Source of the DNA: Candidatus Omnitrophota bacterium
GTDB lineage: Bacteria; Omnitrophota; Gorgyraeia; Zapsychrales; JBDRMG01
Reading direction: 5' to 3'
NCBI GenBank assembly: GCA_043812495.1
Contig: JBDRMG010000047.1
Span: 43,771-107,770 of the forward strand
DNA length: 64,000 bases
Shown here: piece after piece, positions 1-64,000 of the stretch
How positions within the stretch are numbered: the first letter of the stretch is position 1
How the letters are laid out: each line of letters starts with the position of its first letter
The notes under the pieces: model-generated
The model's database searches: none
What the model was told of the DNA's origin: nothing
What the model saw: the letters and a program-made list of their open reading frames with translations, nothing else
Program-made: the position numbers and the translations under genes

Positions 1-116
1 ATTTTCTACAGAAAGAAGAGCTCATGGCAGAGTTTATTCGCTCTTCTAAGCTTGAGGCACAAGAGCGCGATAGGTTTACGGCCATTATCCAAGAGCGTTA
101 TCGGCGATTGAATTTT

Positions 117-960
117 TTATAAAAAAATATGGATTCCTGCAAGAGCATGAAAGAAATCGCCGAGTCGATTATTTTGATAGATGAACTGCAGAAAAAATAA
201 ATGTCCGCCATGCCTTGCCTTGCAAGGCATGGCGAGACCTCGCCATCCGGCACAACACGGATGGCGGGGATGAACTGCAGAAGAAGTAAATGACGTCACG
301 ACTTATGGAGCCCATTGGGCGACATAAGTCGTAGACGGAATTTACCCCGCACCTTTTTCTTATTCAAGATTGTTTAGCTCGTACGAATTAAAATGATTGA
401 ATGAATAAAAGGTGCGGGGTTTAATTCGCAGACGGCCTTCGGCCTATAATTTATGTCATCCGCCACAAAAAACAATGGCGGAATCCATAAATTATCTGCT
501 CATTAAAAAAAGCGCTTGACAAAATTGTTAATTGGTTCTATATTTAAAGTGAAGTTAAGGACAGCGAAGTCCTCTTAGACCGATGAAGGTTTAAGAGGAT
601 TTTTTAATGAGCGCATGAGCTGCGGAATAAAATGACGCAACTCAAAGCGCGAATTAACCCTTGACATCAAAGATGTCAAGGGTAAGTTCGCACGTATCAT
701 TTGCAGAACACAAAGTGTGATGTAAATGATGTCCGCACTTAGGACACAGACGTCCGACGAGATCAGCGATGATCAAGTCGGACTTTTTAATGACGGCGCA
801 ATTTATGAAACGCCTGCCTTGCCGGCAGGCAGGAAGTGAACATAAATTGCTGCCGGAATTTACCCCGCACCTTTAAATCATTCAAAGATGAATAAAAAAG
901 GTGCGGGGTAAATTCGGACAAATCATTTACATCGTACTTCGTGCTCTGTAAATGATGTCC
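117..960. repeat. Mosaic array of heterogeneous short hairpins joined by A/T-rich TAAAT(G/T)-like linkers. Includes CCCCGCACC...GGTGCGGGG hairpins at 342-420 and 851-912, and GCCCGCCA-type REPs.
   Basis: Many consecutive inverted repeats are visible in the sequence. The linker motif recurs as aatttacc, taaatgat, ttaattcg. The six-frame ORFs here are short and lie inside the repeats. Confidence 0.7.
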
Positions 961-1262
961 TCATTTAGAGCGATGAGGCTCTCTTTATTGACTTTCTCTT
1001 TATTAAAGGAACGGTGGAAGTCAATATTAGGTCTTCTTTCTCGTATAGAGAGAATATTATTGACTGTTCCATTAATAAGGAAAAGACCAATAAAGCCAGC
1101 GATGGTTTTCAGGAGGGCCTTTTTTAATGACCCCGCCGCATTATTGCATTCTGCAAGAATGCAAAAGGCGGGGGAATTAACCTCGAGCCCGAAGGCGAGC
1201 CCGAAGGGCGAGGGGGATTGGTTCTCAAAACAGCCCAAAAAACGATAAAAAAAGGATAGAAA

Positions 1263-2063
1263 ATGAGGCATTTTATTTTGAATTCCATGATGGCAAGTCT
1301 GATTGCTTTCTTAAATTTAAATGGTGCTTACGCCGAAGAATCAAAAACCATCCTTGGTGATTTTCTGAAAGATAAGGGAATCGAGCTTGAGGTTTCGGGA
1401 ACAATGGATCTGTATTCCAAATATATCTGGCGCGGCATGCGCTTGGATGATGATTATGTCATTCAGCCGGGCCTTGCCATCAGCGGATACGGTTTCGAAG
1501 TCAGCGTTTGGTCCAGTTTTGATCTCGACCAGGATGATGCCCTCAATTCCGATGAAGTGGATACAAGCATTACCTATACGCATGATTTTAAAGATCTTGC
1601 TCTTTTCGGGCATAATTTGGACACCATAAGCGTAACCGTCGGACATATTTATTATGATTTTCCCGGCGCCGGTACTTTCAGCAAGGAAACGGTTTTGGGG
1701 CTTGCGTATGATACGCTTCTTTCGCCTTCTGTGACGTGGTATCACGATTACAGCCAGGAAGCCCAAGGCGGCGGTAAAGGGGATTATGTGGTTCTGGATT
1801 TAAGCCACAGCTTTGATGTCATAAAAGAATACGGCATCACGTTTGATTTGGCCACGCACGCGGGATACAACCGTAAGCTTTTTATCAACGGAGAAGGCGG
1901 GGATTGGGGGATTTCCGCCGGATTGACATTGCCCTTGACAAAAAACCTAACACTATCCCCTAACGTCAATTACAGCGTGCCTTTAGGTGATGTCGAAGAT
2001 GAGAATGACGGAAATTACGAGGATGAATTTTATTGGAGTGTTGCAACCGCTTATACCTTTTAA
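1263..2063 (+). CDS. Putative outer-membrane beta-barrel protein (porin-like), encoded immediately upstream of amtB
   Basis: N-terminal signal peptide ending in YAEE. Alternating hydrophobic pattern. C-terminal aromatic residue (…TAYTF), the usual OMP beta-signal. Its stop is 20 bp before the amtB start. Confidence 0.5.
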   Translation: MRHFILNSMMASLIAFLNLNGAYAEESKTILGDFLKDKGIELEVSGTMDLYSKYIWRGMRLDDDYVIQPGLAISGYGFEVSVWSSFDLDQDDALNSDEVDTSITYTHDFKDLALFGHNLDTISVTVGHIYYDFPGAGTFSKETVLGLAYDTLLSPSVTWYHDYSQEAQGGGKGDYVVLDLSHSFDVIKEYGITFDLATHAGYNRKLFINGEGGDWGISAGLTLPLTKNLTLSPNVNYSVPLGDVEDENDGNYEDEFYWSVATAYTF

Positions 2064-2082
2064 TGAGAGAAGGGAGAAAGAA

Positions 2083-3426
2083 ATGTTACGAACATTATTC
2101 AATCGATCAATAAAAATAACGACACTGTTATTTGCTGCACTTTCTTGCTTGCCTATGACAGCGTATGCTGAAGAGATCGCCTTAGCCAGCCAGGTGGGCG
2201 TGGATACGCTTTGGGTTCTCATGGCTGCTTTTTTGGTGTTTTTTATGCAGGCCGGTTTTGGTATGGTGGAGGCGGGTTTTATCCGCGCCAAAAACACATG
2301 CAATATTTTGACCAAAAACTTTCTGGATTTTTGCATGGCTTCACTCGGGTTTTTTGTCTTTGGATATGCCATTATGTTCGGACCGGGTAACGGGTTTATG
2401 GGATTCAAAGGATGGTTTCTTCACGGGGCCGAATCAGGGGCCAGCGTTCCATTATATGCTTTCTGGCTGTTCCAGGCTGTTTTTTGCGGGACGGCCGCAA
2501 CCATCGTCGCCGGCGGTATGGCTGAGCGGATGAAGTTTCAGGCCTACTTGATTTATTCTTTTCTCATTTCGGCTTTTATTTACCCAATCGTGGGTCATTG
2601 GGTATGGGGCGGAGGATGGCTCTCTAAACTGGGTTTCGCGGATTTTGCCGGCTCAACGGTCGTGCATGCTGTCGGCGGTTTTGCGGCTTTAATCGGAACA
2701 GTGATCTTAAAACCGCGAACGGGAAAATTTAATGCCGATGGATCACCGAATGTCATTGCCGGCCATAATATCCCGCTTGCTTCTTTAGGTGTTTTTATTT
2801 TGTGGTTCGGATGGTTTGGTTTTAATCCCGGATCGACTCTAGGGGTGGGAGACGGAAGCCTGATTGCCCGAGTAGCGATCAATACGAATCTGGCCGCCGC
2901 TTCCGGAGGTATTTTTGCCATGATCACGGTCTGGAAAATGTTTGGCAAACCAGACCTTTCCATGGCCATGAACGGGGCTTTAGCTGGTTTGGTAGCGATC
3001 ACAGCGCCATGCGCCTTTGTTGATCCTTCGGCTGCTATATTCATCGGTGCTGTGGCAGGCGTTATCGTTGTCCTGGGCGTTGTTTTCTTGGATAAGCTTC
3101 ACATTGACGATCCCGTGGGTGCTGTGCCTGTGCATGGATTTAACGGTGTTTGGGGGACGCTCTCCGTTGGTTTATTCGGAAAAGAGAGCTTGGGTCTTGC
3201 CTCAAACGGTCTTTTTTTTGGCGGAGGCCTGAAGCAATTGGGTATCCAGGCTCTGGGCGTTGGCTGCGCAGCCCTTTTTATCGTTATCTGTATGGGGGCT
3301 GTCTTTAAGATCCTTGATGCCACCATAGGTTTGCGCGTGTCCAAAGAAGAGGAATATAAAGGCTTAGATATCGGAGAACGCGGCATGGAATCATATTCCG
3401 GATTCCAGGTGTTTACGACTCAATAA
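2083..3426 (+). CDS. amtB: Ammonium transporter (Amt family)
   Basis: The translation has the typical Amt motifs (GFGMVEAGF, multi-TM, signal peptide after MLRTLF). The likely true start is the ATG at 2083 with RBS agggagaaag, not the ORF-track start at 1987. Confidence 0.9.
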   Translation: MLRTLFNRSIKITTLLFAALSCLPMTAYAEEIALASQVGVDTLWVLMAAFLVFFMQAGFGMVEAGFIRAKNTCNILTKNFLDFCMASLGFFVFGYAIMFGPGNGFMGFKGWFLHGAESGASVPLYAFWLFQAVFCGTAATIVAGGMAERMKFQAYLIYSFLISAFIYPIVGHWVWGGGWLSKLGFADFAGSTVVHAVGGFAALIGTVILKPRTGKFNADGSPNVIAGHNIPLASLGVFILWFGWFGFNPGSTLGVGDGSLIARVAINTNLAAASGGIFAMITVWKMFGKPDLSMAMNGALAGLVAITAPCAFVDPSAAIFIGAVAGVIVVLGVVFLDKLHIDDPVGAVPVHGFNGVWGTLSVGLFGKESLGLASNGLFFGGGLKQLGIQALGVGCAALFIVICMGAVFKILDATIGLRVSKEEEYKGLDIGERGMESYSGFQVFTTQ

Positions 3427-3544
3427 GTGAAGCCCCCCTCTGCCCCGCATTTTGCGGGGCAAGAAGCGGGGTGGCTGAATCTAACTCGTGCGGTAACTTA
3501 CGTCACTTTGTTCCGTAAGTTACGCGCTCGTAAGATGGAGGTGC

Positions 3545-3889
3545 ATGATGAAATTAATTATTGCCATGATCCAACCGCATAAACTGCCCGACGTCAAGGA
3601 AGCCCTCTATAAAGCGGAAGTTTTTAAAATGACCGTCACCAATGTGCTCGGGTGCGGGCAACAGAAAGGTTATAGCGAGACATACCGCGGCGTCGCGCAG
3701 GAAATCAACTTGTTGAAAAAAGTCAGACTTGAAATCGCCGTCAACGAGAACTTCGTCAAACCGACCATTGACGCCATCATCAAAGGCGCCAAGACGGGGA
3801 AAATCGGAGACGGAAAAATATTCGTTCTGGATTTGCCCCGCTGCATCCGCATCCGGACAGGGGAAGAGGGATCGGAAGCGATTGGGTGA
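3545..3889 (+). CDS. glnK: Nitrogen regulatory protein P-II (GlnK-type, amtB-linked)
   Basis: 112 aa GlnB/GlnK-family sequence (…[12 protein letters not shown]… T-loop) immediately downstream of amtB. The start may be the second ATG at 3548. Confidence 0.9.
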
Positions 3890-4170
3890 GTCAACAAGCG
3901 GGATCCTCGCAGGCTTAAAGTTGTTTGAGTTTTAATTGAAAATGTGTTAAAACAATAATGCTTTGAACCAGGAGGTCTTAGGATGCCCAAACTTACGGAT
4001 GGAGCGCTAGCGAAAGAACGTAAGTTTGAGGCCGAACTTAGACCCCGCACCTTTTTTCTCATTCAGATAGTTTTGAATCGCGCGACTCAAAAATATTGAA
4101 TAAGAAAAAGGTGCGGGGTTCAATTCGCCCGCCACTGAATCAATGGCGGGCTCATTGAAGGAGGAGCAAA

Positions 4171-6276
4171 ATGAAAGTTGAGAAAAGCGAAAATAGAAAC
4201 GAATCTATTCCTGATTTTTACGGGGAAAATGTCTTTAGCTTAAAAGTCATGCGCAACTATCTTTCCGAAACAGCGTACAAATCTCTAAGCACAACCATTA
4301 AAACCGGCGGAACCCTTGATCCCGACATTGCCGATGAGGTGGCAGATGCGATGAAAACATGGGCTTTATCCAAGGGGGCTACGCATTTTACGCATTGGTT
4401 TCAGCCGCTCACGGGAACGACGGCAGAGAAACACGATTCCTTTATTTCGCCGGATGAAGAAGGCGGCGTGATCCTGAAGTTTTCCGGCAAAGAACTGATT
4501 CAGGGCGAACCTGATGCCTCTAGTTTCCCGTCGGGCGGCCTAAGGCCGACCTTTGAAGCCCGCGGATATACCGGTTGGGATCCGACAAGCCCGGCATTTA
4601 TCAAGGAAGGCCCGAAAAGAGCCACGCTTTGTATTCCGACGTATTTTATCGGATGGAACGGCGAAGCCCTGGATAAAAAGACACCGTTATTGCGTTCCAT
4701 GAAGGCTCTTTCCAAACAGGTGTGCCGTCTGGGTGAACTCTTTGGCGTCAAATCCAAAGGCAAAATAGCCTACGCGACACTGGGCGGCGAGCAGGAATAT
4801 TTCCTGATCGACAGAAAATATTACAATCAGCGCATTGACCTGATTCAGACAGGCAGGACATTGTATGGCAAAGAACCGGCCAAGCATCAGCAGATGGCTG
4901 ATCATTATTTTGGAGCGATCAAAAGCAGAATCATGGGCTTTATGGAAGACTTAGACTATGAAATGTGGAAGTTGGGTGTGCCCACAAAAACACGCCATAA
5001 TGAGGTGGCTCCGGCCCAGTTTGAAGTGGCTCCTATTTTTGAGAGCTTGAACCTCGCTGTTGACCACAACATGATCTGCATGGAAACAATGAAAAAGGTC
5101 GCCGAAAAGCACGGCCTAGTCTGCCTTTTGCACGAAAAACCGTTTGCCGGCATTAACGGCTCGGGTAAGCACAACAACTGGTCCATCGTCGGTCCGGACG
5201 GAAAAAATTGGCTATCACCCGGCGATAATCCGCACGAAGACGCCAAATTTCTTGTGGTGCTTTGCGCGATTATTAAAGCGGTTGACACGTATGCCGAATT
5301 GCTGCGCGTTTCGATTGCCTCAGCCGGAAATGACCACCGCTTAGGTTCCCACGAAGCGCCGCCGGCGATTATTTCCATTTTCTTAGGCGATCAGTTGACG
5401 GATATTATCGAGCAGATTGAAAAAGGCGAAGCCAAAAGCTCTAAACAAGGCGGTGTGCTTGAAATCGGCGTGGATTCGCTGCCGAAACTGCCGCGTGATG
5501 CCACGGACCGCAACAGAACATCTCCTTTTGCCTTTACGGGATCAAAGTTCGAATTCCGCGCCGTTGGCTCCGACATGAGCTTGGCTGGCCCCAATATCAT
5601 TCTCAATATGATTGTGGCCGAATCCTTGGATGGAATTTGCACAGAACTCGAAGCCGCTGTTAAGGCCAAAAAGGATTTTAATGCGTCCGTTTCGAAAATC
5701 CTTAAAGGCATCATTGCAAAACACAAGAGAGTTATTTTTAATGGGGACAACTACACGGAAGAATGGCTCAAAGAGGCGAAGAAAAGAGGCCTTCCTAACC
5801 TCAAAAATACTCTCGAGGCCTTGGAGGTGCTCAAGAAACCCGAGTACATTCGAGTTTTTGAAAAACACTGCGTTCTCTCTAAAAAAGAACTCATGTCTCG
5901 TTATGGAGTCTACAAAGAGGCTTTTGAGATTACGATTGATTATGAAGCCAAGCTGGCCGCGGATATGGCCAAGACCCTGATCATTCCTGTCGTCGTCAGT
6001 TATCAGAATGAACTGGCCAATACCATCAGATCCGTTGAGGGCATCAATAAGACAAGCTTAAAAGAATCTCGCAAGCTTTTGAAGAGCATCTCCAAAGAAG
6101 CAGAGACAGCCTTAAGCTACATCGAGGACCTTGAAGGAGCGATCAAGAAGAAAGAGCCTCTGAAGACCAAAGAAGCGATGAAAGAACTGCGCGAGACCAT
6201 CGACGCGCTCGAAGGCCTGATTCCGGCCGACAAATGGCCATTGCCGTCATATGCCGAAATGCTCTTTATGCTTTAG
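4171..6276 (+). CDS. glnN: Glutamine synthetase type III
   Basis: About 700 aa with a GSIII-like N-terminus (FYGENVF…HFTHWFQPLTG) and a catalytic core. The size and motifs fit GSIII rather than GSI. Confidence 0.85.
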   Translation: MKVEKSENRNESIPDFYGENVFSLKVMRNYLSETAYKSLSTTIKTGGTLDPDIADEVADAMKTWALSKGATHFTHWFQPLTGTTAEKHDSFISPDEEGGVILKFSGKELIQGEPDASSFPSGGLRPTFEARGYTGWDPTSPAFIKEGPKRATLCIPTYFIGWNGEALDKKTPLLRSMKALSKQVCRLGELFGVKSKGKIAYATLGGEQEYFLIDRKYYNQRIDLIQTGRTLYGKEPAKHQQMADHYFGAIKSRIMGFMEDLDYEMWKLGVPTKTRHNEVAPAQFEVAPIFESLNLAVDHNMICMETMKKVAEKHGLVCLLHEKPFAGINGSGKHNNWSIVGPDGKNWLSPGDNPHEDAKFLVVLCAIIKAVDTYAELLRVSIASAGNDHRLGSHEAPPAIISIFLGDQLTDIIEQIEKGEAKSSKQGGVLEIGVDSLPKLPRDATDRNRTSPFAFTGSKFEFRAVGSDMSLAGPNIILNMIVAESLDGICTELEAAVKAKKDFNASVSKILKGIIAKHKRVIFNGDNYTEEWLKEAKKRGLPNLKNTLEALEVLKKPEYIRVFEKHCVLSKKELMSRYGVYKEAFEITIDYEAKLAADMAKTLIIPVVVSYQNELANTIRSVEGINKTSLKESRKLLKSISKEAETALSYIEDLEGAIKKKEPLKTKEAMKELRETIDALEGLIPADKWPLPSYAEMLFML

Positions 6277-6389
6277 AGACAATGATTCTTTTCCTAAAAC
6301 ACATTACAGCATCAAGGCTTACGCATAAATTTTTTTGTTTTTGAATGCACAATAATTAGGCAAAAACCTTATTCATAAAGGAGCTTTCC

Positions 6390-8081
6390 ATGCTCAGAAT
6401 CGGCTTAGCGCAAATCAATGTCACCGTCGGCGATCTTGAGGGTAATCGCAACAAGATTATCGAATATATCAAGCGGGCCAAGCAATTCAATATCAACATC
6501 GTTGTGTTTCCTGAATTGGCCTTAACGGGTTATCCGCCGGAAGATCTTCTCCTGAAGGACCATTTTATCAAAGATAATTTCAAAGCGCTGAACCGCATCA
6601 TCCAGGAGACAGAAAACACGTTGGCCATTATTGGGTTTGTTGACAGAGACAAAGCCGGGCGCCTGTACAATGCCGCAGCCGTCATTTATCACAAAAAACT
6701 CAAAGGCGTATACCGCAAGATGGAACTTCCTAATTATGGCGTTTTTGACGAAAAAAGATATTTTACGCCCGGCACAGAAAATAAAGTTTTTGCTTTTGGA
6801 GATCATAAACTGGGCATAAGCATTTGCGAAGATATTTGGCACCCCCAGGGCCCTTGCCGACAACAGGTCAAGGCCGGAGCTAATTTATTAATCAATTTGT
6901 CCTCGTCTCCGTATCAAGCGGGAAAAGCAAAAATGCGAGGAAAATTTTTATCTCAGCAAGCCAAAAAGAACAAAGCTTCTGTGGCCTATGTGAATCTCAT
7001 CGGAGGGCAAGACGAGCTGGTCTTTGACGGCGCGAGCCTGATCATTGATCCTAAAGGAAAAATCGTCGCATCCGGAAAATCTTTCGAAGAAGATCTCGTG
7101 ACCGCCGATCTCGCGCTCCCGGTTAAATCAAGGGCTTCAGAAAAAGATCAGCTCAAAATGATATTGATCGAGAAAGATCTGAAGATAAAAGGAAAATTAT
7201 TGATCAAAGGCAAGAGAGCCAAACCGCTAAGCCCAACCGAAGAAATCTACAAGGCCCTTGTCCTGGGTACGCGCGATTATGTCCTCAAAAATGGATTTAA
7301 AAAAGTCGTCTTAGGCTTAAGCGGCGGAATTGATTCTTCGCTCGTGGCAACAATTGCCTGCGATGCCTTGGGTGCGCAAAACGTGATCGGCGTAACCATG
7401 CCATCGCGCTTTACGTCGAGTGAAACGCGCTATGACGCCCTGCGCCTGGCGGATAATCTCAGGATACAAGATCGTGAAGTCCCGATCGACTCCATTTACG
7501 AAGCGTATTTGAAAACGCTCAAAGAGGAATTTCTCGGGCTTGACCCCGATACAACCGAAGAGAACATCCAGGCGCGTATCCGTGGCAATATCCTCATGGC
7601 TTTTTCCAACAAATTCGGCTGGCTTGTGTTGACCACAGGCAACAAAAGCGAAGTGGCCGTCGGTTACTGTACGCTTTACGGCGATATGGCCGGCGGATTT
7701 GCCGTCATTAAAGATATTCCCAAAACGCTTGTTTATCGCCTCGCTCGCTACCGCAATAGTCTTGAAAAGAAAGAATTGATTGCGCCCAGTATCCTCAAGC
7801 GTCCTCCTACGGCGGAATTGCGTAAGAATCAAAAAGATCAGGATTCTCTGCCGCCCTATGATGTCTTAGATAAAATCTTAGAGGCTTATGTCGAAAAAGA
7901 CAAAAGCCTGTCCAAGATCAAAGGGGCGAAAACGAACGAAAAACTTATTTGCAAAGTTACGCGTATGGTTGACCGGATGGAATATAAGCGGCGTCAGTCA
8001 CCGCCGGGTGTGAAAATTACGCCCAGGGCATTCGGCAAAGACAGGCGGCTTCCGATCACCAACAGATATAAGGAATATTGA
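6390..8081 (+). CDS. nadE: Glutamine-dependent NAD+ synthetase (CN-hydrolase glutaminase domain plus NAD synthetase domain)
   Basis: N-terminal nitrilase-like domain (VVFPELALTGYPPEDLL) and C-terminal NAD synthase PP-loop (GLSGGIDSS). Confidence 0.9.
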   Translation: MLRIGLAQINVTVGDLEGNRNKIIEYIKRAKQFNINIVVFPELALTGYPPEDLLLKDHFIKDNFKALNRIIQETENTLAIIGFVDRDKAGRLYNAAAVIYHKKLKGVYRKMELPNYGVFDEKRYFTPGTENKVFAFGDHKLGISICEDIWHPQGPCRQQVKAGANLLINLSSSPYQAGKAKMRGKFLSQQAKKNKASVAYVNLIGGQDELVFDGASLIIDPKGKIVASGKSFEEDLVTADLALPVKSRASEKDQLKMILIEKDLKIKGKLLIKGKRAKPLSPTEEIYKALVLGTRDYVLKNGFKKVVLGLSGGIDSSLVATIACDALGAQNVIGVTMPSRFTSSETRYDALRLADNLRIQDREVPIDSIYEAYLKTLKEEFLGLDPDTTEENIQARIRGNILMAFSNKFGWLVLTTGNKSEVAVGYCTLYGDMAGGFAVIKDIPKTLVYRLARYRNSLEKKELIAPSILKRPPTAELRKNQKDQDSLPPYDVLDKILEAYVEKDKSLSKIKGAKTNEKLICKVTRMVDRMEYKRRQSPPGVKITPRAFGKDRRLPITNRYKEY

Positions 8082-8095
8082 TAAAAGGCAACTTA

Positions 8096-8832
8096 CCAAT
8101 TACAAACCCGCATTGTAATTATGGTTATTGAAAGAATAGATTATGCCTTATAGAAAAATACCGTTGGTTAAGCAAAACATATATCACATATGCACCAAAA
8201 GTATTGCCGGTTATATAATCTTTAACTCAGATAAGGAGTATGTAAGAATGTTATCGACCTTAAGCTATTATCAATATGAGGAGATTGACTGTAGATTTTC
8301 TCATTTTCTTTTATCCGAAGAAAGGTCGAAAAAAAGTTTAACTTCTATCCAACCTGCGAAAAAGACTATCAAGATCATAGCCTACTGCCTTATGCCGACG
8401 CATATTCATTTAATTCTCGAGCAGTTAATAGATCAGGGTATTTCGCGATATATGAATTTAGTGCTTAAAAGTTATAGTAAATATTTCAACGCAAAACATA
8501 AACGAAAAGGACCTCTATGGGAAGGAAGGTTCAAGAGTATCCTTATAAAAAGTGATGAGCAATTATTACATTTAACAAGATATATCCACCTTAATCCTGT
8601 GAGTGCGGCTTTAGTCAATTTACCTCAAGATTGGAAATTTTCTTCTTATGGCGAATATATAAATTTAGTTAAAGAAAATACAAAAATTTGCGCTTTCAAT
8701 GATTACTTAGAAATAAGCACTATGCAGTACGAAAAATTTGTCAAGGACCAAATCGGTTATCAAAGAGAGCTGCAACAGATAAAACACTTAGCATTGGAAG
8801 GTTAACCAATTACAAACCCGCATTGTAATTGG
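8096..8832 (+). mobile_element. IS200-like RAYT insertion: HUH tyrosine transposase gene flanked by two same-orientation copies of the hairpin CCAATTACAAACCCGCATTGTAATTGG
   Basis: The hairpin occurs at 8096-8124 and 8806-8832, with near-perfect 9-11 bp stems, bracketing the transposase ORF. The gene is AT-rich relative to its flanks. Confidence 0.75.
8143..8805 (+). CDS. REP-associated tyrosine transposase (IS200/Y1 HUH family)
   Basis: HUH motif (CLMPTHIHLIL). About 220 aa. The hairpins lie immediately outside the ORF. Confidence 0.8.
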   Translation: MPYRKIPLVKQNIYHICTKSIAGYIIFNSDKEYVRMLSTLSYYQYEEIDCRFSHFLLSEERSKKSLTSIQPAKKTIKIIAYCLMPTHIHLILEQLIDQGISRYMNLVLKSYSKYFNAKHKRKGPLWEGRFKSILIKSDEQLLHLTRYIHLNPVSAALVNLPQDWKFSSYGEYINLVKENTKICAFNDYLEISTMQYEKFVKDQIGYQRELQQIKHLALEG

Positions 8833-8848
8833 TTTAAGGAATCGCGCG

Positions 8849-9067
8849 ATGATGGTGAGCGAAATCAAAGAATATTTTCTGACGCGAGAAAAAGGCAAGG
8901 TTTTTCGGTCGGCCATCAATGACACCGAGAGAATTCTTATTGAAGAGGCCCTCAAGCGCTCTCGGGGTAATCAAGTGGACGCGGCCAGAATTTTAGGCGT
9001 CAACCGAAACACGATCAGGACAAAAATTAGAAAATTACAAATAGGCACAACTTCTTATAAGCTATGA
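8849..9067 (+). CDS. Small Fis-type helix-turn-helix DNA-binding protein, translationally coupled to gltB
   Basis: Its C-terminus resembles the Fis/NtrC-type HTH ([22 protein letters not shown]). The stop overlaps the gltB start at 9064. Confidence 0.6.
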
Positions 9068-12000
9068 GCCAATCCATTTATCCAAGAAAACAAGGACTGT
9101 ATGATCCGGCGAGCGAGCACGATGCTTGCGGTGTCGGCTTCGTCGTTAATATCGACGGCAGAAAATCGCATACGATCATCGAGCGCGGCATAGAGGTTTT
9201 AACAAAATTACTTCATCGCGGAGCGGCCGGCGAGGACAAGAAAACAGGCGATGGAGCCGGGATCCTCGTGCAGATTCCCCATGATTTCTTCTGCGCCCAA
9301 TGTTCATCGTTAAAAATCGCGTTAGGCCAAGAGGGAACATACGGCGTCGGCATGATTTTTATGCCTCAGGAAACAAAAATGCTTGAAAAATGCCAAGAGA
9401 TCACGAAAGAAGTGGCTTGCGAAGAAGGCTTTGAGTTTCTTGGTTGGCGCGAAGTCCCGGTGGATAGCTCGGCTGTGGGGAAAAAGGCCAGAGAAAAGCA
9501 ACCTTTAATTGTCCAGTGTTTTGTTCGTCACGACAACCTCAGAGAAGAAGCCCTTGAGCGAAAACTCTATGTCACCAGAAAACAAGTTGAACAACGCATT
9601 GAAAAAACTCTTTCGCTGGGTGATCGATTTTATATTGTCAGTTTATCTTCCCGGACGATCGTCTATAAAGGGATGATGATGGGCGAGCAAATCAGCTCTT
9701 TTTACAAAGATCTGAGCGATCCCTCGTTTATAAGCGCTATGGCCGTGATTCATCAACGCTACAGCACCAATACGTTTCCGTCCTGGAAACTGGCTCAGCC
9801 GTTTCGGTATTTGGCGCACAACGGAGAAATCAATACACTGCGCGGCAATCTCAACCAAATGAGGGCGCGCGAGAATCTTCTTGAATCCGATGACTTCGGC
9901 GACGATATTAAAAAGATTCTGCCTGTGATTGATCCCGGCGGAAGCGATTCCGCGTGCCTTGACAATGTTTTGGAATTATTGAACTCGGCCGGTCGTGATT
10001 TGGCGCACGCGATGATGATGCTAATCCCCCAGGCCTGGGGTCAAAAGTATCCCATTGGGCCGGATTTAAAAGGATTTTTTGAATATCACGCGGGGCTCAT
10101 GGAGCCGTGGGATGGTCCGGCCGCGGTGGCTTTTAGCGACGGGTCCGTGATAGGCGCTTTGTTAGACCGCAACGGTCTTCGCCCGGCGCGCTATACGATC
10201 ACCAAGAATAACTTTATGGTGCTTGCCTCCGAAGCGGGTGTTCTTGATTTCGCACCTGAGGGGATCCTTGAGAAAGGGGCCTTGCGACCCGGCGATATTA
10301 TTTTGGTTGATCTCAACAAAAAGCGTGTTCTTAAGAATAACGAAATCAAAACATTTTACGCCAGACGACAGCCTTATCGCCGCTGGGTGGAAGAGAATAA
10401 AATCCTTCTGCATGGGCTTTTTAATGACGTGGCTCCGGTGTCTTTGGACGCGGAGAGTCTTTTGACGCGAGAAAAACTTTTCGGATATACCCTGGAAGAT
10501 TGTAAAGAAATCATCAATCCCATGGCGTCCCGGGGATATGAACCTGTTGGTTCCATGGGATCGGATATTCCTCTGGCTGTTTTCTCGGAGAAGCCGCAGC
10601 TTTTGTACGCGTATTTCAAACAGCTCTTTGCTCAGATTACCAATCCCGCGATCGATCCGATCCGCGAAGAGCTCGTGATGTCGTTGATGACTTTTATCGG
10701 AAATCCGGGAAATATCCTTTCGGAAGTTCCGCAAAACAGCAATCTCATCAAGCTTATGCATCCGATTCTATCGAATGAGGATCTTGAGCGCGTGCGCTCT
10801 TTGAATCAAAAAGACTTTTGGGCCGTGACGTTGCAAATGGGTTTTGCGGCGGGAGGCTCGGGCGAAACTCTGGAAGAATCCCTAGGTCAGCTCTGCCGCG
10901 CGGCCGAGGCTTCGGTTACGAACGGTTCGTCCGTGATTATTTTAAGCGACCGGAATCTCTCTAAAGATTTGGCGCCTATCCCCGCGCTTCTGGCTGTTTC
11001 GGCTGTGAATCAGTATCTCATCCGGCAATCCATGAAGACCAACGTGGGTATTATCGTCGAGACCGGCGGGGCCCGGGAGATTCAGCATTTTGCGCTTCTC
11101 TTGGCCTTCGGCGCGACGGCCATTAATCCTTATTTAGCTTTTGAGGTTGTGACCGCGATGGCTTTACAAAAAACTTTAGAAAAAGAAATGGACACAACTA
11201 AGGCCATTGAGAATTATATCAAAGCGATTTGTAAGGGGCTTTTAAAGGTTATGTCCAAAATGGGCATTTCCACGCTTCGCAGCTACAGAGGCGCTCAAAT
11301 ATTTGAGGCGATTGGATTAACCTATGACGTGATCGAACAGTATTTTACCGGCACGTCTTCGCGTATCGACGGGATTGGCTTAAACGAAATTGCCAGAGAA
11401 GCGAACGCAAGACACAAATCCGCTTATGATCCCTCCTCAGAGCTTGGCTCTCTTCCAAGTGGAGGATGCTACAAATACCGACGGGACGGAGAAAGGCATC
11501 TGTGGACTCCGGAATCGATCAGTCAATTGCAATTCGCGACGCGGAATAATAATTACAAAATCTACAAAGAATATGCGCAGCTGATTAATAATCAGACCAA
11601 AAAGATCAGTACTCTGCGAGGTCTGTTTCAGTTCAAGAAGACAGAACCTATCCCGATTGAAGACGTGGAGCCGGCTGCGGACATCATCAAGCGTTTCGCG
11701 ACATCGGCAATGTCTTTTGGCTCGATCAGCCGGGAGGCCCATGAGACCTTAGCCATTGCCATGAACCGTTTGGGCGCGATGAGTAACAGCGGAGAAGGTG
11801 GAGAAGACCCCGCGCGCTATAAACTTTTACCAAACGGAGATAATCGCTCAAGCGCCGTCAAACAAGTCGCAAGCGGGCGTTTTGGCGTGACGGCCGAATA
11901 TTGTGTGAATGCCCGCGAGCTTCAGATCAAAATCGCGCAAGGCGCAAAACCCGGCGAAGGCGGCCAGCTCCCCGGGCACAAAGTCAACGAAGAAATCGCC

Positions 12001-13599
12001 CGCGTACGTCATTCTACGCCGGGCGTCACATTGATTTCGCCGCCGCCGCATCATGACGTTTATTCGATTGAGGATATTAAACAACTTATCTTTGATTTAA
12101 AAAATGCGAATCCCGCGGCGCGTATTTCCGTTAAACTTGTTTCCGAGACGGGTGTCGGAACCATCGCGGCCGGTGTCGCTAAAGCGCACGCCGATATGGT
12201 TTTGATCAGCGGCTACGACGGAGGGACGGGCGCTTCGCCTTTATCGTCGATCCGTCATGCCGGCGTCCCCTGGGAGCTTGGACTTGCGGAAACGCAACAG
12301 ACCCTTGTTCTCAACGGCCTGCGCAGCCGTATTCGCGTTCAAACCGACGGTCAGCTTAAAACAGGACGCGATGTTGTAATCGCGGCGCTTTTGGGCGCCG
12401 AGGAATTTGGTTTTGCCACTGCGCCCTTGGTGGTTTGCGGGTGCGTGATGATGAGAAAATGCCATCTCAACACCTGCCCTGTTGGTGTTGCAACCCAAGA
12501 CCCTGAACTTCGCAAGCGCTTTAAAGGCAAACCGGAATACGTCGTGAATTTCTTTTCTTTTATTGCTCAGGAAGTCAGGGAATACATGGCCCAGCTGGGC
12601 ATAAGAAAAATAGATGATTTGATTGGCCGAACCGATCTTCTTGAAATTAATGAGGCCATCAATTTTTGGAAGGCCAAAGGATTGGATTTTTCAAGAATCT
12701 TAAGTGAAAATAATCCGGATACAGCAGCCATCCGGCGATGCACCCAGAGTCAAGATCACGAAATCGATCATGTGCTTGACCGGGAGCTGATTGAACGTTC
12801 ATCCCAATCTCTGGAAAATAAGAAGCCCGTCAAAATTGATTTACCGATCCGCAATACCCATCTGACGACCGGGGCTATGCTTTCCGGCGAGATCGCCAAA
12901 CGCTACGGGCATCAGGGCCTGCCGGATGACACGATCACATGTTCCTTCCAGGGATCGGCGGGGCAGAGCTTTGGGGCTTTTGCCGCCAAGGGTCTTACGT
13001 TTATTCTTGAAGGAGAAGCCAATGACTATTGCGGCAAAGGGATGTGCGGCGGAAAGATTATTATGAAGCCTTTGAAAGGCTGCACCTTTGATCCATCGGA
13101 GAATATCATCTGCGGCAATGTTCTTCTTTACGGGGCGACATCGGGGGAAATCTATATTCACGGCCGCGCAGGGGAACGATTTGCCATCAGAAACAGCGGT
13201 GCCTATGCTGTGGTGGAGGGAATCGGCGATCACGGCTGCGAATACATGACAGGCGGCCGCGTCGTTGTGCTGGGAGAAACAGGAATTAATTTTGCGGCCG
13301 GCATGAGCGGCGGAATCGCCTACGTGTATGACCCCAACAGCAAACTGGATGGCCGTACCAACCTTGATATGGTGGACCTTGAGCTTGTGAACGAACCGGA
13401 GGACATCAAAGAGCTGAAGGGCATGATCGAAAGACATTTCAAATACACGGCCAGCCCGAAGGCTCGATATATTTTGGATCATTGGGAAGAATCTTTGCCT
13501 TTGTTCGTAAAGGTGTTTCCGATGGAATACCGTCGAGTTTTGGGAAAGATGAGCAAGGAAGATGAAGAGATCGAACGCGAAGAAACGGTGATGAAGTAA
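9064..13599 (+). CDS. gltB: Glutamate synthase large subunit
   Basis: 1511 aa. N-terminal Ntn amidotransferase Cys (…HDACGVGF) and the FMN/GXGXG domains typical of GltB. Confidence 0.95.
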
Positions 13600-15026
13600 T
13601 GGGTGAAATACACGGTTTCATGAAATACCCTAGGCAGGACTTTGAAAAAGAGCCTGTTGAAATCCGCAAACAGCACTGGAAAGAGTTTGTTAAGCTTCTG
13701 GCCGAGGAAGATATCAGAAAACAAGGCGCCCGGTGCATGGAATGCGGAGTGCCTTTTTGTCATTGGGCTTGCCCTCTGGGGAATGTGATCCCCGACTGGA
13801 ATGATCTGGTCTATAAAGGACGATGGCCAGAGGCGCTCAAGCGGCTTTTTGAGACCAATAATTTTCCGGAAATCACAGGACGCATCTGTCCGGCCCCCTG
13901 CGAGCATTCCTGCGTGCTTGCGATCAATGAACCCGCCGTGACGATTAAGAATATTGAGTTGTCGATCATCGAAAAGGCCTACGAACAAGGATGGATCAAA
14001 GCCCATATTCCCAGAAAGCGCACCGGAAAGAAAATAGCCGTGGTCGGATCCGGCCCGGCGGGCTTGGCCTGCGCCGATCAACTGAATCAAGCCGGTCACA
14101 CCGTGACCGTTTATGAGAAAAATGAAAATGTCGGCGGTATTCTTGCTTTTGGCATTCCGGATTTTAAATTAGAAAAATGGATTTTGGAAAGACGCATTCA
14201 TCTGATGAAAGAAGAAGGCGTTATTTTTCAAACCGGCATCCATGTGGGCGTTGGCCTAAAGGCTAAAGACATTCTTAAAGAAAGCGATGCCCTCGTGCTT
14301 TGCGTTGGAACCGAACAATCCCGTGATTTGAAAGTGCCGGGACGCGAATTAACCGGCGTCACCCAGGCCATGACCTATTTAGTTCAGCAGAATCGCGTGA
14401 ACAAAGGACAAAGAATCAGCCCGAAAGAGAGAATCAGCGCCGAGGGTAAAAATGTTATTGTCTTAGGCGGCGGAGATACGGGCGCGGATTGCGTGGGAAC
14501 AGCGAATCGCCAAGGGGCCAAAGCCGTCAGGCAATATGAAATTATGCCCTGTTTGCCCACCGAGCGAGACCCGGACAATCCATGGCCGCAATGGGCGTTT
14601 GTTTATCGTCCATCCTCATCCCATGAAGAAGGAGTCGAGCAGAATTTTTGTATAATGACCAAGCACTTAAGCGGCAAAAACGGTCAACTGAAAAAACTGC
14701 ATGCCGTGCGCCTGGAATACGGACCCAAAGATGCTGAAAGCTGCCGTTGCCCGAGCTGCGAAATCCCCAACTCAGACTTTGACGTTGACTGCGATCTTTT
14801 GATTTTGGCTATGGGATTCTTAGGTCCGGTCAAAGCAGGACTCATCAAGGAATTAGGCGTCGAGCTTGATGCCCGCGGCAATGTCAAAACAGATGAAAAT
14901 TATAAAACCAATGTGGACGGTGTCTTTGCGGCCGGCGATATGCGCCGGGGCCAGTCGCTTGTGGTGTGGGCTATTGAAGAAGGCCGAAAAGCCGCTTGTT
15001 GTGTCCATCAATGGCTTGGTCAATAA
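13599..15026 (+). CDS. gltD: Glutamate synthase small subunit (NADPH-dependent oxidoreductase)
   Basis: Fe-S cysteine cluster plus dinucleotide-binding [12 protein letters not shown] motif. The start overlaps the gltB stop. Confidence 0.9.
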
Positions 15027-15057
15027 TCAACAATGTTGGAATTTTCTTGTTTAAAAG

Positions 15058-15125
15058 TTAACGCGAATTTTCGCGAATCTAACGCGAATGATCGCGAATT
15101 TCTTGATGATCTATTCGCGAAAATC
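15058..15125. promoter_or_regulatory. Cluster of five TTCGCGAA / CGCGAA palindromic half-sites in the gltD-downstream intergenic region
   Basis: aacgcgaattttcgcgaatctaacgcgaatgatcgcgaatttc…tattcgcgaaaat read directly from the sequence. Candidate regulator-binding array or repeat. Confidence 0.35.
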
Positions 15126-15172
15126 TGCCCGCCTCGGCCGTTGGCCTCATCGAGGCCGGGCGTTTGATTTGC
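15126..15172 (+). terminator. Rho-independent terminator-like GC hairpin plus T-rich tract after gltD
   Basis: gcccgcctcggcc…ggccgggcg hairpin followed by tttgatttg. Confidence 0.5.
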
Positions 15173-15272
15173 GTGAATTTGCGTTTAAACTATTTATTTA
15201 ATTTTTACGTAGAATTAAATTACGGAAAATCATTTTAAGTCATAACAAATCAAAGAACTATACGAGGCCACA

Positions 15273-17906
15273 ATGAGTAAATCCAATCAAACGCATAACA
15301 CAGGACTTTCGGGCTTAGATAAAATCTTACAAGGAGTTCGCTTGGGCGACAATGTTGTGATGCAGGTCGACGCCATCGATGATTATGTACGCTTTGTTCA
15401 CCCTTTTGCCAAGGCGGCTCATCATGCTAAGAAAGACCTGATTTATTTTCGGTTTGCCGATCATGAACCGGTGATTCCCGAGGGTATCGCTGTTCATACC
15501 TACGAATTGCATCCCGAGGCGGGATTTGAAAATTTCATTTCAGAAATATTTGATGTCATAGAAAAGCTCGGCAAGGGCGCATTTTATATCTTTGACTGTC
15601 TCTCGGAGCTGGCCGTGGATTGGTACAGCGACCGTATGCTGGGAAATTTCTTTATGCTGACATGTCCTTATCTTTTTGATTATGAGACCGTTGCCTATTT
15701 TGCCCTGAAACGCGATAATCATACGGCGTACGCGATTGAAGCGATTCATGGAACGGCTCAGATCGTTATGGACGTGTACCGCCATAAAGAAGACATGTAT
15801 GTTCATCCGCTTAAAGTTGAAGGCCGCTATACGCCAACCATGTATATGCTTCACCGATGGGACAAAGAAGAATTCGCTCCGGTTACCCGAAGCTCAACGA
15901 CCGCGGAAATTTTGACAGCCGCCCCTCAGCCGTGGCTTGATTTTACAATGCAAAAACGCGATGTCTGGACGCGCAATTTCCTCCAGGCCCAGGAAGTGGT
16001 CAATACCACACGTTCCGATAGCCGCGAGACGTGGAAGAAAAGTAAACTGTTCCAGAGGCTTTTACGTATGGCTGTAACTCGCGATGAGCGCCCGCTTAAG
16101 CTCGCCGAGAAATATTTTGACTTTGCCGATGTCGTCGATATCGGTAAGCGCATGATCGGCACCGGTTTAGTCGGCGGAAAATCCGTCGGTATGCTTTTAG
16201 CCAGAGCCATTCTCAAGAAAGCTGATCCTATCTGGGCACAGAAGCTTGAGCCTCACGATTCCTTTTATATCGGCTCGGATGTCTTCTATACTTATTTGAT
16301 TCAGAACAAATGCTGGTGGATGCGCCGGAAGCTCAACAGCACCTCAGAGAATTTTGATTTGGCGGATGAAGCCTGCGCGCTCATACTCAAAGGCGAATTT
16401 ACAAAAGATATTCAGGATCAATTTCTGGAAATGTTGGATTATTTCGGACAATCACCGATCATTGTCCGTTCGTCCAGTCTTCTGGAAGACGCGTACGGAA
16501 ATTCTTTCTCAGGAAAATACGAAAGTGTTTTCTGCGCCAATCAAGGAACGCCGGAAGAACGTTTTGAGAAATTCGTGGACGCGGTGCGTACGGTCTACGC
16601 CAGCACCATGAGCAAAGAAGCCCTGTCGTATCGGGCGCATTGGGGGCTTTTGGATAGCGACGAACAGATGGCGCTTTTGGTACAACGCGTGTCCGGCACC
16701 GTTCACGAAAGCCAGTTCTTCCCGCAAATTTCCGGCGTCGGGTTTTCTTTTAATCCCTTTGTCTGGAATAGTGAGATCGATCCTAAAGCCGGAATGCTGA
16801 GACTTGTTTTTGGCCTGGGCACCAGGGCCGTGGAGCGCGTCGATGATGATTACACGCGCATCGTGGCGCTCAACGCACCCATGCGGCGGCCCGAGGCAAG
16901 TTCGGAAGATATCCGCAAGTACACCCAGCACAAAATCGATATTCTTGATCTGAAGGCCAATTGCCACACCTCGCGTATGTTTGAGGATGTCATCAAAGAG
17001 GCGCCCGACGTTCCACTGGATATTTTTGCTTCGCGTGATCAAGAGCTTGAGCGCCGTATGCGCGAAATGAAACGCTCCAATGTTTTTTCTTGGATTCTGG
17101 CTTTTGATACCCTGCTTTCCAAGACAGCCTTTGTTGATGATATGCGAACCATGCTGACAATACTCCAGGAATCTTACAATTATCCCGTGGATGTGGAGTT
17201 CACGACCAATTTCCTCGACAAAGACCATTACCGGATTAATCTTGTCCAGTGCCGTCCGTTTCAGGTTAAAGGAAACATCTTAAGCGTTGAAACCCCGCGC
17301 GTGATTAACCGGGAGAAAATTATTCTTGAAACCAAAGGTCCTGTGATCGGAAGCAGCGTCGCCATGACGATTGATCGCATTATTTATGTCTCACCGGAAG
17401 CTTACGGAACAATGAAGGAAGGCGATCGTTATGCCGTGGCCAGGTTGGTCGGCCGGCTGACACACTTAAAAAACAAGGACAAAAAACCGACCATGATGCT
17501 CATTGGTCCCGGTCGTTGGGCCACGTCCACCCCGTCGTTGGGTGTGCCGGTGTCTTTTACGGAAATTAATACAGCTTCGGTTCTTTGCGAAGTCGCAGCC
17601 ATGCACGAAGGGTTGATTCCGGAAGTGTCTTTGGGTACGCACTTTTTCAATGATTTGGTCGAAATGGACATGCTGTATTTTGCTCTTTACCCGCAGAAAT
17701 ACGACAATCTGCTCAACAGCGAGTTTTTCAAGAAATCAAAAAACCAATTAACATCACTGATTCCTGATGCGGCCTCTTTAGCGTCCGTTGTGTACGTCAT
17801 TGATGCGGATGTCTCCAAAGAAGACGAATGCATTTGTCTCAACGCCGATGTTCTCAAGCAGAATGCTGTTTGTTATCTGGGCGAGGGGACGCCGGCGTCC
17901 GAATAA
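15273..17906 (+). CDS. PEP-synthase / pyruvate-phosphate dikinase N-terminal-like (PPDK_N, ATP-grasp) domain protein with a degenerate KaiC/RecA-like N-terminal domain
   Basis: The central region aligns by eye to PpsA PPDK_N (VGGKSVGM; IVRSSSLLEDAYGNSFSGKYESVF, compare VRSSATAEDMPDASFAGQQETF). The N-terminus has a KaiC-like GLSGLDKIL signature but no Walker A. No phospho-His or PEP-utilizing C-terminal domains were recognised. Confidence 0.6.
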   Translation: MSKSNQTHNTGLSGLDKILQGVRLGDNVVMQVDAIDDYVRFVHPFAKAAHHAKKDLIYFRFADHEPVIPEGIAVHTYELHPEAGFENFISEIFDVIEKLGKGAFYIFDCLSELAVDWYSDRMLGNFFMLTCPYLFDYETVAYFALKRDNHTAYAIEAIHGTAQIVMDVYRHKEDMYVHPLKVEGRYTPTMYMLHRWDKEEFAPVTRSSTTAEILTAAPQPWLDFTMQKRDVWTRNFLQAQEVVNTTRSDSRETWKKSKLFQRLLRMAVTRDERPLKLAEKYFDFADVVDIGKRMIGTGLVGGKSVGMLLARAILKKADPIWAQKLEPHDSFYIGSDVFYTYLIQNKCWWMRRKLNSTSENFDLADEACALILKGEFTKDIQDQFLEMLDYFGQSPIIVRSSSLLEDAYGNSFSGKYESVFCANQGTPEERFEKFVDAVRTVYASTMSKEALSYRAHWGLLDSDEQMALLVQRVSGTVHESQFFPQISGVGFSFNPFVWNSEIDPKAGMLRLVFGLGTRAVERVDDDYTRIVALNAPMRRPEASSEDIRKYTQHKIDILDLKANCHTSRMFEDVIKEAPDVPLDIFASRDQELERRMREMKRSNVFSWILAFDTLLSKTAFVDDMRTMLTILQESYNYPVDVEFTTNFLDKDHYRINLVQCRPFQVKGNILSVETPRVINREKIILETKGPVIGSSVAMTIDRIIYVSPEAYGTMKEGDRYAVARLVGRLTHLKNKDKKPTMMLIGPGRWATSTPSLGVPVSFTEINTASVLCEVAAMHEGLIPEVSLGTHFFNDLVEMDMLYFALYPQKYDNLLNSEFFKKSKNQLTSLIPDAASLASVVYVIDADVSKEDECICLNADVLKQNAVCYLGEGTPASE

Positions 17907-17976
17907 AAAGACGTGCCGCTCGATCAGCCCTGCCAAAACAGCGAAAAATTCTCTCCTTGAGATTTCCAAAAAACGT

Positions 17977-18005
17977 TTGACAATTCAAATGGTTGATTGT
18001 ATATT
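17977..18005 (+). promoter_or_regulatory. Consensus sigma70-like promoter (TTGACA, 17 bp spacer, TATATT) directly upstream of repeat element copy 1
   Basis: ttgaca at 17977-17982, 17 bp spacer, tatatt at 18000-18005. Confidence 0.55.
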
Positions 18006-18010
18006 GCTTC

Positions 18011-18126
18011 TATTCTACTTCGCATAAGCGATGAAAATGATAGTAGATGCTTCGTAGAATATTCTCAGCTGAATAATTCTCCGAAGCCTATACTAGATTT
18101 TTCTACTGGTAAGGCGAAGGAGAATA
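18011..18126 (+). repeat. About 115 nt two-hairpin element (copy 1 of 3); candidate sRNA, leader RNA or MITE
   Basis: About 90% identical to 33123-33236. Hairpin 1 is attctacTTCgc…gcTTCgtagaat and hairpin 2 is tattctccGAAgcc…ggcGAAggagaata. A terminator-like hairpin lies about 55 nt downstream. Confidence 0.7.
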
Positions 18127-18180
18127 ATTCGGGCAATGGCGTTCGGATCATTTACAGATTGATCTGTAGGGGCAACGAGG

Positions 18181-18225
18181 TCCTCAAGAAAATCCAAAGA
18201 AGGATTTTTTGAGGATTTTTTTATT
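18181..18225 (+). terminator. Rho-independent terminator-like hairpin with T-run
   Basis: tcctcaagaaaatccaaagaaggattttttgagga followed by ttttttt. Confidence 0.55.
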
Positions 18226-18311
18226 TTGTCAAAAAGCTCGCCCAGCCATCCCGCCTGAAGTTTTCAAATAATTTCTGAGAATTCGAATCAATCTTCAAAC
18301 TTCTTTAAAAA

Positions 18312-19157
18312 ATGAAAATTATCCACAAAGAAATCCTCACGGACACTCAAGGCGTTAAAATCATCAAATTTTATATCCAATCTCCTTTTATCGCTAAAAA
18401 AGCCCAACCCGGACAATTTGTCGTGGCCATGGTCCAGGAAGACGGAGAACGCATTCCTCTGACCGTTGTCGATACGCATGGAGATGAGATCACGCTCATT
18501 ATGCAGGAAGCTGGTTTATCGACAAAGCTCATGGGAAAATTGAACGTGGGAGATTCTCTTTACGCACTTGTGGGGCCCTTGGGGCACGCGACGCCCATTA
18601 AAAATTACGGCAAGGTTATTCTTGTGGCCGGTGGTGTGGGGATCGCCGAAATTTATCCCGTGGCCAAAAAACTTAAAGAAACGGGAAATCATGTCGTTGT
18701 GATCTTAGGCGCGAGAACCAAAGATATCTTGTTTTATGAAAATGAGCTAAGACATATCGCGGATGAACTTTATGTCACGACCGATGACGGCTCGTACGGC
18801 CAAAAAGGTTTTACAACAGATGTTCTGAAAGAACTTCTTGGGAAAAGTAAATATGATTTTGTTTATGCCGTCGGACCTTTACCGATGATGGAAAAAGTTT
18901 CGCTGGTATCAAAAGGTTTCGGCGTGAAAACAGCTGTTTCCCTGAATGCCACCATGCTGGATGCGAGCGGCATGTGCGGAGGATGCCGGGTCACAGTGGA
19001 CGGCAAGGTCAAATTTGCCTGCGTGGACGGCCCGGAATTCGACGGCCATTTGGTTGACTGGGATGAAATGAAAAAAAGAAGCAAGATGTATCTTGATCAG
19101 GAAAAACATTCCTGTCATTTACATAATGGGGCTTCACAAAAATCGTTTCGTCCTTGA
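18312..19157 (+). CDS. nfnA: NfnA / sulfide dehydrogenase beta-like FAD/NAD-binding [2Fe-2S] subunit (PyrK-like)
   Basis: Ferredoxin-NADP reductase-like fold with a C-terminal Cys cluster (GGCRVTVDGKVKFACVDGP). Paired with the downstream GltD-like gene. Confidence 0.75.
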   Translation: MKIIHKEILTDTQGVKIIKFYIQSPFIAKKAQPGQFVVAMVQEDGERIPLTVVDTHGDEITLIMQEAGLSTKLMGKLNVGDSLYALVGPLGHATPIKNYGKVILVAGGVGIAEIYPVAKKLKETGNHVVVILGARTKDILFYENELRHIADELYVTTDDGSYGQKGFTTDVLKELLGKSKYDFVYAVGPLPMMEKVSLVSKGFGVKTAVSLNATMLDASGMCGGCRVTVDGKVKFACVDGPEFDGHLVDWDEMKKRSKMYLDQEKHSCHLHNGASQKSFRP

Positions 19158-19235
19158 TTACACAGATTAAGAATCTGATTCCACAGATTGAAACTCATCG
19201 AGAACATCTGTGTAATCTTATGAAAATCCGTGTAA
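19158..19235. repeat. Short element built of GATTACACAGAT / ATCTGTGTAATC inverted repeats (copy 1)
   Basis: gattacacagat, gattccacagat and atctgtgtaatc lie within 80 bp. The same motif set recurs at 56886-56950. Confidence 0.6.
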
Positions 19236-19280
19236 TCGATAGCACAGAACGAATTTTATGAAAGGCTATTTATATAAGAT

Positions 19281-22068
<2,788 letters not shown>

Positions 22069-22108
22069 GCAGAAGAGAAAAGAACAGAGGACAGAAAGTA
22101 TTGTTTGC

Positions 22109-22146
22109 GGCGCCCCGCCGTCTTGTGGCGGGGCGCCCCTGTTTGC
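22109..22146 (+). terminator. Rho-independent terminator after gdhA
   Basis: Perfect hairpin ggcgccccgcc-gtcttgt-ggcggggcgcc followed by ctgtttg. Confidence 0.6.
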
Positions 22147-22197
22147 ATCACTAATTTTACATTGCGAATGATTTTCGCTTAAGATATAATTGACCTC

Positions 22198-22539
22198 ATG
22201 GAGATTATAAAAAACACGCTTAAAATTTCTCAGCTTAAAGAAATGGCGGAACGCTTATTCGGCAATCTGGTGAAAGCCGTTGTGGATACCGAGCAAGAGT
22301 GGCTGGCCGTCGATGGCGAACTTCATTCGGATTTAGAGGCCTTCTTGCTGGAAGGCGGCTCAAAACAAAAAAACCTCTGGGGGATTAATCTTTATGTGGA
22401 CAGGCAAGGTGAAGATTTTATCGAATTTGACTCGGTAATCAATATGCGTCCGTCGCAAAACAATCGAAGCCGTGGCGTGGATAGCCCTGAGATTCGAAAG
22501 CGCATCACGGACATCGTCAACAAAAGGTTAAAGCTGTGA
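22198..22539 (+). CDS. Hypothetical protein (first of a translationally coupled pair)
   Basis: 113 aa ORF. Its stop overlaps a GTG start of the next ORF. Confidence 0.4.
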   Translation: MEIIKNTLKISQLKEMAERLFGNLVKAVVDTEQEWLAVDGELHSDLEAFLLEGGSKQKNLWGINLYVDRQGEDFIEFDSVINMRPSQNNRSRGVDSPEIRKRITDIVNKRLKL

Positions 22540-22868
22540 GCCCGCAACACAAAAATCTTACCCTTGAAAAATGGAACCGGTTGTCTTTTATCGAGCAGAT
22601 GGCCAATATCGGTAGCGAGGTCGAGCGCGCCCTCAACTGGCGGGCCAGGCATCACGCGGCCTATTGTCAATTGGCTTTTGAGCGCGCCCTTGAGCTGTTG
22701 GATTTAACCCTAGAGAGCGTGAAAGGTTTTTCCCGCCTTAAAGAACTTACCCGCCTGCGGGAAGCGATGGCGGATTATTTTTTCGGGACAAACCGATTTC
22801 AGTATAACGAAGCGTCTCTAAAACAATACTTTCTGAACTTTGCCTACGCCGCCCGCCGGAATCGTTGA
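22536..22868 (+). CDS. Hypothetical protein (second of pair; GTG start)
   Basis: 110 aa. Overlaps the upstream stop by 4 bp. Confidence 0.4.
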   Translation: MSPQHKNLTLEKWNRLSFIEQMANIGSEVERALNWRARHHAAYCQLAFERALELLDLTLESVKGFSRLKELTRLREAMADYFFGTNRFQYNEASLKQYFLNFAYAARRNR

Positions 22869-22899
22869 TCAAAGAATAAAGACGCATTACCGGCGGCCT

Positions 22900-23300
22900 C
22901 CAGCCCATCTCCCTCCGGATTTTCTTCCTTGACATAGGGGGGATTTTTGTTAAATTGAGACCGTTGACCCTTACAACGGTCTCATCCTGAACGAAGTCGA
23001 AGGATTTGCGCACATGAGTTACATCTCCCGTTTCGCTTGGTCCGTAACTCATGGGGTTATCCAGGGGTGAAAGTCGTGGAAAAAACACAAAATTGAAAGC
23101 AAATTCCGGCAGCCCGCCATTGATTCATCGGCGGGCTGCCGATTCTATTTAAGCTCAGAAAAGATCGCAGACGTTGCCGGTCAATGATTATAGATTATAG
23201 TGTTTTCTTCTTCGCCCGCCACTAAATCGTTGGCGGGCTCGAAGTAAATTCGCCTCGTCACTTAGGTCATTTCATTCCATGAGTGACGGGCTCATTTAAG
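22900..23300. repeat. Array of heterogeneous hairpins, including a CTTCG-flanked GCCCGCCA REP at 23205-23250
   Basis: gagaccgttg…caacggtctc, catgagttac…gtaactcatg, cgcccgccactaaatcgttggcgggctcgaag and others. Confidence 0.65.
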
Positions 23301-23505
23301 CGGGTTTCGGACAAGGGCAATAATGTTTCGTTTGGATTAAGAGAAAATCGTACAGTAGACGAGTAAAATTTAAAGTTGATGTTTTAGAGGTCTCCTATAT
23401 TCGCTGCAAATAGTTTTCATATAATATAATTTATATAGTATAATAATGTCCATTAAGTTAATTACATCTGATATTTATAAGGGTACAATTTGTTAAAATA
23501 AGGAT

Positions 23506-24231
23506 ATGACTATGTTCCAAGCAAAAAATTTTAAAATTTTCTCATGTCAATGCTCAATATTTACTCCTCTATTAACCTTTTCTCCTAATAAAATCCATAT
23601 TGCTATTGCGGGTAAATATGCAGAAATTCTAAATGGCAATCCTGTTTTGTTACCTCTGCCAGAAGATGCCCCTAAAGAAATTCCAAGAATTATACTTTCT
23701 AGCGGAGATGGTAAATTAAAGTTAGAAATTGCAAATAGCAGAGTTAACTTTTTTCGATTTAGAAAAGAAAGCGATACTGAAATTGATTTTCCTTCTTTTT
23801 TAGAACTGAATTTATCTATTGTTAAAGATTACATAGAGTGCACTTCTGCAAAAATAGGTCGAATAGCATTAGTGATTAGACGTTTTGTGGAGACTGAAGA
23901 CCCGGGAAAAATATTAGCGAAGCATTTTTGTAAAGAGAAATTTTGTATGGAGGATTCCAAATTATCTTGTTTTAATAGACCCGAAAATTTCGAGATACAT
24001 TCACACAAAAAATATCCACTACCAAAAAGTAAAACAATTGTCAATAGTTGGGTAAGATGCAAAAGCGGTCTTTTAAAGAACATAAAACAGCCCATTGTTT
24101 TTGTTGAGCAAGATTTTAATACGTTGGCAGAAGATCAGGATAAATTAGATTATGACGCTGAAAGAATTGCAGCTTTTTACATGGAATCATTCAATGAACA
24201 AGCAGAAATTCTAAAGAAATATTTTCCGTAA
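23506..24231 (+). CDS. Hypothetical protein, gene 1 of a very AT-rich three-gene cassette (no recognisable domain)
   Basis: 241 aa ORF with RBS aagga. GC is far below the flanking DNA. 1 bp gap to the next ORF. Confidence 0.6.
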   Translation: MTMFQAKNFKIFSCQCSIFTPLLTFSPNKIHIAIAGKYAEILNGNPVLLPLPEDAPKEIPRIILSSGDGKLKLEIANSRVNFFRFRKESDTEIDFPSFLELNLSIVKDYIECTSAKIGRIALVIRRFVETEDPGKILAKHFCKEKFCMEDSKLSCFNRPENFEIHSHKKYPLPKSKTIVNSWVRCKSGLLKNIKQPIVFVEQDFNTLAEDQDKLDYDAERIAAFYMESFNEQAEILKKYFP

Positions 24232-24232
24232 A

Positions 24233-24970
24233 ATGGACAAAATACTTCAATTAAAAGATACAGGACAAAATAGATTGCCAACAATTGATTTAGGCGCAGA
24301 GTTAACTGCTACTTCTCTGGAGGGGTATAGCCTTCGCACATTTCCCTACGAAATGGAAAGAGATGTTTTAAATATTGAAAGTCGATCAAACAGAGCCGAA
24401 CCCTATAATATTGTCTTCTTTTATGACTTTTACAATTCGGTGATTACAACGTCAGAACGTGGAGAATTGAATAAATATGCAATTAATGTCGATACTGGTT
24501 TAAAATGGCATGCAGTAGATTTTGGTTATTTTCATGGAAGGACAGCTACAACTAGAACAAAAAATTTAATTGATCCAGTTGAAGTGGAGAAAGCAAGCAA
24601 GGGCCTTCTTACAATAATTCACAGGTTCCGTCAAATTGTCAACTTAAAAGAGGGTTGGGATACATACGCCGCAAAACCAATAAAGCAAGAAACAATCAAC
24701 CGTGCGATAGAATTTTTTTATAAAGTTCTTTTTAAAATTAATTATCGCTCACTTCCGATTCCTTTTGTCGTCCCCCTCGAAGATGGAGGAATATTTTTCG
24801 AGTGGAGAACTTGCTACAAAGAACTCCATCATACAATTCCAGAGGATATTGCAGAGCCGTATACATATTACAAGATTGATAAAACATTATTCGAGAATTT
24901 TGAAGAAGAGAAGGAAACTCGAGATATAGATGAAATTGTTGATTTAATAACAAGCTGGTTGCAAAAGTAA
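24233..24970 (+). CDS. Hypothetical protein, gene 2 of the AT-rich cassette
   Basis: 245 aa ORF, tightly spaced. No recognisable motif. Confidence 0.6.
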   Translation: MDKILQLKDTGQNRLPTIDLGAELTATSLEGYSLRTFPYEMERDVLNIESRSNRAEPYNIVFFYDFYNSVITTSERGELNKYAINVDTGLKWHAVDFGYFHGRTATTRTKNLIDPVEVEKASKGLLTIIHRFRQIVNLKEGWDTYAAKPIKQETINRAIEFFYKVLFKINYRSLPIPFVVPLEDGGIFFEWRTCYKELHHTIPEDIAEPYTYYKIDKTLFENFEEEKETRDIDEIVDLITSWLQK

Positions 24971-25344
24971 TGATTGGAATAATTCCTCCGGAAGATTTTC
25001 TATACAAACGGATTCCTCCTATCCACTGGCATTTTCAGGAAGATAGAGTATCCTCGGGTGCATTTAAAACCAGTAGATTAGTCCTGTCTGTTGATTGGGA
25101 CCAATATTCTACTCCTCAAAAGACCTTAGAGGGGTATCAAGGAAATGGACTAATTAAAATACAAGCAAAGTTCCCGAGGCAAAAAGAGCTAGCCGTTCTC
25201 CATAGACCTATCAAGGATGATCCCGTTGAAAAAGATAATCCCGCCCATAGTCATATTGAAGGTGCAAATCTTAATAAAGAATCAACAGCAAAATATCTCT
25301 TAGAAAATTCCATCCTGCTTGAAAAAGTTAACAAATCTTTGTAG
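24970..25344 (+). CDS. Hypothetical protein, gene 3 of the AT-rich cassette
   Basis: 124 aa ORF. Its ATGA start overlaps the gene 2 stop. No recognisable motif. Confidence 0.55.
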   Translation: MIGIIPPEDFLYKRIPPIHWHFQEDRVSSGAFKTSRLVLSVDWDQYSTPQKTLEGYQGNGLIKIQAKFPRQKELAVLHRPIKDDPVEKDNPAHSHIEGANLNKESTAKYLLENSILLEKVNKSL

Positions 25345-25379
25345 ACGTTGTCCGTAATCATTTAGCATAAAAAAATAAT

Positions 25380-25500
25380 TTAGACCGTTTCTAAATTTAT
25401 TTTTTAGTGGTAACCCCACGCTCCTCTTGTTCATCGGAGCTTTGGGGTAAATTCGCACCTATGGTTTACGTTCCGTAAACCATGTGCTCATTTATGAATA
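25380..25500. repeat. Hairpin repeats abutting the 5' end of the YhcG-N/SNase gene
   Basis: gtggtaacccc / ggggtaa and aattcgcacctatggtttacgttccgtaaaccatgtgctcat hairpins. Confidence 0.6.
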
Positions 25501-25633
25501 AACCTCTAACAAATCCAACACCTATCCCACCCTCGTCAAGAACATCCAATCCGAACTCTCAAACCTTGAATTCTTCATCAAGCGCCAGACGGCGGAATCC
25601 TACTGGAAAGTCGGGAAATTCATTCATGAGCAT

Positions 25634-26479
25634 TTGCTCGAGAATAAAAAGCGGGCGGGATATGGAGAAAGCCTTTACGAACGGCTGTCGAAGGACGTTG
25701 GCAAGGACGCAAGCACGTTAAGCAAAACCGTCCGATTTTACCGCACCTACCCAATTTTGGACCGCGGTCCAAAATTGTCCTGGACCCATTATCGGAAATT
25801 GATCACCGTCAAAGACCAAAAAGAGCGAAAGAAACTTGAGGCGCAGATTGTTCAGAAGAATTGGGACGGCCAAAAACTTCAGAATTATCTAAATACCAAA
25901 CGTGAGCTGGAAACCGGCAAAGACGACCGCAAACCTATTGCGCAACTCAAATTGACCCGCGGCCGGCCGGATGTTTTTGAGGTCATCAAAAGCGACGACG
26001 CCGGGGCTGATTCAGAACTTATTTTGGATTATGGGTTTCGGGTCACGTGCGCGTTGCCACCGGCCGTTGGTTTTAAGCCCAAAGAAGGGGATTTCGTCCA
26101 GCTCAACCGTGACAGCAAACGTCCGACAATCACAAAGGCAGACGTTAAGAAAGACGAAATCTATACCTACGAAGCCAGGGTGAAAAAGGTCATTGACGGC
26201 GATACTCTTTTGGTAAAAATTGATATTGATTTTGGAATCAGCATCAGGCAAAAACTTCGCCTGCGCGGAATCGATTGCCCGGAAATGGACACCGACGAAG
26301 GTAAGGCCGCCAAAAAATTTGTCGAGGACCGCCTCAAGGGTCTTGACTTTATCATCATCAAAACATTTAAGGATTCGACGGATAAATATGACAGATATTT
26401 GGCTGATGTGTTTTATGGCGAAGAGCAGGAATTTTTGAACCAGGAATTATTAAATGAACGGTTGGCAATGGTGTATTGA
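25634..26479 (+). CDS. YhcG/DUF1016-type N-terminal domain fused to a staphylococcal-nuclease-like (SNase) domain
   Basis: The N-region has YGESLYERLS…TVRFYRTYP…LSWTHYRKLITV. The C-region is SNase-like (GDTLLVKIDIDFG…LRLRGIDCPE…DRYLADVF). In-frame similarity extends upstream to about 25502 with no ATG, so the start is uncertain or the 5' end is disrupted by the hairpin element. Confidence 0.6.
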   Translation: MLENKKRAGYGESLYERLSKDVGKDASTLSKTVRFYRTYPILDRGPKLSWTHYRKLITVKDQKERKKLEAQIVQKNWDGQKLQNYLNTKRELETGKDDRKPIAQLKLTRGRPDVFEVIKSDDAGADSELILDYGFRVTCALPPAVGFKPKEGDFVQLNRDSKRPTITKADVKKDEIYTYEARVKKVIDGDTLLVKIDIDFGISIRQKLRLRGIDCPEMDTDEGKAAKKFVEDRLKGLDFIIIKTFKDSTDKYDRYLADVFYGEEQEFLNQELLNERLAMVY

Positions 26480-26489
26480 TTCTGCTTCG

Positions 26490-26935
26490 CTGCAATGTTC
26501 TCATGTTGCAGCTTCGCAGAATGGATCACTTAGGAATTGTGAAAAGACAGACCACGGGTTTACCCGTGGTGGGTTGCCAAAGGTTTTTCGTGAGCGAAGC
26601 TCACGTAATATACATGGAACCACGGGTTTGCCCGTGGGGATCCATTTGCAGAATATATTGGATTGTTTTCTTCTTCGCCCGCCACTAAATCGTTGGCGGG
26701 CTCGAAGTAAATTAGGTCAGTGACTTATGTTCCTCTAAATGACGTCGCAACTTATGGAGCGAAGCGAACATAAGTTGCTTGACGGAATTTACTCCGTACC
26801 TTTGAGATATGTTGAATTATTTGCTAAAGGTGCGGAACTAATTCGTACAGTCACTTATGTTCATTCACTTTGTTCACTCCATAAGTGACGCACCCATGAG
26901 CCGTCCATAAGTCACGACCTCATTTAAATCAGGAG
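26490..26935. repeat. Hairpin-repeat array (REP plus heterogeneous hairpins)
   Basis: Includes tgcttcgctgcaatgttctcatgttgcagcttcgca, ccacgggtttacccgtgg twice, a CTTCG-flanked REP and cacttatg…cataagtg units. Confidence 0.65.
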
Positions 26936-27088
26936 CTTCTGGATAAGAGGCTGGCGGCGATATACTGATGGCAGACCACCTCCCCTCCCTCCGGGAACGG
27001 AGGCGGCTTAGAAAATAGGGGAAGACACTATAACGCCTTGACATTGTAGCGTTATAGTGCTATACTTCTTATAGCGAAAGGAGCCAAG

Positions 27089-27322
27089 ATGATTAAGCTC
27101 AGCAAACGATCGACCATCTATTTTGACCCGCAAGTGCATAAAATTCTTAAATATAAAGCTATCGAAAGCTCACGTTCCGTCTCAGAGATTGTCCATGATG
27201 CGATCTTGCACGAATTAGCCGAAGACAAAGAGGATTTGGAAGCCTTTTCCAAACGCGCCCATGAGCCGACCGTATCTTTTGAAGCCTTGTTAAAAGAGCT
27301 GAAATTAGATGGCAAAATATAA
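27089..27322 (+). CDS. Ribbon-helix-helix (CopG/ParD-like) antitoxin
   Basis: 77 aa RHH-like N-terminus (TIYFDPQVHKILKYKA…SVSEIVHDAI). Overlaps the downstream toxin gene. Confidence 0.7.
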   Translation: MIKLSKRSTIYFDPQVHKILKYKAIESSRSVSEIVHDAILHELAEDKEDLEAFSKRAHEPTVSFEALLKELKLDGKI

Positions 27323-27569
27323 GATTGAGATTAAAAAAAGCGCTGTTAAAGAAGTCAAACAGCTTCCCGCCAAGGATATTAAGAAAATCCTGAAGAAAAT
27401 TATGGACCTCGGAGATGATCCCCACCCGCCGGACAGCAAGAAATTATCCGGTCATGATCGATATCGCCTTCGCTACCGGCATTATCGAATTCTTTATGAA
27501 ATTGTCGAAGATATTCTCATTATTTATGTTGTTAGAATCGGACATCGAAAAGATATTTACAGGAAGTAA
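27309..27569 (+). CDS. RelE/ParE-family toxin
   Basis: 86 aa with the RelE/ParE C-terminal signature (YRLRY…RILYEIVED…IYVVRIGHRKDIY). Overlaps the antitoxin by 14 bp. Confidence 0.75.
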   Translation: MAKYKIEIKKSAVKEVKQLPAKDIKKILKKIMDLGDDPHPPDSKKLSGHDRYRLRYRHYRILYEIVEDILIIYVVRIGHRKDIYRK

Positions 27570-27802
27570 AGAGATTGTAAACGTTGTCAGCAAATGATGA
27601 TAAAGGTTTCTTCTTTGTTCCGCCGCTGAAGCGTTGGCAAACCATCTTCGTTTTCGGATGGAAGGTGGTTCAAAATTTGTTTGCAGGATTTTGGCGAACA
27701 AAAAGTTTCGGATAACGCCTTTAATTTTTAATTTTGTTAATTCCCGCCACTTTCGAGTCATTCCTCAATTTTTCCCCTTGGCATAAAATTCCTAAAATCT
27801 TT

Positions 27803-27831
27803 TTGACACCCACACATGCGTGTGGTATCAT
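27803..27831 (+). promoter_or_regulatory. Near-perfect sigma70 promoter (TTGACA, 17 bp, TATCAT) whose spacer is an inverted repeat (CCACAC-atgc-GTGTGG)
   Basis: ttgaca at 27803-27808 and tatcat at 27826-27831. The palindromic spacer is a candidate operator. No convincing ORF follows within 250 bp. Confidence 0.5.
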
Positions 27832-27894
27832 ATTTCTATTCAATCAACAATGGCAAAGATGTCTAAATGGTTGAAATATAAAATTGTATTTGCT

Positions 27895-27990
27895 CTATCC
27901 CCGCCGCATTCTTGCAGAATGCAAGAGGCGGGGTCCATTCGCACTGATCAGTTACGTTCCCTACGGTCACGTAACTGATGTGCTCATGGA
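27895..27990. repeat. Hairpin repeats: CCCCGCCGCATTCTTGCAGAATGCAAGAGGCGGGG (also at 1128-1165) plus a cagttacg…cgtaactg hairpin
   Basis: Read directly from the sequence. There is a near-identical copy near 1130. Confidence 0.6.
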
Positions 27991-28044
27991 AAAGAACGAT
28001 TCCCGAATGATTTCATGTTTTGCTTAACCAGAAAAGAAAGAGAT

Positions 28045-28071
28045 GAACCGGTGATAATTTGGCACCGGTTC
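28045..28071. promoter_or_regulatory. Perfect 9 bp inverted repeat GAACCGGTG-N9-CACCGGTTC about 35 bp upstream of dinD-lexA; candidate LexA (SOS) operator
   Basis: The palindrome encloses a GATAAT -10-like hexamer. The downstream genes are dinD and lexA, separated by 38 bp. Confidence 0.45.
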
Positions 28072-28105
28072 AAGACAATGAAACGTTTCTAATCCGAGTA
28101 ACTTT

Positions 28106-28960
28106 ATGACAAGCGAAAATTCAATTCAAAAAGACCATCCATCGACCTTTGAAGCATTGCGGAAAGTCAATCAATATGGCCAGGATTATTGGTCTGCGCG
28201 CGAACTCGCTAAAATTCTGGGTTATTCTGAATTTCGCCACTTTCTTCCGGTTGTTAATAAAGCCAAGGAAGCGTGTCAAAATAGTAATCAAAATATTGCC
28301 GACCATTTCGAGGATGTCCTCGAAATGGTCTCGATAGGTTCTGGGGCACAACGTGAAATACAAGAGATAAGGCTCTCTCGTTATGCCTGTTATTTGATTG
28401 TCCAGAACGCTGACCCGGCCAAACCCATCGTGGCCGTTGGTCAGACATATTTTGCCGTTCAAACAAGAAAACAGGAAATCATTGAACAGGCTGATTATCG
28501 TAAGCTAAAGACAGAAAATGAAAAGCGGCTTTTCCTGCGTAATGAGCTCAAAGTTCATAATAAAAAATTAGCCGGCGTTGCTAAGGATGCCGGAGTTATC
28601 GCACCTCTTGATTATGCGATTTTTCAAGATCATGGCTACAAAGGTTTATACGGTGGATTTACCTCAAAGGATATTCACCGGCGAAAAGGGCTTAAGAAAA
28701 ACCAGCAGATCTTGGACCACATGGGCAGCACTGAGCTGGCGGCCAATCTTTTCCGAGCTACCCAAACCGAAGAAAAATTAAAGAGGGATAATGTTCAAGA
28801 CAAGACTAGGGCCAATGTGGTTCATTATGAGGTTGGCAAGAAAGTCCGGGAAACTATTGGAGCGCTTGGCAGCACCATGCCGGAAAATCTGCCAGTAGTT
28901 AAGAATATTAAGCTTATCCAGGCAAAGAGACGAAAAAGATTAAGAAATACGAAGCCATAA
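28106..28960 (+). CDS. dinD: DNA-damage-inducible protein D
   Basis: The translation aligns by eye to E. coli DinD (…YWSARELAKILGYSEFRHF…GAQREIQEIRLSRYACYLIV…QTYFAVQTRKQEIIEQ). Confidence 0.8.
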   Translation: MTSENSIQKDHPSTFEALRKVNQYGQDYWSARELAKILGYSEFRHFLPVVNKAKEACQNSNQNIADHFEDVLEMVSIGSGAQREIQEIRLSRYACYLIVQNADPAKPIVAVGQTYFAVQTRKQEIIEQADYRKLKTENEKRLFLRNELKVHNKKLAGVAKDAGVIAPLDYAIFQDHGYKGLYGGFTSKDIHRRKGLKKNQQILDHMGSTELAANLFRATQTEEKLKRDNVQDKTRANVVHYEVGKKVRETIGALGSTMPENLPVVKNIKLIQAKRRKRLRNTKP

Positions 28961-28998
28961 ATTCACTTAACAGAACAGGAACCTATCGGAGAAAACCC

Positions 28999-29598
28999 AT
29001 GGAAGAGCGACAGAAGCTTACCCCCAAACAAAAGAAGGTTTTACGGTTTATCTACGAAGAGATTAAGAATAGCCGCTTGCCTCCGACCATTCGCGAAATT
29101 GCCGAACAATTCGGGTTCAGCTCAACCGGCACTGTGCGCGATTATCTTCGGGCCCTTGTTTCCAAAGGCTATATCAAGATTTCCGCTGGGAAATCCAGGG
29201 CGATTGAACTTGTCAAAGAGGCCCTTTTTCAGGTACCTGTGGTCGGCTCTGTTGCGGCCGGGCATCCGACTCTGGCCGTTGAAGATATCGAAGGATACCT
29301 TGATTTGGATTCGCTTGTTTATCCGGAGGATGATTATTTTGCGCTTCGGGTGAAAGGCGACAGCATGATCGACGCCGGAATTTTACCGAATGATTTTGTT
29401 CTCATCAGGCGTCAGCAGGTGGCTGAAGTCGGAGAGATTGTTGTGGCATTGATCGATGATGAAGCGACCGTAAAAACTCTCGCTAAGCGCGGGGACAAAT
29501 TCTTTCTTGAGCCGGCCAATGCGCGCTACAAACCTATCCCTGTGACCCGCGACACCGTTATTATCGGCAAAGTACTTAATATTATCCGCAAGTATTAG
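28999..29598 (+). CDS. lexA: LexA repressor (S24 peptidase)
   Basis: N-terminal winged HTH (LTPKQKKVLRFIYEEI…PTIREIAEQFGFSSTGTVRDYLRAL). Ala-Gly cleavage site (VAAGHP). C-terminal GDSM and Lys catalytic dyad. Confidence 0.85.
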   Translation: MEERQKLTPKQKKVLRFIYEEIKNSRLPPTIREIAEQFGFSSTGTVRDYLRALVSKGYIKISAGKSRAIELVKEALFQVPVVGSVAAGHPTLAVEDIEGYLDLDSLVYPEDDYFALRVKGDSMIDAGILPNDFVLIRRQQVAEVGEIVVALIDDEATVKTLAKRGDKFFLEPANARYKPIPVTRDTVIIGKVLNIIRKY

Positions 29599-29654
29599 CG
29601 TTTAGCGGATAGCGTATAGCGTTTAGGGGTTAGGGTAAGATCAAGAAATTCAGA

Positions 29655-29981
29655 ATGGAATGTGATCAGAAACGTTACGAGCAACTCCAAATTCAGCAAG
29701 AACAAGAGTGGGAATCCGCTTGCGTATCCTGCGGAGCTTGTTGTGGTGCCCTGGACGATGATCCCTGCGAGCATTTGATTCAAATCAGCCCAACCCGTTA
29801 CCGCTGTAATACTTACAGCAATCGCTATGGGACATACAAAACACACAAAGGCCGTACGTTGACCTGCGTTCCCATCCGGAAAATCCTTCATGCCTCGTGG
29901 CCCGGAGACAGGCTTTGTGCCTACAAATCCCGCCATTTAAGAAAAGCATGGAGCCCCATGGGCAAGCCCGTGTTTCATTGA
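29655..29981 (+). CDS. Cys-rich protein with CxxCxxCC (putative Fe/Zn-chelating, YkgJ-like) motif
   Basis: CVSCGACCG and additional Cys residues. 108 aa. Confidence 0.45.
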   Translation: MECDQKRYEQLQIQQEQEWESACVSCGACCGALDDDPCEHLIQISPTRYRCNTYSNRYGTYKTHKGRTLTCVPIRKILHASWPGDRLCAYKSRHLRKAWSPMGKPVFH

Positions 29982-29984
29982 AAA

Positions 29985-30535
29985 CATATTCTGCTTCGCC
30001 CAAATGTCCTTCGACTTTCGCTCCATTAGAGCGAGAGTCGAACCATTTTCACGTTTGGGCTTCGCAGGAATTATCCGCCTTACATTAATCGGGCTTGACC
30101 ATGCGGGCGGAATCTCGCCGAAGCATGCTTACGCATTCTCCTACAGGCAAGCCCACAGCCCTCTTGCCGAATTCAAGATTCGCCTCTGGCGAGCTGCGAA
30201 GGCGGATAAAATCTGGCCTCGCTGACTTGCCATTTGGAAAAAATCGGTTATACTTTAAATGCGGATAAATCCGCAAAACTATGCCACGGAAAAATGTAAA
30301 ACTTTCCTCCGTGGCATTTTTATTCTACTTCGCCGAATACCCTGCTGCTTGTTGCGGGGATAAAGGCGAAGTAGAACCCTACGAAGCTCCCAAACGAGTT
30401 CTGCGAAGCTTTAGCGAAGCAGAACGAAAGTTTTGGAGCGTAGTAGGGTTGGGTATTCGGTCCTCCTTCGCCAAGGCTTCGGAGGGATTCTGCGAAGCTT
30501 TAGCGAAGCAGAACTTCAAAGAATGAAACATCCAA
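29985..30535. repeat. Dense palindromic repeat region of the TTCG-hairpin superfamily, including a duplicated ttctgcgaagctttagcgaagcagaac unit
   Basis: ttctgcTTCgcccaaa…tttgggcTTCgcaggaa. The 28 nt unit occurs at 30396 and 30488. Fragments of the 115 nt element are also present. Confidence 0.65.
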
Positions 30536-30601
30536 GACTTCCCATGAGATATCCCAGAGCTTGCTACGGGGAGGTTCATTTTACAAAGCGAGGTTCTCAG
30601 A

Positions 30602-31015
30602 ATGATCAGCGGATACCGATTAGAGCGGCGACGATACAAACGATTAAGACTCACCCTGTCCGTCATGTATTGGATTGAAAGCCCTGCCTATGTCAAAAGA
30701 ATCCTTCAAAGCCGCATTTATGAAGGCCGGACGGTTGATTTGAGCGAAGGAGGCGTGGCCCTGGCGGTCAACCATTATTTGCCTTTGCGCACAAAACTTT
30801 GCTTGCGCTTTGTCTTGATCGAAGCCAGTTCCACCGGCGATGCTCATTTCTATAATACGCTGGAGATTGCAGGAGAGGTGCGCTCAACGGTGACATCTGT
30901 CCATCACGAATACCGCTTAGGTGTCTGTTTCGAAGGGCTGTCCTTTGAAAAAAGACGCAGAATCAATGATATCCTTTTCTCTTCCCTAAGACCTGAGTCC
31001 GTAGGCATCGGCTAG
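30602..31015 (+). CDS. PilZ-domain protein (c-di-GMP binding)
   Basis: RRRYKR and DLSEGGVAL motifs, matching RxxxR … D/NxSxGG. Confidence 0.65.
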   Translation: MISGYRLERRRYKRLRLTLSVMYWIESPAYVKRILQSRIYEGRTVDLSEGGVALAVNHYLPLRTKLCLRFVLIEASSTGDAHFYNTLEIAGEVRSTVTSVHHEYRLGVCFEGLSFEKRRRINDILFSSLRPESVGIG

Positions 31016-31166
31016 TGCCGCCCCAACTAACATATGCTGAATATGCTCTATCTGATCTAAAGGCAGAAGGAGAGATGAATATTACGCAGAAGAAAGTTGG
31101 GGGCGGCACTAGGTTTCTTGTCTTTTATCTTGCCCAAAGAAACATTCAGAGCTACAATAATGCGTC

Positions 31167-31574
31167 ATGAAAGACACTTCAGAGAAAAAAGACAAAATTC
31201 TTGTCATTGACGATGATCCCTGCATGGTCAAGCTTCTTGGGACGAGACTCTCGGCGCACGGCTTTGATGTCATCTCGGCCGAGGATGCCTCGGTCGGTCT
31301 GGAAATGGCCGTCAAGCAATCACCCAACTTGATCATCTTGGATGTGATGATGCCGCTGATCAACGGTTACAATATCTGCCGTCTCTTGAAAGAAGAAGAA
31401 AAATTGACAACACCGATTGTTATGGTCACGGGCCGCACGACAGAAGAAGATAAGAAAATCGGCCAAGAAGTCGGAGTGGATGCATATTTGACAAAACCCC
31501 TGAATACCGAACAATTGTTTTCAACCATTAACGGTTTGCTGAAGAAAGAAAAGGACCATTCTTATTTGGATTGA
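31167..31574 (+). CDS. Stand-alone response regulator receiver (CheY-like)
   Basis: KILVIDDDP…LIILDVMMP…YLTKP receiver signature. Confidence 0.8.
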   Translation: MKDTSEKKDKILVIDDDPCMVKLLGTRLSAHGFDVISAEDASVGLEMAVKQSPNLIILDVMMPLINGYNICRLLKEEEKLTTPIVMVTGRTTEEDKKIGQEVGVDAYLTKPLNTEQLFSTINGLLKKEKDHSYLD

Positions 31575-31700
31575 TCAGTATTTCATAACTTTAAGAAAGA
31601 CAAATAGATGATGGGAAAGATTGGATGGCCCAGGTTCTTTCATTCAACTTAAATATGAAAGAACCAAAGAAAACCCTACCACGTAGTTCCTGGCGATAAA

Positions 31701-33032
31701 ATGGATTCCCTAAAACCAAAACCCGAAGAGTTAGAACATTTAAGCATTGAGTCTTTGGGCCCAGCCGCCATCCCGTCGCCTTTATTAAAAAACAAAGACC
31801 ATTTTAAAAATGATACAGCCAAGGTCTTGGTTTTCTCGGAAATGCAAAGACTCGGCGAATACCAAAAAAGCGGCAAAAAATTACCCGCGTTTGAAATTGC
31901 CGGTCCCCAAGCGAAGATCTTTTTTGATCCCAAGAAGATCGCCTGCGGCATTGTTACGTGCGGCGGTTTGTGTCCGGGTCTCAATGATGTCATTCGTACC
32001 GTGGCCTTGTCGCTTCTTTGGCAATACGGAGTCAAAAAAGTTTTGGGTTTTCGTTACGGCTACAACGGTCTGTCCAAAGATCCTTTTATGCCGCCTTTGG
32101 AAATTACCCCCAAGGTTGTCGACGAAATTCAGCACGAAGGCGGGACAATTCTGGGAAGTTCGCGGGGGCCCGTGGAGCCGTCCGAAATGGTCGATACGCT
32201 TGAAAAAAATAAAATAAACATTCTCTTTGCTATCGGCGGAGACGGAACGTTTAGAGGGGCTCACACTATCTGTGAGGAAATCAAGAGACGAAAAGTTCCC
32301 CTAGCCGTGATAGGTATTCCCAAGACCATTGACAATGATATTTACGGATCCAGCCAGACATTCGGTTTTCATACCGCCGTAGGAAAGGCCCGGGAAGCGA
32401 TTTATGCGGCGCACGAAGAAGCCAAGGCCGCGTGGAACGGTATTGGCTTAGTCAAGCTCATGGGCCGGGATTCGGGCTTTATTGCCGCGCATGCCACCTT
32501 GGCCAACAGCGACGTGAATTTTTGCTTTGTTCCGGAGGTTCCTTTTTCGCTCGAAGGCGAAGACGGATTTTTGAGACTATTGGAAAAACGCCTGGAACGT
32601 AAACACCACGCCGTCATTGTTGTCTCTGAAGGCGCGGGGCAAGACCTTATCCAGAAGAAAGAGGCACCCAAGCATGACGAGTCCGGCAATATCCGCTATA
32701 AAGATATCGGCCTGTTTTTAAAAGAACATATCGAAAGCCATTTTAGAGAAAAGAAAACCCCTTTGACCCTTAAATACATTGATCCCAGCTACATGATCCG
32801 CAGTTGTCCGGCCAATGCCGAAGATTCGGCCTTTTGCCTGATGCTCGGTCAAAACGCGGTGCATGCCGGTATGAGTGGAAAGACTGACATATTTGTGGGT
32901 TTCTGGAATCAGCACTTCACGCATGTTCCATTTTCTTTGGGAATTTTAAAGAAAAAGAAATTGGACCCCTCAAGCGATTTGTGGCAGACCCTTCTGGAGA
33001 CAACCGGCCAGCAAGGCCGCTGCTGCCTGTAG
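31701..33032 (+). CDS. pfk: 6-phosphofructokinase (long, possibly PPi-dependent type)
   Basis: CGIVTCGGLCPGLNDVIR and GGDGT PFK motifs. 443 aa. Confidence 0.8.
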   Translation: MDSLKPKPEELEHLSIESLGPAAIPSPLLKNKDHFKNDTAKVLVFSEMQRLGEYQKSGKKLPAFEIAGPQAKIFFDPKKIACGIVTCGGLCPGLNDVIRTVALSLLWQYGVKKVLGFRYGYNGLSKDPFMPPLEITPKVVDEIQHEGGTILGSSRGPVEPSEMVDTLEKNKINILFAIGGDGTFRGAHTICEEIKRRKVPLAVIGIPKTIDNDIYGSSQTFGFHTAVGKAREAIYAAHEEAKAAWNGIGLVKLMGRDSGFIAAHATLANSDVNFCFVPEVPFSLEGEDGFLRLLEKRLERKHHAVIVVSEGAGQDLIQKKEAPKHDESGNIRYKDIGLFLKEHIESHFREKKTPLTLKYIDPSYMIRSCPANAEDSAFCLMLGQNAVHAGMSGKTDIFVGFWNQHFTHVPFSLGILKKKKLDPSSDLWQTLLETTGQQGRCCL

Positions 33033-33082
33033 GAAAATCAATTGACTAAAAATTTCTTTGAGAGCTTTGAGGATATTTTGAG

Positions 33083-33110
33083 TTGACAAAAATATTTTCA
33101 ATGGTATAGT
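33083..33110 (+). promoter_or_regulatory. Consensus sigma70-like promoter (TTGACA, 16 bp, TATAGT) directly upstream of repeat element copy 2
   Basis: ttgaca at 33083-33088 and tatagt at 33105-33110. Confidence 0.5.
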
Positions 33111-33122
33111 GATAATAATTTT

Positions 33123-33236
33123 ATTCTACTTCGCATAAGCAATGGAAAAATAGTATATGCTTCGTAGAATATTCTCTGCCGAATAATTCTCCGAAGCCTA
33201 TACTATCTTTCTCTATTGGTAAGGCGAAGGAGAATA
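33123..33236 (+). repeat. About 115 nt two-hairpin element (copy 2 of 3)
   Basis: About 90% identical to 18011-18126. Followed at 33299-33329 by an aaggacggcc…ggccgtcctt hairpin. Confidence 0.7.
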
Positions 33237-33298
33237 GGGCAAAGAAGCTCTAAAAAAGCGTTACGCGAACATTGATGAGGAAAGCAATTGATTATTTT

Positions 33299-33335
33299 AA
33301 GGACGGCCTTTTTAATAAGGGCCGTCCTTTCTCTT
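33299..33335. terminator. Terminator-like GC hairpin downstream of element copy 2 (orientation ambiguous)
   Basis: aaggacggcctttttaataagggccgtcctt followed by tctcttc. Confidence 0.4.
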
Positions 33336-33528
33336 CAATGAGACCATGATTTATGGAGCAAAGCGCCCGCCAATTTTTTAAATTTTTAGCGAGGTCTCGC
33401 CAATTCGATAAAATCGAATTGACGGAACATAAGTCATAAGGTCGAATTGACCCAGCCCGCCATTGATTCAGTGGCGGGCTGGGATAAAAAAAATACAAAT
33501 ATAATATTTCATCTAATAGGACAATGAT

Positions 33529-35046
33529 ATGAAAAAAATCGGTTTTGATAATGAAAAATATTTGAAAGAGCAGGCGCAAGCCATTTTGGAGAGGGTCAAG
33601 CAGTTTGACAATAAACTCTATCTGGAGTTCGGCGGTAAGCTTTTGTTTGATTATCATGCGGCTCGTGTTTTGCCGGGATTTGACCCCAATGTCAAGATGC
33701 GGTTGTTGAAGCAGCTCAAAAATGATGCGGATATTATTTTATGTATTTATGCGGGGGATATCGAACGAAAGAAAGTCCGTGCCGATTTTGGAATTACCTA
33801 TGATGCGGATGCCTTGAAATTGATCGATGATTTAAGAGACTGGGGCATTGATGTCTGCGCGGTTGTGATTACGCGCTTTGAGAATCAACCCGCCGCGACC
33901 ATTTTCAAAAATAAATTACAACGCCAGGGCACCAAGGTCTATACGCATCCGTTTACAAAAGGATATCCGACGGATGTCGATCTGATTGTCAGCGAGCAGG
34001 GTTACGGCGCCAACGAATACATCAAAACAAAACACGGCTTGGTCATTGTGACAGGCCCCGGGCCGGGAAGCGGAAAACTCGCGACTTGCCTGTCCCAGAT
34101 TTACCATGAATATCAAAAAGGCGTCAAAGCCGGTTATGCAAAATTCGAAACATTTCCCATCTGGAACTTGCCTTTAAAACATCCGGTGAATGTCGCTTAT
34201 GAATGCGCCACGGCCGATATTAAAGATTTCAACATGATCGATTCGTTCCACTTGGAAGCTTATCATCAAACAACGGTCAACTATAACCGGGACGTCGAAG
34301 TCTTTCCGGTCTTAAAAAGAATTCTAACTAAAATCATGGGCGAGGATGCGGTTTATAAATCTCCGACGGATATGGGGGTTAATCGGGCCGGTTTTGGCAT
34401 CATTGATGATGAGGCTATTCGCGAAGCATCCAAACAGGAAGCGATCAGGCGATATTTTAAATACGGCTGCGAATATTCCATGGGTTTGGTGGATAAGGAA
34501 ACCGTTGAACGCGCAGAATTATTGATGAAGGAAATGGGCGTTGCTATCGAAAACCGAACAGTTGTAAAGCCTGCGCGAGAGGCCGCCGAACAAGCTCGAG
34601 AAAAAGGAAAAGGAAACGAAGGCATTTTCTGCGGAGCCGCCATAGAGTTGCGTGACGGAAAGATTATCACGGGGAAGAATTCGCCTCTGATGCACGCGGC
34701 CTCCAGTCTCATCCTCAATGCCCTCAAGGACCTGGCCGAAATTCCGGACAAAATCCATCTATTGTCGGAAAATATTATCGGGTCCATATCCAACCTTAAG
34801 AAAGATGTGCTCAAGGCCAAAACATTGAGTTTAGACTTAGACGAAGCCTTGATCAGCCTCAGCATCAGCGCGGCCACCAATTCCACCTCTCAGTTAGCGA
34901 TAGAAAAATTAAAGGAATTGCAGGGATGCGAGGTTCACATTACGCATGTTCCGACGCCGGGTGATGAAGCAGGCTTAAGGCGACTCGGCGTGAATCTGAC
35001 CTGTGATACCAATTTTACGTCCAAAAGTTTTTTTGAAATCTCCTAA
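33529..35046 (+). CDS. DUF1846 / UPF0371-family protein
   Basis: 505 aa. The N-terminus [15 protein letters not shown]… and size are typical of UPF0371 proteins. Confidence 0.6.
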
Positions 35047-35269
35047 TCGACAACTGTAATGAAATATTATAATTGTATTTGCTTAATCCCCAGCCCGCCA
35101 CTGAATCAATAGCGGGCGGTGTCAATTCGGCCTTATGACTTATGTCGTCCGCCACAGAAACAATGGCGGACTCCATAAATCATGGCCTCATCGATAAGCG
35201 AAAGAGGAAGATATGCCAAGACGCAATGATATTCACAAAGTGCTTATAATCGGATCGGGACCCATTATT
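35011..35269 (+). repeat. Direct repeat copy 1 (about 258 bp): DUF1846 3' end, intergenic REPs and the first 19 codons of carB
   Basis: Near-identical to 37494-37751. It carries one extra T near its left end and synonymous differences in the carB codons. Confidence 0.85.
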
Positions 35270-35275
35270 CAGAAG
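35213..35275 (+). pseudogene. carB 5' fragment (MPRRNDIHKVLIIGSGPIIQK, then stop) left at the left junction of the insert
   Basis: Identical peptide to the carB1 N-terminus at 37695, but the nucleotides differ synonymously. It terminates at the repeat boundary. Confidence 0.7.
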
Positions 35276-35771
35276 TAAGTTATATAAATCCTGGAGAAAC
35301 GGTGAAATTTCCGGTTGTGAATCCCTTTAATTATGAAAAGTTTAAAAATGAAACAGCCACTATAGTATGTACTTTAGGAGCGTTGTTTAATAGAGTGACA
35401 ATAGTTTTGAAACCCCTGCCAGAAGTGCAAAACACCTCTACAAACGAAAAGTAAATTTATAGTATTCCCCTATGATCGGAAAATTGATCATGGCCGTTTT
35501 TCTACCTGTATACAGAGAGTCTTTCCGTTGCTCCGTATTTCTGGGCGTCCTGAGCGGAGACACCTCTCAAATTTTATAAGAGCTGTATACAAAGATGGAG
35601 TCACTCATCGAATATTTCTGCCCGTTCTGATCAAACATGCCCGTTTAATCAAGAGGATTTTTTAACATAGAAATAGCCTTTTTTAAAATTGTCACAGAGA
35701 GATGGGATAGAACTTCTTATAAAATTAAGATTTAATAGGTTTGGCATGATATTATTTGTTGTATATGTTAA

Positions 35772-36062
35772 GTGAGGAAATCATTTAGTAAAATGATTTT
35801 GGTTGTTTTATTATTTTTCAGCTTTTCTCTACAAGCTTTTGCTTCACCGAAGGATAGTCAGGAATATCTTGAACGCCAAACAATTTTTAATAATGTAACA
35901 GATTTTTTTGCTACTATTGGTGAATCAAAAGAAAAGAGAATAGTAATCAAAAGAGCAAAATGGCTAGCAAGACGAAAAGCACGTCTAAAGAAAGCCAGAG
36001 AGGAACAAAGAAAAAGTGAGATAGATGTTTTATCAATCAGTAGTATAATAAATTGGATTTAA
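35772..36062 (+). CDS. Small secreted protein with a Lys/Arg-rich C-terminal region
   Basis: Signal peptide (MILVVLLFFSFSLQAFA). 96 aa. Confidence 0.4.
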   Translation: MRKSFSKMILVVLLFFSFSLQAFASPKDSQEYLERQTIFNNVTDFFATIGESKEKRIVIKRAKWLARRKARLKKAREEQRKSEIDVLSISSIINWI

Positions 36063-36104
36063 AGGATGTCGTTTTATCTCTTGAAAACCTAACAGTATAG
36101 ACAT

Positions 36105-37268
36105 ATGGAAGAATTCATTTTTGATTTAAGTGTTGTTCTCGTTGGTGCAGCTATTTTATCCTTCTTGGCTGTTATCTTAAAGCAACCAATAATAATTGCT
36201 TATATCGTATGCGGAGTATTGGTTGGTCCTTGGGGAATCGGTTTGATTAAACATGCCGAATTTATAGAGATGATTGCACATCTTGGAATAACATTGCTTC
36301 TTTTTCTGGCAGGGCTTTGTTTGCATCCTCAAAAACTCGTCATGTTATTTAAAAAAACCACACTTGTTACTCTCGGCAACTGTTTAGCCTCGTTTCTTAT
36401 AGCCTTTCTTTTTGCTCTCATATTCCGTTTTGGAATTATGGATAGCCTCTGCATAGGTCTTGCGTTAATGTTTTCGAGTACTATATTAACTGTCAAGTTA
36501 CTTCCCACAACGAAGTTGCACCAGCAGAGAATGGGTGCTGTTTGCATAGGTATTTTGATTATGCAGGATTTATTGGCTATATCTGTGCTTGCGTTTATTC
36601 GGTGTTTAGATGCACCTCAAGGGGTCATGATTAACTTTGGTTTACTGATTATTAAGCTTTGTGTATTTATCGGAATTTTAGTTTTATTTGAACAATTTGT
36701 ACTAAGAAAAATTATGCATAAGGTCGAACGTTTTCATGAAGCGTTATTTATATTGGGATTGGCATGGTGTTTTGGGATAGCAAGCATTTCAAACCACATG
36801 GGACTTTTTTATGAAACAGGGGCCTTTTTTGCTGGCGTCGTATTAGCTAGGCACCGAATTTCGCTATTTATATCTGAAAGCTTGAAACCGCTGAGAGATT
36901 TTTTCTTAGTACTGTTTTTCTTTACTTTGGGAGCAAGGCTCGATTTTCTGGTGATGAAAGGTATCTTGATTCCAGCGGTACTCTTAGCGACGGTATTTTT
37001 AGTTATTAAACCATGGCTATTTAAAAAGTTCTTTATATTAACTGGCGAACAGACTGCTTTTGCCAAGGAAGCTGGAATACGGCTAGGGCAATTGAGTGAA
37101 TTTTCTTTATTAGTTGCGCTTTTAGCATTTGAATTAGGCCATATAAGTAGCGGTGCATCTCAACTCATTCAACTCGTCACCATTCTTACCTTTATAGCTT
37201 CAAGCTATATTGTGGTCTTCAAATATCCTACTCCAATTGGGGCAACAGAGAATTTGATTAAGGATTGA
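36105..37268 (+). CDS. Cation/proton antiporter (CPA family, Na+/H+ exchanger-like)
   Basis: Polytopic membrane protein with a GVLVGPWGIGLI-type motif and the TM topology of Na_H exchanger-family proteins. Confidence 0.65.
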   Translation: MEEFIFDLSVVLVGAAILSFLAVILKQPIIIAYIVCGVLVGPWGIGLIKHAEFIEMIAHLGITLLLFLAGLCLHPQKLVMLFKKTTLVTLGNCLASFLIAFLFALIFRFGIMDSLCIGLALMFSSTILTVKLLPTTKLHQQRMGAVCIGILIMQDLLAISVLAFIRCLDAPQGVMINFGLLIIKLCVFIGILVLFEQFVLRKIMHKVERFHEALFILGLAWCFGIASISNHMGLFYETGAFFAGVVLARHRISLFISESLKPLRDFFLVLFFFTLGARLDFLVMKGILIPAVLLATVFLVIKPWLFKKFFILTGEQTAFAKEAGIRLGQLSEFSLLVALLAFELGHISSGASQLIQLVTILTFIASSYIVVFKYPTPIGATENLIKD

Positions 37269-37493
37269 TTCTTTTCGTCAATGTCCACATATTATAGAAT
37301 GGACAACTTTAATTGATTATATATCAAACAGTTATAGTATTTTTATATAGAAAGATATGGACAAATAGGACAAAAATTACGAGGGAATTGCCTCTTTGAA
37401 AACCAAAAGTTCTTGCCATTAAGAGTAATTGTCAATATAATAACCCTACTGTAGGGTGAGAGGTTTCCCCTCATGAAATCTGAGAGGGACCCT

Positions 37494-37751
37494 AATTTTA
37501 CGTCCAAAAGTTTTTTGAAATCTCCTAATCGACAACTGTAATGAAATATTATAATTGTATTTGCTTAATCCCCAGCCCGCCACTGAATCAATAGCGGGCG
37601 GTGTCAATTCGGCTTTATGACTTATGTCGTCCGCCACAGAAACAATGGCGGACTCCATAAATCATGGCCTCATCGATAAGCGAAAGAGGAAGATATGCCA
37701 AGACGCAATGATATTCACAAAGTTCTCATTATCGGATCAGGCCCCATTATT
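37494..37751 (+). repeat. Direct repeat copy 2 (about 258 bp), providing the intact carB1 start
   Basis: See copy 1. Confidence 0.85.
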
Positions 37752-40700
37752 ATCGGTCAGGCCTGTGAATTTGATTATTCCGGGACCCAGGCCTGCAAGG
37801 CCCTTAAGGAAGAAGGGTATGAAGTTATTCTGGTCAATTCCAATCCCGCGACCATTATGACCGATCCGGGCATGGCCGATAAAACATATATTCAGCCTCT
37901 AACGGTTGATAGCCTTGAGAAGATTATCGAAAAAGAACGACCCGACGCGCTCCTTCCTAATTTGGGAGGACAGACAGGATTAAATCTTTCCTCTAGCCTC
38001 TACAAGGCTGGCATTTTGGATAAGTACGGCGTTCAGATTATCGGCGTTAAACCCGATGCCATCGAACGCGGTGAAGATCGCATTGCCTTTAAAGAAACCA
38101 TGAAAAAGCTTGGTATTGAGCTTCCGAAATCTGAGGCTTGTCATTCAGTTGAAGAGGCCGAGAAAATTGCCGAAATGCTCGGTTACCCCGTTGTGTTAAG
38201 ACCGGCTTATACTCTTGGCGGCACAGGTGGTGGCATGGCCTATAACGTCGAAGAGTTGCGCACAATTGTCACGCGGGGCTTAAACGCGAGCCTTGTGCGC
38301 CAGGTCTTGGTGGAAGAATCCGTACTCGGCTGGGAAGAGTTGGAGCTGGAAGTTGTGCGCGATGAGAAGAATCAAAAGATCACGGTTTGTTTTATTGAAA
38401 ATATTGATGCCATGGGCGTTCATACGGGCGATAGTTTCTGCGCGGCGCCTATGCTGACGGTTCCTAAGCCCCTTCAGAACAAGATGCAAGAGTTATCTTA
38501 CCGAATCGTTGATGCGATCGGCGTGGTGGGCGGGACCAATATCCAATTTGCCCACAATCTCAAGGATGATCGTTTGGTTGTGATCGAGATCAATCCAAGA
38601 ACATCGCGTTCTTCCGCGCTGGCCTCGAAGGCCACGGGTTTTCCAATTGCGCGGATTTCTACAAAATTAGCCGCGGGTCTGACCATGGATGAAATTCCTT
38701 ACTGGAAAGAAGGAACTCTTGAAAAATATGCCCCCAGCGGTGATTATGTGGTCATCAAGTTTGCCCGTTGGGCCTTTGAGAAATTTCCTCAAGCCAAAGA
38801 TGTTCTTGGTACGCAGATGAGGGCGGTGGGTGAGGTCATGAGTATCGGGAAAACCTTCAAAGAGGCTTTTCAGAAATCGATTCGTTCTCTTGAGATCAAT
38901 CGCTATGGTTTGGGCAGTGCCAAAAATTTCAAGCAATTGTCTTTGGATGAGCTCAAAAAAAGACTTGCCAATCCGTCGAGCGAGCGCATCTTTCTCATAT
39001 ACGAAGCCCTGCGTAAAGGCATAAATATTGAAGAGCTTTATCAAATGACGTATATCGGCCGGTGGTTTATTAAAGAGATGAAAGAGCTTGTTGACTATGA
39101 AGAAGAGATGCTTGCGTGTGGATGGAATAAGCTGTCGGACGAGAAGCTTAAGAAGGCCAAAGAATGGGGATTTGCCGATCGTTATCTCGCGAAGCTTTTT
39201 GGGATTAAGGAAAAAGACGTGAGACAGCGACGGATAAAAATCGGTAAACATGGTCGTTTTGAAGCGGTGCCGGTAAGCGGCGTGGAAAACGCGGCCTATT
39301 ATTATTCCACCTATATTGCCGAAGATTCTGTTCCCGTATCATCCAATAAGAAGATTATGATTTTAGGCGGCGGACCCAACCGTATCGGCCAGGGCATTGA
39401 ATTCGACTATACCTGCGTGCATGCGGCCTTTGCCTTGCGCGATGAAGGCTATGAATCGATTATGGTCAACTGCAATCCGGAAACGGTTTCTACGGATTAT
39501 GATACGTCCAACAAATTATACTTTGAACCTCTGACCATCGAAGACGTTCTAACGATTTATCACAAAGAAAAGCCCGAAGGCGTGATTGTCCAGTTCGGCG
39601 GTCAAACACCTTTGAATATTGCTCAGGAACTGAAAGATAACGGTGTTCAAATCCTTGGGACAAGCCCTGAAAGCATTCATTTTGCCGAAGACAGAGAACG
39701 TTTCCGCGAGAAAATGATTGAACTCAATATTCCTCAGCCGGAAAGCGGAACAGCCCGTTCGTTGGACCAGGCCATCAAGATCGCTAACAAAATAGGTTAT
39801 CCTCTGATGGTTCGGCCTTCTTATGTATTGGGCGGGCGCGGCATGGAAGTCATTTATGACGAACCCATGCTGAAGAAATATGCCCTGGAAGCGATCGAAG
39901 TGAGCCCCGATCATCCTATGCTCATCGACCGTTTTCTTGAACACGCCATCGAAACGGAAGTCGACGCCCTGTGTGACGGCCAGGAAACCTTTGTGGCCGC
40001 CGTTATGGAACACATTGAATTGGCCGGTGTCCATTCCGGCGATTCGGCTTGTTCTATTCCGACGCGTAACATCCCGGAAAAACACCTTAAGACCATAGAA
40101 GAGTATACGGTAAAGATCGCCAAGGCCTTAGGGGTCGTCGGTCTGACCAATATTCAGTATGCGATTTGCGACGACAAGGTCTATATCTTGGAAGCCAATC
40201 CCCGCGCTTCAAGAACGGTTCCGCTGGTCTCCAAAATCATGGGTGTTCCGATCGCAAGAATCGCGACCCAGCTTATGCTCGGCAAGAAGCTTAAGGACTT
40301 TCCTGAAATCAGAAATCTCAAAGCTCCCTTTTTCGGCGTTAAAGAAGCCGTTTTCCCTTTCAACATGTTTCCCGAAGTTGATCCGATTCTTGGGCCGGAG
40401 ATGAGGGCGACAGGTGAAGTGATGGGCATGGGCGATTCCTTCGGCATGGCGTTCTTCAAAGCCCAGGAATCAACCCCGGCCAAACTTCCCGTTGAAGGCA
40501 ATGTCTTATTGACGGTAACCGATAAAGATAAACAAGCCCTGCTTCCCATTGCCAAAAGAATCGAAAAATTAGGTTTCACGATTTATACTACCGAAGGAAC
40601 CGGCCGGTTTTTGGATGAAAACAAAGTTAAGAACACGCGCATCAAAAAATTACACGAAGGACGACCCAATATTTTGGATGCGATCAAAAACAATGAATTG

Positions 40701-40940
40701 CACTTGATTATCAACACGCCGATTGGCAAGGAAAGCAAATACGATGATAGCTATATCCGGATGATGGCGATTCAAAAGAAAATTCCTTATGTCACATCGA
40801 TCGCTGCAGCCGAAGCTAGCGTCGAGGGTATTGAGGCCGTTAAAAAAGGTGACATTGCCCCCAAATGCCTTCAGGACTATCATAGGTCTTCGGTTCAAAA
40901 GACGAAGAAAAAGCCTTGTCAAGCTTGCGGCGCAAAATAG
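37695..40940 (+). CDS. carB: Carbamoyl-phosphate synthase large subunit, paralog 1
   Basis: 1081 aa. Duplicated ATP-grasp halves and an MGS-like C-terminus. The N-terminus is [30 protein letters not shown]. Confidence 0.9.
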   Translation: MPRRNDIHKVLIIGSGPIIIGQACEFDYSGTQACKALKEEGYEVILVNSNPATIMTDPGMADKTYIQPLTVDSLEKIIEKERPDALLPNLGGQTGLNLSSSLYKAGILDKYGVQIIGVKPDAIERGEDRIAFKETMKKLGIELPKSEACHSVEEAEKIAEMLGYPVVLRPAYTLGGTGGGMAYNVEELRTIVTRGLNASLVRQVLVEESVLGWEELELEVVRDEKNQKITVCFIENIDAMGVHTGDSFCAAPMLTVPKPLQNKMQELSYRIVDAIGVVGGTNIQFAHNLKDDRLVVIEINPRTSRSSALASKATGFPIARISTKLAAGLTMDEIPYWKEGTLEKYAPSGDYVVIKFARWAFEKFPQAKDVLGTQMRAVGEVMSIGKTFKEAFQKSIRSLEINRYGLGSAKNFKQLSLDELKKRLANPSSERIFLIYEALRKGINIEELYQMTYIGRWFIKEMKELVDYEEEMLACGWNKLSDEKLKKAKEWGFADRYLAKLFGIKEKDVRQRRIKIGKHGRFEAVPVSGVENAAYYYSTYIAEDSVPVSSNKKIMILGGGPNRIGQGIEFDYTCVHAAFALRDEGYESIMVNCNPETVSTDYDTSNKLYFEPLTIEDVLTIYHKEKPEGVIVQFGGQTPLNIAQELKDNGVQILGTSPESIHFAEDRERFREKMIELNIPQPESGTARSLDQAIKIANKIGYPLMVRPSYVLGGRGMEVIYDEPMLKKYALEAIEVSPDHPMLIDRFLEHAIETEVDALCDGQETFVAAVMEHIELAGVHSGDSACSIPTRNIPEKHLKTIEEYTVKIAKALGVVGLTNIQYAICDDKVYILEANPRASRTVPLVSKIMGVPIARIATQLMLGKKLKDFPEIRNLKAPFFGVKEAVFPFNMFPEVDPILGPEMRATGEVMGMGDSFGMAFFKAQESTPAKLPVEGNVLLTVTDKDKQALLPIAKRIEKLGFTIYTTEGTGRFLDENKVKNTRIKKLHEGRPNILDAIKNNELHLIINTPIGKESKYDDSYIRMMAIQKKIPYVTSIAAAEASVEGIEAVKKGDIAPKCLQDYHRSSVQKTKKKPCQACGAK

Positions 40941-41307
40941 AATTTGAAAATCATAGAGTCTTCAATGGCCTGGAGCCGAAAAGTATCTTGACAACCCACA
41001 AGCGTAATTGTATACTGCCTTCAGGTTAAACAAAATTTTTGCTGAACGAGCCCACGCGTGATAAGGAAAGTGATTCTGGGCGTTGAAGTCCGGCTTTACC
41101 GCCAAGGTATTGTCGGATTTTTTATTGGTTCGACTCGCTTTGTCCTTCGACAAACTCAGGTTCCGCTCGCTCACCACACTCGGAAAATGAATACCACGGG
41201 CATGCCCGTGGATGGATACCGATTCTCGAAGGGTCGATCGAAGATTGAAAAGAAATTAATCAGGGACCACGGGCATGCCCGTGGGGATCCAGGGAAAAAA
41301 TAGAACG

Positions 41308-42405
41308 ATGAAACAAGCCATCCTATATTTTGAGAACGACGCAAGTTTTTTGGGCCGTTCCTTAGGCGTCACCGGCGAATCGGCCGGCGAAGTTGTATTT
41401 AATACCGCTATGACCGGTTATCAAGAAATCCTCACGGATCCCTCCTATGCCGGTCAGATTGTGACGATGACCTATCCTTTGATCGGCAATTACGGCGTCA
41501 ATCCGGAGGATGTCGAGTCCAATAAGATCCACGTCAAGGGTTTTGTAGCCAAAGAATTCTGCAAACGCCATTCCAATTTCCGCGCAACCCAAAGCCTGAT
41601 CGATTATCTGAATGAAAATAAAATTATGGCCATCGAAGGCGTGGATACGCGTGCCATCACCAAATTACTGCGTACTCAAGGGGCCATGAAAGGCATCATC
41701 TCGACGGAAGATCTTGATAAGAAAAGCCTGGCCAAAAAACTAAAGAAAATTCCAGATATGGTTGGTTGTGATCTTGTTAAGGATGTGACGACCAAAGAAA
41801 AATATATCTGGGACGGACGCAAAGATTATGCCTTTAAAGTGGCGGCCATTGATTGCGGAATTAAGTTTAATATCCTTCGCATCCTCGCGCAGCTCGGCTG
41901 CCAAGTTCATGTTTTTCCGGCGCAGTCGTCTTTTGATGACATCATGGCGGTTGAGCCAGACGGCTTGTTTTTGTCCAATGGTCCGGGTGATCCGGCGCCT
42001 GTGACCTATGTCATCGAGACGGTTAAAAAATGCCTCGGTGTTTTACCGATATTCGGAATCTGCTTAGGCCATCAAATTTTGGGCCTAGCCCTTGGGGGAA
42101 AAACATATAAGTTAAAGTTCGGCCATCACGGCGCGAATCATCCGGCCAAGGATCTTTTGCGCCAGCGCATCGGCATCACGTCGCAAAATCATAGCTTTTG
42201 TGTGGATTTCGAAAGCTTAGGAAAAGACAATGTCGAAGTCACGCACATGAATTTGAATGACCAGACCGTCGAAGGTTTGCGGCATAAGAAATATCCGCTC
42301 TATTCCGTGCAATATCATCCGGAGGCGGCACCGGGACCGCATGACGCGCAGTATTTGTTTGAAGATTTTATTGAATTGATGAAAAGTCATAAGAAAAAAA
42401 AGTAA
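41308..42405 (+). CDS. carA: Carbamoyl-phosphate synthase small subunit (glutamine amidotransferase)
   Basis: Class I GATase triad region (GICLGHQ, HH). The likely start is MKQAILYFENDA at 41308; the ORF track begins at 41275. Confidence 0.9.
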   Translation: MKQAILYFENDASFLGRSLGVTGESAGEVVFNTAMTGYQEILTDPSYAGQIVTMTYPLIGNYGVNPEDVESNKIHVKGFVAKEFCKRHSNFRATQSLIDYLNENKIMAIEGVDTRAITKLLRTQGAMKGIISTEDLDKKSLAKKLKKIPDMVGCDLVKDVTTKEKYIWDGRKDYAFKVAAIDCGIKFNILRILAQLGCQVHVFPAQSSFDDIMAVEPDGLFLSNGPGDPAPVTYVIETVKKCLGVLPIFGICLGHQILGLALGGKTYKLKFGHHGANHPAKDLLRQRIGITSQNHSFCVDFESLGKDNVEVTHMNLNDQTVEGLRHKKYPLYSVQYHPEAAPGPHDAQYLFEDFIELMKSHKKKK

Positions 42406-42411
42406 GAAACA

Positions 42412-45400
42412 ATGCCTAAGCGTACAGACATAAAGAAAATCCTTGTGATTGGGTCCGGGCCCATCGTGATCGGCCAGGCCTGTGAATTTGATTATTCCGG
42501 AACCCAAGCCTGCAAGGCCCTCAAGGAAGAGGGTTTTGAAATTGTTTTGGTGAATTCCAATCCCGCGACCATTATGACGGATCCGGAAATCGCCGATCAT
42601 ACGTATATCGAACCTTTGACGGCCGAATTCGTTGAGAAGATTATCGCTAAAGAGAAACCCGATGCGGTTCTACCGACCTTGGGCGGGCAGACAGCCTTGA
42701 ATATTGCCATCCAGCTTCATGAAAATGGTGCTCTCAAGCGCCACAACGCTGAGCTCATCGGCGCCGGATATGAAATCATCAAGAAGGCCGAGGACCGCGA
42801 GTGTTTCAAGAAAGCAGCCATCAAGGCCGGCCTGGAAGTCCCTGAAAGCGCCTTTGCCTATAATATCGAAGAAGCCATGGATGTGACTAAGAAACTCGGT
42901 TTTCCCCTCATCATCCGACCCAGTTATACCCTCGGCGGCGCAGGCGGAGGGATTGCCAATAACATGGAGGAATTTGAGAAAGTTGCTTCTCTGGGGATTG
43001 AAAGCAGTATGATCCATGAGATTCTCATCGAAGAATCCATTATCGGATGGAAAGAGTTTGAGCTTGAGGTTATGCGCGACAATAAAGATAATGTGGTTAT
43101 CATTTGCTCCATCGAGAATCTTGATCCCATGGGCATTCATACAGGCGACAGTATTACCGTTGCGCCGGCGCAGACGTTAACGGATAAAGAATACCAGCAC
43201 ATGCGCGATCAGTCCCTTGCTTTGATCCGCGAAATCGGTGTCGAGACAGGCGGGTCCAATATTCAATTTGCTGTCAATCCCGCGGATGGGCGCATGGTTG
43301 TGATTGAAATGAATCCGCGTGTTTCTCGCAGCTCTGCTTTGGCGAGCAAAGCCACCGGTTTTCCCATTGCCAAGTTTGCCGCGAAGCTCGCCGTAGGTTA
43401 TTCCTTAGACGAAATCCAAAATGACATCACCAAGGAAACGCCGGCTTCCTTTGAGCCGACCATTGATTATTGTGTGGTGAAGATTCCCCGTTTTACGTTT
43501 GAGAAATTTCCCGAAGCCAAGGATATCCTGGGGATATCCATGAAATCCGTCGGGGAAACCATGGCCATCGGCCGCACGTTCAAGGAAGCCTTGCAAAAAG
43601 GTTTGCGGGGTTTGGAAATCGGCCATACGGGTCTGGATAATAAACTCAAATTTTCTGAAATACCCGATGAAAAAATCAAATGGCGCTTGCAGGAACCCAA
43701 TGCCTCGCGTATTTTTTATGTCAAATATGCTCTTCAGAAAGGTTTCAGCGAAGAAGATATTTTTAACTACTCTAAGATTGATCCGTGGTTTATTGCGCAA
43801 ATAAAGGAAATTGTGCAGTTTGAGAATCAAATGACCGAGACTTTGAACCAGAAAAAGACGCTGGATGTATCTGTGTTGCGTCGTGCCAAGGAGCTTGGTT
43901 TCAGCGATGCGCAACTGAGTGCTTCAATGAACTTAAAAGAGGAGGAATTTCGAGAGTATCGCAAGAAGCTCGGGATTGTGGCCACCTTTAAACTTGTCGA
44001 TACGTGCGCGGCCGAATTTAAAGCCTACACTCCTTATTTTTATTCGACCTATGAAATTGAAGATGAGGCCCAAGAGCAGATTGAGAAATTGGCGAAGAAT
44101 GCAATCGCGGATGACGCAGATATTAATCTGCGACATCGGCGGTTGCAATTGGTGAAATCTGCGGTTGCAAAGAAAAGAAAGATTATTATCCTCGGCGGCG
44201 GCCCGAACCGCATCGGTCAGGGCATTGAGTTTGACTATTGTTGTTGCCATGCCGCCTTTACGCTTCAGGAATTAGGCTATGAAGCCATTATGGTCAACTC
44301 CAATCCCGAAACAGTGTCAACCGATTATGATACATCCGACCGATTGTATTTTGAGCCGTTAACCTTTGAAGATGTTATGAATATTATTGAAGTCGAGAAG
44401 CCCGACGGTATTATTGTTCAGTTTGGCGGCCAAACGCCTTTAAATCTGGCGCGCCGGCTGCATGAGGCCGGCGCTCCCATTATCGGAACCAGCATTGACT
44501 CGATTGATTTGGCGGAAGATCGGGAGAAATTTTCGGAGTTTATCAAAAAACTTGGCCTTGTCCAACCGGCCAACGGTTATGCCCTCAACGTCGATGAGGC
44601 GGTCAAAACCGCGTCTCTGATCGGGTATCCTGTTTTGGCGCGTCCGTCGTATGTCTTGGGCGGCCGTGCCATGCGCATCGTTTATGACGAGAAATCTCTT
44701 TTGTCCTTTGTGGAAGAGGCCAAAGAGGTCTCGGCGGGTCATCCCCTTTTGATTGACAAATTTATTGAGGATGCCATTGAAGTGGATGTCGATGCCGTTT
44801 GTGACGGACAAGAGACGTATGTCGCCGGTATTATGGAGCATATTGAAAATGCGGGAATCCATTCCGGTGATTCGGCGTGCGTTCTTCCTCCCTTGACGAT
44901 CAGCGACGAGCTGATCGGAAAAATAAAAGAATACACTTACGCAATCGCGAAACATCTCCATGTCGTGGGGCTCATGAATATTCAATACGCCATCAAAGGA
45001 CATCAGATTTATGTTTTGGAAGTTAATCCCCGGGCCTCGCGCACGGTTCCTTTTGTCAGTAAGGCAACGGGTGTGCCTTTGGCCAAAATGGCGGCTCAAA
45101 TTATGGTCGGAAAAAAAGTTACGGATTTTAAACGCGTGGATATCGCTGACCTAAAATATGTTTCCGTGAAAGAATCCGTGCTGCCTTTTTCGCGCTTCTC
45201 CGGAGTCGATATTGTCCTGGGCCCGGAGATGAAATCCACCGGTGAGGTTATGGGTATTGACATGACCTTTGGCGCGGCCTTTGCCAAATCGCAAATCTGC
45301 GCGAATCAGGCCCTGCCGAGAAAAGGAACGGTTTTTATCAGCGTTAATGACAATGACAAACGCCATGTGGTTTTCTTAGCTAAAAAGCTGTCTGATCTGA

Positions 45401-45741
45401 AATTCGAAATCATCTCGACGAAAGGGACATCTAAGGTTCTTAAGTCCAATGACGTCAAGGTGAGCGTTGTGGATAAATTCGGCGAAGGCAAGAACGATCT
45501 GTTGACTTATATCAAGAAAGGTGAGATAAATTTAGTGATCAATACCCCTTCGGGCCAAAAAAGTCAATCGGATATGCGCGCTATTCGCGCCGCCGCTATC
45601 TTACACGGCATCCCCTGCATCACGACCTTGCAAGGGGCCTGGGCGGCGGTTAACGGTATTGAGGCCAGCTTGCATAAAGATTTTACAATCCAATCCTTGC
45701 AGGAATATTATCGTCAAGGGAGCTTATCATGTGCGGAATAG
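42412..45741 (+). CDS. carB: Carbamoyl-phosphate synthase large subunit, paralog 2
   Basis: 1109 aa, full length, closely related to paralog 1 ([30 protein letters not shown]). Confidence 0.9.
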
Positions 45742-47117
45742 CCGGTGCCTCCAATCATCCGGAAGCGGCAAAAATAATTTTTTTGGCCCTCTATGCCCTT
45801 CAGCACCGCGGAGAAGAGGCGGCGGGCATTGTTTCGTACGACGGCGAAAATGTACATATGACCAAAGCCCCCGGCCTTGTGGCGGATACATTTGATGAAA
45901 AGGCGCTCAATAGCCTGCGCGGCAAAGTGGCGATCGGCCACACCCGTTATTCCACGACCGGTTCAAGCAATCTGAAAAATATCCAACCGTTTCTTGTGAC
46001 CCATAAGAATAAACCCCTCGCCGTGGCCCATAACGGCAATCTGACCAATACGGAAAGTCTCTATAAACAATTGGAAGAAGAAGGGTCCATTTTTCAGACA
46101 TCCATGGATTCGGAATTGATTATTCATCTTTTGGTCAAAGAAAAAAACGGTGATCTGAAGGAGAAATTTAAGAAAATTCTTTCTCAACTCCAAGGTGCCT
46201 TTTCGCTTATATTTCTCGTTGAGGATACGTTGGTCGGCGTGCGTGATCCGTCGGGTTTTCGGCCGCTGTGTTTAGGGAAATTGGATGATTCTTATATTTT
46301 GGCTTCCGAAAGCTGTGCCTTGGACTTAATGAAGGCAAAGTTTATCCGGGAGATTGAACCCGGAGAAGTTGTCTTTATCAAAGGGAAGAAACTGGAATCC
46401 TGCTTCTTGCCAGACGCAAGTAAAACCAGACCCTCTCAATGCATTTTTGAAAATATTTATTTTGCCAGGCCCGATAGTCATATTTTTGGCGATAATGTCT
46501 ATCTGGTCAGAAAACGCCTGGGAAAACAGTTGGCCAAAGAGCACTCGGCAAAAGGCGCGGATTTTGTCATGTCTATTCCGGATTCCGGAAATTATGCCGC
46601 GCTTGGTTTTGCTCAAGAATCAGGCTTACCGCTTGAGATCGGCATGATCCGTAATCATTATATCGGCCGGACCTTTATCCAGCCGTCGCAATTCTTGAGG
46701 GATTTTAGAGTCCGGGTCAAACTCAATCCCATCACCGAGGTTCTCAAGGGCAAGAAGATTGTGGTTGTGGAAGATTCGATTGTGCGCGGCACGACCAGCC
46801 GAAGCCGCATCGAAGAAATCCGGCGCACCGGCGTCAAAGAAATCCATATGCGCATCAGCTGCCCGCCCATCAGATTCCCCTGTTTTTACGGCATCGATTT
46901 TCCAAGCCGGAGAGAATTGATTGCGTCGAAAAAAAGCGTCAAGGTCATTGCCGACTTTATCAAAGTCGATTCTCTGAAATATCTGAGCCTGGAAGGAATG
47001 CTCAGCGTTATGAAAGACAAGAGGGCTTTCTGCCATGCCTGTTATAGCGGAGAGTACCCTGTATGTATTCCGAAAAATAAAAGTAAATATTTATTGGAAG
47101 GACCGGGAAAGCGATGA
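45729..47117 (+). CDS. purF: Amidophosphoribosyltransferase
   Basis: N-terminal MCGIAG Ntn-amidotransferase start and a PRTase domain. Overlaps the carB2 stop. Confidence 0.9.
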
Positions 47118-47125
47118 GTAAATTT

Positions 47126-47168
47126 ATCCGTCTTCGTCAAATACGTTAAGTATTTGACGAAGACGGAT
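47126..47168. other. Perfect 19 bp-stem hairpin (atccgtcttcgtcaaatac-gttaa-gtatttgacgaagacggat) immediately after purF
   Basis: Read directly from the sequence. It contains the cttcg/cgaag motif. There is no T-run, so it is more likely a repeat-family member than an intrinsic terminator. Confidence 0.5.
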
Positions 47169-47234
47169 CAAATACAATAAGTATTTCCTGCTAGCAGGCA
47201 GGGACTTAAACGGGTTAATGAGAAGGAAGGAATA

Positions 47235-48875
47235 ATGAGCAAGTTCATCTTTGTGACAGGGGGGGTTGTGTCCAGCTTAGGCAAAGGGATTGCCTCGTCA
47301 TCCATTGGAAAGCTCCTGGAGGCCAGAGGCCTCAAGACAACCATTATCAAATGCGATCCTTATATTAATGTTGATCCGGGAACCATGAACCCTTTTCAGC
47401 ATGGCGAGGTTTATGTAACGGATGACGGCGCCGAAGCAGACCTGGATTTAGGTCATTATGAGCGCTTTACCAATGCCAAGATCGGCAAGGAGAATAATAT
47501 CACCACGGGAAAGATTTATTTTTCTGTCATCACCAAAGAGCGCCGCGGGGATTATTTGGGAAAGACCGTTCAGATCATTCCTCACATCACGGATGAAATA
47601 AAGAATTGCATCAAGAAAGTGGCCCATGACCGGGACGTGGACGTAACGATTGTGGAAATCGGCGGAACCGTAGGCGATATCGAAAGCCTTCCTTTTTTGG
47701 AGGCCATTCGTCAACTGCGCTGGGAATTGGGCGCTGAGTACGCGATCAATATCCACGTGACCTTGCTTCCGTTTATCCGTTCGGCCGGCGAGCAGAAAAC
47801 CAAGCCGACGCAGCACAGCGTCGGGCGCCTGCGCGAAATCGGTATCAATGCCGATATCCTTCTTTGCCGTACGGAAAGACCCATCAAAAAAGAGCAAAGA
47901 GATAAAATCGCCCTGTTTTGCAATGTCGATAAAGAGGCCGTGATTGAGGCCGCGGACGTAAAACACATTTACGAAGTTCCCCTGGCCCTCAAAAAACAGC
48001 AATTGGATGATTTGATCTTAAGAAAGCTAAATATCAAGCGGGAAGAAAAAGATCTGAAGCATTGGCAGGAATTTGTTATGCAAAGGCTCAAAAATCCTTC
48101 CAAAGAAGTCAAAATTTCCGTAGTCGGAAAATATATCACCCTGCCCGATGCCTACAAATCTATTTATGAGGCCTTGGCGCACGGCGGAATCGCCAATGAT
48201 GCCCGGGTCAATATCAATAGGGTCGATTCGGAGGATATTGAAAAAGGAAATATCGAGAAATACCTGAAAGGATCGGACGGTATTCTGATTCCGGGCGGGT
48301 TTGGAACACGGGGCATCGAAGGAAAAATCAAAGCCGTTGAATTTGCGCGGGAAAACAATATTCCGTTTCTGGGGATTTGCCTGGGGATGCAATGCGCGAC
48401 GATTGAGTTTGCGCGCAATATTGTCGGATTGAAGAATGCCAATTCAACCGAATTTGATAAAGACACGAAATCTCCGGTGATTAGCCTTTTGGAAGAGCAA
48501 AAGAAAGTGAAAAATATGGGGGCCACCATGCGCCTGGGGGCCTACCCTTGCAAATTGGCGAAGAAATCCAAAGCCATGGCCGCCTACAAAAAGGAAAATA
48601 TTTCCGAACGCCACCGTCATCGTTATGAATTCAACAACGAATACAAAAAGATGATGGAAAAGAAGGGGATGGTGTTCTGTGGTATTTATACCAATAAAAG
48701 TTTAGTTGAAATTATTGAACTCAAGGACCATCCCTGGTTTGTTGCCTGCCAATTTCATCCGGAGTTTAAGTCAAAACCCGACAAAGCCCATCCTCTCTTT
48801 GACCATTTCATCCGCGCGGCCGTGGATAAGCAAGATAAAACAAAAGACCTAAGCATTTTTTGCTTTTTGGCTTGA
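47235..48875 (+). CDS. pyrG: CTP synthase
   Basis: The N-terminus [19 protein letters not shown] is canonical PyrG. The C-terminal GATase has GICLGMQ. Confidence 0.95.
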
Positions 48876-48904
48876 TCTATGTATAATAAATAAGACTTAA
48901 AAAG

Positions 48905-49125
48905 AATATTTGCGCGGTTCTGCTTCGTCCGCCATTGATGCATTGGCGGACTTCGCAGCAACATTTTGAAATAAAGAATTAATTTGGAAGCGTTAGCGGC
49001 TTCGAAGCTTCCAAATGATTCTGCTTCGTTAAATGCTTACGTATTTAACTTCGCAGGAATCAGTCCTTCGAAGCTCTAATGTCAAAACATTAGAGCGAAG
49101 AAGACTGAAAATTTTGAAGCGAAGA
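48905..49125. repeat. Hairpin array upstream of tRNA-Leu (CTTCG-flanked REP plus gattctgcTTCg…cTTCgcaggaatc-type hairpins)
   Basis: ttctgcttcg-tccgccattgatgcattggcgga-cttcgcagcaa, then gattctgcttcgttaaatgc…atttaacttcgcaggaatc, then ccttcgaagctctaatgt…acattagagcgaagaag. Confidence 0.65.
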
Positions 49126-49127
49126 AG

Positions 49128-49209
49128 CGCGGGTGGCGGAATTGGTATACGCGCACGTTTGAGGGGCGTGTGGGGCAACCCGTGTGGGTTCAAGTCCCAC
49201 CCCGCGCAT
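49128..49209 (+). tRNA. tRNA-Leu(GAG): tRNA-Leu (anticodon GAG), class II with a long variable arm
   Basis: Hand-folded. Acceptor GCGCGGG/CCCGCGC. Anticodon stem CACGT/GCGTG with loop TTGAGGG. Variable arm GGGGCAACCC. T-arm GTGGG-TTCAAGT-CCCAC. CCA is not encoded. Confidence 0.7.
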
Positions 49210-49214
49210 TAGAT

Positions 49215-49330
49215 TTTAAATAACTTAGAGCGAAGCGACATAAGTTATTTAAATTTTTATCCCGCCTCGCGGCGAAGCGTACCCGTTAACGCTCGGCGCT
49301 GAGGCGAACGGCATGAAAATTAATTTTAGG
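49215..49330. repeat. Hairpin repeats downstream of tRNA-Leu
   Basis: aacttagagcgaagcgacataagtt and cgcctcgcggcgaagcg…cgctcggcgctgaggcg-type palindromes. Confidence 0.5.
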
Positions 49331-49377
49331 CCGCGAGGGATTAGAAAGTTAAAAATGTGATGAGTTGTGGAGATAAA

Positions 49378-49420
49378 AAAAGAGCATTCGAAATTACCTT
49401 GAATGCTCTTAAGAATTTTA
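49378..49420 (-). terminator. Rho-independent terminator for the minus-strand small gene
   Basis: On the plus strand this reads aaaaaaa then agagcattcgaaattaccttgaatgctct. On the minus strand that is a hairpin followed by a U-run. Confidence 0.55.
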
Positions 49421-49444
49421 AAGGAAAGATTCTAAAACTTATTT

Positions 49445-49586
49445 TTATCCTCCACCCACTACAATGCGGTCACCTGATGGAGACTTCTTCTTTCCGCTGT
49501 TACCACCGCCTTTTTTAGCAGCGTAACTATTTCCCACAACGCTAAAAATAAATACTATAACTAAAATACCCAAAAACAATCTTTTC
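49445..49586 (-). CDS. Small secreted Gly/Lys-rich peptide (47 aa from MKRLFLG…)
   Basis: A strong GGAGG RBS lies 6 nt upstream of the ATG at 49586. Signal peptide, then a KKGGGNSGKKK tail. Confidence 0.45.
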
Positions 49587-49691
49587 ATATCAACCTCCAA
49601 TTTTTTATATTTTAATATGGGGGGGGGAATTGTCAATAAATAAAATTATGACTATTTTGACACTTCTTGAAACGTTTGTTATAATTCTCCT

Positions 49692-49964
49692 ATGATTTCG
49701 GAAAAAGACAAACAAGCGATAGCTGCCATAGCAGACAAGTATAACGTCAAACGTATTCTTTTATTTGGTTCTTATGCTGCTTTGCCTGAAGAGAACGCGA
49801 GGGATATCGATTTGGCCGTAGAGGGAATTCAAGCTAAAGATTTTTTTAAATTTTATGGAGATCTGCTTTTCAAATTGAAAAAGTCGGTAGATTTGATTGA
49901 TCTTTCATCAGATTGTAAGTTTAATAGCCTTGTTCGAGAAGAAGGAATACCCATCTATGGCTAG
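49692..49964 (+). CDS. Minimal nucleotidyltransferase (MntA-like antitoxin)
   Basis: GSYA…DIDL nucleotidyltransferase motif. 90 aa. Confidence 0.7.
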   Translation: MISEKDKQAIAAIADKYNVKRILLFGSYAALPEENARDIDLAVEGIQAKDFFKFYGDLLFKLKKSVDLIDLSSDCKFNSLVREEGIPIYG

Positions 49965-50376
49965 CTTAAAAAAACGGATAGAAGTAGAGTACGATAATAT
50001 TCAAAGAATTATTGCACAATTACCTAAAAGTAGATCGTTGCCAAATTTATCTGAACTCGAATTAGCAGGCGTCGCTGCCTTTCTTAACAGTTTTTATAAT
50101 GGAATTGAAAATATCCTAAAGCAAATGGTGCAAGAGAAAGGCCTTGACATCCCTCAGGGGCAAACATGGCAGCGTGATCTTGTTGAGCTAGCGGTCTCTC
50201 ACGATCTAATTTCACAGACAACAAGCAATCTGTTGAAACAATATTTGGCTTTTCGTCATTTCTTCAGCCATGCTTATGCTTTTGATTTGCGTGGTGACAG
50301 AATTTTACCATTGGTTGACGGGGTAGAAAAAGTTTTTGCAGGCTTATGTCATGATATAGAAAAGTTAGAAATTTAA
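49957..50376 (+). CDS. HEPN-domain protein (HepT-like toxin)
   Basis: Rx4HxY motif (FRHFFSHAY). The start is MASLKK at 49957, overlapping the nucleotidyltransferase gene stop by 8 bp. The ORF-track start at 49897 is an out-of-context extension. Confidence 0.65.
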   Translation: MASLKKRIEVEYDNIQRIIAQLPKSRSLPNLSELELAGVAAFLNSFYNGIENILKQMVQEKGLDIPQGQTWQRDLVELAVSHDLISQTTSNLLKQYLAFRHFFSHAYAFDLRGDRILPLVDGVEKVFAGLCHDIEKLEI

Positions 50377-50485
50377 TTCCTTCTACTTAGAAAGCTTCCG
50401 TTTTGCTCCCATTTTATTTGCCAGATTTCCCATAAATGCTTTTAGAGATATCAATTATGCAGCTCTAGACCTAAAATCCAAAATC

Positions 50486-51706
50486 ATGAATGGTCTTCAA
50501 ACCCTTAAGAGAAAAGTCACAAAAAAAGACATCCCATTCGTTATCGCCGCCGTTCTTATTTCTTGGTATGTTTCAATGTGCTTGGCGCATTATATGTCTG
50601 CGCGGCCGCTATGGAACGATGAATGGGCGGTTTCTCTCAGCCTGGAACAATTCGCCAGCAGGGATTTCTTCACAAGGCCGTTGTTTGCCGTTCAGATGTT
50701 TCCTCGGCTTTATCTTTTTTTGATCCAGAAAATCTCACATCCATTTGATTTCCATCTTTTGAGCCTTCGCTTTTTGTCTTTTGTATTCATGTTGTCGGCC
50801 TATTTTTTGTGGATGAAAATTGCCCGCTATGAAATGAAAGACAACAAAGAGTATTGGACGTTTCTGCTCTGCTGGTGTGCCTCTATTCCTATGGTTTATT
50901 ACGCTGCTGAATTAAAACAATATTCCATGGATGTTTTGGCGGGAGCAATCTTTCTTTACTTTATTTACCGCCAAGAATATCTGCAAAGCACAAGCCGCCT
51001 GCGCTTGAATATCTTTCTTGTTTTGCTACCGGCCCTAGGGTTGCTTTCCTATACGGCGTTCTTGTTTTGTCTGTTTCCGTTTACTAATATGTTGGTATCC
51101 GCCAAGAAGGACAAAACCCTCTATCGCTCGCTGGTGTTGTTTTGCGCGTCTTGCGTTATTTTTGCCTTGTTGTCGTTCTTTTTTGATATGCGCTTTCGGC
51201 CCGGAGCGGTGATGATGCCGGGAGGGCATGCCGAATATTTTATTTCCTTTAAAAATGTCCCTGAGTTCTTCCGGTCGTTTGGCGAGGGGACCAACAATCT
51301 ATTTTCGCGTTTCTTTGCGGAGCGGCCTCGCGTTATCAAAAAAATTGCCCGATGCTTTTTAGGTTTCGGGTTCATTTTTCTTTTTTATGGATTTTTCAAG
51401 AATTTTAAGAAAGACGGAGGTTATTTGAAATCATTGAATACCATAGCCTTCATTTTATACTTAGAGCTATTTGCGCTCGGGGCCTTGCATTTGTATCCTT
51501 TTACCGAGCCGCGCACGTCGCTTGTTTACTGCCCGTTTATTTTCTATTTAACGATCAAGGGGATCGGGATCACCAAAAGAATAAATAAATATTTTTACGG
51601 GATTCTCCATGCGGCTTTTATCATTTTCTTAATGGTCGTGGCTTTGTGTATTTCGCGCATTGTTTATTCGGGACAAGAACTCTCGTTTGCGCCGTTTTTG
51701 TGGTAG
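50486..51706 (+). CDS. Polytopic integral membrane protein (GT-C/ArnT-like glycosyltransferase fold suspected)
   Basis: At least 10 predicted TM segments. No specific motif was recognised. Confidence 0.35.
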   Translation: MNGLQTLKRKVTKKDIPFVIAAVLISWYVSMCLAHYMSARPLWNDEWAVSLSLEQFASRDFFTRPLFAVQMFPRLYLFLIQKISHPFDFHLLSLRFLSFVFMLSAYFLWMKIARYEMKDNKEYWTFLLCWCASIPMVYYAAELKQYSMDVLAGAIFLYFIYRQEYLQSTSRLRLNIFLVLLPALGLLSYTAFLFCLFPFTNMLVSAKKDKTLYRSLVLFCASCVIFALLSFFFDMRFRPGAVMMPGGHAEYFISFKNVPEFFRSFGEGTNNLFSRFFAERPRVIKKIARCFLGFGFIFLFYGFFKNFKKDGGYLKSLNTIAFILYLELFALGALHLYPFTEPRTSLVYCPFIFYLTIKGIGITKRINKYFYGILHAAFIIFLMVVALCISRIVYSGQELSFAPFLW

Positions 51707-51715
51707 AATGATTCA

Positions 51716-52453
51716 ATGAATAAAACAGAAGGGGAAGCCATGCCAGGAAAAATTCTTGTGAGCGCGAGCATCCTATGCGCTGACTTTTCCAAACTCGCAG
51801 AAGAGATCAAGAAGTGCGAGGCCGCCGGCATCGATGAGCTCCATATCGATGTCATGGACGGACATTTTGTCCCTAATATTACGATCGGCCCCATCATTGT
51901 CAAAGCCATAAGGCCCTTGACCAAATTACACATTAATGCCCATTTGATGATTGAGCACCCCGGGAGCTATATCGATGATTTCATTGACGCGGGATCCGAT
52001 GTCATTTCACTTCAAACAGAATGTTACGGCAAGCGAACACAAGGGTGTCAGGCCTTCGGACAGTTCCCTAAGGAAATAGAATCTTTTGATCCTGCGCTCG
52101 CAAACGAAGACATCAAAAAAGCAAAGAGCCGAGGCAAAAAAGTCTTTATGGTTATTAACCCCGGAACGCCTCTTTGCATTCAGCCGGTTCTGGACAAGAT
52201 CGATGGTGTTTTGATTATGTCGGTGAATCCCGGATTTGCCGGGCAGAAGTTTATGCCAAGCGTATTGCCGAAAATCCAGAAATTACGCAAAATTTTTAAA
52301 GGGGATATTGCCGTAGACGGCGGGATCAATGAAACAACAGCTCCCGAGGCCGTCAAGGCCGGGGCCAATATTCTGGCTACAGCCAGTTACTTTTTCTCAA
52401 GCCCTCATCCCAAAAGGCTTGTCAAGGACCTTAAGAGCCTAAAAGAGAAATGA
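51716..52453 (+). CDS. rpe: Ribulose-phosphate 3-epimerase
   Basis: ILVSASILCADFSKLAEEI…HIDVMDGHFVPNITIGP…HLMIEHP matches Rpe. It contains an insertion of about 40 aa that looks atypical. The start is possibly the ATG near 51746. Confidence 0.8.
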   Translation: MNKTEGEAMPGKILVSASILCADFSKLAEEIKKCEAAGIDELHIDVMDGHFVPNITIGPIIVKAIRPLTKLHINAHLMIEHPGSYIDDFIDAGSDVISLQTECYGKRTQGCQAFGQFPKEIESFDPALANEDIKKAKSRGKKVFMVINPGTPLCIQPVLDKIDGVLIMSVNPGFAGQKFMPSVLPKIQKLRKIFKGDIAVDGGINETTAPEAVKAGANILATASYFFSSPHPKRLVKDLKSLKEK

Positions 52454-52523
52454 TCATGGGGAATGTTGTTTGTTGAAGCCAGGCGTTTTCCGTGTTATAT
52501 TTTAGGTAGAAGGAAAAGAGGAA

Positions 52524-52718
52524 GTGACTGAACCAATGAAAATCAAGAAAGAATTTGCCCAAACAGCTATTGAATACATGATTCTATTGACAGTTGTGGC
52601 CACCATAACATTTCTTGCCCTCTCCAAAGGTGGAGTGCTAGAAAGAAGCCGGGATGCGTCCGAAGGTTACTTCAACGCCATTTCCGAAAGAATTATGGGT
52701 GATCCGCCGGATCTATAA
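52524..52718 (+). CDS. Flp/Fap-family pilin
   Basis: The Flp motif TAIEYMILLTVVA is present. Small protein. The probable start is MKIKKEF at 52539. Confidence 0.6.
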   Translation: MTEPMKIKKEFAQTAIEYMILLTVVATITFLALSKGGVLERSRDASEGYFNAISERIMGDPPDL

Positions 52719-52740
52719 GATTTCATTAGGAAAGAAAAGA

Positions 52741-52782
52741 AAAAACGCTACAGGCCAATAAGGGCTGTAGCGTTTTTATTTT
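52741..52782. terminator. Bidirectional rho-independent terminator between flp (+) and the REC-GGDEF gene (-)
   Basis: aaaaaacgctacaggccaataagggctgtagcgttttta. It has an A-run and a T-run on either side. Confidence 0.65.
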
Positions 52783-52805
52783 GATCATGGGCTTATCGGA
52801 GAGCG

Positions 52806-53735
52806 TTATGTCTTGCGCTTATCCCTGACAAAAGCACTGCCTTCCTGACTTTTGGCGTATTTTTTTAATTCCGCGCCGATTTCTCCGACTTGAGCAATGT
52901 GACTGATTTTTTGCACGGCATTACTGACGATGCCGATAGAAACAGACAAAAAGCCGATGCGGACCGCGTTTCCCTGCCGGTCCTTTGTTAAAATATATTT
53001 ATTGTTTTTATCCTTTTCATTATAAAAATTCGCAGCACTGTTATCGAATTCTTGGATGATATCCTGACAGATCGCATCCGCTTTGTCATCATCGGCAATA
53101 AAAACAAAATCATCCCCGCCGATATGACCGATAAAGGCTTCGGGATTCCCTTTGGCGCGCACAGACTTAATCAATATGCGGGCGGTTTCACGGATGACTT
53201 CGTCGCCGTGTTCAAAACCGTACTTATCATTATAGGCCTTGAATTTATCTAAATCGACATAGCCCACAGCAAAGATTTTCTTTTCATCGATAGAGCGCTG
53301 AAGCTCTTCCATAATGGTAACATTCCCGGGAAGATGCGTAAGCGGATTGGCGTCAAGGCTGCGTTCCGTGCGCCGCAGAATCATCTTGATTCTGGCCAGG
53401 AGCTCGTTGGGTTCAAATGGCTTAACGACATAATCATCCGCACCGGCATTGATACCGCTGACCTTGTCTTCGACTTCCTTTTTTCCGGTCAGCATAATAA
53501 TGGGAATATGCTGAAGGAGAATATCCTTTTTAACTTCTTGGCAGAATTTCCGTCCATCCATGACGGGCATCTTGTAATCGACAATAATGAGACTGGGTGG
53601 TTTAGACTTGGCCAGCTCCAGCCCTTCTTTTCCGTTGTTGGCCTGGATAACGTCATAAACATCAGAAAGAGTCAACGAGAGGACATCCAGAATATCGGGA
53701 TCATCATCGATCGTCAGTATTTTTTCTTTACTCAT
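52806..53735 (-). CDS. Response regulator: receiver domain plus GGDEF-like domain with variant GGDDF motif
   Basis: N-terminal REC (ILTIDDDPDILDV…LIIVDYKMP). The C-terminus is diguanylate-cyclase-like with HIGGDDFVF. Confidence 0.7.
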   Translation of the reverse strand: MSKEKILTIDDDPDILDVLSLTLSDVYDVIQANNGKEGLELAKSKPPSLIIVDYKMPVMDGRKFCQEVKKDILLQHIPIIMLTGKKEVEDKVSGINAGADDYVVKPFEPNELLARIKMILRRTERSLDANPLTHLPGNVTIMEELQRSIDEKKIFAVGYVDLDKFKAYNDKYGFEHGDEVIRETARILIKSVRAKGNPEAFIGHIGGDDFVFIADDDKADAICQDIIQEFDNSAANFYNEKDKNNKYILTKDRQGNAVRIGFLSVSIGIVSNAVQKISHIAQVGEIGAELKKYAKSQEGSAFVRDKRKT

Positions 53736-53789
53736 AATTTCAGGAGCCTTATTTATTCTCCTTCGCCTTACTAATGGAACATAATGGTA

Positions 53790-53945
53790 CAGGCTTCGGA
53801 GAATTATTCCGATGAGAATATTCTACGAAGTTCTCCTTCGCCAAGGCTACGGAGGAATCCTTCGAAGTCCGCCAATGAAACAATGGCGGACGAAGAAGGA
53901 CATATACTATTATTTCTATTGGTTATGCGAAGTAGAATAGGATTC
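53790..53945 (-). repeat. Third copy of the 115 nt element (minus strand) in the 5' leader of the REC-GGDEF gene. It is interrupted by about 72 nt of nested hairpin insertions next to CTTCG/TTCG motifs.
   Basis: The reverse complement reads tattctacttcgcataaccaatagaaataatagtatatg, then the inserted hairpins, then ttcgtagaatattctcatcggaataattctccgaagcc…ggcgaaggagaata. Confidence 0.65.
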
Positions 53946-55463
53946 GCCTTTACTTTGGACAACGGGTATTTGGAAATGAAAAACAGTTCCTTGGCCGACT
54001 TGGCTTGTGACCCAGATTTTACCTTGATGGGCTTCAATAATTTTCTTGACAAGAGCTAAGCCCAAACCCGTTCCTTTGACGTTTTGATTGATTTCGTTTT
54101 CAACCCGGTAAAATTCATTAAAAAGTTGCGACAAATCTTCTTGTTTAATCCCGATGCCGGTATCACAAACGGTAAAATAGACGTTATAGTTTTCTCGTTG
54201 AATACGGATGGTGATTTGCCCGTTTGCAGGAGTAAACTTGATGGCATTGCTTAACAGATTGATCAGGACCCGCTCAAATTGACTTCGGTCAATGAAAACC
54301 GACGGAAGGTTGGGTTCGATTTGCGTGCTAAATGTGATATTCTTTTCTTTCATCTGCGGCAGGAGAAGATCGCGAATATAATCGAGCAGTTCGGCGATAT
54401 TTTGCTCTTGGACCTTCATCTCGACCCGGCCGGATTCTATGCGGGAAATATCCAAAAGATCGTTAATGAGGCTGACAAGATTATCGGAATGTTTATCGAT
54501 CTTGGCTAAGCGCTGCTTGACTTCCTCGGGAATTTCTCCCATTTTACCCGTAATCAAGATAGACGCGTATCCTTTGATAGAGGTCAGGGGTGTGCGTAAT
54601 TCATGAGAAACAGCGGAGACGAATTCAGACTTGGCTTTGCTGATGGTCTTGACTTCTTCCAGGGCCCTGGCTAGCTCACTGGTACGGTCTTGGATTTTTG
54701 ACTCCAGTTCTTGGCGGGACCGATAAACTTGCTCAAACAATTGAGCGTTTTCGAGAGACTGTCCAATTTGATGGGCCAAGATGGAAATGAGCTCCTCGTC
54801 TCCTTCGGTAATGGGGGGCCGTTCGCTGCCGTTGCCGACAAAAAGGATTCCGATCATTCCGTCCTGCGAAAGGATGGGAATGCAGATAAAATGGTCCACC
54901 TTGAAAAATTGAGCAATTTTTTCTTTCTTCTGTTTAGGCGAAGTCGCTGATGAAAATGTTCGTCCCTCCCGTAAGGATGTATAAATAGAATTTTCTTTTG
55001 TTAGATGATGAAGGGCTTCGAGGGCTTCTTCTTTCGAAAGACCTAAGGCCAGTCGGGGATAAAGTTCTTTTTTCTCATCCAGCATGCAAACGGTGGTCTT
55101 CTCAAAACCCAATTCGGTGACAAGAGACCTGGCCAGGCGTTGGAATATCTCATCCGCGTCGAGCGTTGTGCTGATTAAACGAGATGTTTTTTGCAGAGCA
55201 TTTAAAGCGGCTAATCGCTTATCCAGCTCTTCCTGCGTTTTATTGAGCTCAAGATCTGTTTTAACGATCAATTTGGCCTGCTCGTCTAAATCATCGAAAG
55301 AACGTTTTAGTTTGTTGATTTGGAGGCGAAGCTGTCGAGCCTGCTCTGCTTTATTGAGAAAGGCTAAGACGAACACGGTAATCGTCACGAGGCCCAAAAA
55401 ACCAAAAATGCCGGCCGAATTGTTGATCTGGATTTGATTAAAGAAATTCGTCAGGATATCCAT
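53916..55463 (-). CDS. Sensor histidine kinase with GAF domain
   Basis: H-box HELRTPLTSIKGY. HATPase N/G boxes. N-terminal TM plus coiled-coil plus GAF-like region. Confidence 0.8.
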   Translation of the reverse strand: MDILTNFFNQIQINNSAGIFGFLGLVTITVFVLAFLNKAEQARQLRLQINKLKRSFDDLDEQAKLIVKTDLELNKTQEELDKRLAALNALQKTSRLISTTLDADEIFQRLARSLVTELGFEKTTVCMLDEKKELYPRLALGLSKEEALEALHHLTKENSIYTSLREGRTFSSATSPKQKKEKIAQFFKVDHFICIPILSQDGMIGILFVGNGSERPPITEGDEELISILAHQIGQSLENAQLFEQVYRSRQELESKIQDRTSELARALEEVKTISKAKSEFVSAVSHELRTPLTSIKGYASILITGKMGEIPEEVKQRLAKIDKHSDNLVSLINDLLDISRIESGRVEMKVQEQNIAELLDYIRDLLLPQMKEKNITFSTQIEPNLPSVFIDRSQFERVLINLLSNAIKFTPANGQITIRIQRENYNVYFTVCDTGIGIKQEDLSQLFNEFYRVENEINQNVKGTGLGLALVKKIIEAHQGKIWVTSQVGQGTVFHFQIPVVQSKGESYSTSHNQ

Positions 55464-55558
55464 TTAATGAGGTTTGCGCTTATGGACCCCGCTCACCGGA
55501 GTTGTTAAACAATTTCGGTGGGCGGGGGTTAAGCAAATGCAATCATAATATTTCAACA

Positions 55559-56746
55559 TTATACGATGCCCGCAATCGTTATGGTTTCATTGAGCAAATG
55601 AGCAGATCCGAAGCGCTCAAGGGACTTGACAGGCGCAATTTCACCGTAGGTGTACATGCCGATGAGCGGAGTATCCGTGCCGAGAATTTCTTTGACCATT
55701 TGAATTTCTTGAATCGCCGAGCGCCGGAGTATTTTATTTCTTGAGAATGACTCGAAAATAATAATGAGTTTCGGCGTTTTGCCCAAAAGGGCGTCTTTGA
55801 CTTCTTGCGCGGCCTCAAGAGCCGCCCGCTTACAGAAGTCTTTGTTGCCAATCATGATGTGAACCTCAGACCCCTGAGGCACGTTACCTTGACATATAAT
55901 ACTCCCATCGGGTCTAACCTCCAAAGCATTTCTTAACAGATACTCACTTTCTCCCTCGATATAAATTCCCAAGGGATGCAGATAAGCCTTTTGAGCGAAT
56001 GAACCGGAGCGTAAATCACTCAGATCCGTTCCAAAAAATTCTTCATAGAGACTAGAGGCTCTTTTTCCGTCAATTTGCTTGATCACCGACCCTTCTGTGC
56101 GGTCGGCGAATCGGGGTTTTCCTAACGGCTTCCAGCCATGCTTACTGCCTATCCCGACGCTTATGTGTCCGCCCATCAAAAGACCCACGGCGGAATCATT
56201 CATCGATTGATCTTGGAAATATTGATAGGTTTCTTGAAAGCGAAAATTATCGCTTGTTCCCGCGCCGATGATAGGAAAGACATTGCCGAGAATTTCTTGG
56301 GCCCCTTTCACAAGAAGTGAGCCGTCTCTCAGTAATCCGTCGCTTAAGAGAAGAAAGATGCTGCGATGGGAAGAACTGAAATCACTCACCGTATTTCTTG
56401 CCAAAGAATTGCCGGCAATATGAAGATCTTGTCCTCGAATGTCTCGGGTATGACCTATGCCGAATTGGACATCTTTCGATGCGAGGGCAAGAACAGCAAT
56501 GCCTTGCGTTTCAATGGATTCAGACAGAAGGATACCGGCCGTCGAACCGCCGATAATTCTGCTTGGATTCAATGTTCTTTGAACAGTATGTAAGGTTTCG
56601 AGAGGGTTATAATGAACGGTTGAGAAAACAATCGCGCAGTCGATATGATCTTGCCTTGACTGAGTCAGGGCCTGGAAGGCGGCCTCTCGCGCGGCCGTAG
56701 AGGTTTGCGTTTCTTGGCTAAAACCTATGCCGATTTCAATGGACAC
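55559..56746 (-). CDS. FIST-domain sensory protein (FIST_N plus FIST_C)
   Basis: About 395 aa. Architecture and composition resemble FIST proteins. Assigned by eye only. Confidence 0.45.
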   Translation of the reverse strand: MSIEIGIGFSQETQTSTAAREAAFQALTQSRQDHIDCAIVFSTVHYNPLETLHTVQRTLNPSRIIGGSTAGILLSESIETQGIAVLALASKDVQFGIGHTRDIRGQDLHIAGNSLARNTVSDFSSSHRSIFLLLSDGLLRDGSLLVKGAQEILGNVFPIIGAGTSDNFRFQETYQYFQDQSMNDSAVGLLMGGHISVGIGSKHGWKPLGKPRFADRTEGSVIKQIDGKRASSLYEEFFGTDLSDLRSGSFAQKAYLHPLGIYIEGESEYLLRNALEVRPDGSIICQGNVPQGSEVHIMIGNKDFCKRAALEAAQEVKDALLGKTPKLIIIFESFSRNKILRRSAIQEIQMVKEILGTDTPLIGMYTYGEIAPVKSLERFGSAHLLNETITIAGIV

Positions 56747-56885
56747 CTAAAGCAAAGCTCCTCATGATGACGCCTATGTCGATGGGCTATTAAAAAACAG
56801 AATATTTTTCATTCTATCTTCTAACTATAACAGTGTCAATAATTTTTGTTGACCATAGAGAGGATTATGATATTATTTATGGGTT

Positions 56886-56950
56886 GATTACACAGATTTT
56901 AATGGATTACACAGATCAAAACGGATTGTTTTATAATCTGTGTAATCATT
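56886..56950. repeat. GATTACACAGAT / ATCTGTGTAATC element (copy 2) immediately upstream of tRNA-Glu
   Basis: gattacacagat twice plus atctgtgtaatc. Same motif as at 19158-19235. Confidence 0.6.
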
Positions 56951-56953
56951 TGA

Positions 56954-57031
56954 GGCCCCGTCGTCTAGCCTGGTCCAGGACAGATGGTTCTCAGCCATCA
57001 GACGCGGGTTCAAATCCCGCCGGGGCTACCA
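56954..57031 (+). tRNA. tRNA-Glu(CUC): tRNA-Glu (anticodon CUC) with encoded CCA; likely integration site for the downstream island
   Basis: Hand-folded. Acceptor GGCCCCG/CGGGGCU with a G1-U72 wobble pair. D-arm like E. coli tRNA-Glu (UCGUCUAG…AGGAC). Anticodon stem GATGG/CCATC with loop TTCTCAG. T-arm GCGGG-TTCAAAT-CCCGC. Confidence 0.7.
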
Positions 57032-57336
57032 GAAATCTGCCTCTCTTTAGGGTAAGAGAGATTGTTTGGGCCCCGCCATTGTTCCAATGGCGGGGCCCTT
57101 TTAACGCTTTCCCCCTCAAAAGGTTACAACATTCCGTTTATTAGCTCACCAAAGTTATTTAATTACAAAGCACCTGCTTTAAAATCCTCTCTGAAATAAT
57201 CGGCTTTATCTCATAAAATGCCGAAAACATCTCACATATAATGGCTCGTATATAATCAAAAATTTGTTCTTATTTGGAAGATTTTCGACGAGTTTGAGGG
57301 CATTATATAGGAATTTTCAATCAGAGAGGAATTCTA

Positions 57337-58959
57337 TTACTTCTCGGCAGGATTTTTGAAAAGCACTTGCCACATTTCTTTTTGTTTTGCCCAGCTCATT
57401 TGGCGGGAGATTTCATTGATTTTGTATTCGGGGACGGAAAAGAGACTTTCATTTTCGTCTAAAAGGATTTCCTCTTGAATGTCCGGCGCAAGCAAAAGAA
57501 GATTCATGACAACGTAAACTTTGATATTGCTCATGTTCAAACAATTGGCCATTTGCTTCAAATCTTTGACCCGGCCTTCGGATATTACCTTTTGTATCTG
57601 ATGAGCCAGAATTAAGTTTTGCTTTAACTTCGGTTCTTTGTTGATTTTCTCTTGGTTTAAAAATGAAGGCTGATTTTTAAGATCCTTTATATCAACCGGA
57701 AACTCATATTTTCTGATACCTTCTCTCAATGCGATCTCCAAAATCTGTTTTTTCCAATCATAACTTGCCTCTTTAATGATTGACTTTAGGATGGGAATTT
57801 TTTCTTTAAGCGTCAACAATTCCCACGTCTTTGCGTCAAGCTTAGGGAAGGACGCCGTGGCTCTCAAAAGCTCGACGATCTTTTCTTCAATCTTCCTGGC
57901 ATTGACCAGGCGTACAGGGCAGCTTTGATAGCCTCGCTTAATGGCATTTATGCAAAGATAATAGTGATATTTGTATTTGTCTTCTTTGACTTGATACGTA
58001 AAATACATCGCGCAGTTGCAGGATTTGCAGCGTAAGATTCCACTTAACAAGCCCACATGTTTATTTGTCTTGGCCATGCTCCATTCGGGTTTGTTTTTGG
58101 CGAGCATCTCTTGAGCCTTTTGAAAGATTTCCTCGGAAACAATAGCTTCTTGTTCTCCCGGATACAGTATATCCAGATGCTGAACTTTACCCATATAAAG
58201 GACATTCCTGAGAAGGCGTTGGACGCTGGAAATCTTAAAGGTAATACCGCCGAAACTTTTTCCCTTTTTGGATTCGTGCAATTTTGTCAAATACCCCTTC
58301 TCATTAAGAATTTTTGTAACAGCCATGATGGAGCATTTTTCAAGGTATAAGTCAAATATCTCCCGTACGATTTCAGCTTCTTTGGGATTGATGATGAGCT
58401 TGCGTTCTTTCTTATCGACATCATAACCTAAGGGAGGGTGCCCGCCGAGCCACTTACCTTTTCTTTTAGCAGCGCACATCTTGTCACGGGTGCGCTCCGA
58501 GATAATTTCGCGTTCGAATTGGGCGAAGGACAGAAGAATATTAAGTGTAAGCCTTCCCATCGAGTTTTGCGTATTAAAATGCTGAGTTACAGATACAAAA
58601 GTAATATTATTCTCTTCGAATATGGACAACAATTCGGCAAAATCAAGAAGCGAGCGAGAGAGACGGTCAACTTTGTAGACAACGACACAGTTAACCGTTC
58701 CGGCTTTAATGTCAGCCATAAGCTTTTGAAGAGCGGGCCTGTCTGTGTTGGCGCCTGTAAAACCACCGTCGTCATATTTTTCTGGCAGGCAAATCCAACC
58801 GGAATTCTTCTGGCTGGCAATGTAGCTTTCACAGGATTCACGCTGGGCATCCAGCGTAGTAAAGTCACGCTCAAGCCCATCACTGATTGATTTCCGCGTA
58901 TAAATGGCACAGCGGATAATCGGTTTTTCTTGTTGTTCCTCTTTTTGCTTAACGTTCAT
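57337..58959 (-). CDS. Large serine recombinase
   Basis: N-terminal resolvase catalytic domain (AIYTRKS…YKVDRLSRS), a recombinase domain and a Cys-rich zinc ribbon (CKSCNC…C). Confidence 0.85.
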   Translation of the reverse strand: MNVKQKEEQQEKPIIRCAIYTRKSISDGLERDFTTLDAQRESCESYIASQKNSGWICLPEKYDDGGFTGANTDRPALQKLMADIKAGTVNCVVVYKVDRLSRSLLDFAELLSIFEENNITFVSVTQHFNTQNSMGRLTLNILLSFAQFEREIISERTRDKMCAAKRKGKWLGGHPPLGYDVDKKERKLIINPKEAEIVREIFDLYLEKCSIMAVTKILNEKGYLTKLHESKKGKSFGGITFKISSVQRLLRNVLYMGKVQHLDILYPGEQEAIVSEEIFQKAQEMLAKNKPEWSMAKTNKHVGLLSGILRCKSCNCAMYFTYQVKEDKYKYHYYLCINAIKRGYQSCPVRLVNARKIEEKIVELLRATASFPKLDAKTWELLTLKEKIPILKSIIKEASYDWKKQILEIALREGIRKYEFPVDIKDLKNQPSFLNQEKINKEPKLKQNLILAHQIQKVISEGRVKDLKQMANCLNMSNIKVYVVMNLLLLAPDIQEEILLDENESLFSVPEYKINEISRQMSWAKQKEMWQVLFKNPAEK

Positions 58960-58967
58960 AATGATTT

Positions 58968-59486
58968 TTAAAGGTTAAAGAAACAATACCCGTTCCAATG
59001 CGCGCCGGTAATTTCTTTGGCAATGGCCGAGAGATGTTTATAGATTTTTCCGTTATGCTCAAAGCCGTCTTCCAAAACCTTAACCTCTATTTTCTTGCCC
59101 TTATATTCCTTCATGATGATGCTTCCCGGAATAGGGAGGCGGTTGTCCCGCGTGCGCCCTTTTGTTTTCCCGTCAGCTTCAGGGCTTGGCTTTAGCCTTA
59201 AGGCTTTATTATTAACAGGGTCGTAGGCTTTTATAAATTCATTAAGCCTTGTTTGCGCATTTTCTGATAAACTGCCGTATTCAAGCTCTTGAAGGCGGTA
59301 GGCAAGCCTTCGTATCAAAAAGACCTTATTATCTGAAGTGGCTTTCTGGCCGTCAAAAAGCGCCCTATACTCTTTCTGGAGATCAGGAACCGCCATATTT
59401 TCAAAGGCTTTTATTCTTTCTTCAATTATCTCTGTCATCGGATTTTCCCTTACGCATATAGGGCCATACAATTCGAGAGATAGCAA
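58968..59486 (-). CDS. Recombinase-associated small protein (DUF2924-like)
   Basis: About 155-172 aa ORF immediately downstream of, and co-oriented with, the serine recombinase. It resembles proteins usually found next to such recombinases. The start is possibly MTEIIEE at 59438. Confidence 0.45.
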   Translation of the reverse strand: MLSLELYGPICVRENPMTEIIEERIKAFENMAVPDLQKEYRALFDGQKATSDNKVFLIRRLAYRLQELEYGSLSENAQTRLNEFIKAYDPVNNKALRLKPSPEADGKTKGRTRDNRLPIPGSIIMKEYKGKKIEVKVLEDGFEHNGKIYKHLSAIAKEITGAHWNGYCFFNL

Positions 59487-59542
59487 GGGATATTTGAAGC
59501 TTTTGAAGTAAGAATAAAATAATTGACAAGGTGTATGTCTAG

Positions 59543-60184
59543 GTGTATGCTATTGTATGTATGAAAGTAATGACAATGTCAAGTAGAGAATTAGCAGCCA
59601 TTCGCGAAATTCGCAATTCCCTCATGCATAGAGGAAGAGTCCCGTCTATTCGAGAGTTGATGAATTCATTAGGGTATCGATCCCCACGCTCTGCGGCAGT
59701 AATTTATGAGAATTTAATTGAAAAAGGTGTTTTGCGTCGAAAGCGTGACGGTAGTTTTCAATTTGTAAAAGGACTCGAAGACGATACGATTCGAGCACAA
59801 ACTGTCGATGTACCTTTAGTGGGAAGTATTTTTTGCGGCGTTCCGATACTTGCAGAAGAAAATGTCGAAGCTATGATTCCAGTTTCGACTAAATTGGCCA
59901 AGCCATCGAATAAATATTTTTTGTTAAGAGCTAAAGGCGATTCGATGGATCAAAAGGGCATTAACGATGGCGATTTACTTTTAATTCGACAACAGGCAAC
60001 AGCAGAAAATGGTGATATAGTGGTAGCGTTGATTGATGATGAGGCAACGGTGAAGGAGTTTCATGCAAACGGAGAAACGGTCATTTTGAAACCGCACTCG
60101 CGCAACAAGAAACATCAACCGATTGTTTTAACAAGGGATTTTCAGGTACAAGGAGTTATGATAACAGCAATACCGAATGTATAA
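59543..60184 (+). CDS. Second LexA-family (S24 peptidase) repressor, island-encoded
   Basis: LexA-type N-terminal DNA-binding domain (…IRELMNSLGYRSPRSAAVIYENLIEKGVL). C-terminal GDSM…K peptidase domain. The last 60 aa are similar to chromosomal LexA (IVVALIDDEATVK). Confidence 0.75.
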   Translation: MYAIVCMKVMTMSSRELAAIREIRNSLMHRGRVPSIRELMNSLGYRSPRSAAVIYENLIEKGVLRRKRDGSFQFVKGLEDDTIRAQTVDVPLVGSIFCGVPILAEENVEAMIPVSTKLAKPSNKYFLLRAKGDSMDQKGINDGDLLLIRQQATAENGDIVVALIDDEATVKEFHANGETVILKPHSRNKKHQPIVLTRDFQVQGVMITAIPNV

Positions 60185-60265
60185 AAAATAATTTTAACCA
60201 GATTTCAATGTGTAGCATCCCTTTTCAATTTCCCCTCTGCACATTGGTAATGAGAGGAGAAAGAT

Positions 60266-62002
60266 ATGAGTTTAGAAATAACAACAAGCGTTGGGGATGC
60301 TAAACAGAATAATCAATTAATTGAAGGAGAGGCGGTAAAATTGAATTCAGTTTTAGTTGAAACGAGCAATCTGATCGATGATCGTAATCGACGTATAAAA
60401 GATTTTTTTATTGATTCGGTTAAACAAGGTCATTCTTCAGAATCAATTGTCGATCTTTTTGAGCGTTCTTTAGAGAAATTTGAGCGCAAGGATATGGGGC
60501 AGTACTATACTCCCAAGACCATAGTTGAGTACATAATTTCTCAGCTCAACATTCGACAAGATTCAAAAATCTTAGATCCTTCCTGTGGTTGCGGTTCATT
60601 TCTTTTAACTGTTTTTGACAGATTCAAAGAAAAACATGGTACGGAATTCTTGAAAAATATTTATGGGGTTGATATTAACGAAGACGCCGCAAATATGACA
60701 CGTCTTTGTTTGCACATGAAGGCAGGCTTTAATAGAAAATATATTCCTGTAATCAAACAAAACATAAAATCAGGAAACAGCCTAGTTTCAAATTCATTAC
60801 TGAATAAGCAAGCGTTTAATTGGAAGGATGAATATGCGGAAGTTTTGAATGAAGGTGGTTTTGACTTTATTATAGGGAATCCGCCGTATGTAACTTTAAG
60901 AAACTCCAAGGATTTTGATTCTTCGGAATCAATATATAGGCAAATTATCGGTGGGCCGGTCAATGCCGCGACTCTTATGATCGGACGTTCACTCGAATTG
61001 TTAAGGGATCAAGGTGTGCTTGCATTTTTATTGCCGAAATCTATCCTTTATGTCGATTCCTATCAGAAATTGCGTGACTATTTAAGTCACAATACAGATA
61101 TTTTACAGATTTATGATCTAGGCTCAAAATTTAAGGATGTCCGAGGAGAACAATTTATTCTTTTTGTTAAAAAGAAAGCAAATACTATCAATGGTAGTGT
61201 AAAAATTTGTGTGTTTACTGACAGAAACAAGTCGATGACGCAGCAGACGCACATAGACATTTACCACAAAGATCTTGTTCGTATGCCGAGATTTTATACA
61301 TACGAATTACAGAAGCATTATAGCTTAATTTCCAAGCTGGCTGGGATTGGATCAGAGTTGAGGGAAATCGTGAATGATAAAATATTTAGAGGGTTGCCTA
61401 TCGGTGGAAATCGTGCCGAACAGAAAAGTAATACCGGATACGAAAAAGTAATCCGAGGAAGGGATATAGCGAAATTCAGATTAAAGCCTCTGCCATTTAT
61501 GAAGAGAGATCTTCTGGAAAGGCAGAGTAAAATAAAAATAAATGAAATTAGACAAAAGAAGGTAGTCTTACAAAATATTTTTTCATCAGAGGCAGGCGTA
61601 ATAGCGGCTTATGATCCTAATAAATTATTAAACCTTGATACCGTAACAAACATCATTGTTAAGAGTGATGATGAGGGGAAATATTTCCTTGCATTATTAA
61701 ACTCAAAACTAATCAATTTCTATATTATGTATGCGTTATTTAATAGATCAAAATTGACGATGCACCTTGATAAATCTTACATTGGCTCAATCCCGATTAT
61801 TCCCAATCCGAGTCAATCTGTTCTTAGCAGATTAAAAGGGATTGTCGACTTGCTGGATAAAACAGAAGATAAAGGAGTACAGAAGCAAAAAAATAAAGAG
61901 ATTGATAAAATTGTCTATGACCTTTATGATTTAAAGAAACAAGAGATCCAATTAATAGAAGATGCTGTAAATAAGATGCTTTCTCCAAAAAGTCTATGGT
62001 AA
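60266..62002 (+). CDS. Gamma-class N6-adenine DNA methyltransferase (Eco57I/TaqI-like) with C-terminal target-recognition domain
   Basis: Motif I ILDPSCGCGSFLL. Motif IV IIGNPPYV. About 250 aa C-terminal extension. Confidence 0.8.
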   Translation: MSLEITTSVGDAKQNNQLIEGEAVKLNSVLVETSNLIDDRNRRIKDFFIDSVKQGHSSESIVDLFERSLEKFERKDMGQYYTPKTIVEYIISQLNIRQDSKILDPSCGCGSFLLTVFDRFKEKHGTEFLKNIYGVDINEDAANMTRLCLHMKAGFNRKYIPVIKQNIKSGNSLVSNSLLNKQAFNWKDEYAEVLNEGGFDFIIGNPPYVTLRNSKDFDSSESIYRQIIGGPVNAATLMIGRSLELLRDQGVLAFLLPKSILYVDSYQKLRDYLSHNTDILQIYDLGSKFKDVRGEQFILFVKKKANTINGSVKICVFTDRNKSMTQQTHIDIYHKDLVRMPRFYTYELQKHYSLISKLAGIGSELREIVNDKIFRGLPIGGNRAEQKSNTGYEKVIRGRDIAKFRLKPLPFMKRDLLERQSKIKINEIRQKKVVLQNIFSSEAGVIAAYDPNKLLNLDTVTNIIVKSDDEGKYFLALLNSKLINFYIMYALFNRSKLTMHLDKSYIGSIPIIPNPSQSVLSRLKGIVDLLDKTEDKGVQKQKNKEIDKIVYDLYDLKKQEIQLIEDAVNKMLSPKSLW

Positions 62003-62796
62003 TAAAAAGTTCGACAAGATACAACGAGTTAACAGGTAAAGAATGGCTTCAATATTCCTTCAGCATTTGGCGGGATATTCGCAAAAGCGATGATGAAAGG
62101 AATATTAAGCATCCCGCCATGTTTCCTTCCGCACTTGCCGAGAAAGTTATCAAGACTTATACTCGTGAGAACGATGCCGTGTTGGATCCGTTTATGGGTA
62201 TTGGCAGTACCATTATTGCCGCATACAAACAGAATCGAAAGGCAATCGGCATAGATTTATCAAAGGAGTTTATAAGCTTAGCAAACCGACGCTTGAAAGA
62301 GCTGAAGGGAGCTTTAAATAATAAAAAAATAAAAGTCATTAATGCAGATGCTCGGCACTTGAAAGAACATTTGAAGGATCAAGAAATTGATCTTTGCGTT
62401 ACTTCTCCGCCTTATTGGGATATTCTCAATATGCGAAGAACGGCTGATGGAAAAACAATAAAGAACTATGGTAAGGATAAAACCGATTTAGGAAATATCG
62501 ATAATTATGAACAATTTTTGTCTGAATTAATTCAAATCTTTTCAGGCGTATATGATGTTTTGAAGACCGGTGGCCATTGCGTGGTTGTGGTTATGGATAT
62601 CAGAAAAAAGGATAAATTTTATCCGCTTCATTCTGATCTAGCCGAAAAAATGAAAAGCATTGGCTTCACCTTTGAAGATATAATCATCTGGGACAGACAA
62701 CATGAATATAACAATATGAAACCATTGGGCTGGCCCTCGGTGTTCCGGGTCAACAAAGTCCATGAATATGTTTTAATTTTTAGGAAACGTAAATAA
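61996..62796 (+). CDS. Beta-class DNA methyltransferase (N4-cytosine or N6-adenine; the SPPY motif favours N4C)
   Basis: VTSPPYWD motif, then AdoMet motif FMGIGST, in the permuted beta-class order. Confidence 0.7.
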   Translation: MVIKSSTRYNELTGKEWLQYSFSIWRDIRKSDDERNIKHPAMFPSALAEKVIKTYTRENDAVLDPFMGIGSTIIAAYKQNRKAIGIDLSKEFISLANRRLKELKGALNNKKIKVINADARHLKEHLKDQEIDLCVTSPPYWDILNMRRTADGKTIKNYGKDKTDLGNIDNYEQFLSELIQIFSGVYDVLKTGGHCVVVVMDIRKKDKFYPLHSDLAEKMKSIGFTFEDIIIWDRQHEYNNMKPLGWPSVFRVNKVHEYVLIFRKRK

Positions 62797-63752
62797 TGAA
62801 TAATCCAGAATTGGCATATCTTTTAGGCATGCTTGCAGGAAAGGGTTTCATTAAGAGAGGAGAATCAACAACTGACATCTTAATTGAAATTCCTCACAAA
62901 AATTTAATTGTAGAGGATAAAGATGCGCAGCTTTCCGTCAAGGCGAGCTTAGATGACTTCCGAAACAACATCGAACCTTTAATTAGCGTTTCCGTTAGAA
63001 CTATCCAAGAGCGTATAAGGACAATCATCAAATTTTCTAAGCTCAACGAAGATTTTTTGATAAGGGAAATTAATCGTCATTATAGGAATAAAAGCGAGTG
63101 GAAAGATTTTAGAATTCCTAAGGATATTTTCTCAGCATCTTCAGATATAAAAAAAGAATTTTTGATTGGGCTATCCGATGTCACAGCCCATATTGGTCAT
63201 GGGGGCGAGGCATATGGTTACTCTCATGCTCACAGAGTGTTTGTGGAAATACCAGTGAATTGGTACTTGGCCGTTGATATCTGTAATTTATTGGCTGATT
63301 TGGATATTCCTGTTCAGAATATTGATTGGGGTCATCCAAATATGAGGGATGGCAATCTAAAAAAATATAGAGAGGGCAAAAAGAATTTTTGGAACAAGGA
63401 ACACCAGATTAAGATTTTTGCTGAGCTTTATGAAAAGATTGGATTCAGAATTATCCATAAAATGGAAATCTTAAAGAAGTTGGCTGATAAAAACCGTAGC
63501 GAATGGGATAAAGATCGAAGAAAAAAGGCGTCACGCGCTAAAAATGAGAAGACTAAAGAAAAATTCCTTTCGCAAGTTGGAAAGGTTGAAGAACAGCATA
63601 AGAAGTTCTATTGGGATGTTAAGAGGCTTGTAAGGAAGTCCAGGTCAGCTCATCCGATGGAAAAGAGTGAGTTGCTGCCTCCGGAAATCAGAGGAAAACA
63701 TTTTAATCATTGGACCGAGATTGCAGAAATCTTAGGTTATAAACCACGATAG
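62796..63752 (+). CDS. Hypothetical protein with an N-terminal LAGLIDADG-like motif lacking the catalytic acidic residues
   Basis: LAYLLGMLAGKGF near the N-terminus and a weaker second copy, FLIGLSDVTAHIG. Asp is replaced by Ala/Lys. Follows the two methyltransferases in the same operon. Confidence 0.4.
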   Translation: MNNPELAYLLGMLAGKGFIKRGESTTDILIEIPHKNLIVEDKDAQLSVKASLDDFRNNIEPLISVSVRTIQERIRTIIKFSKLNEDFLIREINRHYRNKSEWKDFRIPKDIFSASSDIKKEFLIGLSDVTAHIGHGGEAYGYSHAHRVFVEIPVNWYLAVDICNLLADLDIPVQNIDWGHPNMRDGNLKKYREGKKNFWNKEHQIKIFAELYEKIGFRIIHKMEILKKLADKNRSEWDKDRRKKASRAKNEKTKEKFLSQVGKVEEQHKKFYWDVKRLVRKSRSAHPMEKSELLPPEIRGKHFNHWTEIAEILGYKPR

Positions 63753-63755
63753 GCA

Positions 63756-64000
63756 TGAGCAAGCAGGAAGAAAAATTATATCCGGATATCGAAGAATGGT
63801 TAAAAGTATATTTAACTGAGAAATATTCGACCAATAAAATTATTACGACTCGCAAGACTTCTAGGCAGAATTTAGATGTTTGCCTTAAGAGCCTTGGAAT
63901 CGAGATCAAAGAAGCCATTGGATTATCGATTAAGGTTGACATCGTTGGTATCCTTGTGCGAGGGCAAAAAGTCAGATTGGTTTTTGTTGAGGTAAAAGAT
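63756..64000 (+). CDS. Partial CDS (runs off the window) with a PD-(D/E)xK-like nuclease motif; candidate restriction endonuclease
   Basis: The translation MSKQEEKLYPDIEEW…KVDIVGILVRGQKVRLVFVEVKD contains D…EVK spacing typical of PD-(D/E)xK. Not in the ORF track because it is truncated. Confidence 0.4.

Follow-up and report, generated by a model that had tools for sequence, protein, structure and literature searches.

The stretch of DNA analysed here (the window, 64 kb) belongs to a Candidatus Omnitrophota metagenome-assembled genome and carries hairpin arrays in many of its intergenic regions. The first occupies positions 201-1262, between an ANTAR-type regulator gene and a TorF-type porin gene (Table 1). 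The initial annotation had let it begin at 117; the 84 nt at 117-200 are the 3′ end of the regulator gene, since window positions 116-198 align at 81% to positions 9605-9688 of locus L040, the 3′ end of a GAF-GAF-ANTAR gene by Pfam. An apparent frameshift lies in the T6/A7 runs of the ANTAR-type gene at 113-127. For the porin protein, the nearest relative shows 67% identity, and the best Amt match among GTDB representatives reaches 86%.

The 10.9 kb of intergenic DNA in the window contains 69 short-loop stems (at least 8 matches, at most one mismatch, loop of 3-12), against 13.7 ± 4.5 in dinucleotide shuffles, and stem density is 6.3 per kb in intergenic versus 1.06 per kb in coding DNA. Folded as single-stranded DNA, positions 201-960 reach -207 kcal/mol compared with -91 ± 4.9 for shuffles (z = -23.6), and a near-unbroken string of helices extends across 100-1262. 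Hairpin density at 22900-23300, 26490-26935, 29985-30535 and 48905-49125 equals that of the first array; further hairpin-dense regions are found at 3427-3544, 3890-4170, 25345-25500, 27880-28000, 33033-33528, 35047-35210, 37530-37690 and 53736-53915. These values confirm the dense runs of inverted repeats first reported here and in other intergenic regions. A direct-repeat search of the window found no constant repeat alternating with unique spacers, in agreement with the earlier view that the arrays are not CRISPRs.

A minority of the hairpins within 117-960 can be assigned, from their sequence, to host regulation, namely a promoter-like site and two ANTAR-type attenuators. ANTAR-regulated attenuators, reportedly described by Ramesh et al. 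in 2012, are said to consist of two hairpins with A..G.. hexaloops and an overlapping terminator. This arrangement is found at 559-605 and 742-788, where GGAC-AnnGAn-GTCC hexaloops stand beside terminators downstream of an ANTAR-type gene, the second hexaloop (ACAGAC) being a less clear fit. Homologous promoters and tandem attenuators, not surrounded by extra hairpins, are present in L040 (9700-9790) and L001 (9630-9720). The attenuators account for just ~100 nt in an array of 1060 nt. Loops vary among the remaining hairpins, which lack T-runs.

Table 1. Positions of the features of the first array and of other hairpin-bearing loci in the window.
Feature	Position	Strand	Basis
ANTAR-type regulator gene, last 23 codons (MDSCKSMKEIAESIILIDELQKK*)	129..200	+	translation
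Hairpins 206-234 and 238-269, near-perfect and unrelated to each other, between two direct 24-nt copies of the ANTAR-type gene 3′ end (180-203 and 269-292, 22/24 identical)	180..292	+	inverted-repeat search
R1, E1 left arm: TAAATGA-(CGTCACGACTTATGG...CATAAGTCGTAGACG)-GAATTTA	280..348	-	R1 model, 54.2 bits, E 1.4e-8
E1 central hairpin, ORF-less GIY-YIG cassette derivative; arms CCCCGCACC (345-353) and GGTGCGGGG (411-419), flanks GAATTTA and TTTAATTC	338..427	.	inverted repeat
R1, E1 right arm, end CTCATTAAA; stem CAGA/TCTG holds nested hairpins 434-444 (GGCCTTCGGCC) and 446-495, the latter with a YCCGCCA hairpin at 459-482	417..513	+	R1 model, 33.5 bits
Conserved porin-amt operon leader, arms 498-517/593-612; promoter-like TTGACA (516-521) and TATATT (539-544)	498..612	+	homologues in L040, L001
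Attenuator 1: hexaloop hairpin GGAC-AGCGAA-GTCC 559-572, terminator hairpin 567-602, T-run 600-605	559..605	+	
R1, E2 (TTTTTTAATGAG), adjoins attenuator 1 T-run	597..661	-	R1 model, 65.5 bits, E 5e-11
E2 central hairpin GAATTAA-CCCTTGACATC-aaa-GATGTCAAGGG-TAAGTTC; different arm family, also inside an R1 doublet in L101	649..691	.	inverted repeat, 20 nt, 90%
R1, E2, degenerate 3′ flank	679..748	+	R1 model, 26.8 bits
Attenuator 2: hexaloop hairpin GGAC-ACAGAC-GTCC 742-755, terminator hairpin 752-783, T-run 784-788	742..788	+	
R1, E3, adjoins attenuator 2 T-run; loop with nested GC hairpin	780..866	-	R1 model, 58.3 bits
E3 central hairpin GGAATTTA-CCCCGCACC (863-871)...GGTGCGGGG (900-908)-TAAATTCGG; ORF-less GIY-YIG cassette derivative, arm ends 46 nt apart	851..920	.	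inverted repeat, 24 nt, 92%
R1, E3, end CCTCATTTAG	905..974	+	R1 model, 71.1 bits, E 3e-12
Array remainder	978..1262	.	long imperfect inverted repeat 978-1015/1063-1100
R1-like unit TTAATGA-CCCCGCC...GGCGGGG-GAATTAA	1117..1184		R1 model, 26.6 bits
Tandem GAGCCCGAAGG x2	1185..1208		
TorF-type porin gene start	1263		
R1 directly 5′ of glnB SD and ATG (3545)	3477..3541	+	R1 model, 59.3 bits
Triple before GSIII gene (ATG 4171): weak R1(-) 3974-4045; CCCCGCACC hairpin 4043-4118; R1(+) 4116-4165, stem replaced by GCCCGCCA...TGGCGGGC hairpin (4127-4151) with flanks TTC and TCA, then CTCATTGAAGGAGG	3974..4165	+	R1 model, repeat search
Array: YCCGCCA hairpin 23107-23141; CTTC-TTC-(GCCCGCC...GGCGGGC)-TC-GAAG 23207-23244; R1(+) 23241-23305	23107..23305	+	R1 model, repeat search
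Isolated R1, 3′ of CCCC...GGGG hairpin	25444..25501	+	R1 model
Array with TTCTGC-TTC-(hairpin)-TTC-GCAGAA 26480-26521; GCGAAGC mini-hairpin 26589-26605; YCCGCCA hairpin unit 26670-26707; R1(-) 26729-26795; arm variant CTCCGTACC...GGTGCGGAA 26792-26837; R1(+) 26834-26933	26480..26933	+	R1 model, motifs
R1	27930..27997	+	R1 model
Array of second class, TTCTGC-TTC-(nested hairpins)-TTC-GCAGGA 29989-30069; TTCTACTTCGCC...GGCGAAGTAGAA 30323-30376; CCCTAC-GAA-GC...GC-GTA-GTAGGG 30377-30448, enclosing a reversed TTCTGC unit (30399-30424); second reversed TTCTGC unit 30488-30513; no R1 model match within	29989..30513	+	motifs
R1	33328..33454	-	R1 model
R1 before carB start, nested GTCCGCCA hairpin flanked by TC..TC	35118..35201	+	R1 model
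R1 before carB start, nested GTCCGCCA hairpin flanked by TC..TC	37600..37683	+	R1 model
Array just 5′ of tRNA-Leu (49127-49208): TTCTGC-TTC-(GTCCGCCA...TGGCGGAC)-TTC-GCAGCA 48918-48960; hairpin 48983-49015; TTCTGC-TTC-(TTAAATGC...)-TTC-GCAGGA 49019-49058; GTCCTTC-GAA-GC...GC-GAA-GAAGAC 49063-49105	48918..49105	+	motifs

A palindromic unit shared across Omnitrophota

The arrays had initially been read as stems unrelated to one another, joined by recurrent but loosely conserved linkers. Most hairpins instead belong to recurrent families, one of them conserved phylum-wide. This family, R1, is a palindrome of ~65 nt with non-palindromic flanks, GGGKTWAATTC-G(stem-loop)C-TCATTWAA, in short TAAAT-TC-(G...C hairpin)-TC-ATTTA, which occurs in both orientations and mostly as inverted doublets. 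The linkers do recur; rather than spacers, they are the R1 flanks, conserved and mutually complementary. Within this genome the flanks are the most conserved part of R1, and the stems differ strongly among copies. TCATTWA occurs 18 times against 7.1 expected, and the extended words GGKTNAATTCG (6 vs 0.10) and CTCATTWA (8 vs 1.1) are likewise in excess, with each of these counts reached in 0 of 200 shuffles. The bare 7-mer TWAATTC (14 vs 10.6) does not rise above AT-rich background, nor are linker counts over the whole window significant when one mismatch is allowed.

Covariation supports R1 as a folding unit. Among 13 units from 7 genomes, both sides had changed in 10 of 14 pairs and 95.6% of cells were paired, a result equalled by none of 500 shuffles. 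The R1 covariance model matches 21 times in the window. The amt loci of 14 other Omnitrophota genomes (1.18 Mb) yield 31 matches and further contigs (248 kb) another 74, which gives more than 100 copies outside the window in Omnitrophota and metagenome contigs. Searching the window against Rfam 15, at the gathering threshold and at E <= 5, returned two tRNAs and otherwise chance-level matches only. R1 is one Omnitrophota-wide family outside Rfam. A literature search found no account of such elements in Omnitrophota.

The arrays are assembled from triples consisting of R1(-), a central CCCC...GGGG hairpin and R1(+), which follow a stop codon or terminator and precede the next ribosome-binding site. 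R1(-)/R1(+) inverted doublets lie in the window at 280-513, 597-748, 780-974 (triples E1, E2 and E3 of the first array) and 26729-26933, and elsewhere in L091, L099, L101-L105, L109 and L112. Triples with the same junction words are present in most of 34 metagenome contigs, adjoining unrelated housekeeping genes, and upstream of ilvC, rpsT, rplX and tig, for which reason a nitrogen-specific riboswitch or leader was rejected as a general explanation. Alternating orientation of palindromic units, conserved junctions and intergenic clustering bear out the NIME/BIME-like architecture initially proposed. The R1(+) end, CTCATTWAA(A)GGAGG, falls 5-10 nt 5′ of the start codons of amt, glnB, the TorF porin, GSIII and carB, a pattern seen in the window and in L011, L012, L025, L028, L030, L051, L053 and L074. 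As L053 shows, every cistron of the operon can have a separate R1 copy. This regular position directly 5′ of the SD could reflect a selected function in expression.

Such a function is the core of one alternative, in which the hairpins are selected cis-acting RNA of 5′ leaders and intercistronic spacers, not mobile DNA. They would stabilise mRNA, serve in its processing or insulate translation, perhaps in connection with nitrogen control, and the linkers would be single-stranded recognition or cleavage sites. The R1(+) positions in many genomes, the separate copies per cistron and the strong covariation all agree with it, as does the -10-like TATAAT...TTGTATTTGCT box that precedes three window copies. 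AAAUU in the 5′ flank of R1 also resembles AU-rich endonuclease sites. Among the properties of a structured RNA, however, pairing-preserving covariation is the one observed; one-strand wobble bias, fixed orientation and an Rfam match were not found. Mismatches in the clean R1 set comprise 15 G:T and 17 A:C (49 and 42 over all window stems), and this lack of an RNA-type wobble preference fits a constraint acting on DNA. The two orientations are nearly equal in the window (11 plus, 8 minus), the same triples precede unrelated genes, and the relatives L001 and L040 run this operon with none of the units in place. In addition, a composite of ~105 nt before the amt SD is present in L053 and entirely missing from L051, with the host SD intact in both, and the central hairpin is a cassette able to carry a nuclease gene. 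We regard an RNA function as an unlikely source of the arrays.

Nested hairpins and the GIY-YIG cassette

Besides R1, the window holds 12-13 copies of a YCCGCCA-N9-TGGCGGR hairpin, 6 of a TTCTGC-TTC...TTC-GCAGAA family and 4 of the CCCCGCACC hairpin, all of the latter ORF-less; the earlier statement that the arrays are not a single REP family is correct. The TTCTGC family and the window YCCGCCA-N9 hairpin turned up in none of the 130 other loci. Small GC-clamped hairpins, such as GYCCGCCA-N9-TGGCGGRC and the contents of the TTCTGC units, are nested in loops and linkers and bracketed by short direct repeats (TTC/TC, TAAAT). GYCCGCCA hairpins stand between (T)TC and (T)TC in six different host contexts, some of which are loops of further hairpins. 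In a test for target-site duplication too noisy to be decisive, the dinucleotides flanking all perfect stems are TC/TC in 9 cases versus ~3.3 expected. The TTC/TC brackets are ambiguous, as they may be target duplications or reflect the need for an internal loop, with sheared GA/GA on the opposite strand. Triples E1 and E3 have TAA/TAA and TTA/TTA at their borders, bases that the conserved flank also includes.

Individual hairpins are polymorphic between the relatives L051 and L053 (89-98% identical). At one TAAAT linker, L051 has a 20-nt hairpin with TAAAT duplicated around it, which L053 lacks; in L074, tandem copies of 100 nt differ from each other by a similar hairpin. The L051 insertion is a documented case for the suggestion that linkers are landing sites; the Y1/HUH transposase invoked in the same suggestion was not found among the ~35 window proteins scanned.

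Related contigs reveal what the central hairpins derive from. There, CCCCGCACC arms enclose a gene for a GIY-YIG nuclease of 85-101 aa (L094, L097, L103/L111; E 1e-17 to 4e-18 against PF01541), whose nearest solved relatives are UPF0213 BH0048 (E 3e-7) and SLX1. Searching with the protein alone recovered homologues with the same arms in L115, L116-119, L120/121, L122 and L123/124, some of them labelled Candidatus Omnitrophota or Omnitrophica in their sources; the arms are missing around P0179, a nuclease homologue from CPR. Arms of the CCCCGCACC type are present in all eight Omnitrophota-type GIY-YIG contexts. R1 lies on both sides of the gene in only five of the eight, so the link between R1 and the nuclease is circumstantial. 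The cassette measures ~290 nt at full length and has these arms (CCCCGCACCTTTT and other families) as its terminal inverted repeats. Sizes form a series of 46-83, 130, 183 and 289-374 nt with shared arms and subterminal TATTCAA/TTGAATA, and ORF-bearing copies with these features of the window hairpins are found in L094, L097, L115 and L116. Judged from this series, the central hairpins of the window are ORF-less deletion derivatives of the GIY-YIG cassette. By tblastn, the GIY-YIG gene is absent from the window and from 80 amt loci.

This series bears on the idea that the hairpins are immobile, having formed in place by template switching or replication slippage beside ordinary terminators, with the recurrent words produced by mutational bias in A/T-rich spacers. 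Arm symmetry kept without wobble bias is compatible with such an origin, as are the loops flipped between R1 copies (CACAAAGTG vs CACTTTGTG), the 24-nt local duplication around two hairpins at 180-292 and the tandem copies in L074. Yet units and junction words recur at unlinked loci in many genomes, ORF-bearing and ORF-less copies have identical arms, indels are discrete with sharp borders and short duplications, and few array hairpins carry a T-run. Formation in place is the least probable of the accounts considered here.

Nearly as improbable are classical REP/BIME or REPIN elements mobilised as single-stranded DNA hairpins by a RAYT (Y1/HUH, IS200/IS605-type) encoded elsewhere in the genome. 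In forming inverted doublets, and clusters whose junctions are conserved, the units do resemble REPINs and REP dimers (PMC3116915, PMC3733652), and some R1(-) copies begin with CGTC (280-348, 26729-26795). Across 52 aligned R1 units, however, the four bases where a GTAG or CGTC tag would sit vary (GCAC, GGAC, GCGC, GGCC, GACC, CGTC). Among the ~35 window proteins scanned there is no Y1_Tnp or other transposase, and the sole protein found embedded in and flanked by the repeats is the GIY-YIG nuclease. Inspection by eye also led us to reject hammerhead-like, integron attC (no GTTRRRY core) and helitron-like readings of the linkers, which lack the core bases and belong to symmetric units.

A proposed model for array growth

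We favor, with a probability of roughly 0.55, the reading that the arrays are nests of small non-autonomous hairpin elements of an Omnitrophota-wide family. Elements would pile up in the narrow permissive zone from the stop codon or terminator to the next ribosome-binding site. By analogy with Ssn/NTS and RAYT/REPIN, units would fold in single-stranded DNA, and a small nuclease would recognise the folded unit on one strand and nick beside it, with TC/TC versus GA/GA flanks setting the direction of the unit. Repair, copying or re-ligation could then carry hairpin-bounded segments into exposed loops and A/T-rich palindromic junctions. Every insertion would make new loops and junctions, so that arrays would grow by nesting.

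A more specific proposal, which we put forward only tentatively, is that Omnitrophota carry hairpin mobile DNA of a class not described before, with a ~90-aa GIY-YIG nuclease and not a transposase as its driver, in which an autonomous 290-nt cassette and its ORF-less derivatives home into R1-doublet junctions and hairpin loops. Self-nesting arrays might be tolerated within expressed operons, since stop-proximal and SD-proximal sequence is recreated at their ends. If true, this class would be a third enzyme-repeat partnership beside RAYT/REPIN and IS200/IS605, and an evolutionary link from homing-endonuclease genes to Ssn/NTS repeats.

The favored reading, if true, brings an uncultivated phylum into the recently described partnership of hairpin repeats with tiny GIY-YIG ssDNA nucleases, and the ORF-bearing to ORF-less series bears directly on the question whether repeats of this sort move today or did so in the past. 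It also offers candidate enzyme and site pairs for sequence-specific cutting of ssDNA, and self-nesting of hairpins in loops as a simple route to intergenic expansion in otherwise compact genomes. The definition of a phylum-wide palindromic unit outside Rfam has practical value as well, since gene callers make spurious ORFs of R1, for instance 927-1271(-) and 22747-23088(-), and R1 probably breaks short-read assemblies.

Comparison with known repeat systems

Similarly small elements are the small dispersed repeats (SDR) of heterocystous cyanobacteria, reportedly described by Elhai et al. in 2008 (Genome Research), for which an RNA intermediate is said to have been proposed; they are not known to have an associated protein. 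SDRs are likewise very small hairpins with compensatory changes, nested within their own copies and within other repeats. Their sequences and hosts are unlike those studied here, and the wobble statistics of the Omnitrophota repeats argue for DNA.

Some MITEs, such as the neisserial Correia elements, also fold into hairpins. They have in common with the Omnitrophota elements a size of 50-200 nt, terminal inverted repeats, derivation by internal deletion from a longer ORF-bearing element, intergenic positions next to promoters, terminators and ribosome-binding sites, and A/T-rich flanks, here TWA on both sides of E1 and E3. In contrast to MITEs, the ORF-bearing partner in Omnitrophota encodes a 90-aa nuclease and no recognisable transposase, elements are nested in each other's loops, and target duplications are only candidates.

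REP, BIME and REPIN elements share with R1 imperfect palindromes in inverted doublets able to fold into a larger hairpin (PMC3116915), many extragenic copies, placed where neighbouring genes run in the same direction or converge, clusters in which the junctions from unit to unit are conserved, and a dedicated enzyme gene flanked by repeats. REP palindromes have an unpaired GTAG or CGTC tag at one end (PMC3733652), which R1 lacks; the associated protein is GIY-YIG, no Y1/HUH gene being present among the ~35 window proteins; and R1 stems vary much more among copies than is usual for REP.

Finding a small GIY-YIG nuclease inside a hairpin family points to a system of the neisserial Ssn/NTS type, rather than Y1/HUH or RAYT/IS200-IS605, as the nearest known analogue. 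Ssn nucleases are small single-domain GIY-YIG proteins that cut ssDNA beside hairpin repeats flanking their own gene, repeats present in hundreds of copies; SsnA of Neisseria has 94 aa, dRS3/NTS repeats border NIMEs, and NTS-ssnA-NTS was likened to an insertion sequence and to REP/BIME by its authors (Chenal et al. 2025, PMC11893778). The Omnitrophota arms differ in abutting the ORF directly and leaving ORF-less derivatives, and the repeats form three-hairpin modules with nesting. A conserved CGTC tag and, within the window, a nuclease gene are missing as well. The published SRM consensus HGTCWYN(0-2)YYVSBRHN(0-5)WNVSBRGN(0-2)RNCYNB is matched neither in the window (0, with a shuffle mean of 0.1) nor beside the GIY-YIG genes of L094, L097, L103, L115, L116 and L120, and dRS3 (ATTCCC-N8-GGGAAT), which bounds neisserial NIMEs, has 0 with up to one mismatch. 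Both systems nonetheless have a single-domain GIY-YIG protein of ~90 aa (85-101 aa in the Omnitrophota contigs), a gene with inverted, hairpin-forming repeats on either side, of which many further copies exist at other sites, a repeat direction given by non-palindromic flanks, and many intergenic copies clustered around genes.

Extent and setting of the hairpin arrays

The hairpin arrays are a real, non-random feature of the window, of which 17% is intergenic in our curated gene map. With short-loop hairpins defined by a stem of at least 8, at most one mismatch and a loop of 3-12, intergenic DNA holds 69, compared with 13.7 ± 4.5 in dinucleotide shuffles, at a density of 6.3 per kb intergenic versus 1.06 per kb coding. 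The single-stranded DNA fold of 201-960 has an energy of -207 kcal/mol, compared with -91 ± 5 in shuffles (z = -23.6), and the folded region 100-1262 is a nearly unbroken chain of helices. The dense arrays described in the initial annotation are thus confirmed; the remaining regions it named have the same appearance as 117-960, as do at least eight additional ones. Its bounds of 117-960 do enclose an array, but 117-200 is the end of a gene, with an 81% alignment of 116-198 to the 3′-terminal part of a GAF-GAF-ANTAR regulator gene in L040 (a comparison locus, as are all L-numbers), and the array extends to 1262, up to the start of a TorF-type porin gene.

Gene content is housekeeping, mostly nitrogen assimilation (amt, glnB, GSIII, GOGAT, GDH, carAB, purF, pyrG). 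The window belongs to a Candidatus Omnitrophota metagenome-assembled genome (MAG), its porin protein being 100% identical to NCBI ABIJ41_06385 and its Amt 75-86% identical to those of Omnitrophota MAGs; the collections searched contained no close relative. Mechanical ORFs of 113-121 aa cross the arrays at 927-1271(-), 22747-23088(-) and 33292-33657(-); they are probably artefacts, because palindromic arrays can keep frames open, and could be mis-called as genes.

Ordinary regulatory parts also lie in the array, namely a promoter-like TTGACA/TATATT and two attenuators in which a GGAC-AnnGAn-GTCC hexaloop hairpin is combined with a terminator. These are homologous to three tandem attenuators that follow the ANTAR gene of L001 and L040 and stand alone there, without extra hairpins; the window leader has thus been enlarged by ~700 nt of inserted elements. 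The GAF-ANTAR regulator gene lies ahead of the porin-amt-glnB operon and is followed by tandem GGSC-AnnGAn-GTCC hexaloop attenuators with terminators (window 129-200, 516-605 and 742-788; L001 9620-9850; L040 8449-9950). The relatives have three of these attenuators and the window two clear ones; the window gene has an apparent frameshift in T6/A7 runs (113-127). The gene at 18312-19157 is preceded by a similar attenuator (18160-18225; GGGCAACGAGGTCC, terminator and T-run), which points to a small ANTAR regulon.

Other motifs and genes were observed nearby. A palindromic word of the TCGCGAAT type occurs five times in close succession (15058-15125) upstream of a PPDK-like gene (15273), and these copies could form an operator array. 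Repeats of the motif GATTACACAGAT, in both orientations, lie in two unlinked intergenic stretches, 19158-19250 and 56885-56948, the latter just 5′ of tRNA-Glu (56954-57031). Two toxin-antitoxin-like pairs are present, a small antitoxin with a RelE/ParE-like ORF, preceded by a TTGACA...TATACT promoter (27090-27570), and a nucleotidyltransferase with a HepT-like ORF (49693-50376).

R1 units and triples

The hairpins had been taken as mutually unrelated. This does not hold: a direct-repeat search found recurrent families in the window, and the palindromic unit R1 is common to many genomes. Listing all ATTCG in intergenic DNA gave a directional order of G-rich hairpin end, T(N2)ATTCG, hairpin and CTCAT(T/A)AA, an order that other Omnitrophota genomes share. 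When thirteen simple copies of 7 genomes are aligned, the 14-bp stem has 95.6% of cells paired and both-side changes at 10 pairs, which was approached by 0/500 shuffles and by no slid register. With a covariance model, R1 was counted 21 times in the window (0.33 per kb) and 31 times across 1.18 Mb of amt loci of 14 other Omnitrophota genomes, and 248 kb from additional contigs gave 74 copies; Rfam has no R1 counterpart.

The anatomy of R1 is TAAAT-TC-[G...stem...loop...stem...C]-TC-ATTTA, or TAAAT-GA-[...]-GA-ATTTA on the opposite strand. The recurrent A/T-rich linker words reported earlier are therefore real, but they are R1 flanks in two orientations (aatttac/taaattc and taaatga/tcattta) and not separate linkers. 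Their conservation exceeds the AT-rich background clearly in the extended words GGKTNAATTCG (6 vs 0.10 expected) and CTCATTWA (8 vs 1.1) and also in TCATTWA (18 vs 7.1), each with 0/200 shuffles, but not in the bare 7-mer TWAATTC (14 vs 10.6).

Triples in 117-960 follow the formula TWA|ATGA-[R1 minus]-GAATTTA-[central CCCC...GGGG hairpin]-TAAATTC-[R1 plus]-TCAT|TWA. R1(+) copies stop right at the Shine-Dalgarno (SD) sequence of the next gene, and R1(-) copies adjoin a terminator T-run or stop codon. A GAATTTACCCCGCACCTTT scan of metagenome contigs returned 34 loci, most with the same triple lying between a stop codon and the SD of unrelated genes (ilvC, rpsT, rplX, tig).

Positions of array features in the window
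Feature	Position	Remark
Triple E1	287-506	
Triple E2	604-748	
Triple E3	787-967	
Fourth triple	26736-26927	
Fifth triple		5′ of GSIII gene
Central hairpin	345-419	
Central hairpin	863-908	
Central hairpin	4043-4118	
Central hairpin	26792-26837	variant
Promoter-like element	516-544	
Attenuator	559-605	
Attenuator	742-788	

A 246-nt duplication (97%; 35024-35269 and 37506-37751) contains a TATAAT box, an R1-containing leader and the first ~19 codons of carB. Its first copy is a truncated carB start, and two carB paralogues are present (37695-40940 and 42412-45741). Small divergent sigma-70-like ORFs with weak Sigma70_r2/r4 and GerE matches adjoin the amt operon, with R1 units on either side, in L029 (8349-8861) and L074 (5374-5976). 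L029, from a single-cell Omnitrophota genome, also has a giant 2570-aa ORF with many ~35-aa tandem repeats upstream of its amt locus (14-7726).

The GIY-YIG cassette and nested hairpins

In L094, L097 and L103/L111, CCCCGCACCTTTT arms, the inverted repeats of the central hairpin, surround an ORF of 86-90 aa, whose product has a GIY-YIG domain (PF01541, E 1e-17 to 4e-18) and finds its best solved relatives in UPF0213 and SLX1. A search at the protein level, made without the DNA pattern, yielded >100 homologues, several labelled Omnitrophota or Omnitrophica by their sources, and every Omnitrophota-type context examined carries the same inverted arms (L115, L116-119, L120/121, L122, L123/124). 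The cassettes are wedged within operons (fumarase/RNase PH, mlaF/mlaD, two aconitase-family subunits, cdd/nrdR). Arm-bounded copies fall into a series of sizes (46-83, 130, 183 and 289-374 nt) and have subterminal sequence in common. From this series and the ORF within the same arms elsewhere, we infer that the window central hairpins listed in the table are ORF-less deletion derivatives of the cassette; neither the window nor 80 amt loci contain the nuclease gene. The slot between R1 doublets is also filled by other arm families (CCCCACACCAACTTT, CCCTTGACA and others). The earlier guess of a Y1/HUH transposase was probably wrong; no transposase of any kind was found among ~35 window proteins scanned, and the cassette ORF elsewhere is GIY-YIG.

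The L123 cassette (1479-1775) lies exactly between the two aconitase-family subunit genes, its arms contacting the upstream stop codon and downstream ATG. Its host flanks, GAATTGTAAT and ATGAAATTC, are similar to the GAATTTA/TAAATTC junction, which hints at a target preference.

Smaller hairpins are nested in loops and linkers, nesting being a trait also of cyanobacterial small dispersed repeats. The GYCCGCCA-N9-TGGCGGRC hairpin, bracketed by (T)TC...(T)TC, or GAA...GAA if reversed, is found in six or more distinct host contexts, including an R1 loop (35147-35171) and other hairpin loops (48918-48960, 53859-53899). Six units have in common an outer TTCTGC/GCAGAA stem with TTC...TTC, around inner hairpins of five kinds. 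The TTC brackets may have arisen by target duplication when an element inserted into a GC-TTC-GC triloop, of which 26589-26605 is an empty example, or may be a required internal loop, in which TC/TC on one strand would face tandem G·A. GCGAAGC and GCTTCGC, exceptionally stable DNA mini-hairpins, recur at hairpin tips at 26589-26605 and ~15 other sites (22 occurrences in the window, both strands). The regulator gene 3′ end is directly repeated over 24 nt (22/24; 180-203 and 269-292); this repeat brackets two unrelated perfect hairpins (206-234, 238-269) and is far longer than all other flanking duplications seen in these arrays.

That units are gained or lost is seen directly in a comparison of L051 with L053 (89-98% identity). 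Relative to L053, L051 has a 20-nt insertion, TAAAT plus CCCGCCAAGGCGGGA, with perfect flanks at the glnB-leader TAAAT linker, and the same small hairpin at the matching linker of the porin leader; a ~105-nt composite 5′ of the amt SD is whole in L053 and absent in L051. Tandem copies in L074 differ by a hairpin similar to the 20-nt insertion.

Probable DNA-level elements and known systems

R1 units perhaps have a role in expression at the RNA level, the strongest argument being the conserved position of R1(+) just 5′ of the SD of amt, glnB, porin, GSIII and carB in many genomes. However, mismatches among 704 stem cells include G:T 15 times vs A:C 17, both orientations are common, array units are dispensable at orthologous sites, and one component of the triples is a gene cassette. 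Our reading is that the units are DNA-level elements, tolerated in leaders and perhaps secondarily used there. Most likely, judging from Ssn/NTS and RAYT/REPIN, the small GIY-YIG nuclease would recognise units folded on single-stranded DNA and nick them; through repair or re-ligation, segments bounded by hairpins would then spread to exposed loops and to palindromic A/T junctions. Since every insertion would create new targets, nests would grow.

In the literature searched we found no description of such elements in Omnitrophota. The proposed structural analogy to NIMEs and BIMEs is a good one. Doublets and clusters are in common with REP/BIME/REPIN, whereas the GTAG or CGTC tag is not, nor, probably, is the enzyme. 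The closest published system is the Ssn family, in which SsnA, a 94-aa single-domain GIY-YIG enzyme, cuts only ssDNA, beside the hairpin repeats NTS/dRS3 of neisserial NIMEs, which number hundreds of copies and flank the ssnA gene itself (PMC11893778). Its architecture matches the Omnitrophota cassette and repeats, although the repeats match neither the published SRM consensus nor dRS3. The Omnitrophota arrays, whose modular, nested anatomy is unusually clear, would be best filed with nuclease-associated hairpin-repeat systems.

Follow-up and report, generated by a model that had tools for sequence, protein, structure and literature searches.

A dispersed palindromic repeat of probable REPIN/MITE kind lying within two host leader regions of an Omnitrophota genome

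Introduction

Bacterial MITEs, among them the Correia elements of Neisseria, ERIC/IRU and RUP, are small and non-coding and have terminal inverted repeats. They are found in intergenic positions near genes, are co-transcribed with their neighbours and can alter expression, and for Correia and IS630-type elements a TA target duplication is characteristic. REPINs are doublets of REP sequences which form hairpins and are mobilised by RAYT transposases (Bertels & Rainey 2011, PMC3116915; PMC3337134). A different kind of hairpin is found in the RNA targets of the ANTAR proteins EutV, NasR and AmiR, which consist of hexaloop hairpins, usually two, whose loops have A in first and G in fourth place (PMC8934654); the target consensus of Geobacter GnfR is CAGGCAANGGCGCC (PMC2995071).

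The window considered here is the whole stretch of 64 kb that was analysed, from a Candidatus Omnitrophota bacterium. The original prediction, made from the letters of this DNA, described a promoter-bearing structured element in three copies, either a small RNA or a cis-regulatory leader. The analysis presented below indicates, with a probability of about 0.85, that the 116-nt unit is an interspersed palindromic repeat, neither coding nor autonomous, which behaves like a MITE, is built like a REPIN and has spread in a subset of Omnitrophota genomes. It is a new family of a known type (REPIN/MITE) in an uncultivated phylum; no earlier description of a palindromic repeat family in Omnitrophota was found in Rfam or in the literature.

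The repeat family

Three copies are present in the window, as had been predicted:

18011 to 18126, plus strand: repeat copy 1, 116 nt, with ends TATTCTACTTCGC...GCGAAGGAGAATA (nhmmer 111 bits)
33122 to 33236, plus strand: repeat copy 2 (nhmmer 109 bits)
53754 to 53940, minus strand: repeat copy 3, of a 187-nt long-form subfamily, between a histidine-kinase and a REC-GGDEF gene

The identity of about 90% reported for copies 1 and 2 was confirmed (92% over 87 nt, 84% over the first 37 nt). Copy 3 contains two extra hairpin modules, which add about 70 nt. The upstream histidine-kinase gene runs into this copy, whose first 24 nt hold the final 7-8 codons and the TAG stop (53918-53916). The long form recurs in front of smpB in L012, a locus unrelated to this one.

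About 35 further copies came from metagenomes and from six or more Omnitrophota MAGs. The boundaries are sharp: the 37 junction pairs that differ from one another, from about 35 distinct loci, all start with TATTCTAC and end with GGAGAATA, and the flanks of these copies are mutually unrelated. The unit is non-coding and 112-125 nt long, or 187 nt in the long form. Mosaic variants also occur, with nested palindromes, one central deletion and a mini-H1 variant. One copy (L035) is located inside a 1226-codon open frame without a Pfam match. The repeat had no match in plasmid and phage collections, and Rfam at gathering thresholds returned tRNAs only and no family for the repeat; at E values up to 10 only generic terminator-like families appeared below threshold (e.g. 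trpB, 24 bits against a cut-off of 59). The proteins encoded in the window itself had no exact counterpart among recorded entries.

The genes adjoining the copies are functionally unrelated (rpsI, smpB, a glycosyltransferase, a V-ATPase-like gene, histidine-kinase/response-regulator genes, nfnA and DUF1846). By crude ORF calling with a minimum of 90 codons, the repeat has the sense of both neighbours at about nine loci and is opposite to both at about ten, while it lies between divergent genes at four loci and between convergent genes at three; about half of the copies are antisense to their neighbours. These settings bear on the proposal that unit, promoter and terminator form a dedicated transcription unit, which would yield a trans-acting RNA or, in cis, a riboswitch-like leader sequestering a Shine-Dalgarno (SD) sequence in response to a ligand. 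Copies 1 and 2 do point toward the next gene, as this proposal expects, but over the family the orientation is near 50:50, the neighbours are functionally incoherent, copies occur within operons and overlap stop codons, and no Rfam family corresponds to the unit.

Structure of the repeat

The repeat is one long imperfect palindrome, which folds comparably on both strands (z from -4.5 to -8.6), and its 13-nt termini TATTCTACTTCGC and GCGAAGGAGAATA are complementary except for one conserved mismatch. For copy 1 the long hairpin has an energy of -39 to -40 kcal/mol (z = -4.8), the minus strand being similar, and copy 2 reaches -48 kcal/mol on either strand (z = -7.5 and -8.6). For 29 copies out of 30, the fold of minimum energy is a single hairpin that spans the unit from end to end. 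The complementarity of CUCC with GGAG noted in the original prediction is present, but the two-hairpin fold built on it is not the favoured one: the long hairpin is more stable in 30 of 30 copies, with a mean of -42.7 kcal/mol compared to -28.4 kcal/mol for two separate hairpins, a gap of about 14 kcal/mol. The supposed variation of the second loop over a constant stem was not confirmed either: the "loop" differences are matched by complementary differences in the first hairpin.

In the alignment of the copies 87.4% of the cells are paired; sliding the partner lowers this to 53% or less. In the variable middle helix ten pairs are altered on both sides, and the covariation score was reached by only two of 500 shuffles. 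Paired C:G and G:C indels are found in the central helix (L018, L027, L035, L039 and L026). Changes of the G:U type number 26-43 and those of the A:C type 57-70. Since the G:U type is not in excess, there is no sign of selection specific to RNA structure on the sense strand. The strong fold and the covarying middle helix would suit a small RNA or riboswitch, yet a fold equal on both strands, with G:U pairs no more frequent than A:C pairs, speaks against it.

The ends and the centre of the repeat hardly vary between MAGs whose orthologous proteins are 20-27% different (pairs compared), which points to strong constraint or recent transfer and makes a host function conceivable. It could also be imagined that the repeat is a REP-like module recruited by the host, its hairpin selected for mRNA-end stability, operon insulation or SD function and translational coupling, with mobility in the past or rare. 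Near-invariant termini and centre at such protein divergence, and a hairpin preserved by compensatory changes, are in line with this idea; the occurrence of the repeat in both orientations and also between convergent genes is not, and the nested and deleted variants resemble the decay of a selfish element.

Promoters and element-free sites

Two promoters are found beside the repeat:

17977 to 18005, plus strand: native sigma70-type promoter of the nfnAB-gdhA leader, TTGACA-17-TATATT, outside the repeat
33083 to 33110, plus strand: native promoter of the DUF1846 leader, TTGACA-16-TGgTATAGT with an extended -10 box, outside the repeat

Each agrees with the consensus at 11 of 12 positions, and they end 5 nt before copy 1 and 11 nt before copy 2; the near-consensus promoters of the original prediction thus stand. 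Only ten matches of 11/12 strength occur in the whole window on both strands. The further claims, that the two promoters share residual similarity and belong to the unit, and that all three copies bear one, did not hold: the upstream flanks of copies 1 and 2 are no more similar than shuffled sequences (203 of 500 scored as well), the promoters are kept at element-free orthologues, and copy 3 is without a promoter. A block duplication of promoter and element was rejected on the same lack of significant flank similarity.

Within the family, a strong sense-side upstream promoter was seen only at copies 1 and 2 and at L018/L040, at distances of 5, 11 and 46 nt, and on the antisense side one is present at L006, L027 and L034. 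A promoter-match scan of the flanks detected no strong sense-side promoter at copy 3 and about 30 other copies. As strong promoters accompany few copies, at varying distance, the repeat has no fixed promoter. Insertion targeted at transcription start sites was considered and is unsupported, three of about 34 loci lying within 11 nt of a -10 box where about two are expected by a rough estimate; taken alone, the window has two of its three copies no more than 11 nt from a strong -10 box, which chance alone would seldom produce.

A MITE of the Correia type might bring a promoter along, or create one at the junction, and so rewire adjacent genes. All copies contain an invariant TAGAAT (within CGTAGAATATTC) with a weak -35-like hexamer 16-18 nt upstream, a 9/12 match, and flanking bases together with the 5' end TATTCT can make up a -10-like hexamer, as in L016. 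Against this, matches at the 9/12 level number about 128 in the window by the same criterion, the strong promoters are external to the unit and owned by the host, and the orientation shows no bias toward downstream genes. We therefore regard a promoter-carrying element as very unlikely. The original prediction had offered a promoter-carrying MITE of a TTCG-hairpin superfamily as its alternative; the kind of element was right, and the promoter is host DNA.

Relatives provide orthologous sites without the repeat. In L041, which has the synteny PPDK_N-nfnA-nfnB-gdhA-carA, and in L044, a further nfnA locus, promoter, hexaloop hairpins and terminator are all present and the repeat is absent. In L048, with the synteny RR-PFK-DUF1846-carB, a promoter and a downstream hairpin are present, again without the repeat. 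The flanks of copy 1 match L041 and L044, and those of copy 2 match L048, better than any of 500 shuffles. The nfnAB-gdhA promoter is homologous to that of L044 (0/500 shuffles as good), with an equivalent promoter in L041, and the DUF1846 promoter to that of the syntenic L048 (0/500). The comparison is a phylogenetically distant one, the closest element-free relatives having only 73-83% protein identity. When copy 1 and one TA are removed, the distance from the -10 box to the first leader hairpin, P1, becomes 11 nt, compared to 12 nt in L041 and L044. One nfnA orthologue, P0005, is without a leader because the gene abuts its neighbour.

These comparisons show that copies 1 and 2 each have the -10 box of a pre-existing leader on one side and the first structural element of that leader on the other, and that the sigma70 promoters and downstream hairpins at both places are host regulatory DNA. 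The repeat was probably inserted in this lineage, loss in the relatives being less parsimonious.

A dedicated transcription unit drew its appeal from two copies that follow an 11/12 promoter at 5-11 nt and precede a hairpin at 52-63 nt. Promoter and hairpin remain, however, at orthologous sites which lack the repeat, and some 30 other copies have unrelated flanks, in which neither a promoter nor a terminator recurs at a set distance. The family members in other genomes sit at unrelated positions, in both orientations and with no promoter at a fixed distance, a behaviour which the original prediction had itself named as evidence against a small RNA or riboswitch, and by which that reading is refuted; we consider it extremely unlikely. 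A false candidate of this class is thereby removed, and the case illustrates that a palindromic repeat just after a promoter can mimic a transcription unit.

Under the interspersed-repeat reading, the two copies would be co-transcribed as a 5'-terminal hairpin of the leader. Under non-inducing conditions a short terminated RNA of about 215 nt may arise at copy 1, which would be an attenuation product rather than an sRNA. Because such an RNA would probably be detectable as a terminated leader, a transcript of this size cannot separate the hypotheses.

Leaders downstream of the repeat

Judged from the sequence, the real cis-regulatory leader within 17977-18225 is the part following the repeat (18127-18227) and not the repeat itself. 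Its elements are:

18127 to 18148, plus strand: P1 hexaloop hairpin, AUUCGGGC-AAUGGC-GUUCGGAU, with A1 and G4 in the loop
18151 to 18170, plus strand: predicted linker hairpin between P1 and P2, UUUACAGAU-UG-AUCUGUAGG
18170 to 18183, plus strand: P2 hexaloop hairpin, GGGC-AACGAG-GUCC
18179 to 18227, plus strand: intrinsic terminator, stem UCCUCAAgAAAAUCC / GGAUUUUuUGAGGA, followed by a U-run

P1 is kept in L041 and L044 with compensatory changes in the stem (UUUAGGGC...GUCCUAAA). The linker position is occupied there by different sequences, self-complementary by eye, for which a hairpin is predicted partially in L041 and not in L044. The terminator is homologous to those of L041 and L044 (0/500 shuffles as good). 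Its 5' arm is at the same time the 3' arm of P2, and owing to this common arm the two structures are mutually exclusive.

The hexaloops are AAUGGC and AACGAG at the copy 1 locus, AAUGCC and AAAGGC in L041, AGUGCC and AAAGGU in L044, and AAAGGC and AAAGAA in L042. The motif GGRCARNGNNGYYC was found four times in the window, compared to 0.3 expected, in all cases just after a promoter or a repeat. Across the collected loci the hexaloop motif has 14 instances downstream of the promoters of nitrogen genes, and the 3' arm of the terminator-proximal hexaloop hairpin forms part of the terminator stem in nine of nine. No ANTAR domain was detected in the 39 window ORFs scanned. The segment 18127-18227 is put forward as a candidate antitermination switch of the ANTAR/GnfR type for nfnAB-gdhA. 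In Omnitrophota the signature precedes nfnAB-gdhA, gdhA, carA and a PPDK_N-like gene and occurs in a leader near amt, which suggests a predicted regulon.

The leader at copy 2 is simpler:

33300 to 33336, plus strand: GC hairpin of the native DUF1846 leader, AGGACGGCC...GGCCGUCCU, then UUCUCUUC

At the equivalent place L048 has a hairpin of other sequence followed by the identical CTTTCTCTT. A P1-like hairpin, GGGC-AAAGAA-GCUC (33237-33250), stands directly 3' of copy 2; it is accompanied by no second hairpin overlapping the downstream one, and the motif is missing from the orthologue L048. The hairpin with a T-rich tail predicted downstream of copies 1 and 2 was recovered in part: hairpins are present at 52 and 63 nt and copy 1 has the T-run, while the tail at copy 2 is only TTTCTCTTC.

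Translation and mobility

At L011 the repeat begins 2 nt past the rplM stop and ends 1 nt before the rpsI ATG, and at L012 it ends 4 nt before the smpB ATG; in both cases it supplies the sole available SD. Inside operons the polar AAGGAG end may act as the SD of the next gene, most clearly in rplM-rpsI (L011) and at smpB (L012), and the hairpin would be opened by ribosomes that terminate at its 5' arm or within it, so that translation of both genes would be coupled. Credible donation concerns three of about 13 copies co-oriented with the downstream gene. ORF starts lie at the sense end of the repeat in five cases and at the antisense end in one (raw counts, the contrast not being significant), and two of the five are doubtful, L001 being of low complexity and L027 having a TTG start. 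SD donation as a general property of the repeat was therefore dismissed, the 5 versus 1 starts being anecdotal rather than statistical.

For a module recruited by the host, the SDs of rpsI and smpB and the predicted location of the repeat right at the start of two leader transcripts are the further arguments in favour. The small share of credible donors and the non-significant end contrast weigh against it, as does the fact that relatives do without the repeat at the same loci, and we find it rather unlikely. The interspersed-repeat reading implies that the repeat is mostly neutral to the host. Its family is modular and self-nesting, accepts stop codons as insertion sites and can provide essential genes with a ribosome-binding site.

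Every copy has TA at its two ends, which fits a TA duplication and is indistinguishable from the inverted repeat itself. A BLAST search with the junctions among the collected loci found no empty sites. The repeat would move by means of a putative transposase supplied in trans; in the window and the repeat-carrying loci no transposase with ends matching the repeat was found. The window contains one Y1/RAYT-like ORF (8143-8805; Pfam Y1_Tnp 38.8 bits), which reaches 68 bits with NCBIfam REP_Tyr_transpos, where the cut-off is 80. The palindrome at its flanks is another one, ACCAATTACAAACCCGCATTGTAATTGGT, of 29 nt, and not the 116-nt repeat. This protein was rejected as the mobiliser, since tblastn gave no relatives in the repeat-carrying loci and the flanking palindrome differs.

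It is possible to go further and to view the repeat, together with this genome's wider family of hairpin modules framed by TTCTNCTTCG, as REPIN-like replicators which persist in Omnitrophota. In that scheme the hairpin would be actively maintained, the GGAG end co-opted as a portable SD and coupling module in essential operons (rplM-rpsI, smpB), and DNA melted at strong-promoter start sites perhaps preferred as a target. Taken as a whole, this is a speculative extension which we think unlikely to be correct.

Comparison with known systems

With bacterial MITEs the repeat has in common that it is short and non-coding, with terminal inverted repeats, dispersed intergenic copies close to genes, unrelated flanks and empty orthologous sites, and the TA at both ends is compatible with the target duplication of Correia and IS630-type elements. 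It differs in having no strong promoter inside and no known parent insertion sequence. Moreover, complementarity extends over the whole repeat and is kept by compensation, which would not be expected of a plain MITE.

The criteria applied for REPINs were those of PMC3116915. The repeat resembles REPINs in being about 100 nt long, extragenic and symmetric, with many copies per genome, and in consisting of two conserved palindromic units, inverted with respect to each other, with a middle of greater variability between them. Both fold over their full length into a long hairpin in which compensatory changes on the two sides are common. GTAG/CTAC tetranucleotides adjoin the stems, and GTAG is important for RAYT cleavage. 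Unlike REPINs, the repeat has no cognate RAYT flanked by it in the 64-kb window, its centre is as conserved as its ends, and it is polar, conserved A.G and U.C mismatches making one end an SD-like GGAG. REPINs are known mainly from Pseudomonas and enterobacteria, whereas this repeat comes from Omnitrophota.

The leader following copy 1 is to be compared with ANTAR targets. Two hexaloop hairpins with A1 and G4, the second exclusive with an intrinsic terminator, are common to ANTAR leaders and to 18127-18227; the leader motif GGGCAAAGGCGUCC nearly fits the consensus of the Geobacter GnfR targets, and the leader lies, like those, upstream of nitrogen-assimilation genes. In contrast to ANTAR leaders, the linker of 22-25 nt can form a hairpin of its own (predicted at copy 1, partial in L041), and in some instances only one hexaloop hairpin is present. 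The promoters are of the sigma70 type, whereas Geobacter GnfR targets have RpoN promoters, and in this genome the 116-nt repeat is inserted upstream of P1.

Copies and Distribution of the Unit

The 116-nt palindromic unit is a new family of a known kind of repeat, combining REPIN-like structure with MITE behaviour. Repeat comparison showed three copies in the window, the number given in the original prediction:

18011-18126, plus strand, copy 1, preceding nfnAB-gdhA
33122-33236, plus strand, copy 2, preceding the DUF1846 gene
53754-53940, minus strand, copy 3, long form

Copies 1 and 2 are 92% identical across 87 nt and 84% identical across the first 37 nt. Copy 3 is 187 nt long and its left half holds two additional small hairpin modules; its first 24 nt hold the final codons of the upstream histidine-kinase gene together with its TAG stop, and the ATG of the REC-GGDEF gene begins 18 nt past its end. 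No Rfam family matched the unit.

Scanning one genome per species with a sequence pattern gave 15 true copies across six MAGs, labelled Omnitrophota or, in third-party assemblies, Planctomycetales/Planctomycetia. Two gammaproteobacterial matches were rejected as chance, the remainder of the element being missing there. A metagenome scan with a terminus-derived pattern added 23 further DNA stretches, and the deduplicated set comprised 37 non-identical junction pairs, or about 35 distinct loci (L-numbered here). The ends are constant, from TATTCTAC to GGAGAATA in every copy, and outside them the DNA is unrelated between loci. Nothing resembling the unit was found in plasmid and phage collections. 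Both the unit and the frame motif TTCTNCTTCG are missing from ~55 kb of related loci, which suggests a lineage-specific expansion.

In the window the frame motif was counted 17 times, where 0.75 would be expected, and ten of these lie in other hairpin modules; therefore the unit is part of a larger superfamily of framed palindromes, as had been proposed. Other TTCTNCTTCG...CGAAGNAGAA modules lie at 23205, 26480, 26668, 29989, 30323-30376, 30415, 30504, 48918 and 49019. Small nested palindromic repeats are unusually abundant in this genome, and another family, D1, is a CCGCCA-loop-TGGCGG hairpin in 12 copies.

Copies are mosaic. The left hairpin is miniature in L004, the centre is deleted in L032, and the long form of copy 3 recurs at an unrelated locus, L012. 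Two copies in L021 (4833-4949 and 12681-12816) carry a central 20-nt perfect palindrome, CCTGCCTGCCGGCAGGCAGG, a near-identical relative of which stands free in the window at about 812-832 (near 815). The copies at L023 44-159 and L025 216-331 have a common 3' flank and unrelated 5' flanks, which suggests that the repeat was a site of recombination or rearrangement. On its opposite strand, the copy at L035 3726-3841 is spanned by a 1226-codon ORF without Pfam match, which may be a gene that received the copy in frame or may be open by chance.

Fold and Covariation

The RNAalifold consensus consists of two hairpins, as originally described; the minimum fold of the individual sequences is a single long hairpin closing the entire unit in 29 of 30 copies. 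Its mean energy is -42.7 kcal/mol versus -28.4 for the halves folded apart, and it is the better of the two in 30/30. The long-hairpin model pairs 87.4% of alignment cells; sliding the partner lowers this to 53% or less. In the variable middle helix ten pairs have changed on both sides; only 2 of 500 shuffles gave a covariation score as high. Insertions of single bases in the central helix are paired as well, C opposite G or G opposite C. Since the reverse strand of the unit folds equally well and G:U-type pairs (26-43) are not in excess over A:C-type pairs (57-70), the constraint acts on the palindrome as such and not on the RNA of one strand; it could operate on single-stranded DNA or on RNA from either strand. 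Invariant A.G and U.C mismatches give the unit a polarity and cause one end to read AAGGAG.

Promoters and Terminators

The near-consensus promoters originally noted before copies 1 and 2 were confirmed, each at 11/12 consensus positions, a match reached by only ten sites in the window on both strands:

17977-18005, plus strand, TTGACA-17-TATATT, ending 5 nt before copy 1
33083-33110, plus strand, TTGACA-16-TATAGT with extended -10, ending 11 nt before copy 2

No promoter was found at copy 3. Across the family, few loci have a strong promoter-like site directed into the unit, and these sites lie on either side at variable distances (sense side: 5 nt at copy 1, 11 nt at copy 2, 46 nt at L018/L040; antisense side: 1 nt at L034, 20 nt at L006, 22 nt at L027).

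L041 is syntenic with the copy 1 locus (PPDK_N-nfnA-nfnB-gdhA-carA; NfnA 73% identical), and L044 is another nfnA locus. In both, which lack the 116-nt unit, 12 nt separate a TTGACA-17 promoter from GGGCAAUGCCGUCC, and a 22-nt linker, GGGCAAAGGCGUCC and a U-run terminator come next. Likewise L048, syntenic with the copy 2 locus (RR-PFK-DUF1846-carB; DUF1846 protein 83% identical), carries TTGACA-16-TATAGT and, in front of CTTTCTCTT, a GC hairpin, without the unit. In local alignments compared with 500 shuffles, none of the shuffled sequences scored as well for the upstream flank of copy 1 against L044, its downstream flank against L041 and L044, or either flank of copy 2 against L048; 203/500 did so for the upstream flanks of copies 1 and 2 against each other and 128/500 for the downstream flanks. 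Because the orthologous flanks match at loci without the unit, the sequence comparison indicates that two pre-existing regulatory regions each received the unit by insertion, 3' of the -10 box and 5' of the first leader hairpin. The promoters are thus host DNA, and not part of the unit as first supposed.

This bears on both readings offered originally. That of a small RNA or riboswitch is not supported, the promoter and terminator belonging to the host and other copies occurring in both orientations; the alternative, a promoter-carrying MITE, is supported once "promoter-carrying" is removed.

Consequences for Host Genes

Transcription is predicted to start near 18012 and 33117, at the first bases of the element, so both leader RNAs would begin with the long hairpin. 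With the terminator formed, the copy 1 leader would be expected to yield a stable RNA of about 215 nt, and therefore the Northern analysis originally proposed would be positive under the inserted-repeat model too.

The unit is evidently tolerated inside operons. It lies 2 nt past the rplM stop codon and 1 nt ahead of the rpsI ATG in L011, and 4 nt ahead of the smpB ATG in L012; no other plausible ribosome-binding site than its AAGGAG precedes rpsI or smpB there. As this site would be paired in the hairpin, it is probably opened by ribosomes completing translation of the upstream gene. Supply of a ribosome-binding site is not a general trait of the copies: five ORFs begin at the sense end, two of them doubtful, and one at the antisense end. 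By crude ORF calls (>=90 codons), the unit has both neighbours in its own orientation at about 9 loci and both in the opposite one at about 10; divergent genes flank it at 4 loci and convergent genes at 3. Adjacent genes often have their stop codons within one or other of its ends.

Leaders Downstream of Copies 1 and 2

The predicted fold of the copy 1 transcript contains, 3' of the unit:

18127-18148, plus strand, P1 hexaloop hairpin, loop AAUGGC
18151-18170, plus strand, linker hairpin
18170-18183, plus strand, P2 alternative hairpin, loop AACGAG, overlapping the terminator 5' arm
about 18179-18227, plus strand, terminator, its 5' arm overlapping P2

Four instances of the leader motif GGRCARNGNNGYYC lie in the window versus 0.3 expected. 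A looser motif, GGRCANNGNNGYYC, has 14 instances across the loci examined that follow sigma70 promoters of nfnA, gdhA, carA and a PPDK_N-like gene, plus a site at window 559. The 3' arm of the terminator-proximal hairpins belongs to the terminator stem in 9/9, and the upstream P1 hairpins fold freely. In ANTAR targets the hexaloops carry A in the first position and G in the fourth, and the second hairpin overlaps the terminator (PMC8934654); the copy 1 leader is alike in both respects. Moreover, its motif nearly matches CAGGCAANGGCGCC, the leader sequence proposed as target of GnfR, an ANTAR response regulator, upstream of Geobacter nitrogen genes (PMC2995071). On this likeness we consider it fairly probable that the leader is of the ANTAR/GnfR antitermination type, and the sequences suggest that a nitrogen regulon may be under such control in Omnitrophota. 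No ANTAR protein is encoded in the window.

A third leader of this class lies at 516-606, upstream of the repeat-rich region preceding an ammonium-transporter gene. It has a promoter, TTGACA-17-TATATT (516-544), a hexaloop hairpin, GGAC-AGCGAA-GTCC (559-572), whose 3' arm starts the intrinsic terminator, and the terminator itself, UCCUCUUA...UAAGAGGA then U6. In other Omnitrophota, a hexaloop hairpin with terminator follows sigma70 promoters upstream of the PPDK_N-like gene, carA, gdhA and nfnA (L041 1021 and 8045; L042 234 and 274; L043/L045 1362).

At copy 2, a P1-like hairpin (33237-33250) adjoins the unit at its 3' side; there is no overlapping P2 in this leader, and the hexaloop motif is missing from the orthologue L048. 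Upstream of the DUF1846 genes in three Omnitrophota, a promoter and about 40-90 nt of leader precede a GC hairpin (window 33300-33336; L048 2018-2052; L050 2437-2470). Their hairpins differ in sequence; window and L048 have the CTTTCTCTT tail in common, in place of which L050 carries a T-run. This arrangement may represent an attenuator of an uncharacterised type, or a small upstream ORF. The intergenic region of copy 2 measures 496 nt versus 244 nt in L048 because of the element and a second, unrelated repeat (33335-33512), with relatives at 287-311, 787-811, 26736-26760, 35059-35145 and 37541-37627.

Transposase and Comparison with Known Repeats

One Y1/RAYT-like gene was found in the window:

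8143-8805, plus strand, RAYT-like Y1 transposase ORF of 220 aa with HUH-like 'HIHLIL' and 'RYIHLNP' motifs

Against Pfam Y1_Tnp the ORF reaches 38.8 bits; against NCBIfam REP_Tyr_transpos, where the cut-off is 80, it reaches 68 bits. It is flanked on each side by a copy of a 29-nt palindrome, ACCAATTACAAACCCGCATTGTAATTGGT (8095-8120 and 8806-8833), which differs from the unit. The RAYT-like arrangement (8095-8833) lies within the gln/glt gene cluster. A 72-aa ORF at 8849-9064, directly upstream of the large glutamate-synthase gene, consists solely of a Fis-type HTH_8 domain and resembles a free-standing NtrC C-terminal DNA-binding domain.

REPINs (PMC3116915) are recognised structurally by palindromic halves in inverted orientation, by one long hairpin and by compensatory changes; the unit is like them in all three, and by behavioural criteria it is a MITE.

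What the first reader, a model, noticed from the sequence alone, without database searches (positions are those of the whole stretch)
35011..37751. About 2.2 kb low-GC insertion bounded by 258 bp direct repeats that duplicate a gene 3' end, intergenic REPs and the carB start
Copy 1 ends the DUF1846 gene and then encodes a 20-codon carB fragment that stops at the repeat edge. Copy 2 lacks one T in the DUF1846 tail but supplies the real carB1 start. The two carB N-terminal coding stretches encode the same peptide (KVLIIGSGPII) with synonymous nucleotide differences. So one copy was probably imported from a related genome with the insert, not duplicated in situ. The insert carries a cation/proton antiporter, a small secreted protein and about 500 bp with no ORF at 35270-35770. 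No integrase is present. Homologous recombination between related chromosomes is the likely mechanism.
Basis: seen in the sequence. Interest (0 to 1): 0.6.

Follow-up and report, generated by a model that had tools for sequence, protein, structure and literature searches.

The report
Foreign gene chunk with 258-bp target duplication
A 2.2-kb random piece of another bacterium's chromosome, carrying an ion-antiporter gene, was spliced between two housekeeping genes of an uncultivated Omnitrophota bacterium by non-homologous joining that duplicated 258 bp of the target and so left both neighbours intact; it is a clean natural example of a known kind of event.

Summary
A 259/258-nt direct repeat (35011-35269, 37494-37751) brackets a 2,224-bp low-GC segment, X (35270-37493).

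The window is an NCBI Omnitrophota MAG contig. Its closest relative, L005, has DUF1846 followed by carB after 18 bp, which is the empty site. None of about 160 related loci has an antiporter there.

X is foreign:
- Antiporter GC3 is 33%, against 52-54% in host genes.
- The nearest relatives are 36-37% GC contigs (89% nt; 96% aa over the 244 comparable residues).

X is not a mobile element. Its left end cuts inside a lipoprotein gene, of which only the last 60 codons and a terminator-like hairpin remain. Its right end lies in intergenic DNA just past a conserved promoter-like site. It has no terminal repeats, integrase or transposase, and no viral or meaningful plasmid match.

Most likely, two microhomology-level illegitimate joins landed 258 bp apart in crossed order. 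This duplicated the DUF1846 tail, the REP spacer and the carB start.

Outside one patch the repeat copies differ at only 2 of 221 positions. Five synonymous differences cluster in carB codons 10-16, which points to a later recombination patch.

Interest is modest.

The parts
33529..35046 (+). DUF1846 (UPF0371) gene, intact. Its last 36 nt including the stop lie in repeat copy 1.
   Evidence: Pfam PF08903 and PF20921. Identical to NCBI MFH1360676.1.
35011..35269 (+). Direct repeat copy 1 (259 nt): DUF1846 tail, 166-nt REP-bearing spacer and carB codons 1-19.
35047..35212 (+). Native spacer with two REP-type hairpins: a degenerate one near 35093-35119 and a perfect one at 35147-35171. It ends in the carB ribosome-binding site.
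   Evidence: REP family has at least 10 copies in the window. Fold -52.2 kcal/mol, z = -4.55. An inverted 87-nt copy lies at 33427-33512.
35213..35278 (+). carB stub: 19 carB codons, then Q, K and a stop supplied by the insert. It carries the older or alternative carB allele at codons 10-16.
35270..37493 (+). Insert X, 2,224 bp of foreign low-GC Omnitrophota chromosome.
   Evidence: GC and GC3. 87-89% nt identity to L165/L166 over 35770-37498. 77% nt identity to L167 over 35266-35455.
35272..35454 (+). 3' fragment (60 codons plus stop) of a lipoprotein gene of about 180 aa. The frame is open from the junction.
   Evidence: phmmer E = 1.2e-15 to P0247, residues 119-179 of 180; 11 family members found. 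Nucleotide alignment.
35470..35493 (+). Terminator-like hairpin with a T-run after the lipoprotein stop codon.
   Evidence: consensus scan only.
35793..36062 (+). 89-aa protein with a signal-peptide-like N-terminus and a basic C-terminus (MFH1360677.1).
   Evidence: 74% aa identity to the 89-aa ORF upstream of the antiporter in L165/L166. No Pfam match.
36105..37268 (+). Intact cation:proton antiporter, 387 aa (MFH1360678.1).
   Evidence: PF00999, E = 2.7e-42. More than 100 Omnitrophota homologues, almost all 387 aa. 96% aa identity to P0242.
37413..37441 (+). Promoter-like site TTGCCA-17-TATAAT at the right end of X, now reading into copy 2 and carB.
   Evidence: 11/12 consensus match. Invariant in L165/L166, where flanking DNA has diverged. 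Function is inferred.
37494..37751 (+). Direct repeat copy 2 (258 nt): dead DUF1846 tail (T6), REP spacer and the start of the live carB.
37724..37742 (+). Patch of five synonymous third-position differences from copy 1 (35242-35260).
   Evidence: P about 3e-4 to 7e-4 for the clustering alone.
37695..40940 (+). carB (large subunit of carbamoyl-phosphate synthase), intact.
   Evidence: 83% aa identity to L005 carB. MFH1360679.1.

Best explanation
X is a random 2,224-bp piece of chromosome from a different, low-GC Omnitrophota lineage. It contains the last third of a lipoprotein gene with its terminator-like hairpin, an 89-aa secreted-protein gene, an intact PF00999 cation:proton antiporter gene, and 226 bp of downstream intergenic DNA with a promoter-like site.

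It entered the host's conserved PFK-DUF1846-carB-carA-carB2 cluster through two illegitimate joins with only a few bases of microhomology. One join is at carB codon 19/20 (35269|35270). The other is 36 nt before the end of DUF1846 (37493|37494).

The two joins hit the target in crossed order, 258 bp apart. This could happen by bridging two sister copies, by template switching at a fork, or by fill-in of a staggered break. As a result the intervening 258 bp is present on both sides, like a giant target-site duplication. DUF1846 keeps its own 3' end. carB keeps its own start, ribosome-binding site and REP spacer. Only such an arrangement would leave both genes working.

Later, a homologous-recombination or short-patch event with a diverged carB allele changed five synonymous sites in codons 10-16 of one copy, most likely the live carB. 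That would make the stub a fossil of the earlier allele.

Shown: the repeat, the foreign composition, the truncated donor gene, the end of donor homology at the junction, and the empty site in a relative.
Inferred: the joining mechanism, the order of events and the use of the promoter.
For: - Repeat anatomy.
- Empty site: L005 has PFK-DUF1846-(18 bp)-carB-carA-carB2 and L029 has a 39-nt gap. No antiporter lies near DUF1846 in about 160 related loci.
- Foreign composition: antiporter GC3 0.33 and small ORF 0.19, against 0.52-0.54 for host genes.
- Nearest relatives of the insert are low-GC contigs. L165/L166 have 36-37% GC, 87-89% nt identity, 96% aa on the antiporter and 74% aa on the 89-aa ORF.
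- The antiporter sits in a different gene neighbourhood in every genome examined.
- Left end: it falls inside a gene. The frame 35272-35454 matches residues 119-179 of 180-aa lipoproteins (E = 1.2e-15). Nucleotide homology to L167 starts at 35266.
- Right end: homology to L165/L166 stops at 37493-37498, where host sequence resumes.
- Possible microhomologies: TAT(T) at the left junction and CC/AA/TT at the right.
- No mobile-element features: no terminal inverted repeats, no recombinase, no tRNA nearby, no viral relative, and only a 129-nt 74% plasmid match inside the antiporter gene.
- Both repeat copies are host DNA. REP hairpins of the same family occur at least 10 times in the window, and the copies differ at 2 of about 221 positions outside the patch.
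Against: - The true donor sequence is unknown. The best relatives are 77-89% identical, so the microhomologies are only plausible and X could be a composite of two donor pieces. No relative has been found for 35455-35769.
- No same-species genome was found. The empty site is shown only in a relative with 83% aa identity.
- Read-level support for the assembly cannot be checked here.
- The five-site patch needs an extra event.
- The mechanism that produces a 258-bp duplication is inferred from the end product only.
Confidence: 0.7

Rival explanations
1. The insert came in by homologous recombination from a related chromosome that already carried it, either by double crossover or by Campbell-type integration of a circle made of repeat plus X. 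One repeat copy is then donor-derived.
For: Five clustered synonymous differences in carB codons 10-16 imply a second, functional carB allele. A circle of repeat plus X could arise by recombination between the 258-nt repeats and re-integrate into a naive strain. The crossover would fall in the 29 identical nucleotides at the carB start, the first stretch conserved between diverged genomes.
Against: This can only move an existing structure. It cannot create the duplication or the two non-homologous junctions. Outside the patch the copies differ at 2 of about 221 positions in REP spacer DNA that the closest relative lacks, so no copy looks imported from a diverged genome. No second strain is available for comparison.
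Confidence: 0.15
2. Assembly artefact. The MAG contig is chimeric, or strain variants were mixed so that the repeat and its differences do not coexist on one molecule.
For: The contig comes from a metagenome bin. The T7/T6 difference is a homopolymer length. A mixture of strains could put different carB alleles into the two copies.
Against: A chimera would not return to the same host locus after 2.2 kb. The junctions share at most about 4-6 nt, far below any assembler k-mer. Distinguishing sites are no more than 110 nt apart, so k-mers of 111 nt or more resolve the two copies. The annotated public record contains the insert.
Confidence: 0.07
3. Remnant of an integrase-mobilised island or transposon whose att sites or target-site duplication are the 258-nt repeats. 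The recombinase has since been lost.
For: Direct repeats that duplicate a gene's 3' end resemble attL/attR of integrative elements.
Against: There is no recombinase or transposase in X or in the neighbouring ORFs scanned. There are no terminal inverted repeats and no tRNA target. The left end is a gene cut at about codon 119. The repeat is host REP spacer plus the carB start, which a low-GC donor element would not carry. 258 bp is far beyond transposase target duplications.
Confidence: 0.04

Closest known systems
Double illegitimate recombination (DIR) of foreign DNA during natural transformation (Hulter & Wackernagel 2008, as cited in PMC12359135); related: homology-facilitated illegitimate recombination
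   Same: A non-mobile foreign DNA segment is integrated with no flanking homology. The joins fall at arbitrary donor positions and share only a few bases.
   Different: Seen here in a wild, uncultivated genome rather than a laboratory selection. The join sites are crossed, giving a 258-bp duplication rather than a deletion. Uptake by transformation is not shown. What I recall of the laboratory junction spectra is from memory and was not checked.
Microhomology-mediated template switching (MMBIR/FoSTeS-type insertion-duplications; from general knowledge)
   Same: Predicts exactly A-B-X-B-C: a switch to another template, then a return upstream on the original template, with microhomology at each switch.
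   Different: That model is established mainly in eukaryotes and in E. coli amplification systems. Use of an exogenous template is speculative here.
Transposon or insertion-sequence target-site duplication
   Same: Direct duplication of target sequence on both sides of an insert.
   Different: 258 bp instead of 2-15 bp. No transposase and no terminal repeats. The insert ends inside a truncated gene.
Integrase-type genomic islands with att direct repeats that restore a gene's 3' end
   Same: The repeat includes a gene's 3' end, and the cargo is compositionally foreign.
   Different: No integrase and no tRNA target. The repeat also contains the next gene's 5' end and host-specific REPs.
[quoted passage not shown] 2016)
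   Same: Produces tight clusters of substitutions from a short stretch of ectopic DNA. This is a candidate origin for the five-site patch.
   Different: Here all changes are synonymous and in register with a homologous gene. That fits a homeologous carB donor better than an unrelated ectopic strand.

Membership tests
Illegitimate (non-homologous) integration of foreign chromosomal DNA | No homology between insert ends and target beyond a few bases | tested here: met
   Homology to carB stops sharply at 35269, and no degraded carB lies beyond it. Donor-type homology stops at 37493-37498.
Illegitimate (non-homologous) integration of foreign chromosomal DNA | Insert ends at arbitrary donor positions rather than element termini | tested here: met
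   The left end cuts a lipoprotein gene at about codon 119 of 180. The right end lies about 110 nt upstream of the next gene in L165.
Illegitimate (non-homologous) integration of foreign chromosomal DNA | Microhomology at both joints | tested here: inconclusive
   TAT(T) at the left and CC/AA/TT at the right are compatible, but the donor is known only through relatives 77-89% identical.
Illegitimate (non-homologous) integration of foreign chromosomal DNA | Insert derives from a different lineage than the host | tested here: met
   GC3 0.19-0.33 against 0.52-0.54. Nearest relatives are contigs of 36-37% GC. Empty site in L005.
Transposon / insertion sequence | Transposase gene, terminal inverted repeats and a short target-site duplication | tested here: not met
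   Pfam finds only PF00999 in X. No terminal inverted repeats. The duplication is 258 bp.
Integrase-mediated genomic island | Tyrosine or serine recombinase in or next to the element; att core at a tRNA or gene 3' end | tested here: not met
   No recombinase in X or in the ORFs of at least 150 aa scanned from about 20.6 to 51.7 kb. The nearest tRNA is at 49127. The repeat spans a gene's 3' end, the spacer and the next gene's 5' end.
   X's own ends are non-homologous to the host. Divergence is 2 of about 221 positions against 5 of 37, not spread evenly.
Na+/H+ exchanger superfamily (PF00999) - cargo gene | Full-length match to the transmembrane exchanger domain | tested here: met
   E = 2.7e-42, residues 15-364 on profile positions 4-363 of 375. 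No other domain matched, so the KefB/KefC names some sources give its homologues were not tested. Ion specificity was not tested.
REP (repetitive extragenic palindrome) elements - content of the duplicated spacer | Short GC-rich imperfect palindromes, intergenic, many copies per genome | tested here: met
   At least 10 hairpins of one consensus in 64 kb. Stable fold, z = -4.55. An associated RAYT transposase was not searched for specifically.

The most novel reading that the evidence does not exclude
The 258-bp duplication is not a one-off accident. It would instead be the footprint of a regular pathway in these REP-rich Omnitrophota genomes, such as breaks or fork stalling at REP hairpins that capture exogenous DNA and fill in long staggered ends. 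The unit of repeat plus X could then excise as a circle and spread between strains by homologous recombination, acting as a recombinase-free mobile cassette.
Probability: 0.06. Interest if true: 0.6.

Novelty: new member of a known kind. Interest (0 to 1): 0.3.

Why it matters
Most documented gene gain in bacteria is tied to mobile elements or flanking homology. Clean natural footprints of purely illegitimate integration of ordinary chromosomal DNA are scarce. This case has three useful features:
- a truncated donor gene still readable at one junction;
- a donor promoter-like site delivered in front of an essential host gene;
- a long target duplication that preserved both neighbours.

It shows how an uncultivated, small-genome phylum can acquire a transporter without any mobility machinery. 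The dead carB stub also preserves a 'fossil' allele that records later recombination in carB. It remains a single event of a known kind, so its value is illustrative rather than conceptual.

Tried and rejected
- Degraded carB 5' remnant at 35270-35800. blastx and local nucleotide alignment score no better than shuffles. Rejected.
- Structured RNA in the 'ORF-free' 500 bp. Rfam gives nothing at gathering score. The only hit at E up to 1 is a chance NsiR4 match in the REP of copy 2.
- Terminal inverted repeats or other element ends in X. None found.
- carB2 paralogue (42412-45741) as the source of the five-site patch. It shares at most 1 of 5 sites with either copy (by inspection). Rejected.
- Mosaic scan of carB against nine relatives to find an imported tract. 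The relatives are too distant (62-88% nt), and no block stands out. Uninformative.
- Same-species comparison. The genome and metagenome scans with DUF1846 found nothing above 83% or 81% identity. The protein search found only the window's own protein at 100% and then 83%. The window's own proteins are not retrievable as contigs.
- A word-based protein search with the 60-aa fragment found nothing. The exhaustive HMMER search then found the family.
- Recurrent insertion at this junction. The 1.5-kb gaps in L065, L093, L097 and L126 were not pursued as insertions. The one examined, L065, holds a native purF-like gene and has no flanking repeats.
- Phage or plasmid vector. No viral relative. The only plasmid hit is 129 nt at 74% inside a Legionella antiporter gene.
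Full report
**What is there.** The window carries a direct repeat, 35011-35269 (259 nt) and 37494-37751 (258 nt), around a 2,224-bp segment, X (35270-37493). Each copy consists of three parts:
- the last 36 nt of the DUF1846 gene, including its stop codon;
- a 166-nt spacer;
- the first 57 nt of carB.

Copy 1 completes the real DUF1846 (33529-35046). It then encodes a 21-codon carB stub that runs two codons into X (35213-35278). Copy 2 has a dead DUF1846 tail and the real carB start at 37695.

The copies differ in three ways:
- one T in a homopolymer (T7 against T6);
- one C/T (35132 / 37614);
- five substitutions within 19 nt (35242-35260 / 37724-37742).

All five substitutions are third positions of carB codons 10, 11, 12, 15 and 16, and all are synonymous. 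Five of six substitutions falling within 21 nt has a probability of about 7e-4. Five or more falling in the last 37 of 258 nt has a probability of about 3e-4. Neither figure counts the requirement that all five be synonymous.

**Host and context.** The proteins are in NCBI as MFH1360675-681 of a Candidatus Omnitrophota MAG contig of 108,289 bp, so the public record contains the insert. The local gene order is PFK, DUF1846, [X], carB, carA, a second carB paralogue, then purF- and pyrG-like genes.

The spacer holds two hairpins of a REP-like family, G[CT]CCGCCA-N9-TGGCGG[GA]C. This family occurs at least ten times in the 64 kb. The spacer folds far better than shuffled versions (z = -4.55). An inverted 87-nt copy of the same element lies upstream of DUF1846. 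The duplicated DNA is therefore native host DNA.

**Empty site.** The closest relative found is L005 (CAYZIY010000007.1), with DUF1846 and carB both 83% aa identical. It has PFK, DUF1846, carB, carA and carB2 in the same order, with only 18 bp between DUF1846 and carB and no REPs. L029 has a 39-nt gap. Among about 160 related loci from genomes and metagenomes, none has an antiporter next to DUF1846. No same-species sequence was found, so the empty site is shown only in this distant relative (83% aa identity).

**X is foreign.** X has 35.3% GC, against 44.8% for the rest of the window. Antiporter GC3 is 0.33 and the small ORF 0.19, against 0.52-0.54 for the four flanking genes.

The antiporter (PF00999, 387 aa) belongs to a family present in hundreds of Omnitrophota, almost all at exactly 387 aa. 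It sits in a different neighbourhood in every genome examined. Its closest relative is P0242, 96% aa identical over 244 residues. P0242 lies on two JGI contigs, L165 and L166, of 36-37% GC.

These contigs align to window 35770-36836 at 89% nt and to 36738-37498 at 87% nt. They also carry an 89-aa ORF, 74% aa identical to the window's small ORF, directly upstream of the antiporter. There it follows purC, not the sequence seen in X.

**The ends of X.**
- Left end: the reading frame starting at 35272 is open from the junction to a stop at 35452-35454. An exhaustive HMMER search matches it to the C-terminal 60 residues of lipoproteins of about 170-180 aa. The best hit is P0247 (E = 1.2e-15, 68% identity, residues 119-179 of 180; 11 hits in all). 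The family has no Pfam model.
- Nucleotide homology to the P0247 gene (L167) starts at 35266 and ends at the shared stop codon. A terminator-like hairpin follows at 35470-35493. X therefore begins in the middle of a foreign gene.
- Right end: homology to L165/L166 runs through the antiporter's downstream intergenic region and stops at 37493-37498, exactly where the host repeat resumes.
  - Host: GATACC|AATTTTACG
  - L165: GGGACCCC|AAATTATTA
  - Product: GGGACCCT|AATTTTACG
- In L165 the next gene starts about 110 nt further on.
- A near-consensus promoter-like site, TTGCCA-17-TATAAT (37413-37441), is invariant in L165/L166 although the surrounding DNA has diverged. It now points into copy 2 and carB.
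- X has no terminal inverted repeats. It has no recombinase or transposase in or near it and no tRNA target. It has no viral relative and no meaningful plasmid match. Nothing in Rfam matches it.

**Mechanism (inferred).** A piece of ordinary foreign chromosome, cut at arbitrary points, is joined to the host at two positions that share at most a few bases with it: TAT(T) on the left and CC/AA/TT on the right. This is the footprint of illegitimate recombination.

The two host join points are 258 bp apart and in crossed order, so the interval is duplicated. The same product would arise in any of three ways:
- bridging two sister copies;
- template switching at a stalled fork;
- filling in a long staggered break.

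The sequence cannot tell these apart. The duplication is what makes the event viable. A simple insertion at 35269 would destroy carB, and one at 35011 would truncate DUF1846. Double illegitimate recombination of foreign DNA is documented experimentally (Hulter & Wackernagel 2008, cited in PMC12359135).

**The five-site patch.** Outside the patch the copies differ at only 2 of about 221 positions, across spacer DNA that the nearest relative lacks altogether. Both copies are therefore recent duplicates of host DNA.

Five synonymous changes in seven consecutive codons cannot be decay of a dead stub. They are the signature of a second functional carB allele. The simplest reading is a later homologous crossover or short conversion patch whose 5' limit lies in the first 29 nt of carB. 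That is the first stretch conserved between diverged genomes, because the upstream spacer is not conserved.

Two readings are mirror images, and one genome cannot separate them:
- the live carB was overwritten, leaving the stub as a fossil;

The carB2 paralogue is not the source. A scan of carB against nine relatives for a mosaic block was uninformative. Short-patch mechanisms that give clustered substitutions are known.

**Artefact check.** A chimeric join would not return to the same locus after 2.2 kb. The junction overlaps are far shorter than any assembler k-mer. Distinguishing sites are no more than 110 nt apart, so the two copies can be resolved with k-mers of 111 nt or more. Read-level confirmation is still needed and cannot be done here.

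**Verdict.** The proposed mechanism is not supported: homologous recombination cannot make the duplication or the two non-homologous junctions.

The feature is a well-preserved natural example of recombinase-free, illegitimate acquisition of a transporter gene with a 258-bp target duplication. It is a new member of a known kind and of modest interest (0.3).

Noticed in passing
L165:2912-4690 and L166:813-2258: In the two donor-lineage contigs the antiporter stops at codon 244. There it abuts the reverse complement of its own 3' part, the downstream intergenic DNA and the start of the next gene. About 99 nt are present in both orientations. The same structure appears in two different samples, so it is either a real inversion or fold-back, or a shared assembly artefact.
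   Followed up: partly
window 460, 4129, 23216, 26679, 33457, 35149, 37631, 48929, 53869, 57073: A REP-like hairpin family, G[CT]CCGCCA-N9-TGGCGG[GA]C, is scattered through the intergenic regions. Other 40-90-nt intergenic repeat families also occur, e.g. 18040-18126, 33150-33236 and an inverted copy at 53746-53830. No RAYT-type gene was looked for.
   Followed up: partly
window 23190-23267 and 26653-26730: Two 78-nt REP-bearing direct repeats (86% identical) bracket 3.4 kb. The interval holds two ORFs with no Pfam match and an ORF with DUF1016_N and SNase fragments. A Bro-N protein (28106-28960) and LexA (28999-29598) follow. This may be a second island or a defence or prophage remnant.
   Followed up: no
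window 33427-33512 and 35059-35145: The DUF1846 gene is bracketed by inverted copies (about 90% identical) of an 87-nt element that contains the REP hairpin.
   Followed up: no
window 37695-40940 and 42412-45741: Two full-length carB paralogues (50% aa identity) flank carA. The same arrangement is present in L005, so it is ancestral to this lineage.
   Followed up: partly
loci L005-L164: DUF1846 (UPF0371) and carB are neighbours in 23 of about 160 related loci, mostly Omnitrophota. The order varies: carB then DUF1846 in 17 loci, DUF1846 then carB in 6. Some have a purF-like gene between them. This hints at a functional link between DUF1846 and nucleotide biosynthesis.
   Followed up: partly
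window 35793-36062; L165:2558-2827: An 89-aa protein with a signal-peptide-like N-terminus and a lysine/arginine-rich C-terminus lies directly upstream of the antiporter in the window and in L165/L166 (74% aa identity). It has no Pfam family. It may be a partner of the antiporter.
   Followed up: partly
window 35272-35454; P0247, P0249-P0252, P0256: The truncated gene belongs to an uncharacterised family of lipoproteins of about 170-180 aa (lipobox LxGC, conserved YINPG and IVLKPLP motifs) with no Pfam model.
   Followed up: partly
window 49897-50376: An ORF with a HepT-like toxin domain lies just downstream of tRNA-Leu (49127-49208).
   Followed up: no

Follow-up and report, generated by a model that had tools for sequence, protein, structure and literature searches.

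Small palindromic inserted elements with a CTTCG foot in an Omnitrophota genome and their possible relation to GIY-YIG nuclease cassettes

Results and discussion

Hairpins upstream of the tRNA-Leu gene

In this study, a 64-kb stretch of DNA from the genome of an uncultivated Omnitrophota bacterium, referred to below as the window, was analysed for repeated hairpins. A tRNA-Leu gene (49127-49208) was found to lie downstream of four hairpins:

48917-48962, plus strand: focal hairpin in the TTC form, with a gTTCTGC-TTC-G ... C-TTC-GCAGcAAc foot around the REP core tccgccattg-atg-cattggcgga
48986-49017, plus strand: hairpin atttggaagc...gcttccaaat with CTTCGAAG in the loop, within a 215-nt block that is extra relative to the related genome L202
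49017-49061, plus strand: TTC-form hairpin gATTCTGCTTCG-ttaaatgcttacgtatttaa-CTTCGCAGgAATc, forming a doublet with the next hairpin
49062-49106, plus strand: GAA-form hairpin aGTCcTTCGAAG-ctctaatgtcaaaacattagag-CGAAGAAGACt, the partner of 49017-49061

Since the four hairpins are located between a TATAAT box and the tRNA-Leu gene, they would be part of the tRNA-Leu leader. The foot of the last one was the same as that of a right-end hairpin found in metagenomes (GGTCTTCGAAG..CGAAGAAGACC).

The focal hairpin had an outer stem (gTTCTGC/GCAG(c)AAc), TTC triplets at 48924-48926 and 48952-48954, an inner stem (GTCCGCCA/TGGCGGAC) and a 9-nt loop. Its minimum-energy fold contained a 3x3 internal loop whether computed for DNA (-12.9 kcal/mol, z -4.4) or for RNA (-23.3 kcal/mol, z -5.3), and its core is the genome's own GCCCGCCA-type repeat. 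As described below, this hairpin is one member of a small palindromic inserted-DNA family that is spread through this Omnitrophota genome.

The TTC/TTC hairpin family

With an outer stem of at least 4 and an inner stem of at least 2 required, 17 hairpins of the form stem–TTC–stem–loop–stem–TTC–stem were detected in the window, 8 in the TTC form and 9 in the GAA form, the latter being TTC forms seen from the opposite strand. The plus strand thus showed no bias between the forms although the GC skew was uniform. All 17 were intergenic, untranslated or at gene ends, and in all of them the triplet was flanked by C..G. The initial annotation had held the pattern to be too regular for chance and had called for a shuffled control; 200 dinucleotide shuffles gave 1.79 ± 1.18 hairpins (maximum 6), or 0.06 if the C..G flanks were required, and the claim was borne out. 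The density was 0.266/kb in the window and 0.0022/kb in other genomes (1.39 Mb), and the exact pattern TTCTNCTTCG-N4-34-CTTCGNAGAA was observed 8 times with 0.00 expected. TTC/TTC and GAA/GAA were the commonest same-triplet combinations in unpaired 3x3 loops, with TCG/CTC equalling TTC/TTC at 6. When only the outer stem TTCTN..N'AGAA was required, the sole recurrent inner 5-mers were CTTCG/CTTCG (4) and CGAAG/CGAAG (4), and this search found no case of a fully paired CTTCG/CGAAG version of the ATTCTN foot. Intergenic CTTCG/CGAAG was 4.0-fold over-represented (68 observed, 17 expected). None of the hairpins matched an Rfam 15 covariance model at the gathering score or at E ≤ 1.

The consensus of the foot was ATTCTNCTTCGC...GCTTCGN'AGAAT, i.e. 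ATTCT-N-CTTCGC ... GCTTCG-N'-AGAAT. It forms a palindrome apart from CTTCG, which the two arms carry as a direct repeat, so that each unit has a polarity. The CTTCG foot was also common in metagenomes, where copy numbers are lower bounds as the scan demanded the ATTCT...AGAAT foot. Among the matches listed, 98 distinct metagenomic copies had cores of 4 to 34 nt; N and N' were complementary in 72 of them, with all four pair types used, and the first inner pair was C-G in 70. At loci carrying a GIY-YIG nuclease gene (see below), CTTCG was kept while the outer stems varied (ATTCTN, CTCTC, CTA, CCAGA). The triplet, as part of the pentamer CTTCG, is therefore conserved across copies and across unrelated metagenomic genomes, as the initial annotation had supposed. 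A conserved CTTCG with variable cores and outer stems is what a motif recognised or cleaved by a protein would be expected to look like.

REP core

Searching the window for GCCCGCCAYTG with at most 1 mismatch gave 17 half-sites (1.82 expected), which make up 13 hairpins. Every REP position previously listed was recovered, together with two that had been overlooked, 37575 and 37629. The statement that many copies are bracketed by CTTCG proved an overstatement, since brackets were present on only 4 of the 13: paired CTTCG...ctCGAAG at 23210 and 26673, CTTCG...CTTCG at 48920, and CGAAG...CGAAG at 53858. Outside the focal hairpin and the nested copy described below, the REP cores were as follows:

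23207-23250, plus strand: REP core with paired brackets, cttCTTCGcccgccactaaatcgttggcgggctCGAAGtaaatt; identical copy at 26670-26713
4119-4159, plus strand: REP core without a CTTCG foot, GCCCGCCACTGAATCAATGGCGGGC
446-495, 23107-23141, 33451-33483 and 35089-35120: further REP cores without a CTTCG foot
35135-35183, 37571-37602, 37617-37665 and 57066-57100: further REP cores without a CTTCG foot

The GCCCGCCA core is a separate, genome-specific repeat. As repeats, the REP core and the CTTCG foot are independent of each other and are joined in 4 copies only.

Some REP-core copies were located immediately upstream of GS-III, DUF1846 and carB-like genes, and the core showed a weak match to the Rfam family NsiR4 (27 bits; gathering score, 40). 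A nitrogen-regulon RNA was considered and rejected, as relatives lack the core upstream of the same genes.

Doublets, nested clusters and solo copies

The CTTCG-foot hairpins occurred as solo hairpins, as REPIN-like inverted doublets and in nested clusters. In addition to those upstream of tRNA-Leu, the following were mapped:

18011-18125, plus strand: doublet copy 1, with a TTC unit (18011-18061), a 14-nt spacer and an inverted GAA unit (18076-18125), folding into one long hairpin
33122-33235, plus strand: doublet copy 2, with units 33122-33171 and 33186-33235
53751-53939, minus strand: doublet copy 3, at the end of a histidine-kinase gene and holding a nested 70-nt insertion
53831-53900, minus strand: the nested 70-nt hairpin pair inside doublet copy 3, exactly between ..GTATATG and CTTCGTAGAAT, composed of a REP-core hairpin (53858-53900, tccttCTTCGtccgcca..tggcggaCTTCGaagga on the minus strand) and another hairpin (53831-53857, ttcctcCGtAGccttggCGAAGgagaa)
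26479-26522, plus strand: TTC-form hairpin whose first base doubles as the stop-codon A of ORF 25634-26479
29988-30071, plus strand: TTC-form hairpin attctgCTTCGcccaaa...tttgggCTTCGcaggaat with a further hairpin nested in the loop
30318-30513, plus strand: nested cluster; the core CTTTAG is found in two GAA forms of minimal size (30398-30425 and 30488-30513), the core CCAAGG in a TTC form that is likewise minimal (30462-30485), and 30398-30425 is enclosed by an outer GAA/GtA hairpin (30376-30452)

A left TTC form paired with a right inverted GAA form was seen at 18011-18125, 33122-33235, 49017-49106 and 53751-53939. Doublets of 112-115 nt numbered three in the window and at least seven in metagenomes. 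Their arms were inverted copies of each other, i.e. terminal inverted repeats, and their flanks were unrelated from contig to contig. Doublets folded into one long hairpin each (-40 and -47 kcal/mol, z -5.8 and -7.9), and the consensus over 9 copies had 39 pairs, with compensatory changes in 3. In this fold, the TTC of one unit pairs with the GAA of the other, so that the mismatch vanishes. Most doublet copies had the form T/ATTCT...AGAAT/A, which fits both a TA duplication and an additional base pair of the palindrome. At its 3' end, the histidine-kinase gene takes its final 7 codons and its stop from the sequence of doublet copy 3.

Promoter matches of 11/12 were present directly upstream of two window doublets. 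The possibility that the 115-nt doublets are sRNA genes was rejected, because flanks and promoters were not conserved at 9 other copies and no Rfam match was obtained.

Evidence for insertion

Comparison of sequences indicates that the hairpins are inserted DNA, not conserved RNA motifs. In an alignment of the paralogues, doublet copy 3 corresponded to copies 1 and 2 plus the 70-nt hairpin pair, and the junctions of this nested insertion had no target-site duplication. The spacer between pyrG and tRNA-Leu was 251 nt here and 50 nt in L202 (pyrG 83% identical); that between the kinase and regulator genes was 180 nt here, 43 nt in L202 and zero in a second relative, L112. The three closest relatives had no hairpin copy in 82 kb, and about none was found in 1.3 Mb of other genomes. 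As orthologous sites in close relatives are without hairpins, the hairpins are not required for those genes.

Two other origins were tried and rejected. Duplication of a TTC/CTTCG target upon insertion into an "empty" palindrome (ATTCTNCTTCGN'AGAAT) was not supported, as neither the window nor a further 2.2 Mb of loci contained an empty site, and the junctions of the nested insertion also did not match this model. For a phage origin, a viral collection yielded 7 pattern matches, none of which was a real hairpin.

Metagenomic cassettes at tRNA ends

At least 29 metagenomic hairpins began directly at a tRNA 3' end (offset 0 or -1), at the CCA or the discriminator base. Among the matches listed, all of the tRNA-adjacent hairpins (29/29) were in the TTC form on the sense strand, with at least 12 tRNA identities represented, and 11 of 33 such tRNAs had an exact copy of 9-16 nt of their own 3' end 60-500 nt downstream. 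This copy was located directly behind a GAA-form hairpin, and the left junction of tRNA-linked copies was CA, not TA. The order in the cassettes was tRNA or tmRNA 3' end, left TTC-form hairpin, GIY-YIG ORF, right GAA-form hairpin, and tRNA 3'-end copy (12-21 nt). ORF-less versions with a spacer, 61-115 nt in length, had the same ends as the GIY-YIG cassettes.

The cassette nuclease is a stand-alone GIY-YIG protein of about 80-100 aa that matched Pfam PF01541 (E 3e-18), with the catalytic Tyr, Arg, His-Asn and Glu conserved. It comprises the catalytic domain only, with no evident DNA-binding domain, and its closest solved relatives are the UPF0213 proteins (1zg2, 1ywl) and SLX1. A GIY-YIG gene was present in 15 of 120 hairpin-selected loci and 1 of 80 control loci; it was the only gene family specifically recurrent near the hairpins among the hairpin-selected loci. 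In the reciprocal test, all seven homologues chosen by protein alone (7/7) had a hairpin at the 3' end of a tRNA, tmRNA or tRNA-like sequence upstream of the ORF. CTTCG matches the CNNNG cleavage motif of the GIY-YIG domain of I-TevI, whose nuclease domain requires CNNNG (PMC12774661, PMC5009752). No description of the association between hairpins and GIY-YIG genes was found in the literature, the coverage of which was incomplete, and novelty is thus not proven.

Searching the 64-kb window by tblastn with 10 GIY-YIG proteins revealed no GIY-YIG gene, the sole match being weak (3e-4) and inside a Bro-N ORF; the copies in the window are accordingly of the ORF-less type. Neither of the window tRNAs (Leu, 49127-49208; Glu, 56954-57031) had a trailer hairpin or a duplicated end. 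The only recombinase among the window ORFs scanned was a large serine recombinase, belonging to a separate element at tRNA-Glu.

Where tRNA-Phe genes lack CCA, the tRNA-end copy behind them had no added CCA and is thus derived from the gene, not from mature tRNA, for which reason tRNA-primed reverse transcription was rejected as the source of the duplicated ends. With lengths of 12-21 nt, the tRNA 3' copies are longer and more variable than a classical transposase would produce, and the cassettes had no integrase.

Interpretation and alternatives

We consider a family of short palindromic mobile elements, with nuclease-cassette relatives, to be the best explanation of the 48917-48962 hairpin, at a probability of roughly 0.55. 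In this family, the conserved foot encloses a variable core, the units have inserted between genes and at gene ends within this Omnitrophota lineage, and the full-length relatives are the GIY-YIG cassettes located exactly at tRNA/tmRNA 3' ends. Insertions, layout and nuclease-gene association were all observed; from the association and the CNNNG match, we infer that the CTTCG foot may be recognised or cut by a GIY-YIG nuclease whose gene lies elsewhere in the genome and that this may mobilise the ORF-less copies in trans. The association could also reflect only the tRNA-trailer niche common to a selfish nuclease gene and the hairpins, or the hairpins could serve the mRNA of the GIY-YIG gene. 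A precedent for the nuclease is provided by the free-standing GIY-YIG homing endonuclease genes, such as those of the T4 Seg proteins, of which SegB lies in the T4 tRNA cluster (PMC2330249). They are likewise small, selfish and intergenic, with this one known case among tRNA genes. However, the known enzymes have 200-250 aa with a DNA-binding domain, and their genes have neither inverted-hairpin bounds nor ORF-less repeat families.

More tentatively, a so far undescribed class of minimal mobile elements may have the CTTCG-foot hairpins as its termini and would parallel the RAYT/REPIN system, with GIY-YIG in place of the RAYT. A cassette of about 330-500 bp would then encode a nuclease of about 85 aa as its sole product, and its inverted end hairpins would hold the CNNNG-type site of this nuclease twice per arm. 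Hosts would belong to several uncultivated phyla, namely Omnitrophota-like genomes, Margulisbacteria, Patescibacteria and Balneolales, most metagenome loci being without a taxonomic label, and REPIN-like ORF-less derivatives mobilised in trans would have colonised the intergenic DNA of this genome.

Alternatively, the hairpins could primarily be RNA elements, acting in tRNA 3'-trailer processing or termination or in mRNA end protection. Their spread would then be secondary, and the internal loop (UUC/UUC or GAA/GAA) would bind a protein or resist nucleases. We regard this as rather unlikely. Among the matches listed, every tRNA-adjacent copy does begin precisely at the CCA or the discriminator base and reads as UUC on the sense strand, all window copies are in untranslated regions or at gene ends, and the hairpins are stable as RNA; near-consensus promoters immediately precede two doublets, and the hairpins at 48917-49106 fall within the tRNA-Leu leader. 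However, both orientations occur in the same transcription units, the two forms giving chemically different loops, and the doublet fold removes the mismatch, so that the GAA/GAA sheared-purine loop proposed in the initial annotation is not favoured as the primary explanation. The hairpins are also missing at orthologous sites of close relatives, the duplication of tRNA 3' ends and the nesting of insertions take place in DNA, both window tRNAs lack a trailer hairpin, no Rfam family was matched even at E ≤ 1, and the promoters are not conserved at other copies.

It is also unlikely that the hairpins are REP/REPIN elements that a RAYT (HUH tyrosine transposase) mobilises by cutting them, in single-stranded form, at or near CTTCG. 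The candidate enzyme would be the product of the following ORF or of another copy in the genome:

8096-8832, plus strand: Y1_Tnp/RAYT-like ORF 8143-8805 with hairpins of its own at 8096-8122 and 8806-8832

Several traits are shared with the REP/REPIN-RAYT systems of Pseudomonas and enterobacteria, including extragenic imperfect palindromes, singlets, long-hairpin inverted doublets, clusters, lineage-specific expansion, and an associated nuclease gene bracketed by inverted repeat copies (PMC3116915, PMC3337134). Furthermore, the ORF product carries HUH and Tyr motifs, the nested insertion is without target duplication as in IS200/IS605-type insertion, and since RAYTs are single-copy and act in trans, their absence near most copies is expected. 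However, the ORF scored 68 bits against the NCBIfam RAYT model NF047646, below the cut-off of 80. In RAYT systems the gene is flanked by the same repeat; here it was flanked by two identical hairpins in direct orientation (CCAATTACAAACCCGCATTGTAATT), an arrangement as in an IS200/IS605-type element and unrelated to the CTTCG family, with neither a CTTCG foot nor a GCCCGCCA core adjoining. No homologue of it was present in 0.72 Mb of hairpin-bearing loci, as opposed to the GIY-YIG genes in 15 loci and the 7/7 reciprocal tests, and the absence of strand bias despite a uniform GC skew also argues against such cutting. The suggestion that one machinery recognises a conserved motif is thus plausible, as CTTCG is conserved and the copies behave as inserted DNA, but the link to the RAYT-like ORF at 8143-8805 found no support.

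The elements further differ from REP/REPIN-RAYT in having the catalytic GIY-YIG domain of about 85 aa instead of an HUH/Y1 protein, CTTCG as a direct repeat on both arms of the foot, and full-length cassettes at tRNA/tmRNA 3' ends with a duplicated tRNA end. In IS200/IS605 elements, too, a subterminal hairpin with a short conserved motif forms the recognition unit, the motifs being guide and cleavage tetranucleotides. However, both end hairpins are on the same strand there, whereas the two ends are inverted here, and the hallmark transposase of that family is not associated with the CTTCG hairpins.

Miniature inverted-repeat elements moved by a DDE transposase encoded elsewhere, e.g. an IS630/Tc1-like enzyme producing a TA duplication, with GIY-YIG as an unrelated passenger, appear quite improbable. 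The terminal inverted repeats and sharp boundaries of the doublets would agree with such elements, as would T/ATTCT...AGAAT/A if read as a TA duplication around TTCT...AGAA. Neisseria Correia elements and enterobacterial ERIC/IRU are similar in being intergenic units of about 110-150 nt with terminal inverted repeats and possible T/A flanks that are co-transcribed with neighbouring genes and sometimes alter gene ends; the 112-115-nt doublets are comparable in size and location. However, the terminal repeats are hairpins in their own right here, with CTTCG/CTTCG as the internal loop of each, and single units and very short forms (26-28 nt) occur. The T...A may equally well be an additional palindrome base pair, the nested 70-nt insertion is without duplication, and tRNA-linked copies have CA at the left junction. 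No DDE transposase was recurrent in the vicinity of the hairpins, and the window ORFs that were scanned included none.

Folded single-strand recombination sites for a tyrosine recombinase, of the integron attC or CTX-phage attP type with TTC/TTC as the unpaired central spacer, are very improbable: the conserved paired foot, unpaired spacer, second stem, variable tip and strand asymmetry are shared with attC, and insertion at tRNA 3' ends with tRNA-end duplication is typical of integrase-mediated integration, but the R''/R' boxes (RYYYAAC/GTTRRRY) and the L box consensus are absent, the foot being ATTCTN/N'AGAAT, there are no cassette arrays, the window ORFs covered by the Pfam scan included neither an integron integrase (IntI) nor a tyrosine recombinase, and the cassettes are without integrase.

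Implications

Few non-coding features of bacterial genomes are as common as short palindromic repeats. To our knowledge, the HUH tyrosine transposases, RAYTs, are the sole enzyme family so far tied to the spread of such repeats, and we know of no bacterial GIY-YIG protein that works as a transposase. In this genome, the hairpin elements bring the length of the tRNA-Leu leader to about 240 nt, up from about 10 nt, and rewrite gene ends, one copy forming the C-terminus of a kinase; they also confound ORF calling and assembly. The repeat family described here has a REP-like population structure of singlets, inverted doublets and nests, and its ties are to another, far smaller nuclease fold and to the 3' ends of tRNAs; this link holds in several poorly known phyla. 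If the link is causal, it would represent a second, independent route to REP-like elements, and the cassettes would be among the smallest conceivable autonomous mobile units. It would then also assign a function to the "GIY-YIG nuclease family protein" (UPF0213-like) genes, which are very numerous in uncultivated bacteria.

The CTTCG-foot hairpin family

The focal hairpin (48917-48962, plus strand; TTC at 48924-48926 and 48952-48954) kept its 3 × 3 internal loop in the minimum-energy fold, for DNA and RNA alike. Hairpins of the form stem-TTC-stem-loop-stem-TTC-stem were found 17 times in the window (8 TTC and 9 GAA forms), as against 1.79 ± 1.18 in dinucleotide shuffles; as each GAA form reads as a TTC form on the opposite strand, they constitute one single family. 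All 17 had C before and G after the triplet (0.06 per shuffle), and the proposal of the initial annotation that the TTC/TTC pattern exceeds chance was thus upheld. A stricter pattern, TTCTNCTTCG-N4-34-CTTCGNAGAA, gave 8 matches in the window with 0 expected; hairpin density in the window was approximately 120 times that of 1.39 Mb of other genomes, and CTTCG/CGAAG was four-fold enriched in intergenic DNA. When only the outer stem TTCTN...N'AGAA was required, the recurrent inner pentamers were CTTCG/CTTCG and CGAAG/CGAAG, and a complementary pair was never found beneath this stem in the window. The conserved part is the foot, ATTCT-N-CTTCGC...GCTTCG-N'-AGAAT, while the cores vary:

48917 and 53858, REP core (GCCCGCCAYTG type)
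26479, ctgcaa...ttgcag
49017, ttaaat...atttaa
30398, 30462 and 30488, minimal 2-bp cores (CTTTAG, CCAAGG)
18011-18125, 33122-33235 and 53751-53939, doublets 1-3 (112-115 nt; core approximately 27 nt), each with a TTC-form unit followed, after 14 nt of spacer, by a GAA-form unit in inverted orientation

The doublets are REPIN-like. Upon folding, single-stranded doublets gave one long hairpin (-40 and -47 kcal/mol; z -5.8 and -7.9) with the TTC of one unit paired to the GAA of the other, and the consensus of nine doublet copies from different contigs gave the same hairpin, with 39 pairs, 3 of them showing compensatory changes. By this pairing, the "mismatch" is therefore a direct CTTCG repeat, best described as giving polarity to an otherwise palindromic unit. 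Near-consensus sigma-70-type promoters (11 of 12 positions; 17977-18005 and 33083-33110) end 6-12 nt before doublets 1 and 2, the upstream regions of which are otherwise unrelated; doublet copies on other contigs lack such promoters.

REP cores, other repeats and gene content

The REP half-site GCCCGCCAYTG occurred 17 times in the window (1.8 expected), corresponding to 13 hairpins, in agreement with the at least 10 copies first reported; CTTCG brackets, said to flank many of them, were present on only 4 of the 13. Foot-less REP-core hairpins (4119-4159, 33451-33483, 35089-35183 and 37571-37665) lie 20-70 nt upstream of the GS-III, DUF1846 and both carB-type gene starts in the glutamine-metabolism cluster, and REP cores were absent upstream of the GS-III, DUF1846 and carB-type orthologues in relatives. 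A weak NsiR4 match (27 bits, under the gathering score of 40) was located at 33431-33480. A segment of approximately 180 nt, containing two REP-core hairpins and a carB-type gene start, is duplicated (35040-35230 and 37525-37700); the first copy has only a gene fragment downstream, and the two flank a Na+/H+ exchanger gene (36105-37268).

The palindrome CCTGCCTTGCCGGCAGGCAGG and its variants (816-836 and 47187-47203; metagenome loci L075, L095, L106 and L112) represent a second widespread hairpin family, which in unrelated metagenome loci adjoins tRNA and GIY-YIG genes. Other hairpins have CGAAG or CTTCG looped or fully paired (298-332, 26750-26782, 49220-49250; 26590-26607; 47123-47171), for example RCAACTTATGgagCGAAGcgaCATAAGTTGY, cgtgagCGAAGctcacg and the perfect hairpin TTTATCCGTCTTCGTCAAATAC/GTATTTGACGAAGACGGAT. 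The tRNA-Leu trailer of the window resembles that of L103/L112. Further repeat pairs comprise ACCCCGCACCTTT/AAAGGTGCGGGGT in inverted orientation, with 22-48 nt between partners, as well as CCACGGGTTTRCCCGTGG palindromes; they are located at:

344-420, 851-920 and 4042-4119
26552-26637 and 41190-41280

The window contains a nitrogen and glutamine gene cluster (amt, P-II, GS-III, NadE, GOGAT, GDH, carA, purF, pyrG, DUF1846 and two carB-type genes) and two tRNA genes, with a probable integrated element at tRNA-Glu. In this region (56954-64000; GC down to 0.36), tRNA-Glu(CTC) precedes a gene for a large serine recombinase (57337-58959, minus strand); DUF2924, a repressor of the LexA-like type and two DNA methylases are also encoded there. 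Two overlapping small ORFs (77 and 86 aa; 27089-27569) in a 1.6-kb gene-poor stretch resemble, as judged by eye, an antitoxin and a RelE/ParE-type toxin.

Insertion of the units as DNA

The CTTCG-foot units proved to be mobile or inserted DNA. Doublet 3 matches copies 1/2 except for 70 inserted nt, with ...GTATATG and CTTCGTAGAAT as the exact junctions; these 70 nt form a hairpin pair, in which one hairpin carries the CTTCG-REP-core-CTTCG module of the focal hairpin within a different outer stem. Orthologous sites were compared in L202 (GCA_053939265.1; identity to the window 83% for pyrG, 60% for the kinase and 74% for the regulator), in which the tRNA-Leu(GAG) gene lies 50 nt past pyrG, with TATAAT approximately 12 nt before the tRNA. 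The corresponding spacer in the window is 251 nt, the extra DNA being four hairpins (48917-49106) between TATAAT (48882-48887) and tRNA-Leu. The gene preceding it is:

47235-48875, pyrG, CTP synthase (best genome-collection matches of the product: Omnitrophota MAGs, 69-77% identity)

The kinase-regulator spacer has 180 nt of hairpin elements in the window, versus 43 nt in L202 and nil in L112, a more distant syntenic locus. The inserted doublet contributes the last seven codons and stop (53916-53939) of the GAF histidine kinase gene (53916-55463, minus strand), whose L202 orthologue ends differently. LexA and PilZ are approximately 1 kb apart in the window versus 115 nt in L202. Across 82 kb of the three closest relatives no CTTCG-foot hairpins were found, and 80 pyrG loci, six Omnitrophota MAGs among them, had next to none. 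The refuting condition set by the initial annotation, non-conservation of the triplet across copies in related genomes, was answered unexpectedly: every occurrence of the family keeps the triplet, but the nearest relatives sampled do not have the family.

Cassettes at tRNA 3′ ends

The pattern ATTCTNCTTCG-N4-34-CTTCGNAGAAT matched at least 120 metagenome loci; in a viral collection, used as the chance control, it gave only 7 matches and 0 real hairpins. Among the matches listed, 98 distinct sequences had N/N' complementary in 72, with all four pair types, and C-G as the first inner pair in 70. At least 29 hairpins start at offset 0 or -1 from a tRNA gene 3′ end, the A of ATTCT being that of CCA or the discriminator base; all are in the TTC form on the tRNA strand, and at least 12 tRNA identities are represented. 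The usual order is tRNA, left hairpin (TTC form), spacer or ORF, right hairpin (GAA form, repeating the left one in inverted orientation, e.g. GGTCTNCGAAGCTTGCGAAGN'AGA) and an exact 12-21-nt copy of the 3′ end of that tRNA itself. Among the matches listed, this copy was present in 11 of 33 hairpin-trailed tRNAs and, with an additional insertion intervening, in six further ones. Cassettes lacking an ORF are only 61-81 nt, and L112 has two serial insertions with one tRNA-end copy each.

A stand-alone GIY-YIG nuclease gene

Clustering of ORFs from 120 listed hairpin loci yielded one hairpin-specific family (80-100 aa), present in 15 of the 120 versus 1 of 80 control loci. The proteins consist of a GIY-YIG domain alone (Pfam E 3e-18), in which the catalytic Tyr, Tyr-x-Gly, Arg, His-Asn and Glu are all conserved; the nearest solved structures are UPF0213 proteins and SLX1, and named homologues are from Margulisbacteria, Patescibacteria and Gracilimonas. 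In a reciprocal test, seven homologues were chosen on protein similarity only. All seven genes had a tRNA (Phe, Phe, Met, Leu, Gly), tmRNA or tRNA-like ...CCACCA end 30-200 nt upstream, and this end was directly followed in each case by a C-TTC-G...C-T(T/A)C-G hairpin, with outer stems varying by lineage and CTTCG constant. Full-length cassettes lie at tRNA ends and have inverted feet on either side of a GIY-YIG gene. L112, which has the FIST-kinase-regulator operon and tRNA-Leu(GAG) in common with the window, has hairpins behind this tRNA, which is itself preceded by a truncated GIY-YIG gene. GIY-YIG genes directly behind tRNA/tmRNA, between inverted CTTCG hairpins, were seen in Margulisbacteria, Patescibacteria, Gracilimonas and unlabelled contigs; no GIY-YIG gene was found in the 64-kb window. 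The cassette loci are:

L089, L106, L118, L121, L132, L136, L146, L176, L188, L190, L206-L208, L211, L221-L223

Possible mechanism and alternatives

Members of the SLX1/UvrC branch of the GIY-YIG fold cut branched or bubbled DNA, and a cruciform with the 3 × 3 bubble would provide such a substrate. In the likeliest mechanism, the nuclease would recognise or cut the foot and mobilise ORF-less copies in trans. CTTCG matches CNNNG, the motif needed for cleavage by the I-TevI GIY-YIG domain (PMC12774661, PMC5009752). This mechanism does not account for the missing target duplication at the nested 70-nt insertion, the source of the long tRNA-end copies or the varied cores.

Mobilisation by a RAYT keeps some weight, given the REPIN-like build of the hairpins and the fact that RAYTs work in trans. 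The gene at 8143-8805, initially suggested to act on the CTTCG hairpins, is a poor candidate: the hairpins on either side of it are its own, directly oriented and unrelated to the CTTCG family, and it falls under the RAYT model cut-off. The flanking hairpins are two identical 27-nt copies (CCAATTACAAACCCGCATTGTAATT; 8096-8122 and 8806-8832, same strand), the only ones in the window, and together with the Y1_Tnp ORF they resemble an IS200/IS605-type element more than a RAYT and its dispersed REP family. A role at the RNA level fits in part, since orientation behind tRNAs is strict and the hairpins occupy leaders and trailers, but it does not explain both orientations in one transcript, the absence at orthologous sites or the duplicated DNA. 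Neither DDE-type MITEs nor attC-like sites agree in their defining features.

REPIN/RAYT biology is already well described, and the hairpins of the window belong to the REP/REPIN/MITE kind as a variant not yet described. For bacteria, no paper was found in which GIY-YIG genes are linked to palindromic repeats or to the 3′ ends of tRNAs; such a link would be new if it is causal.
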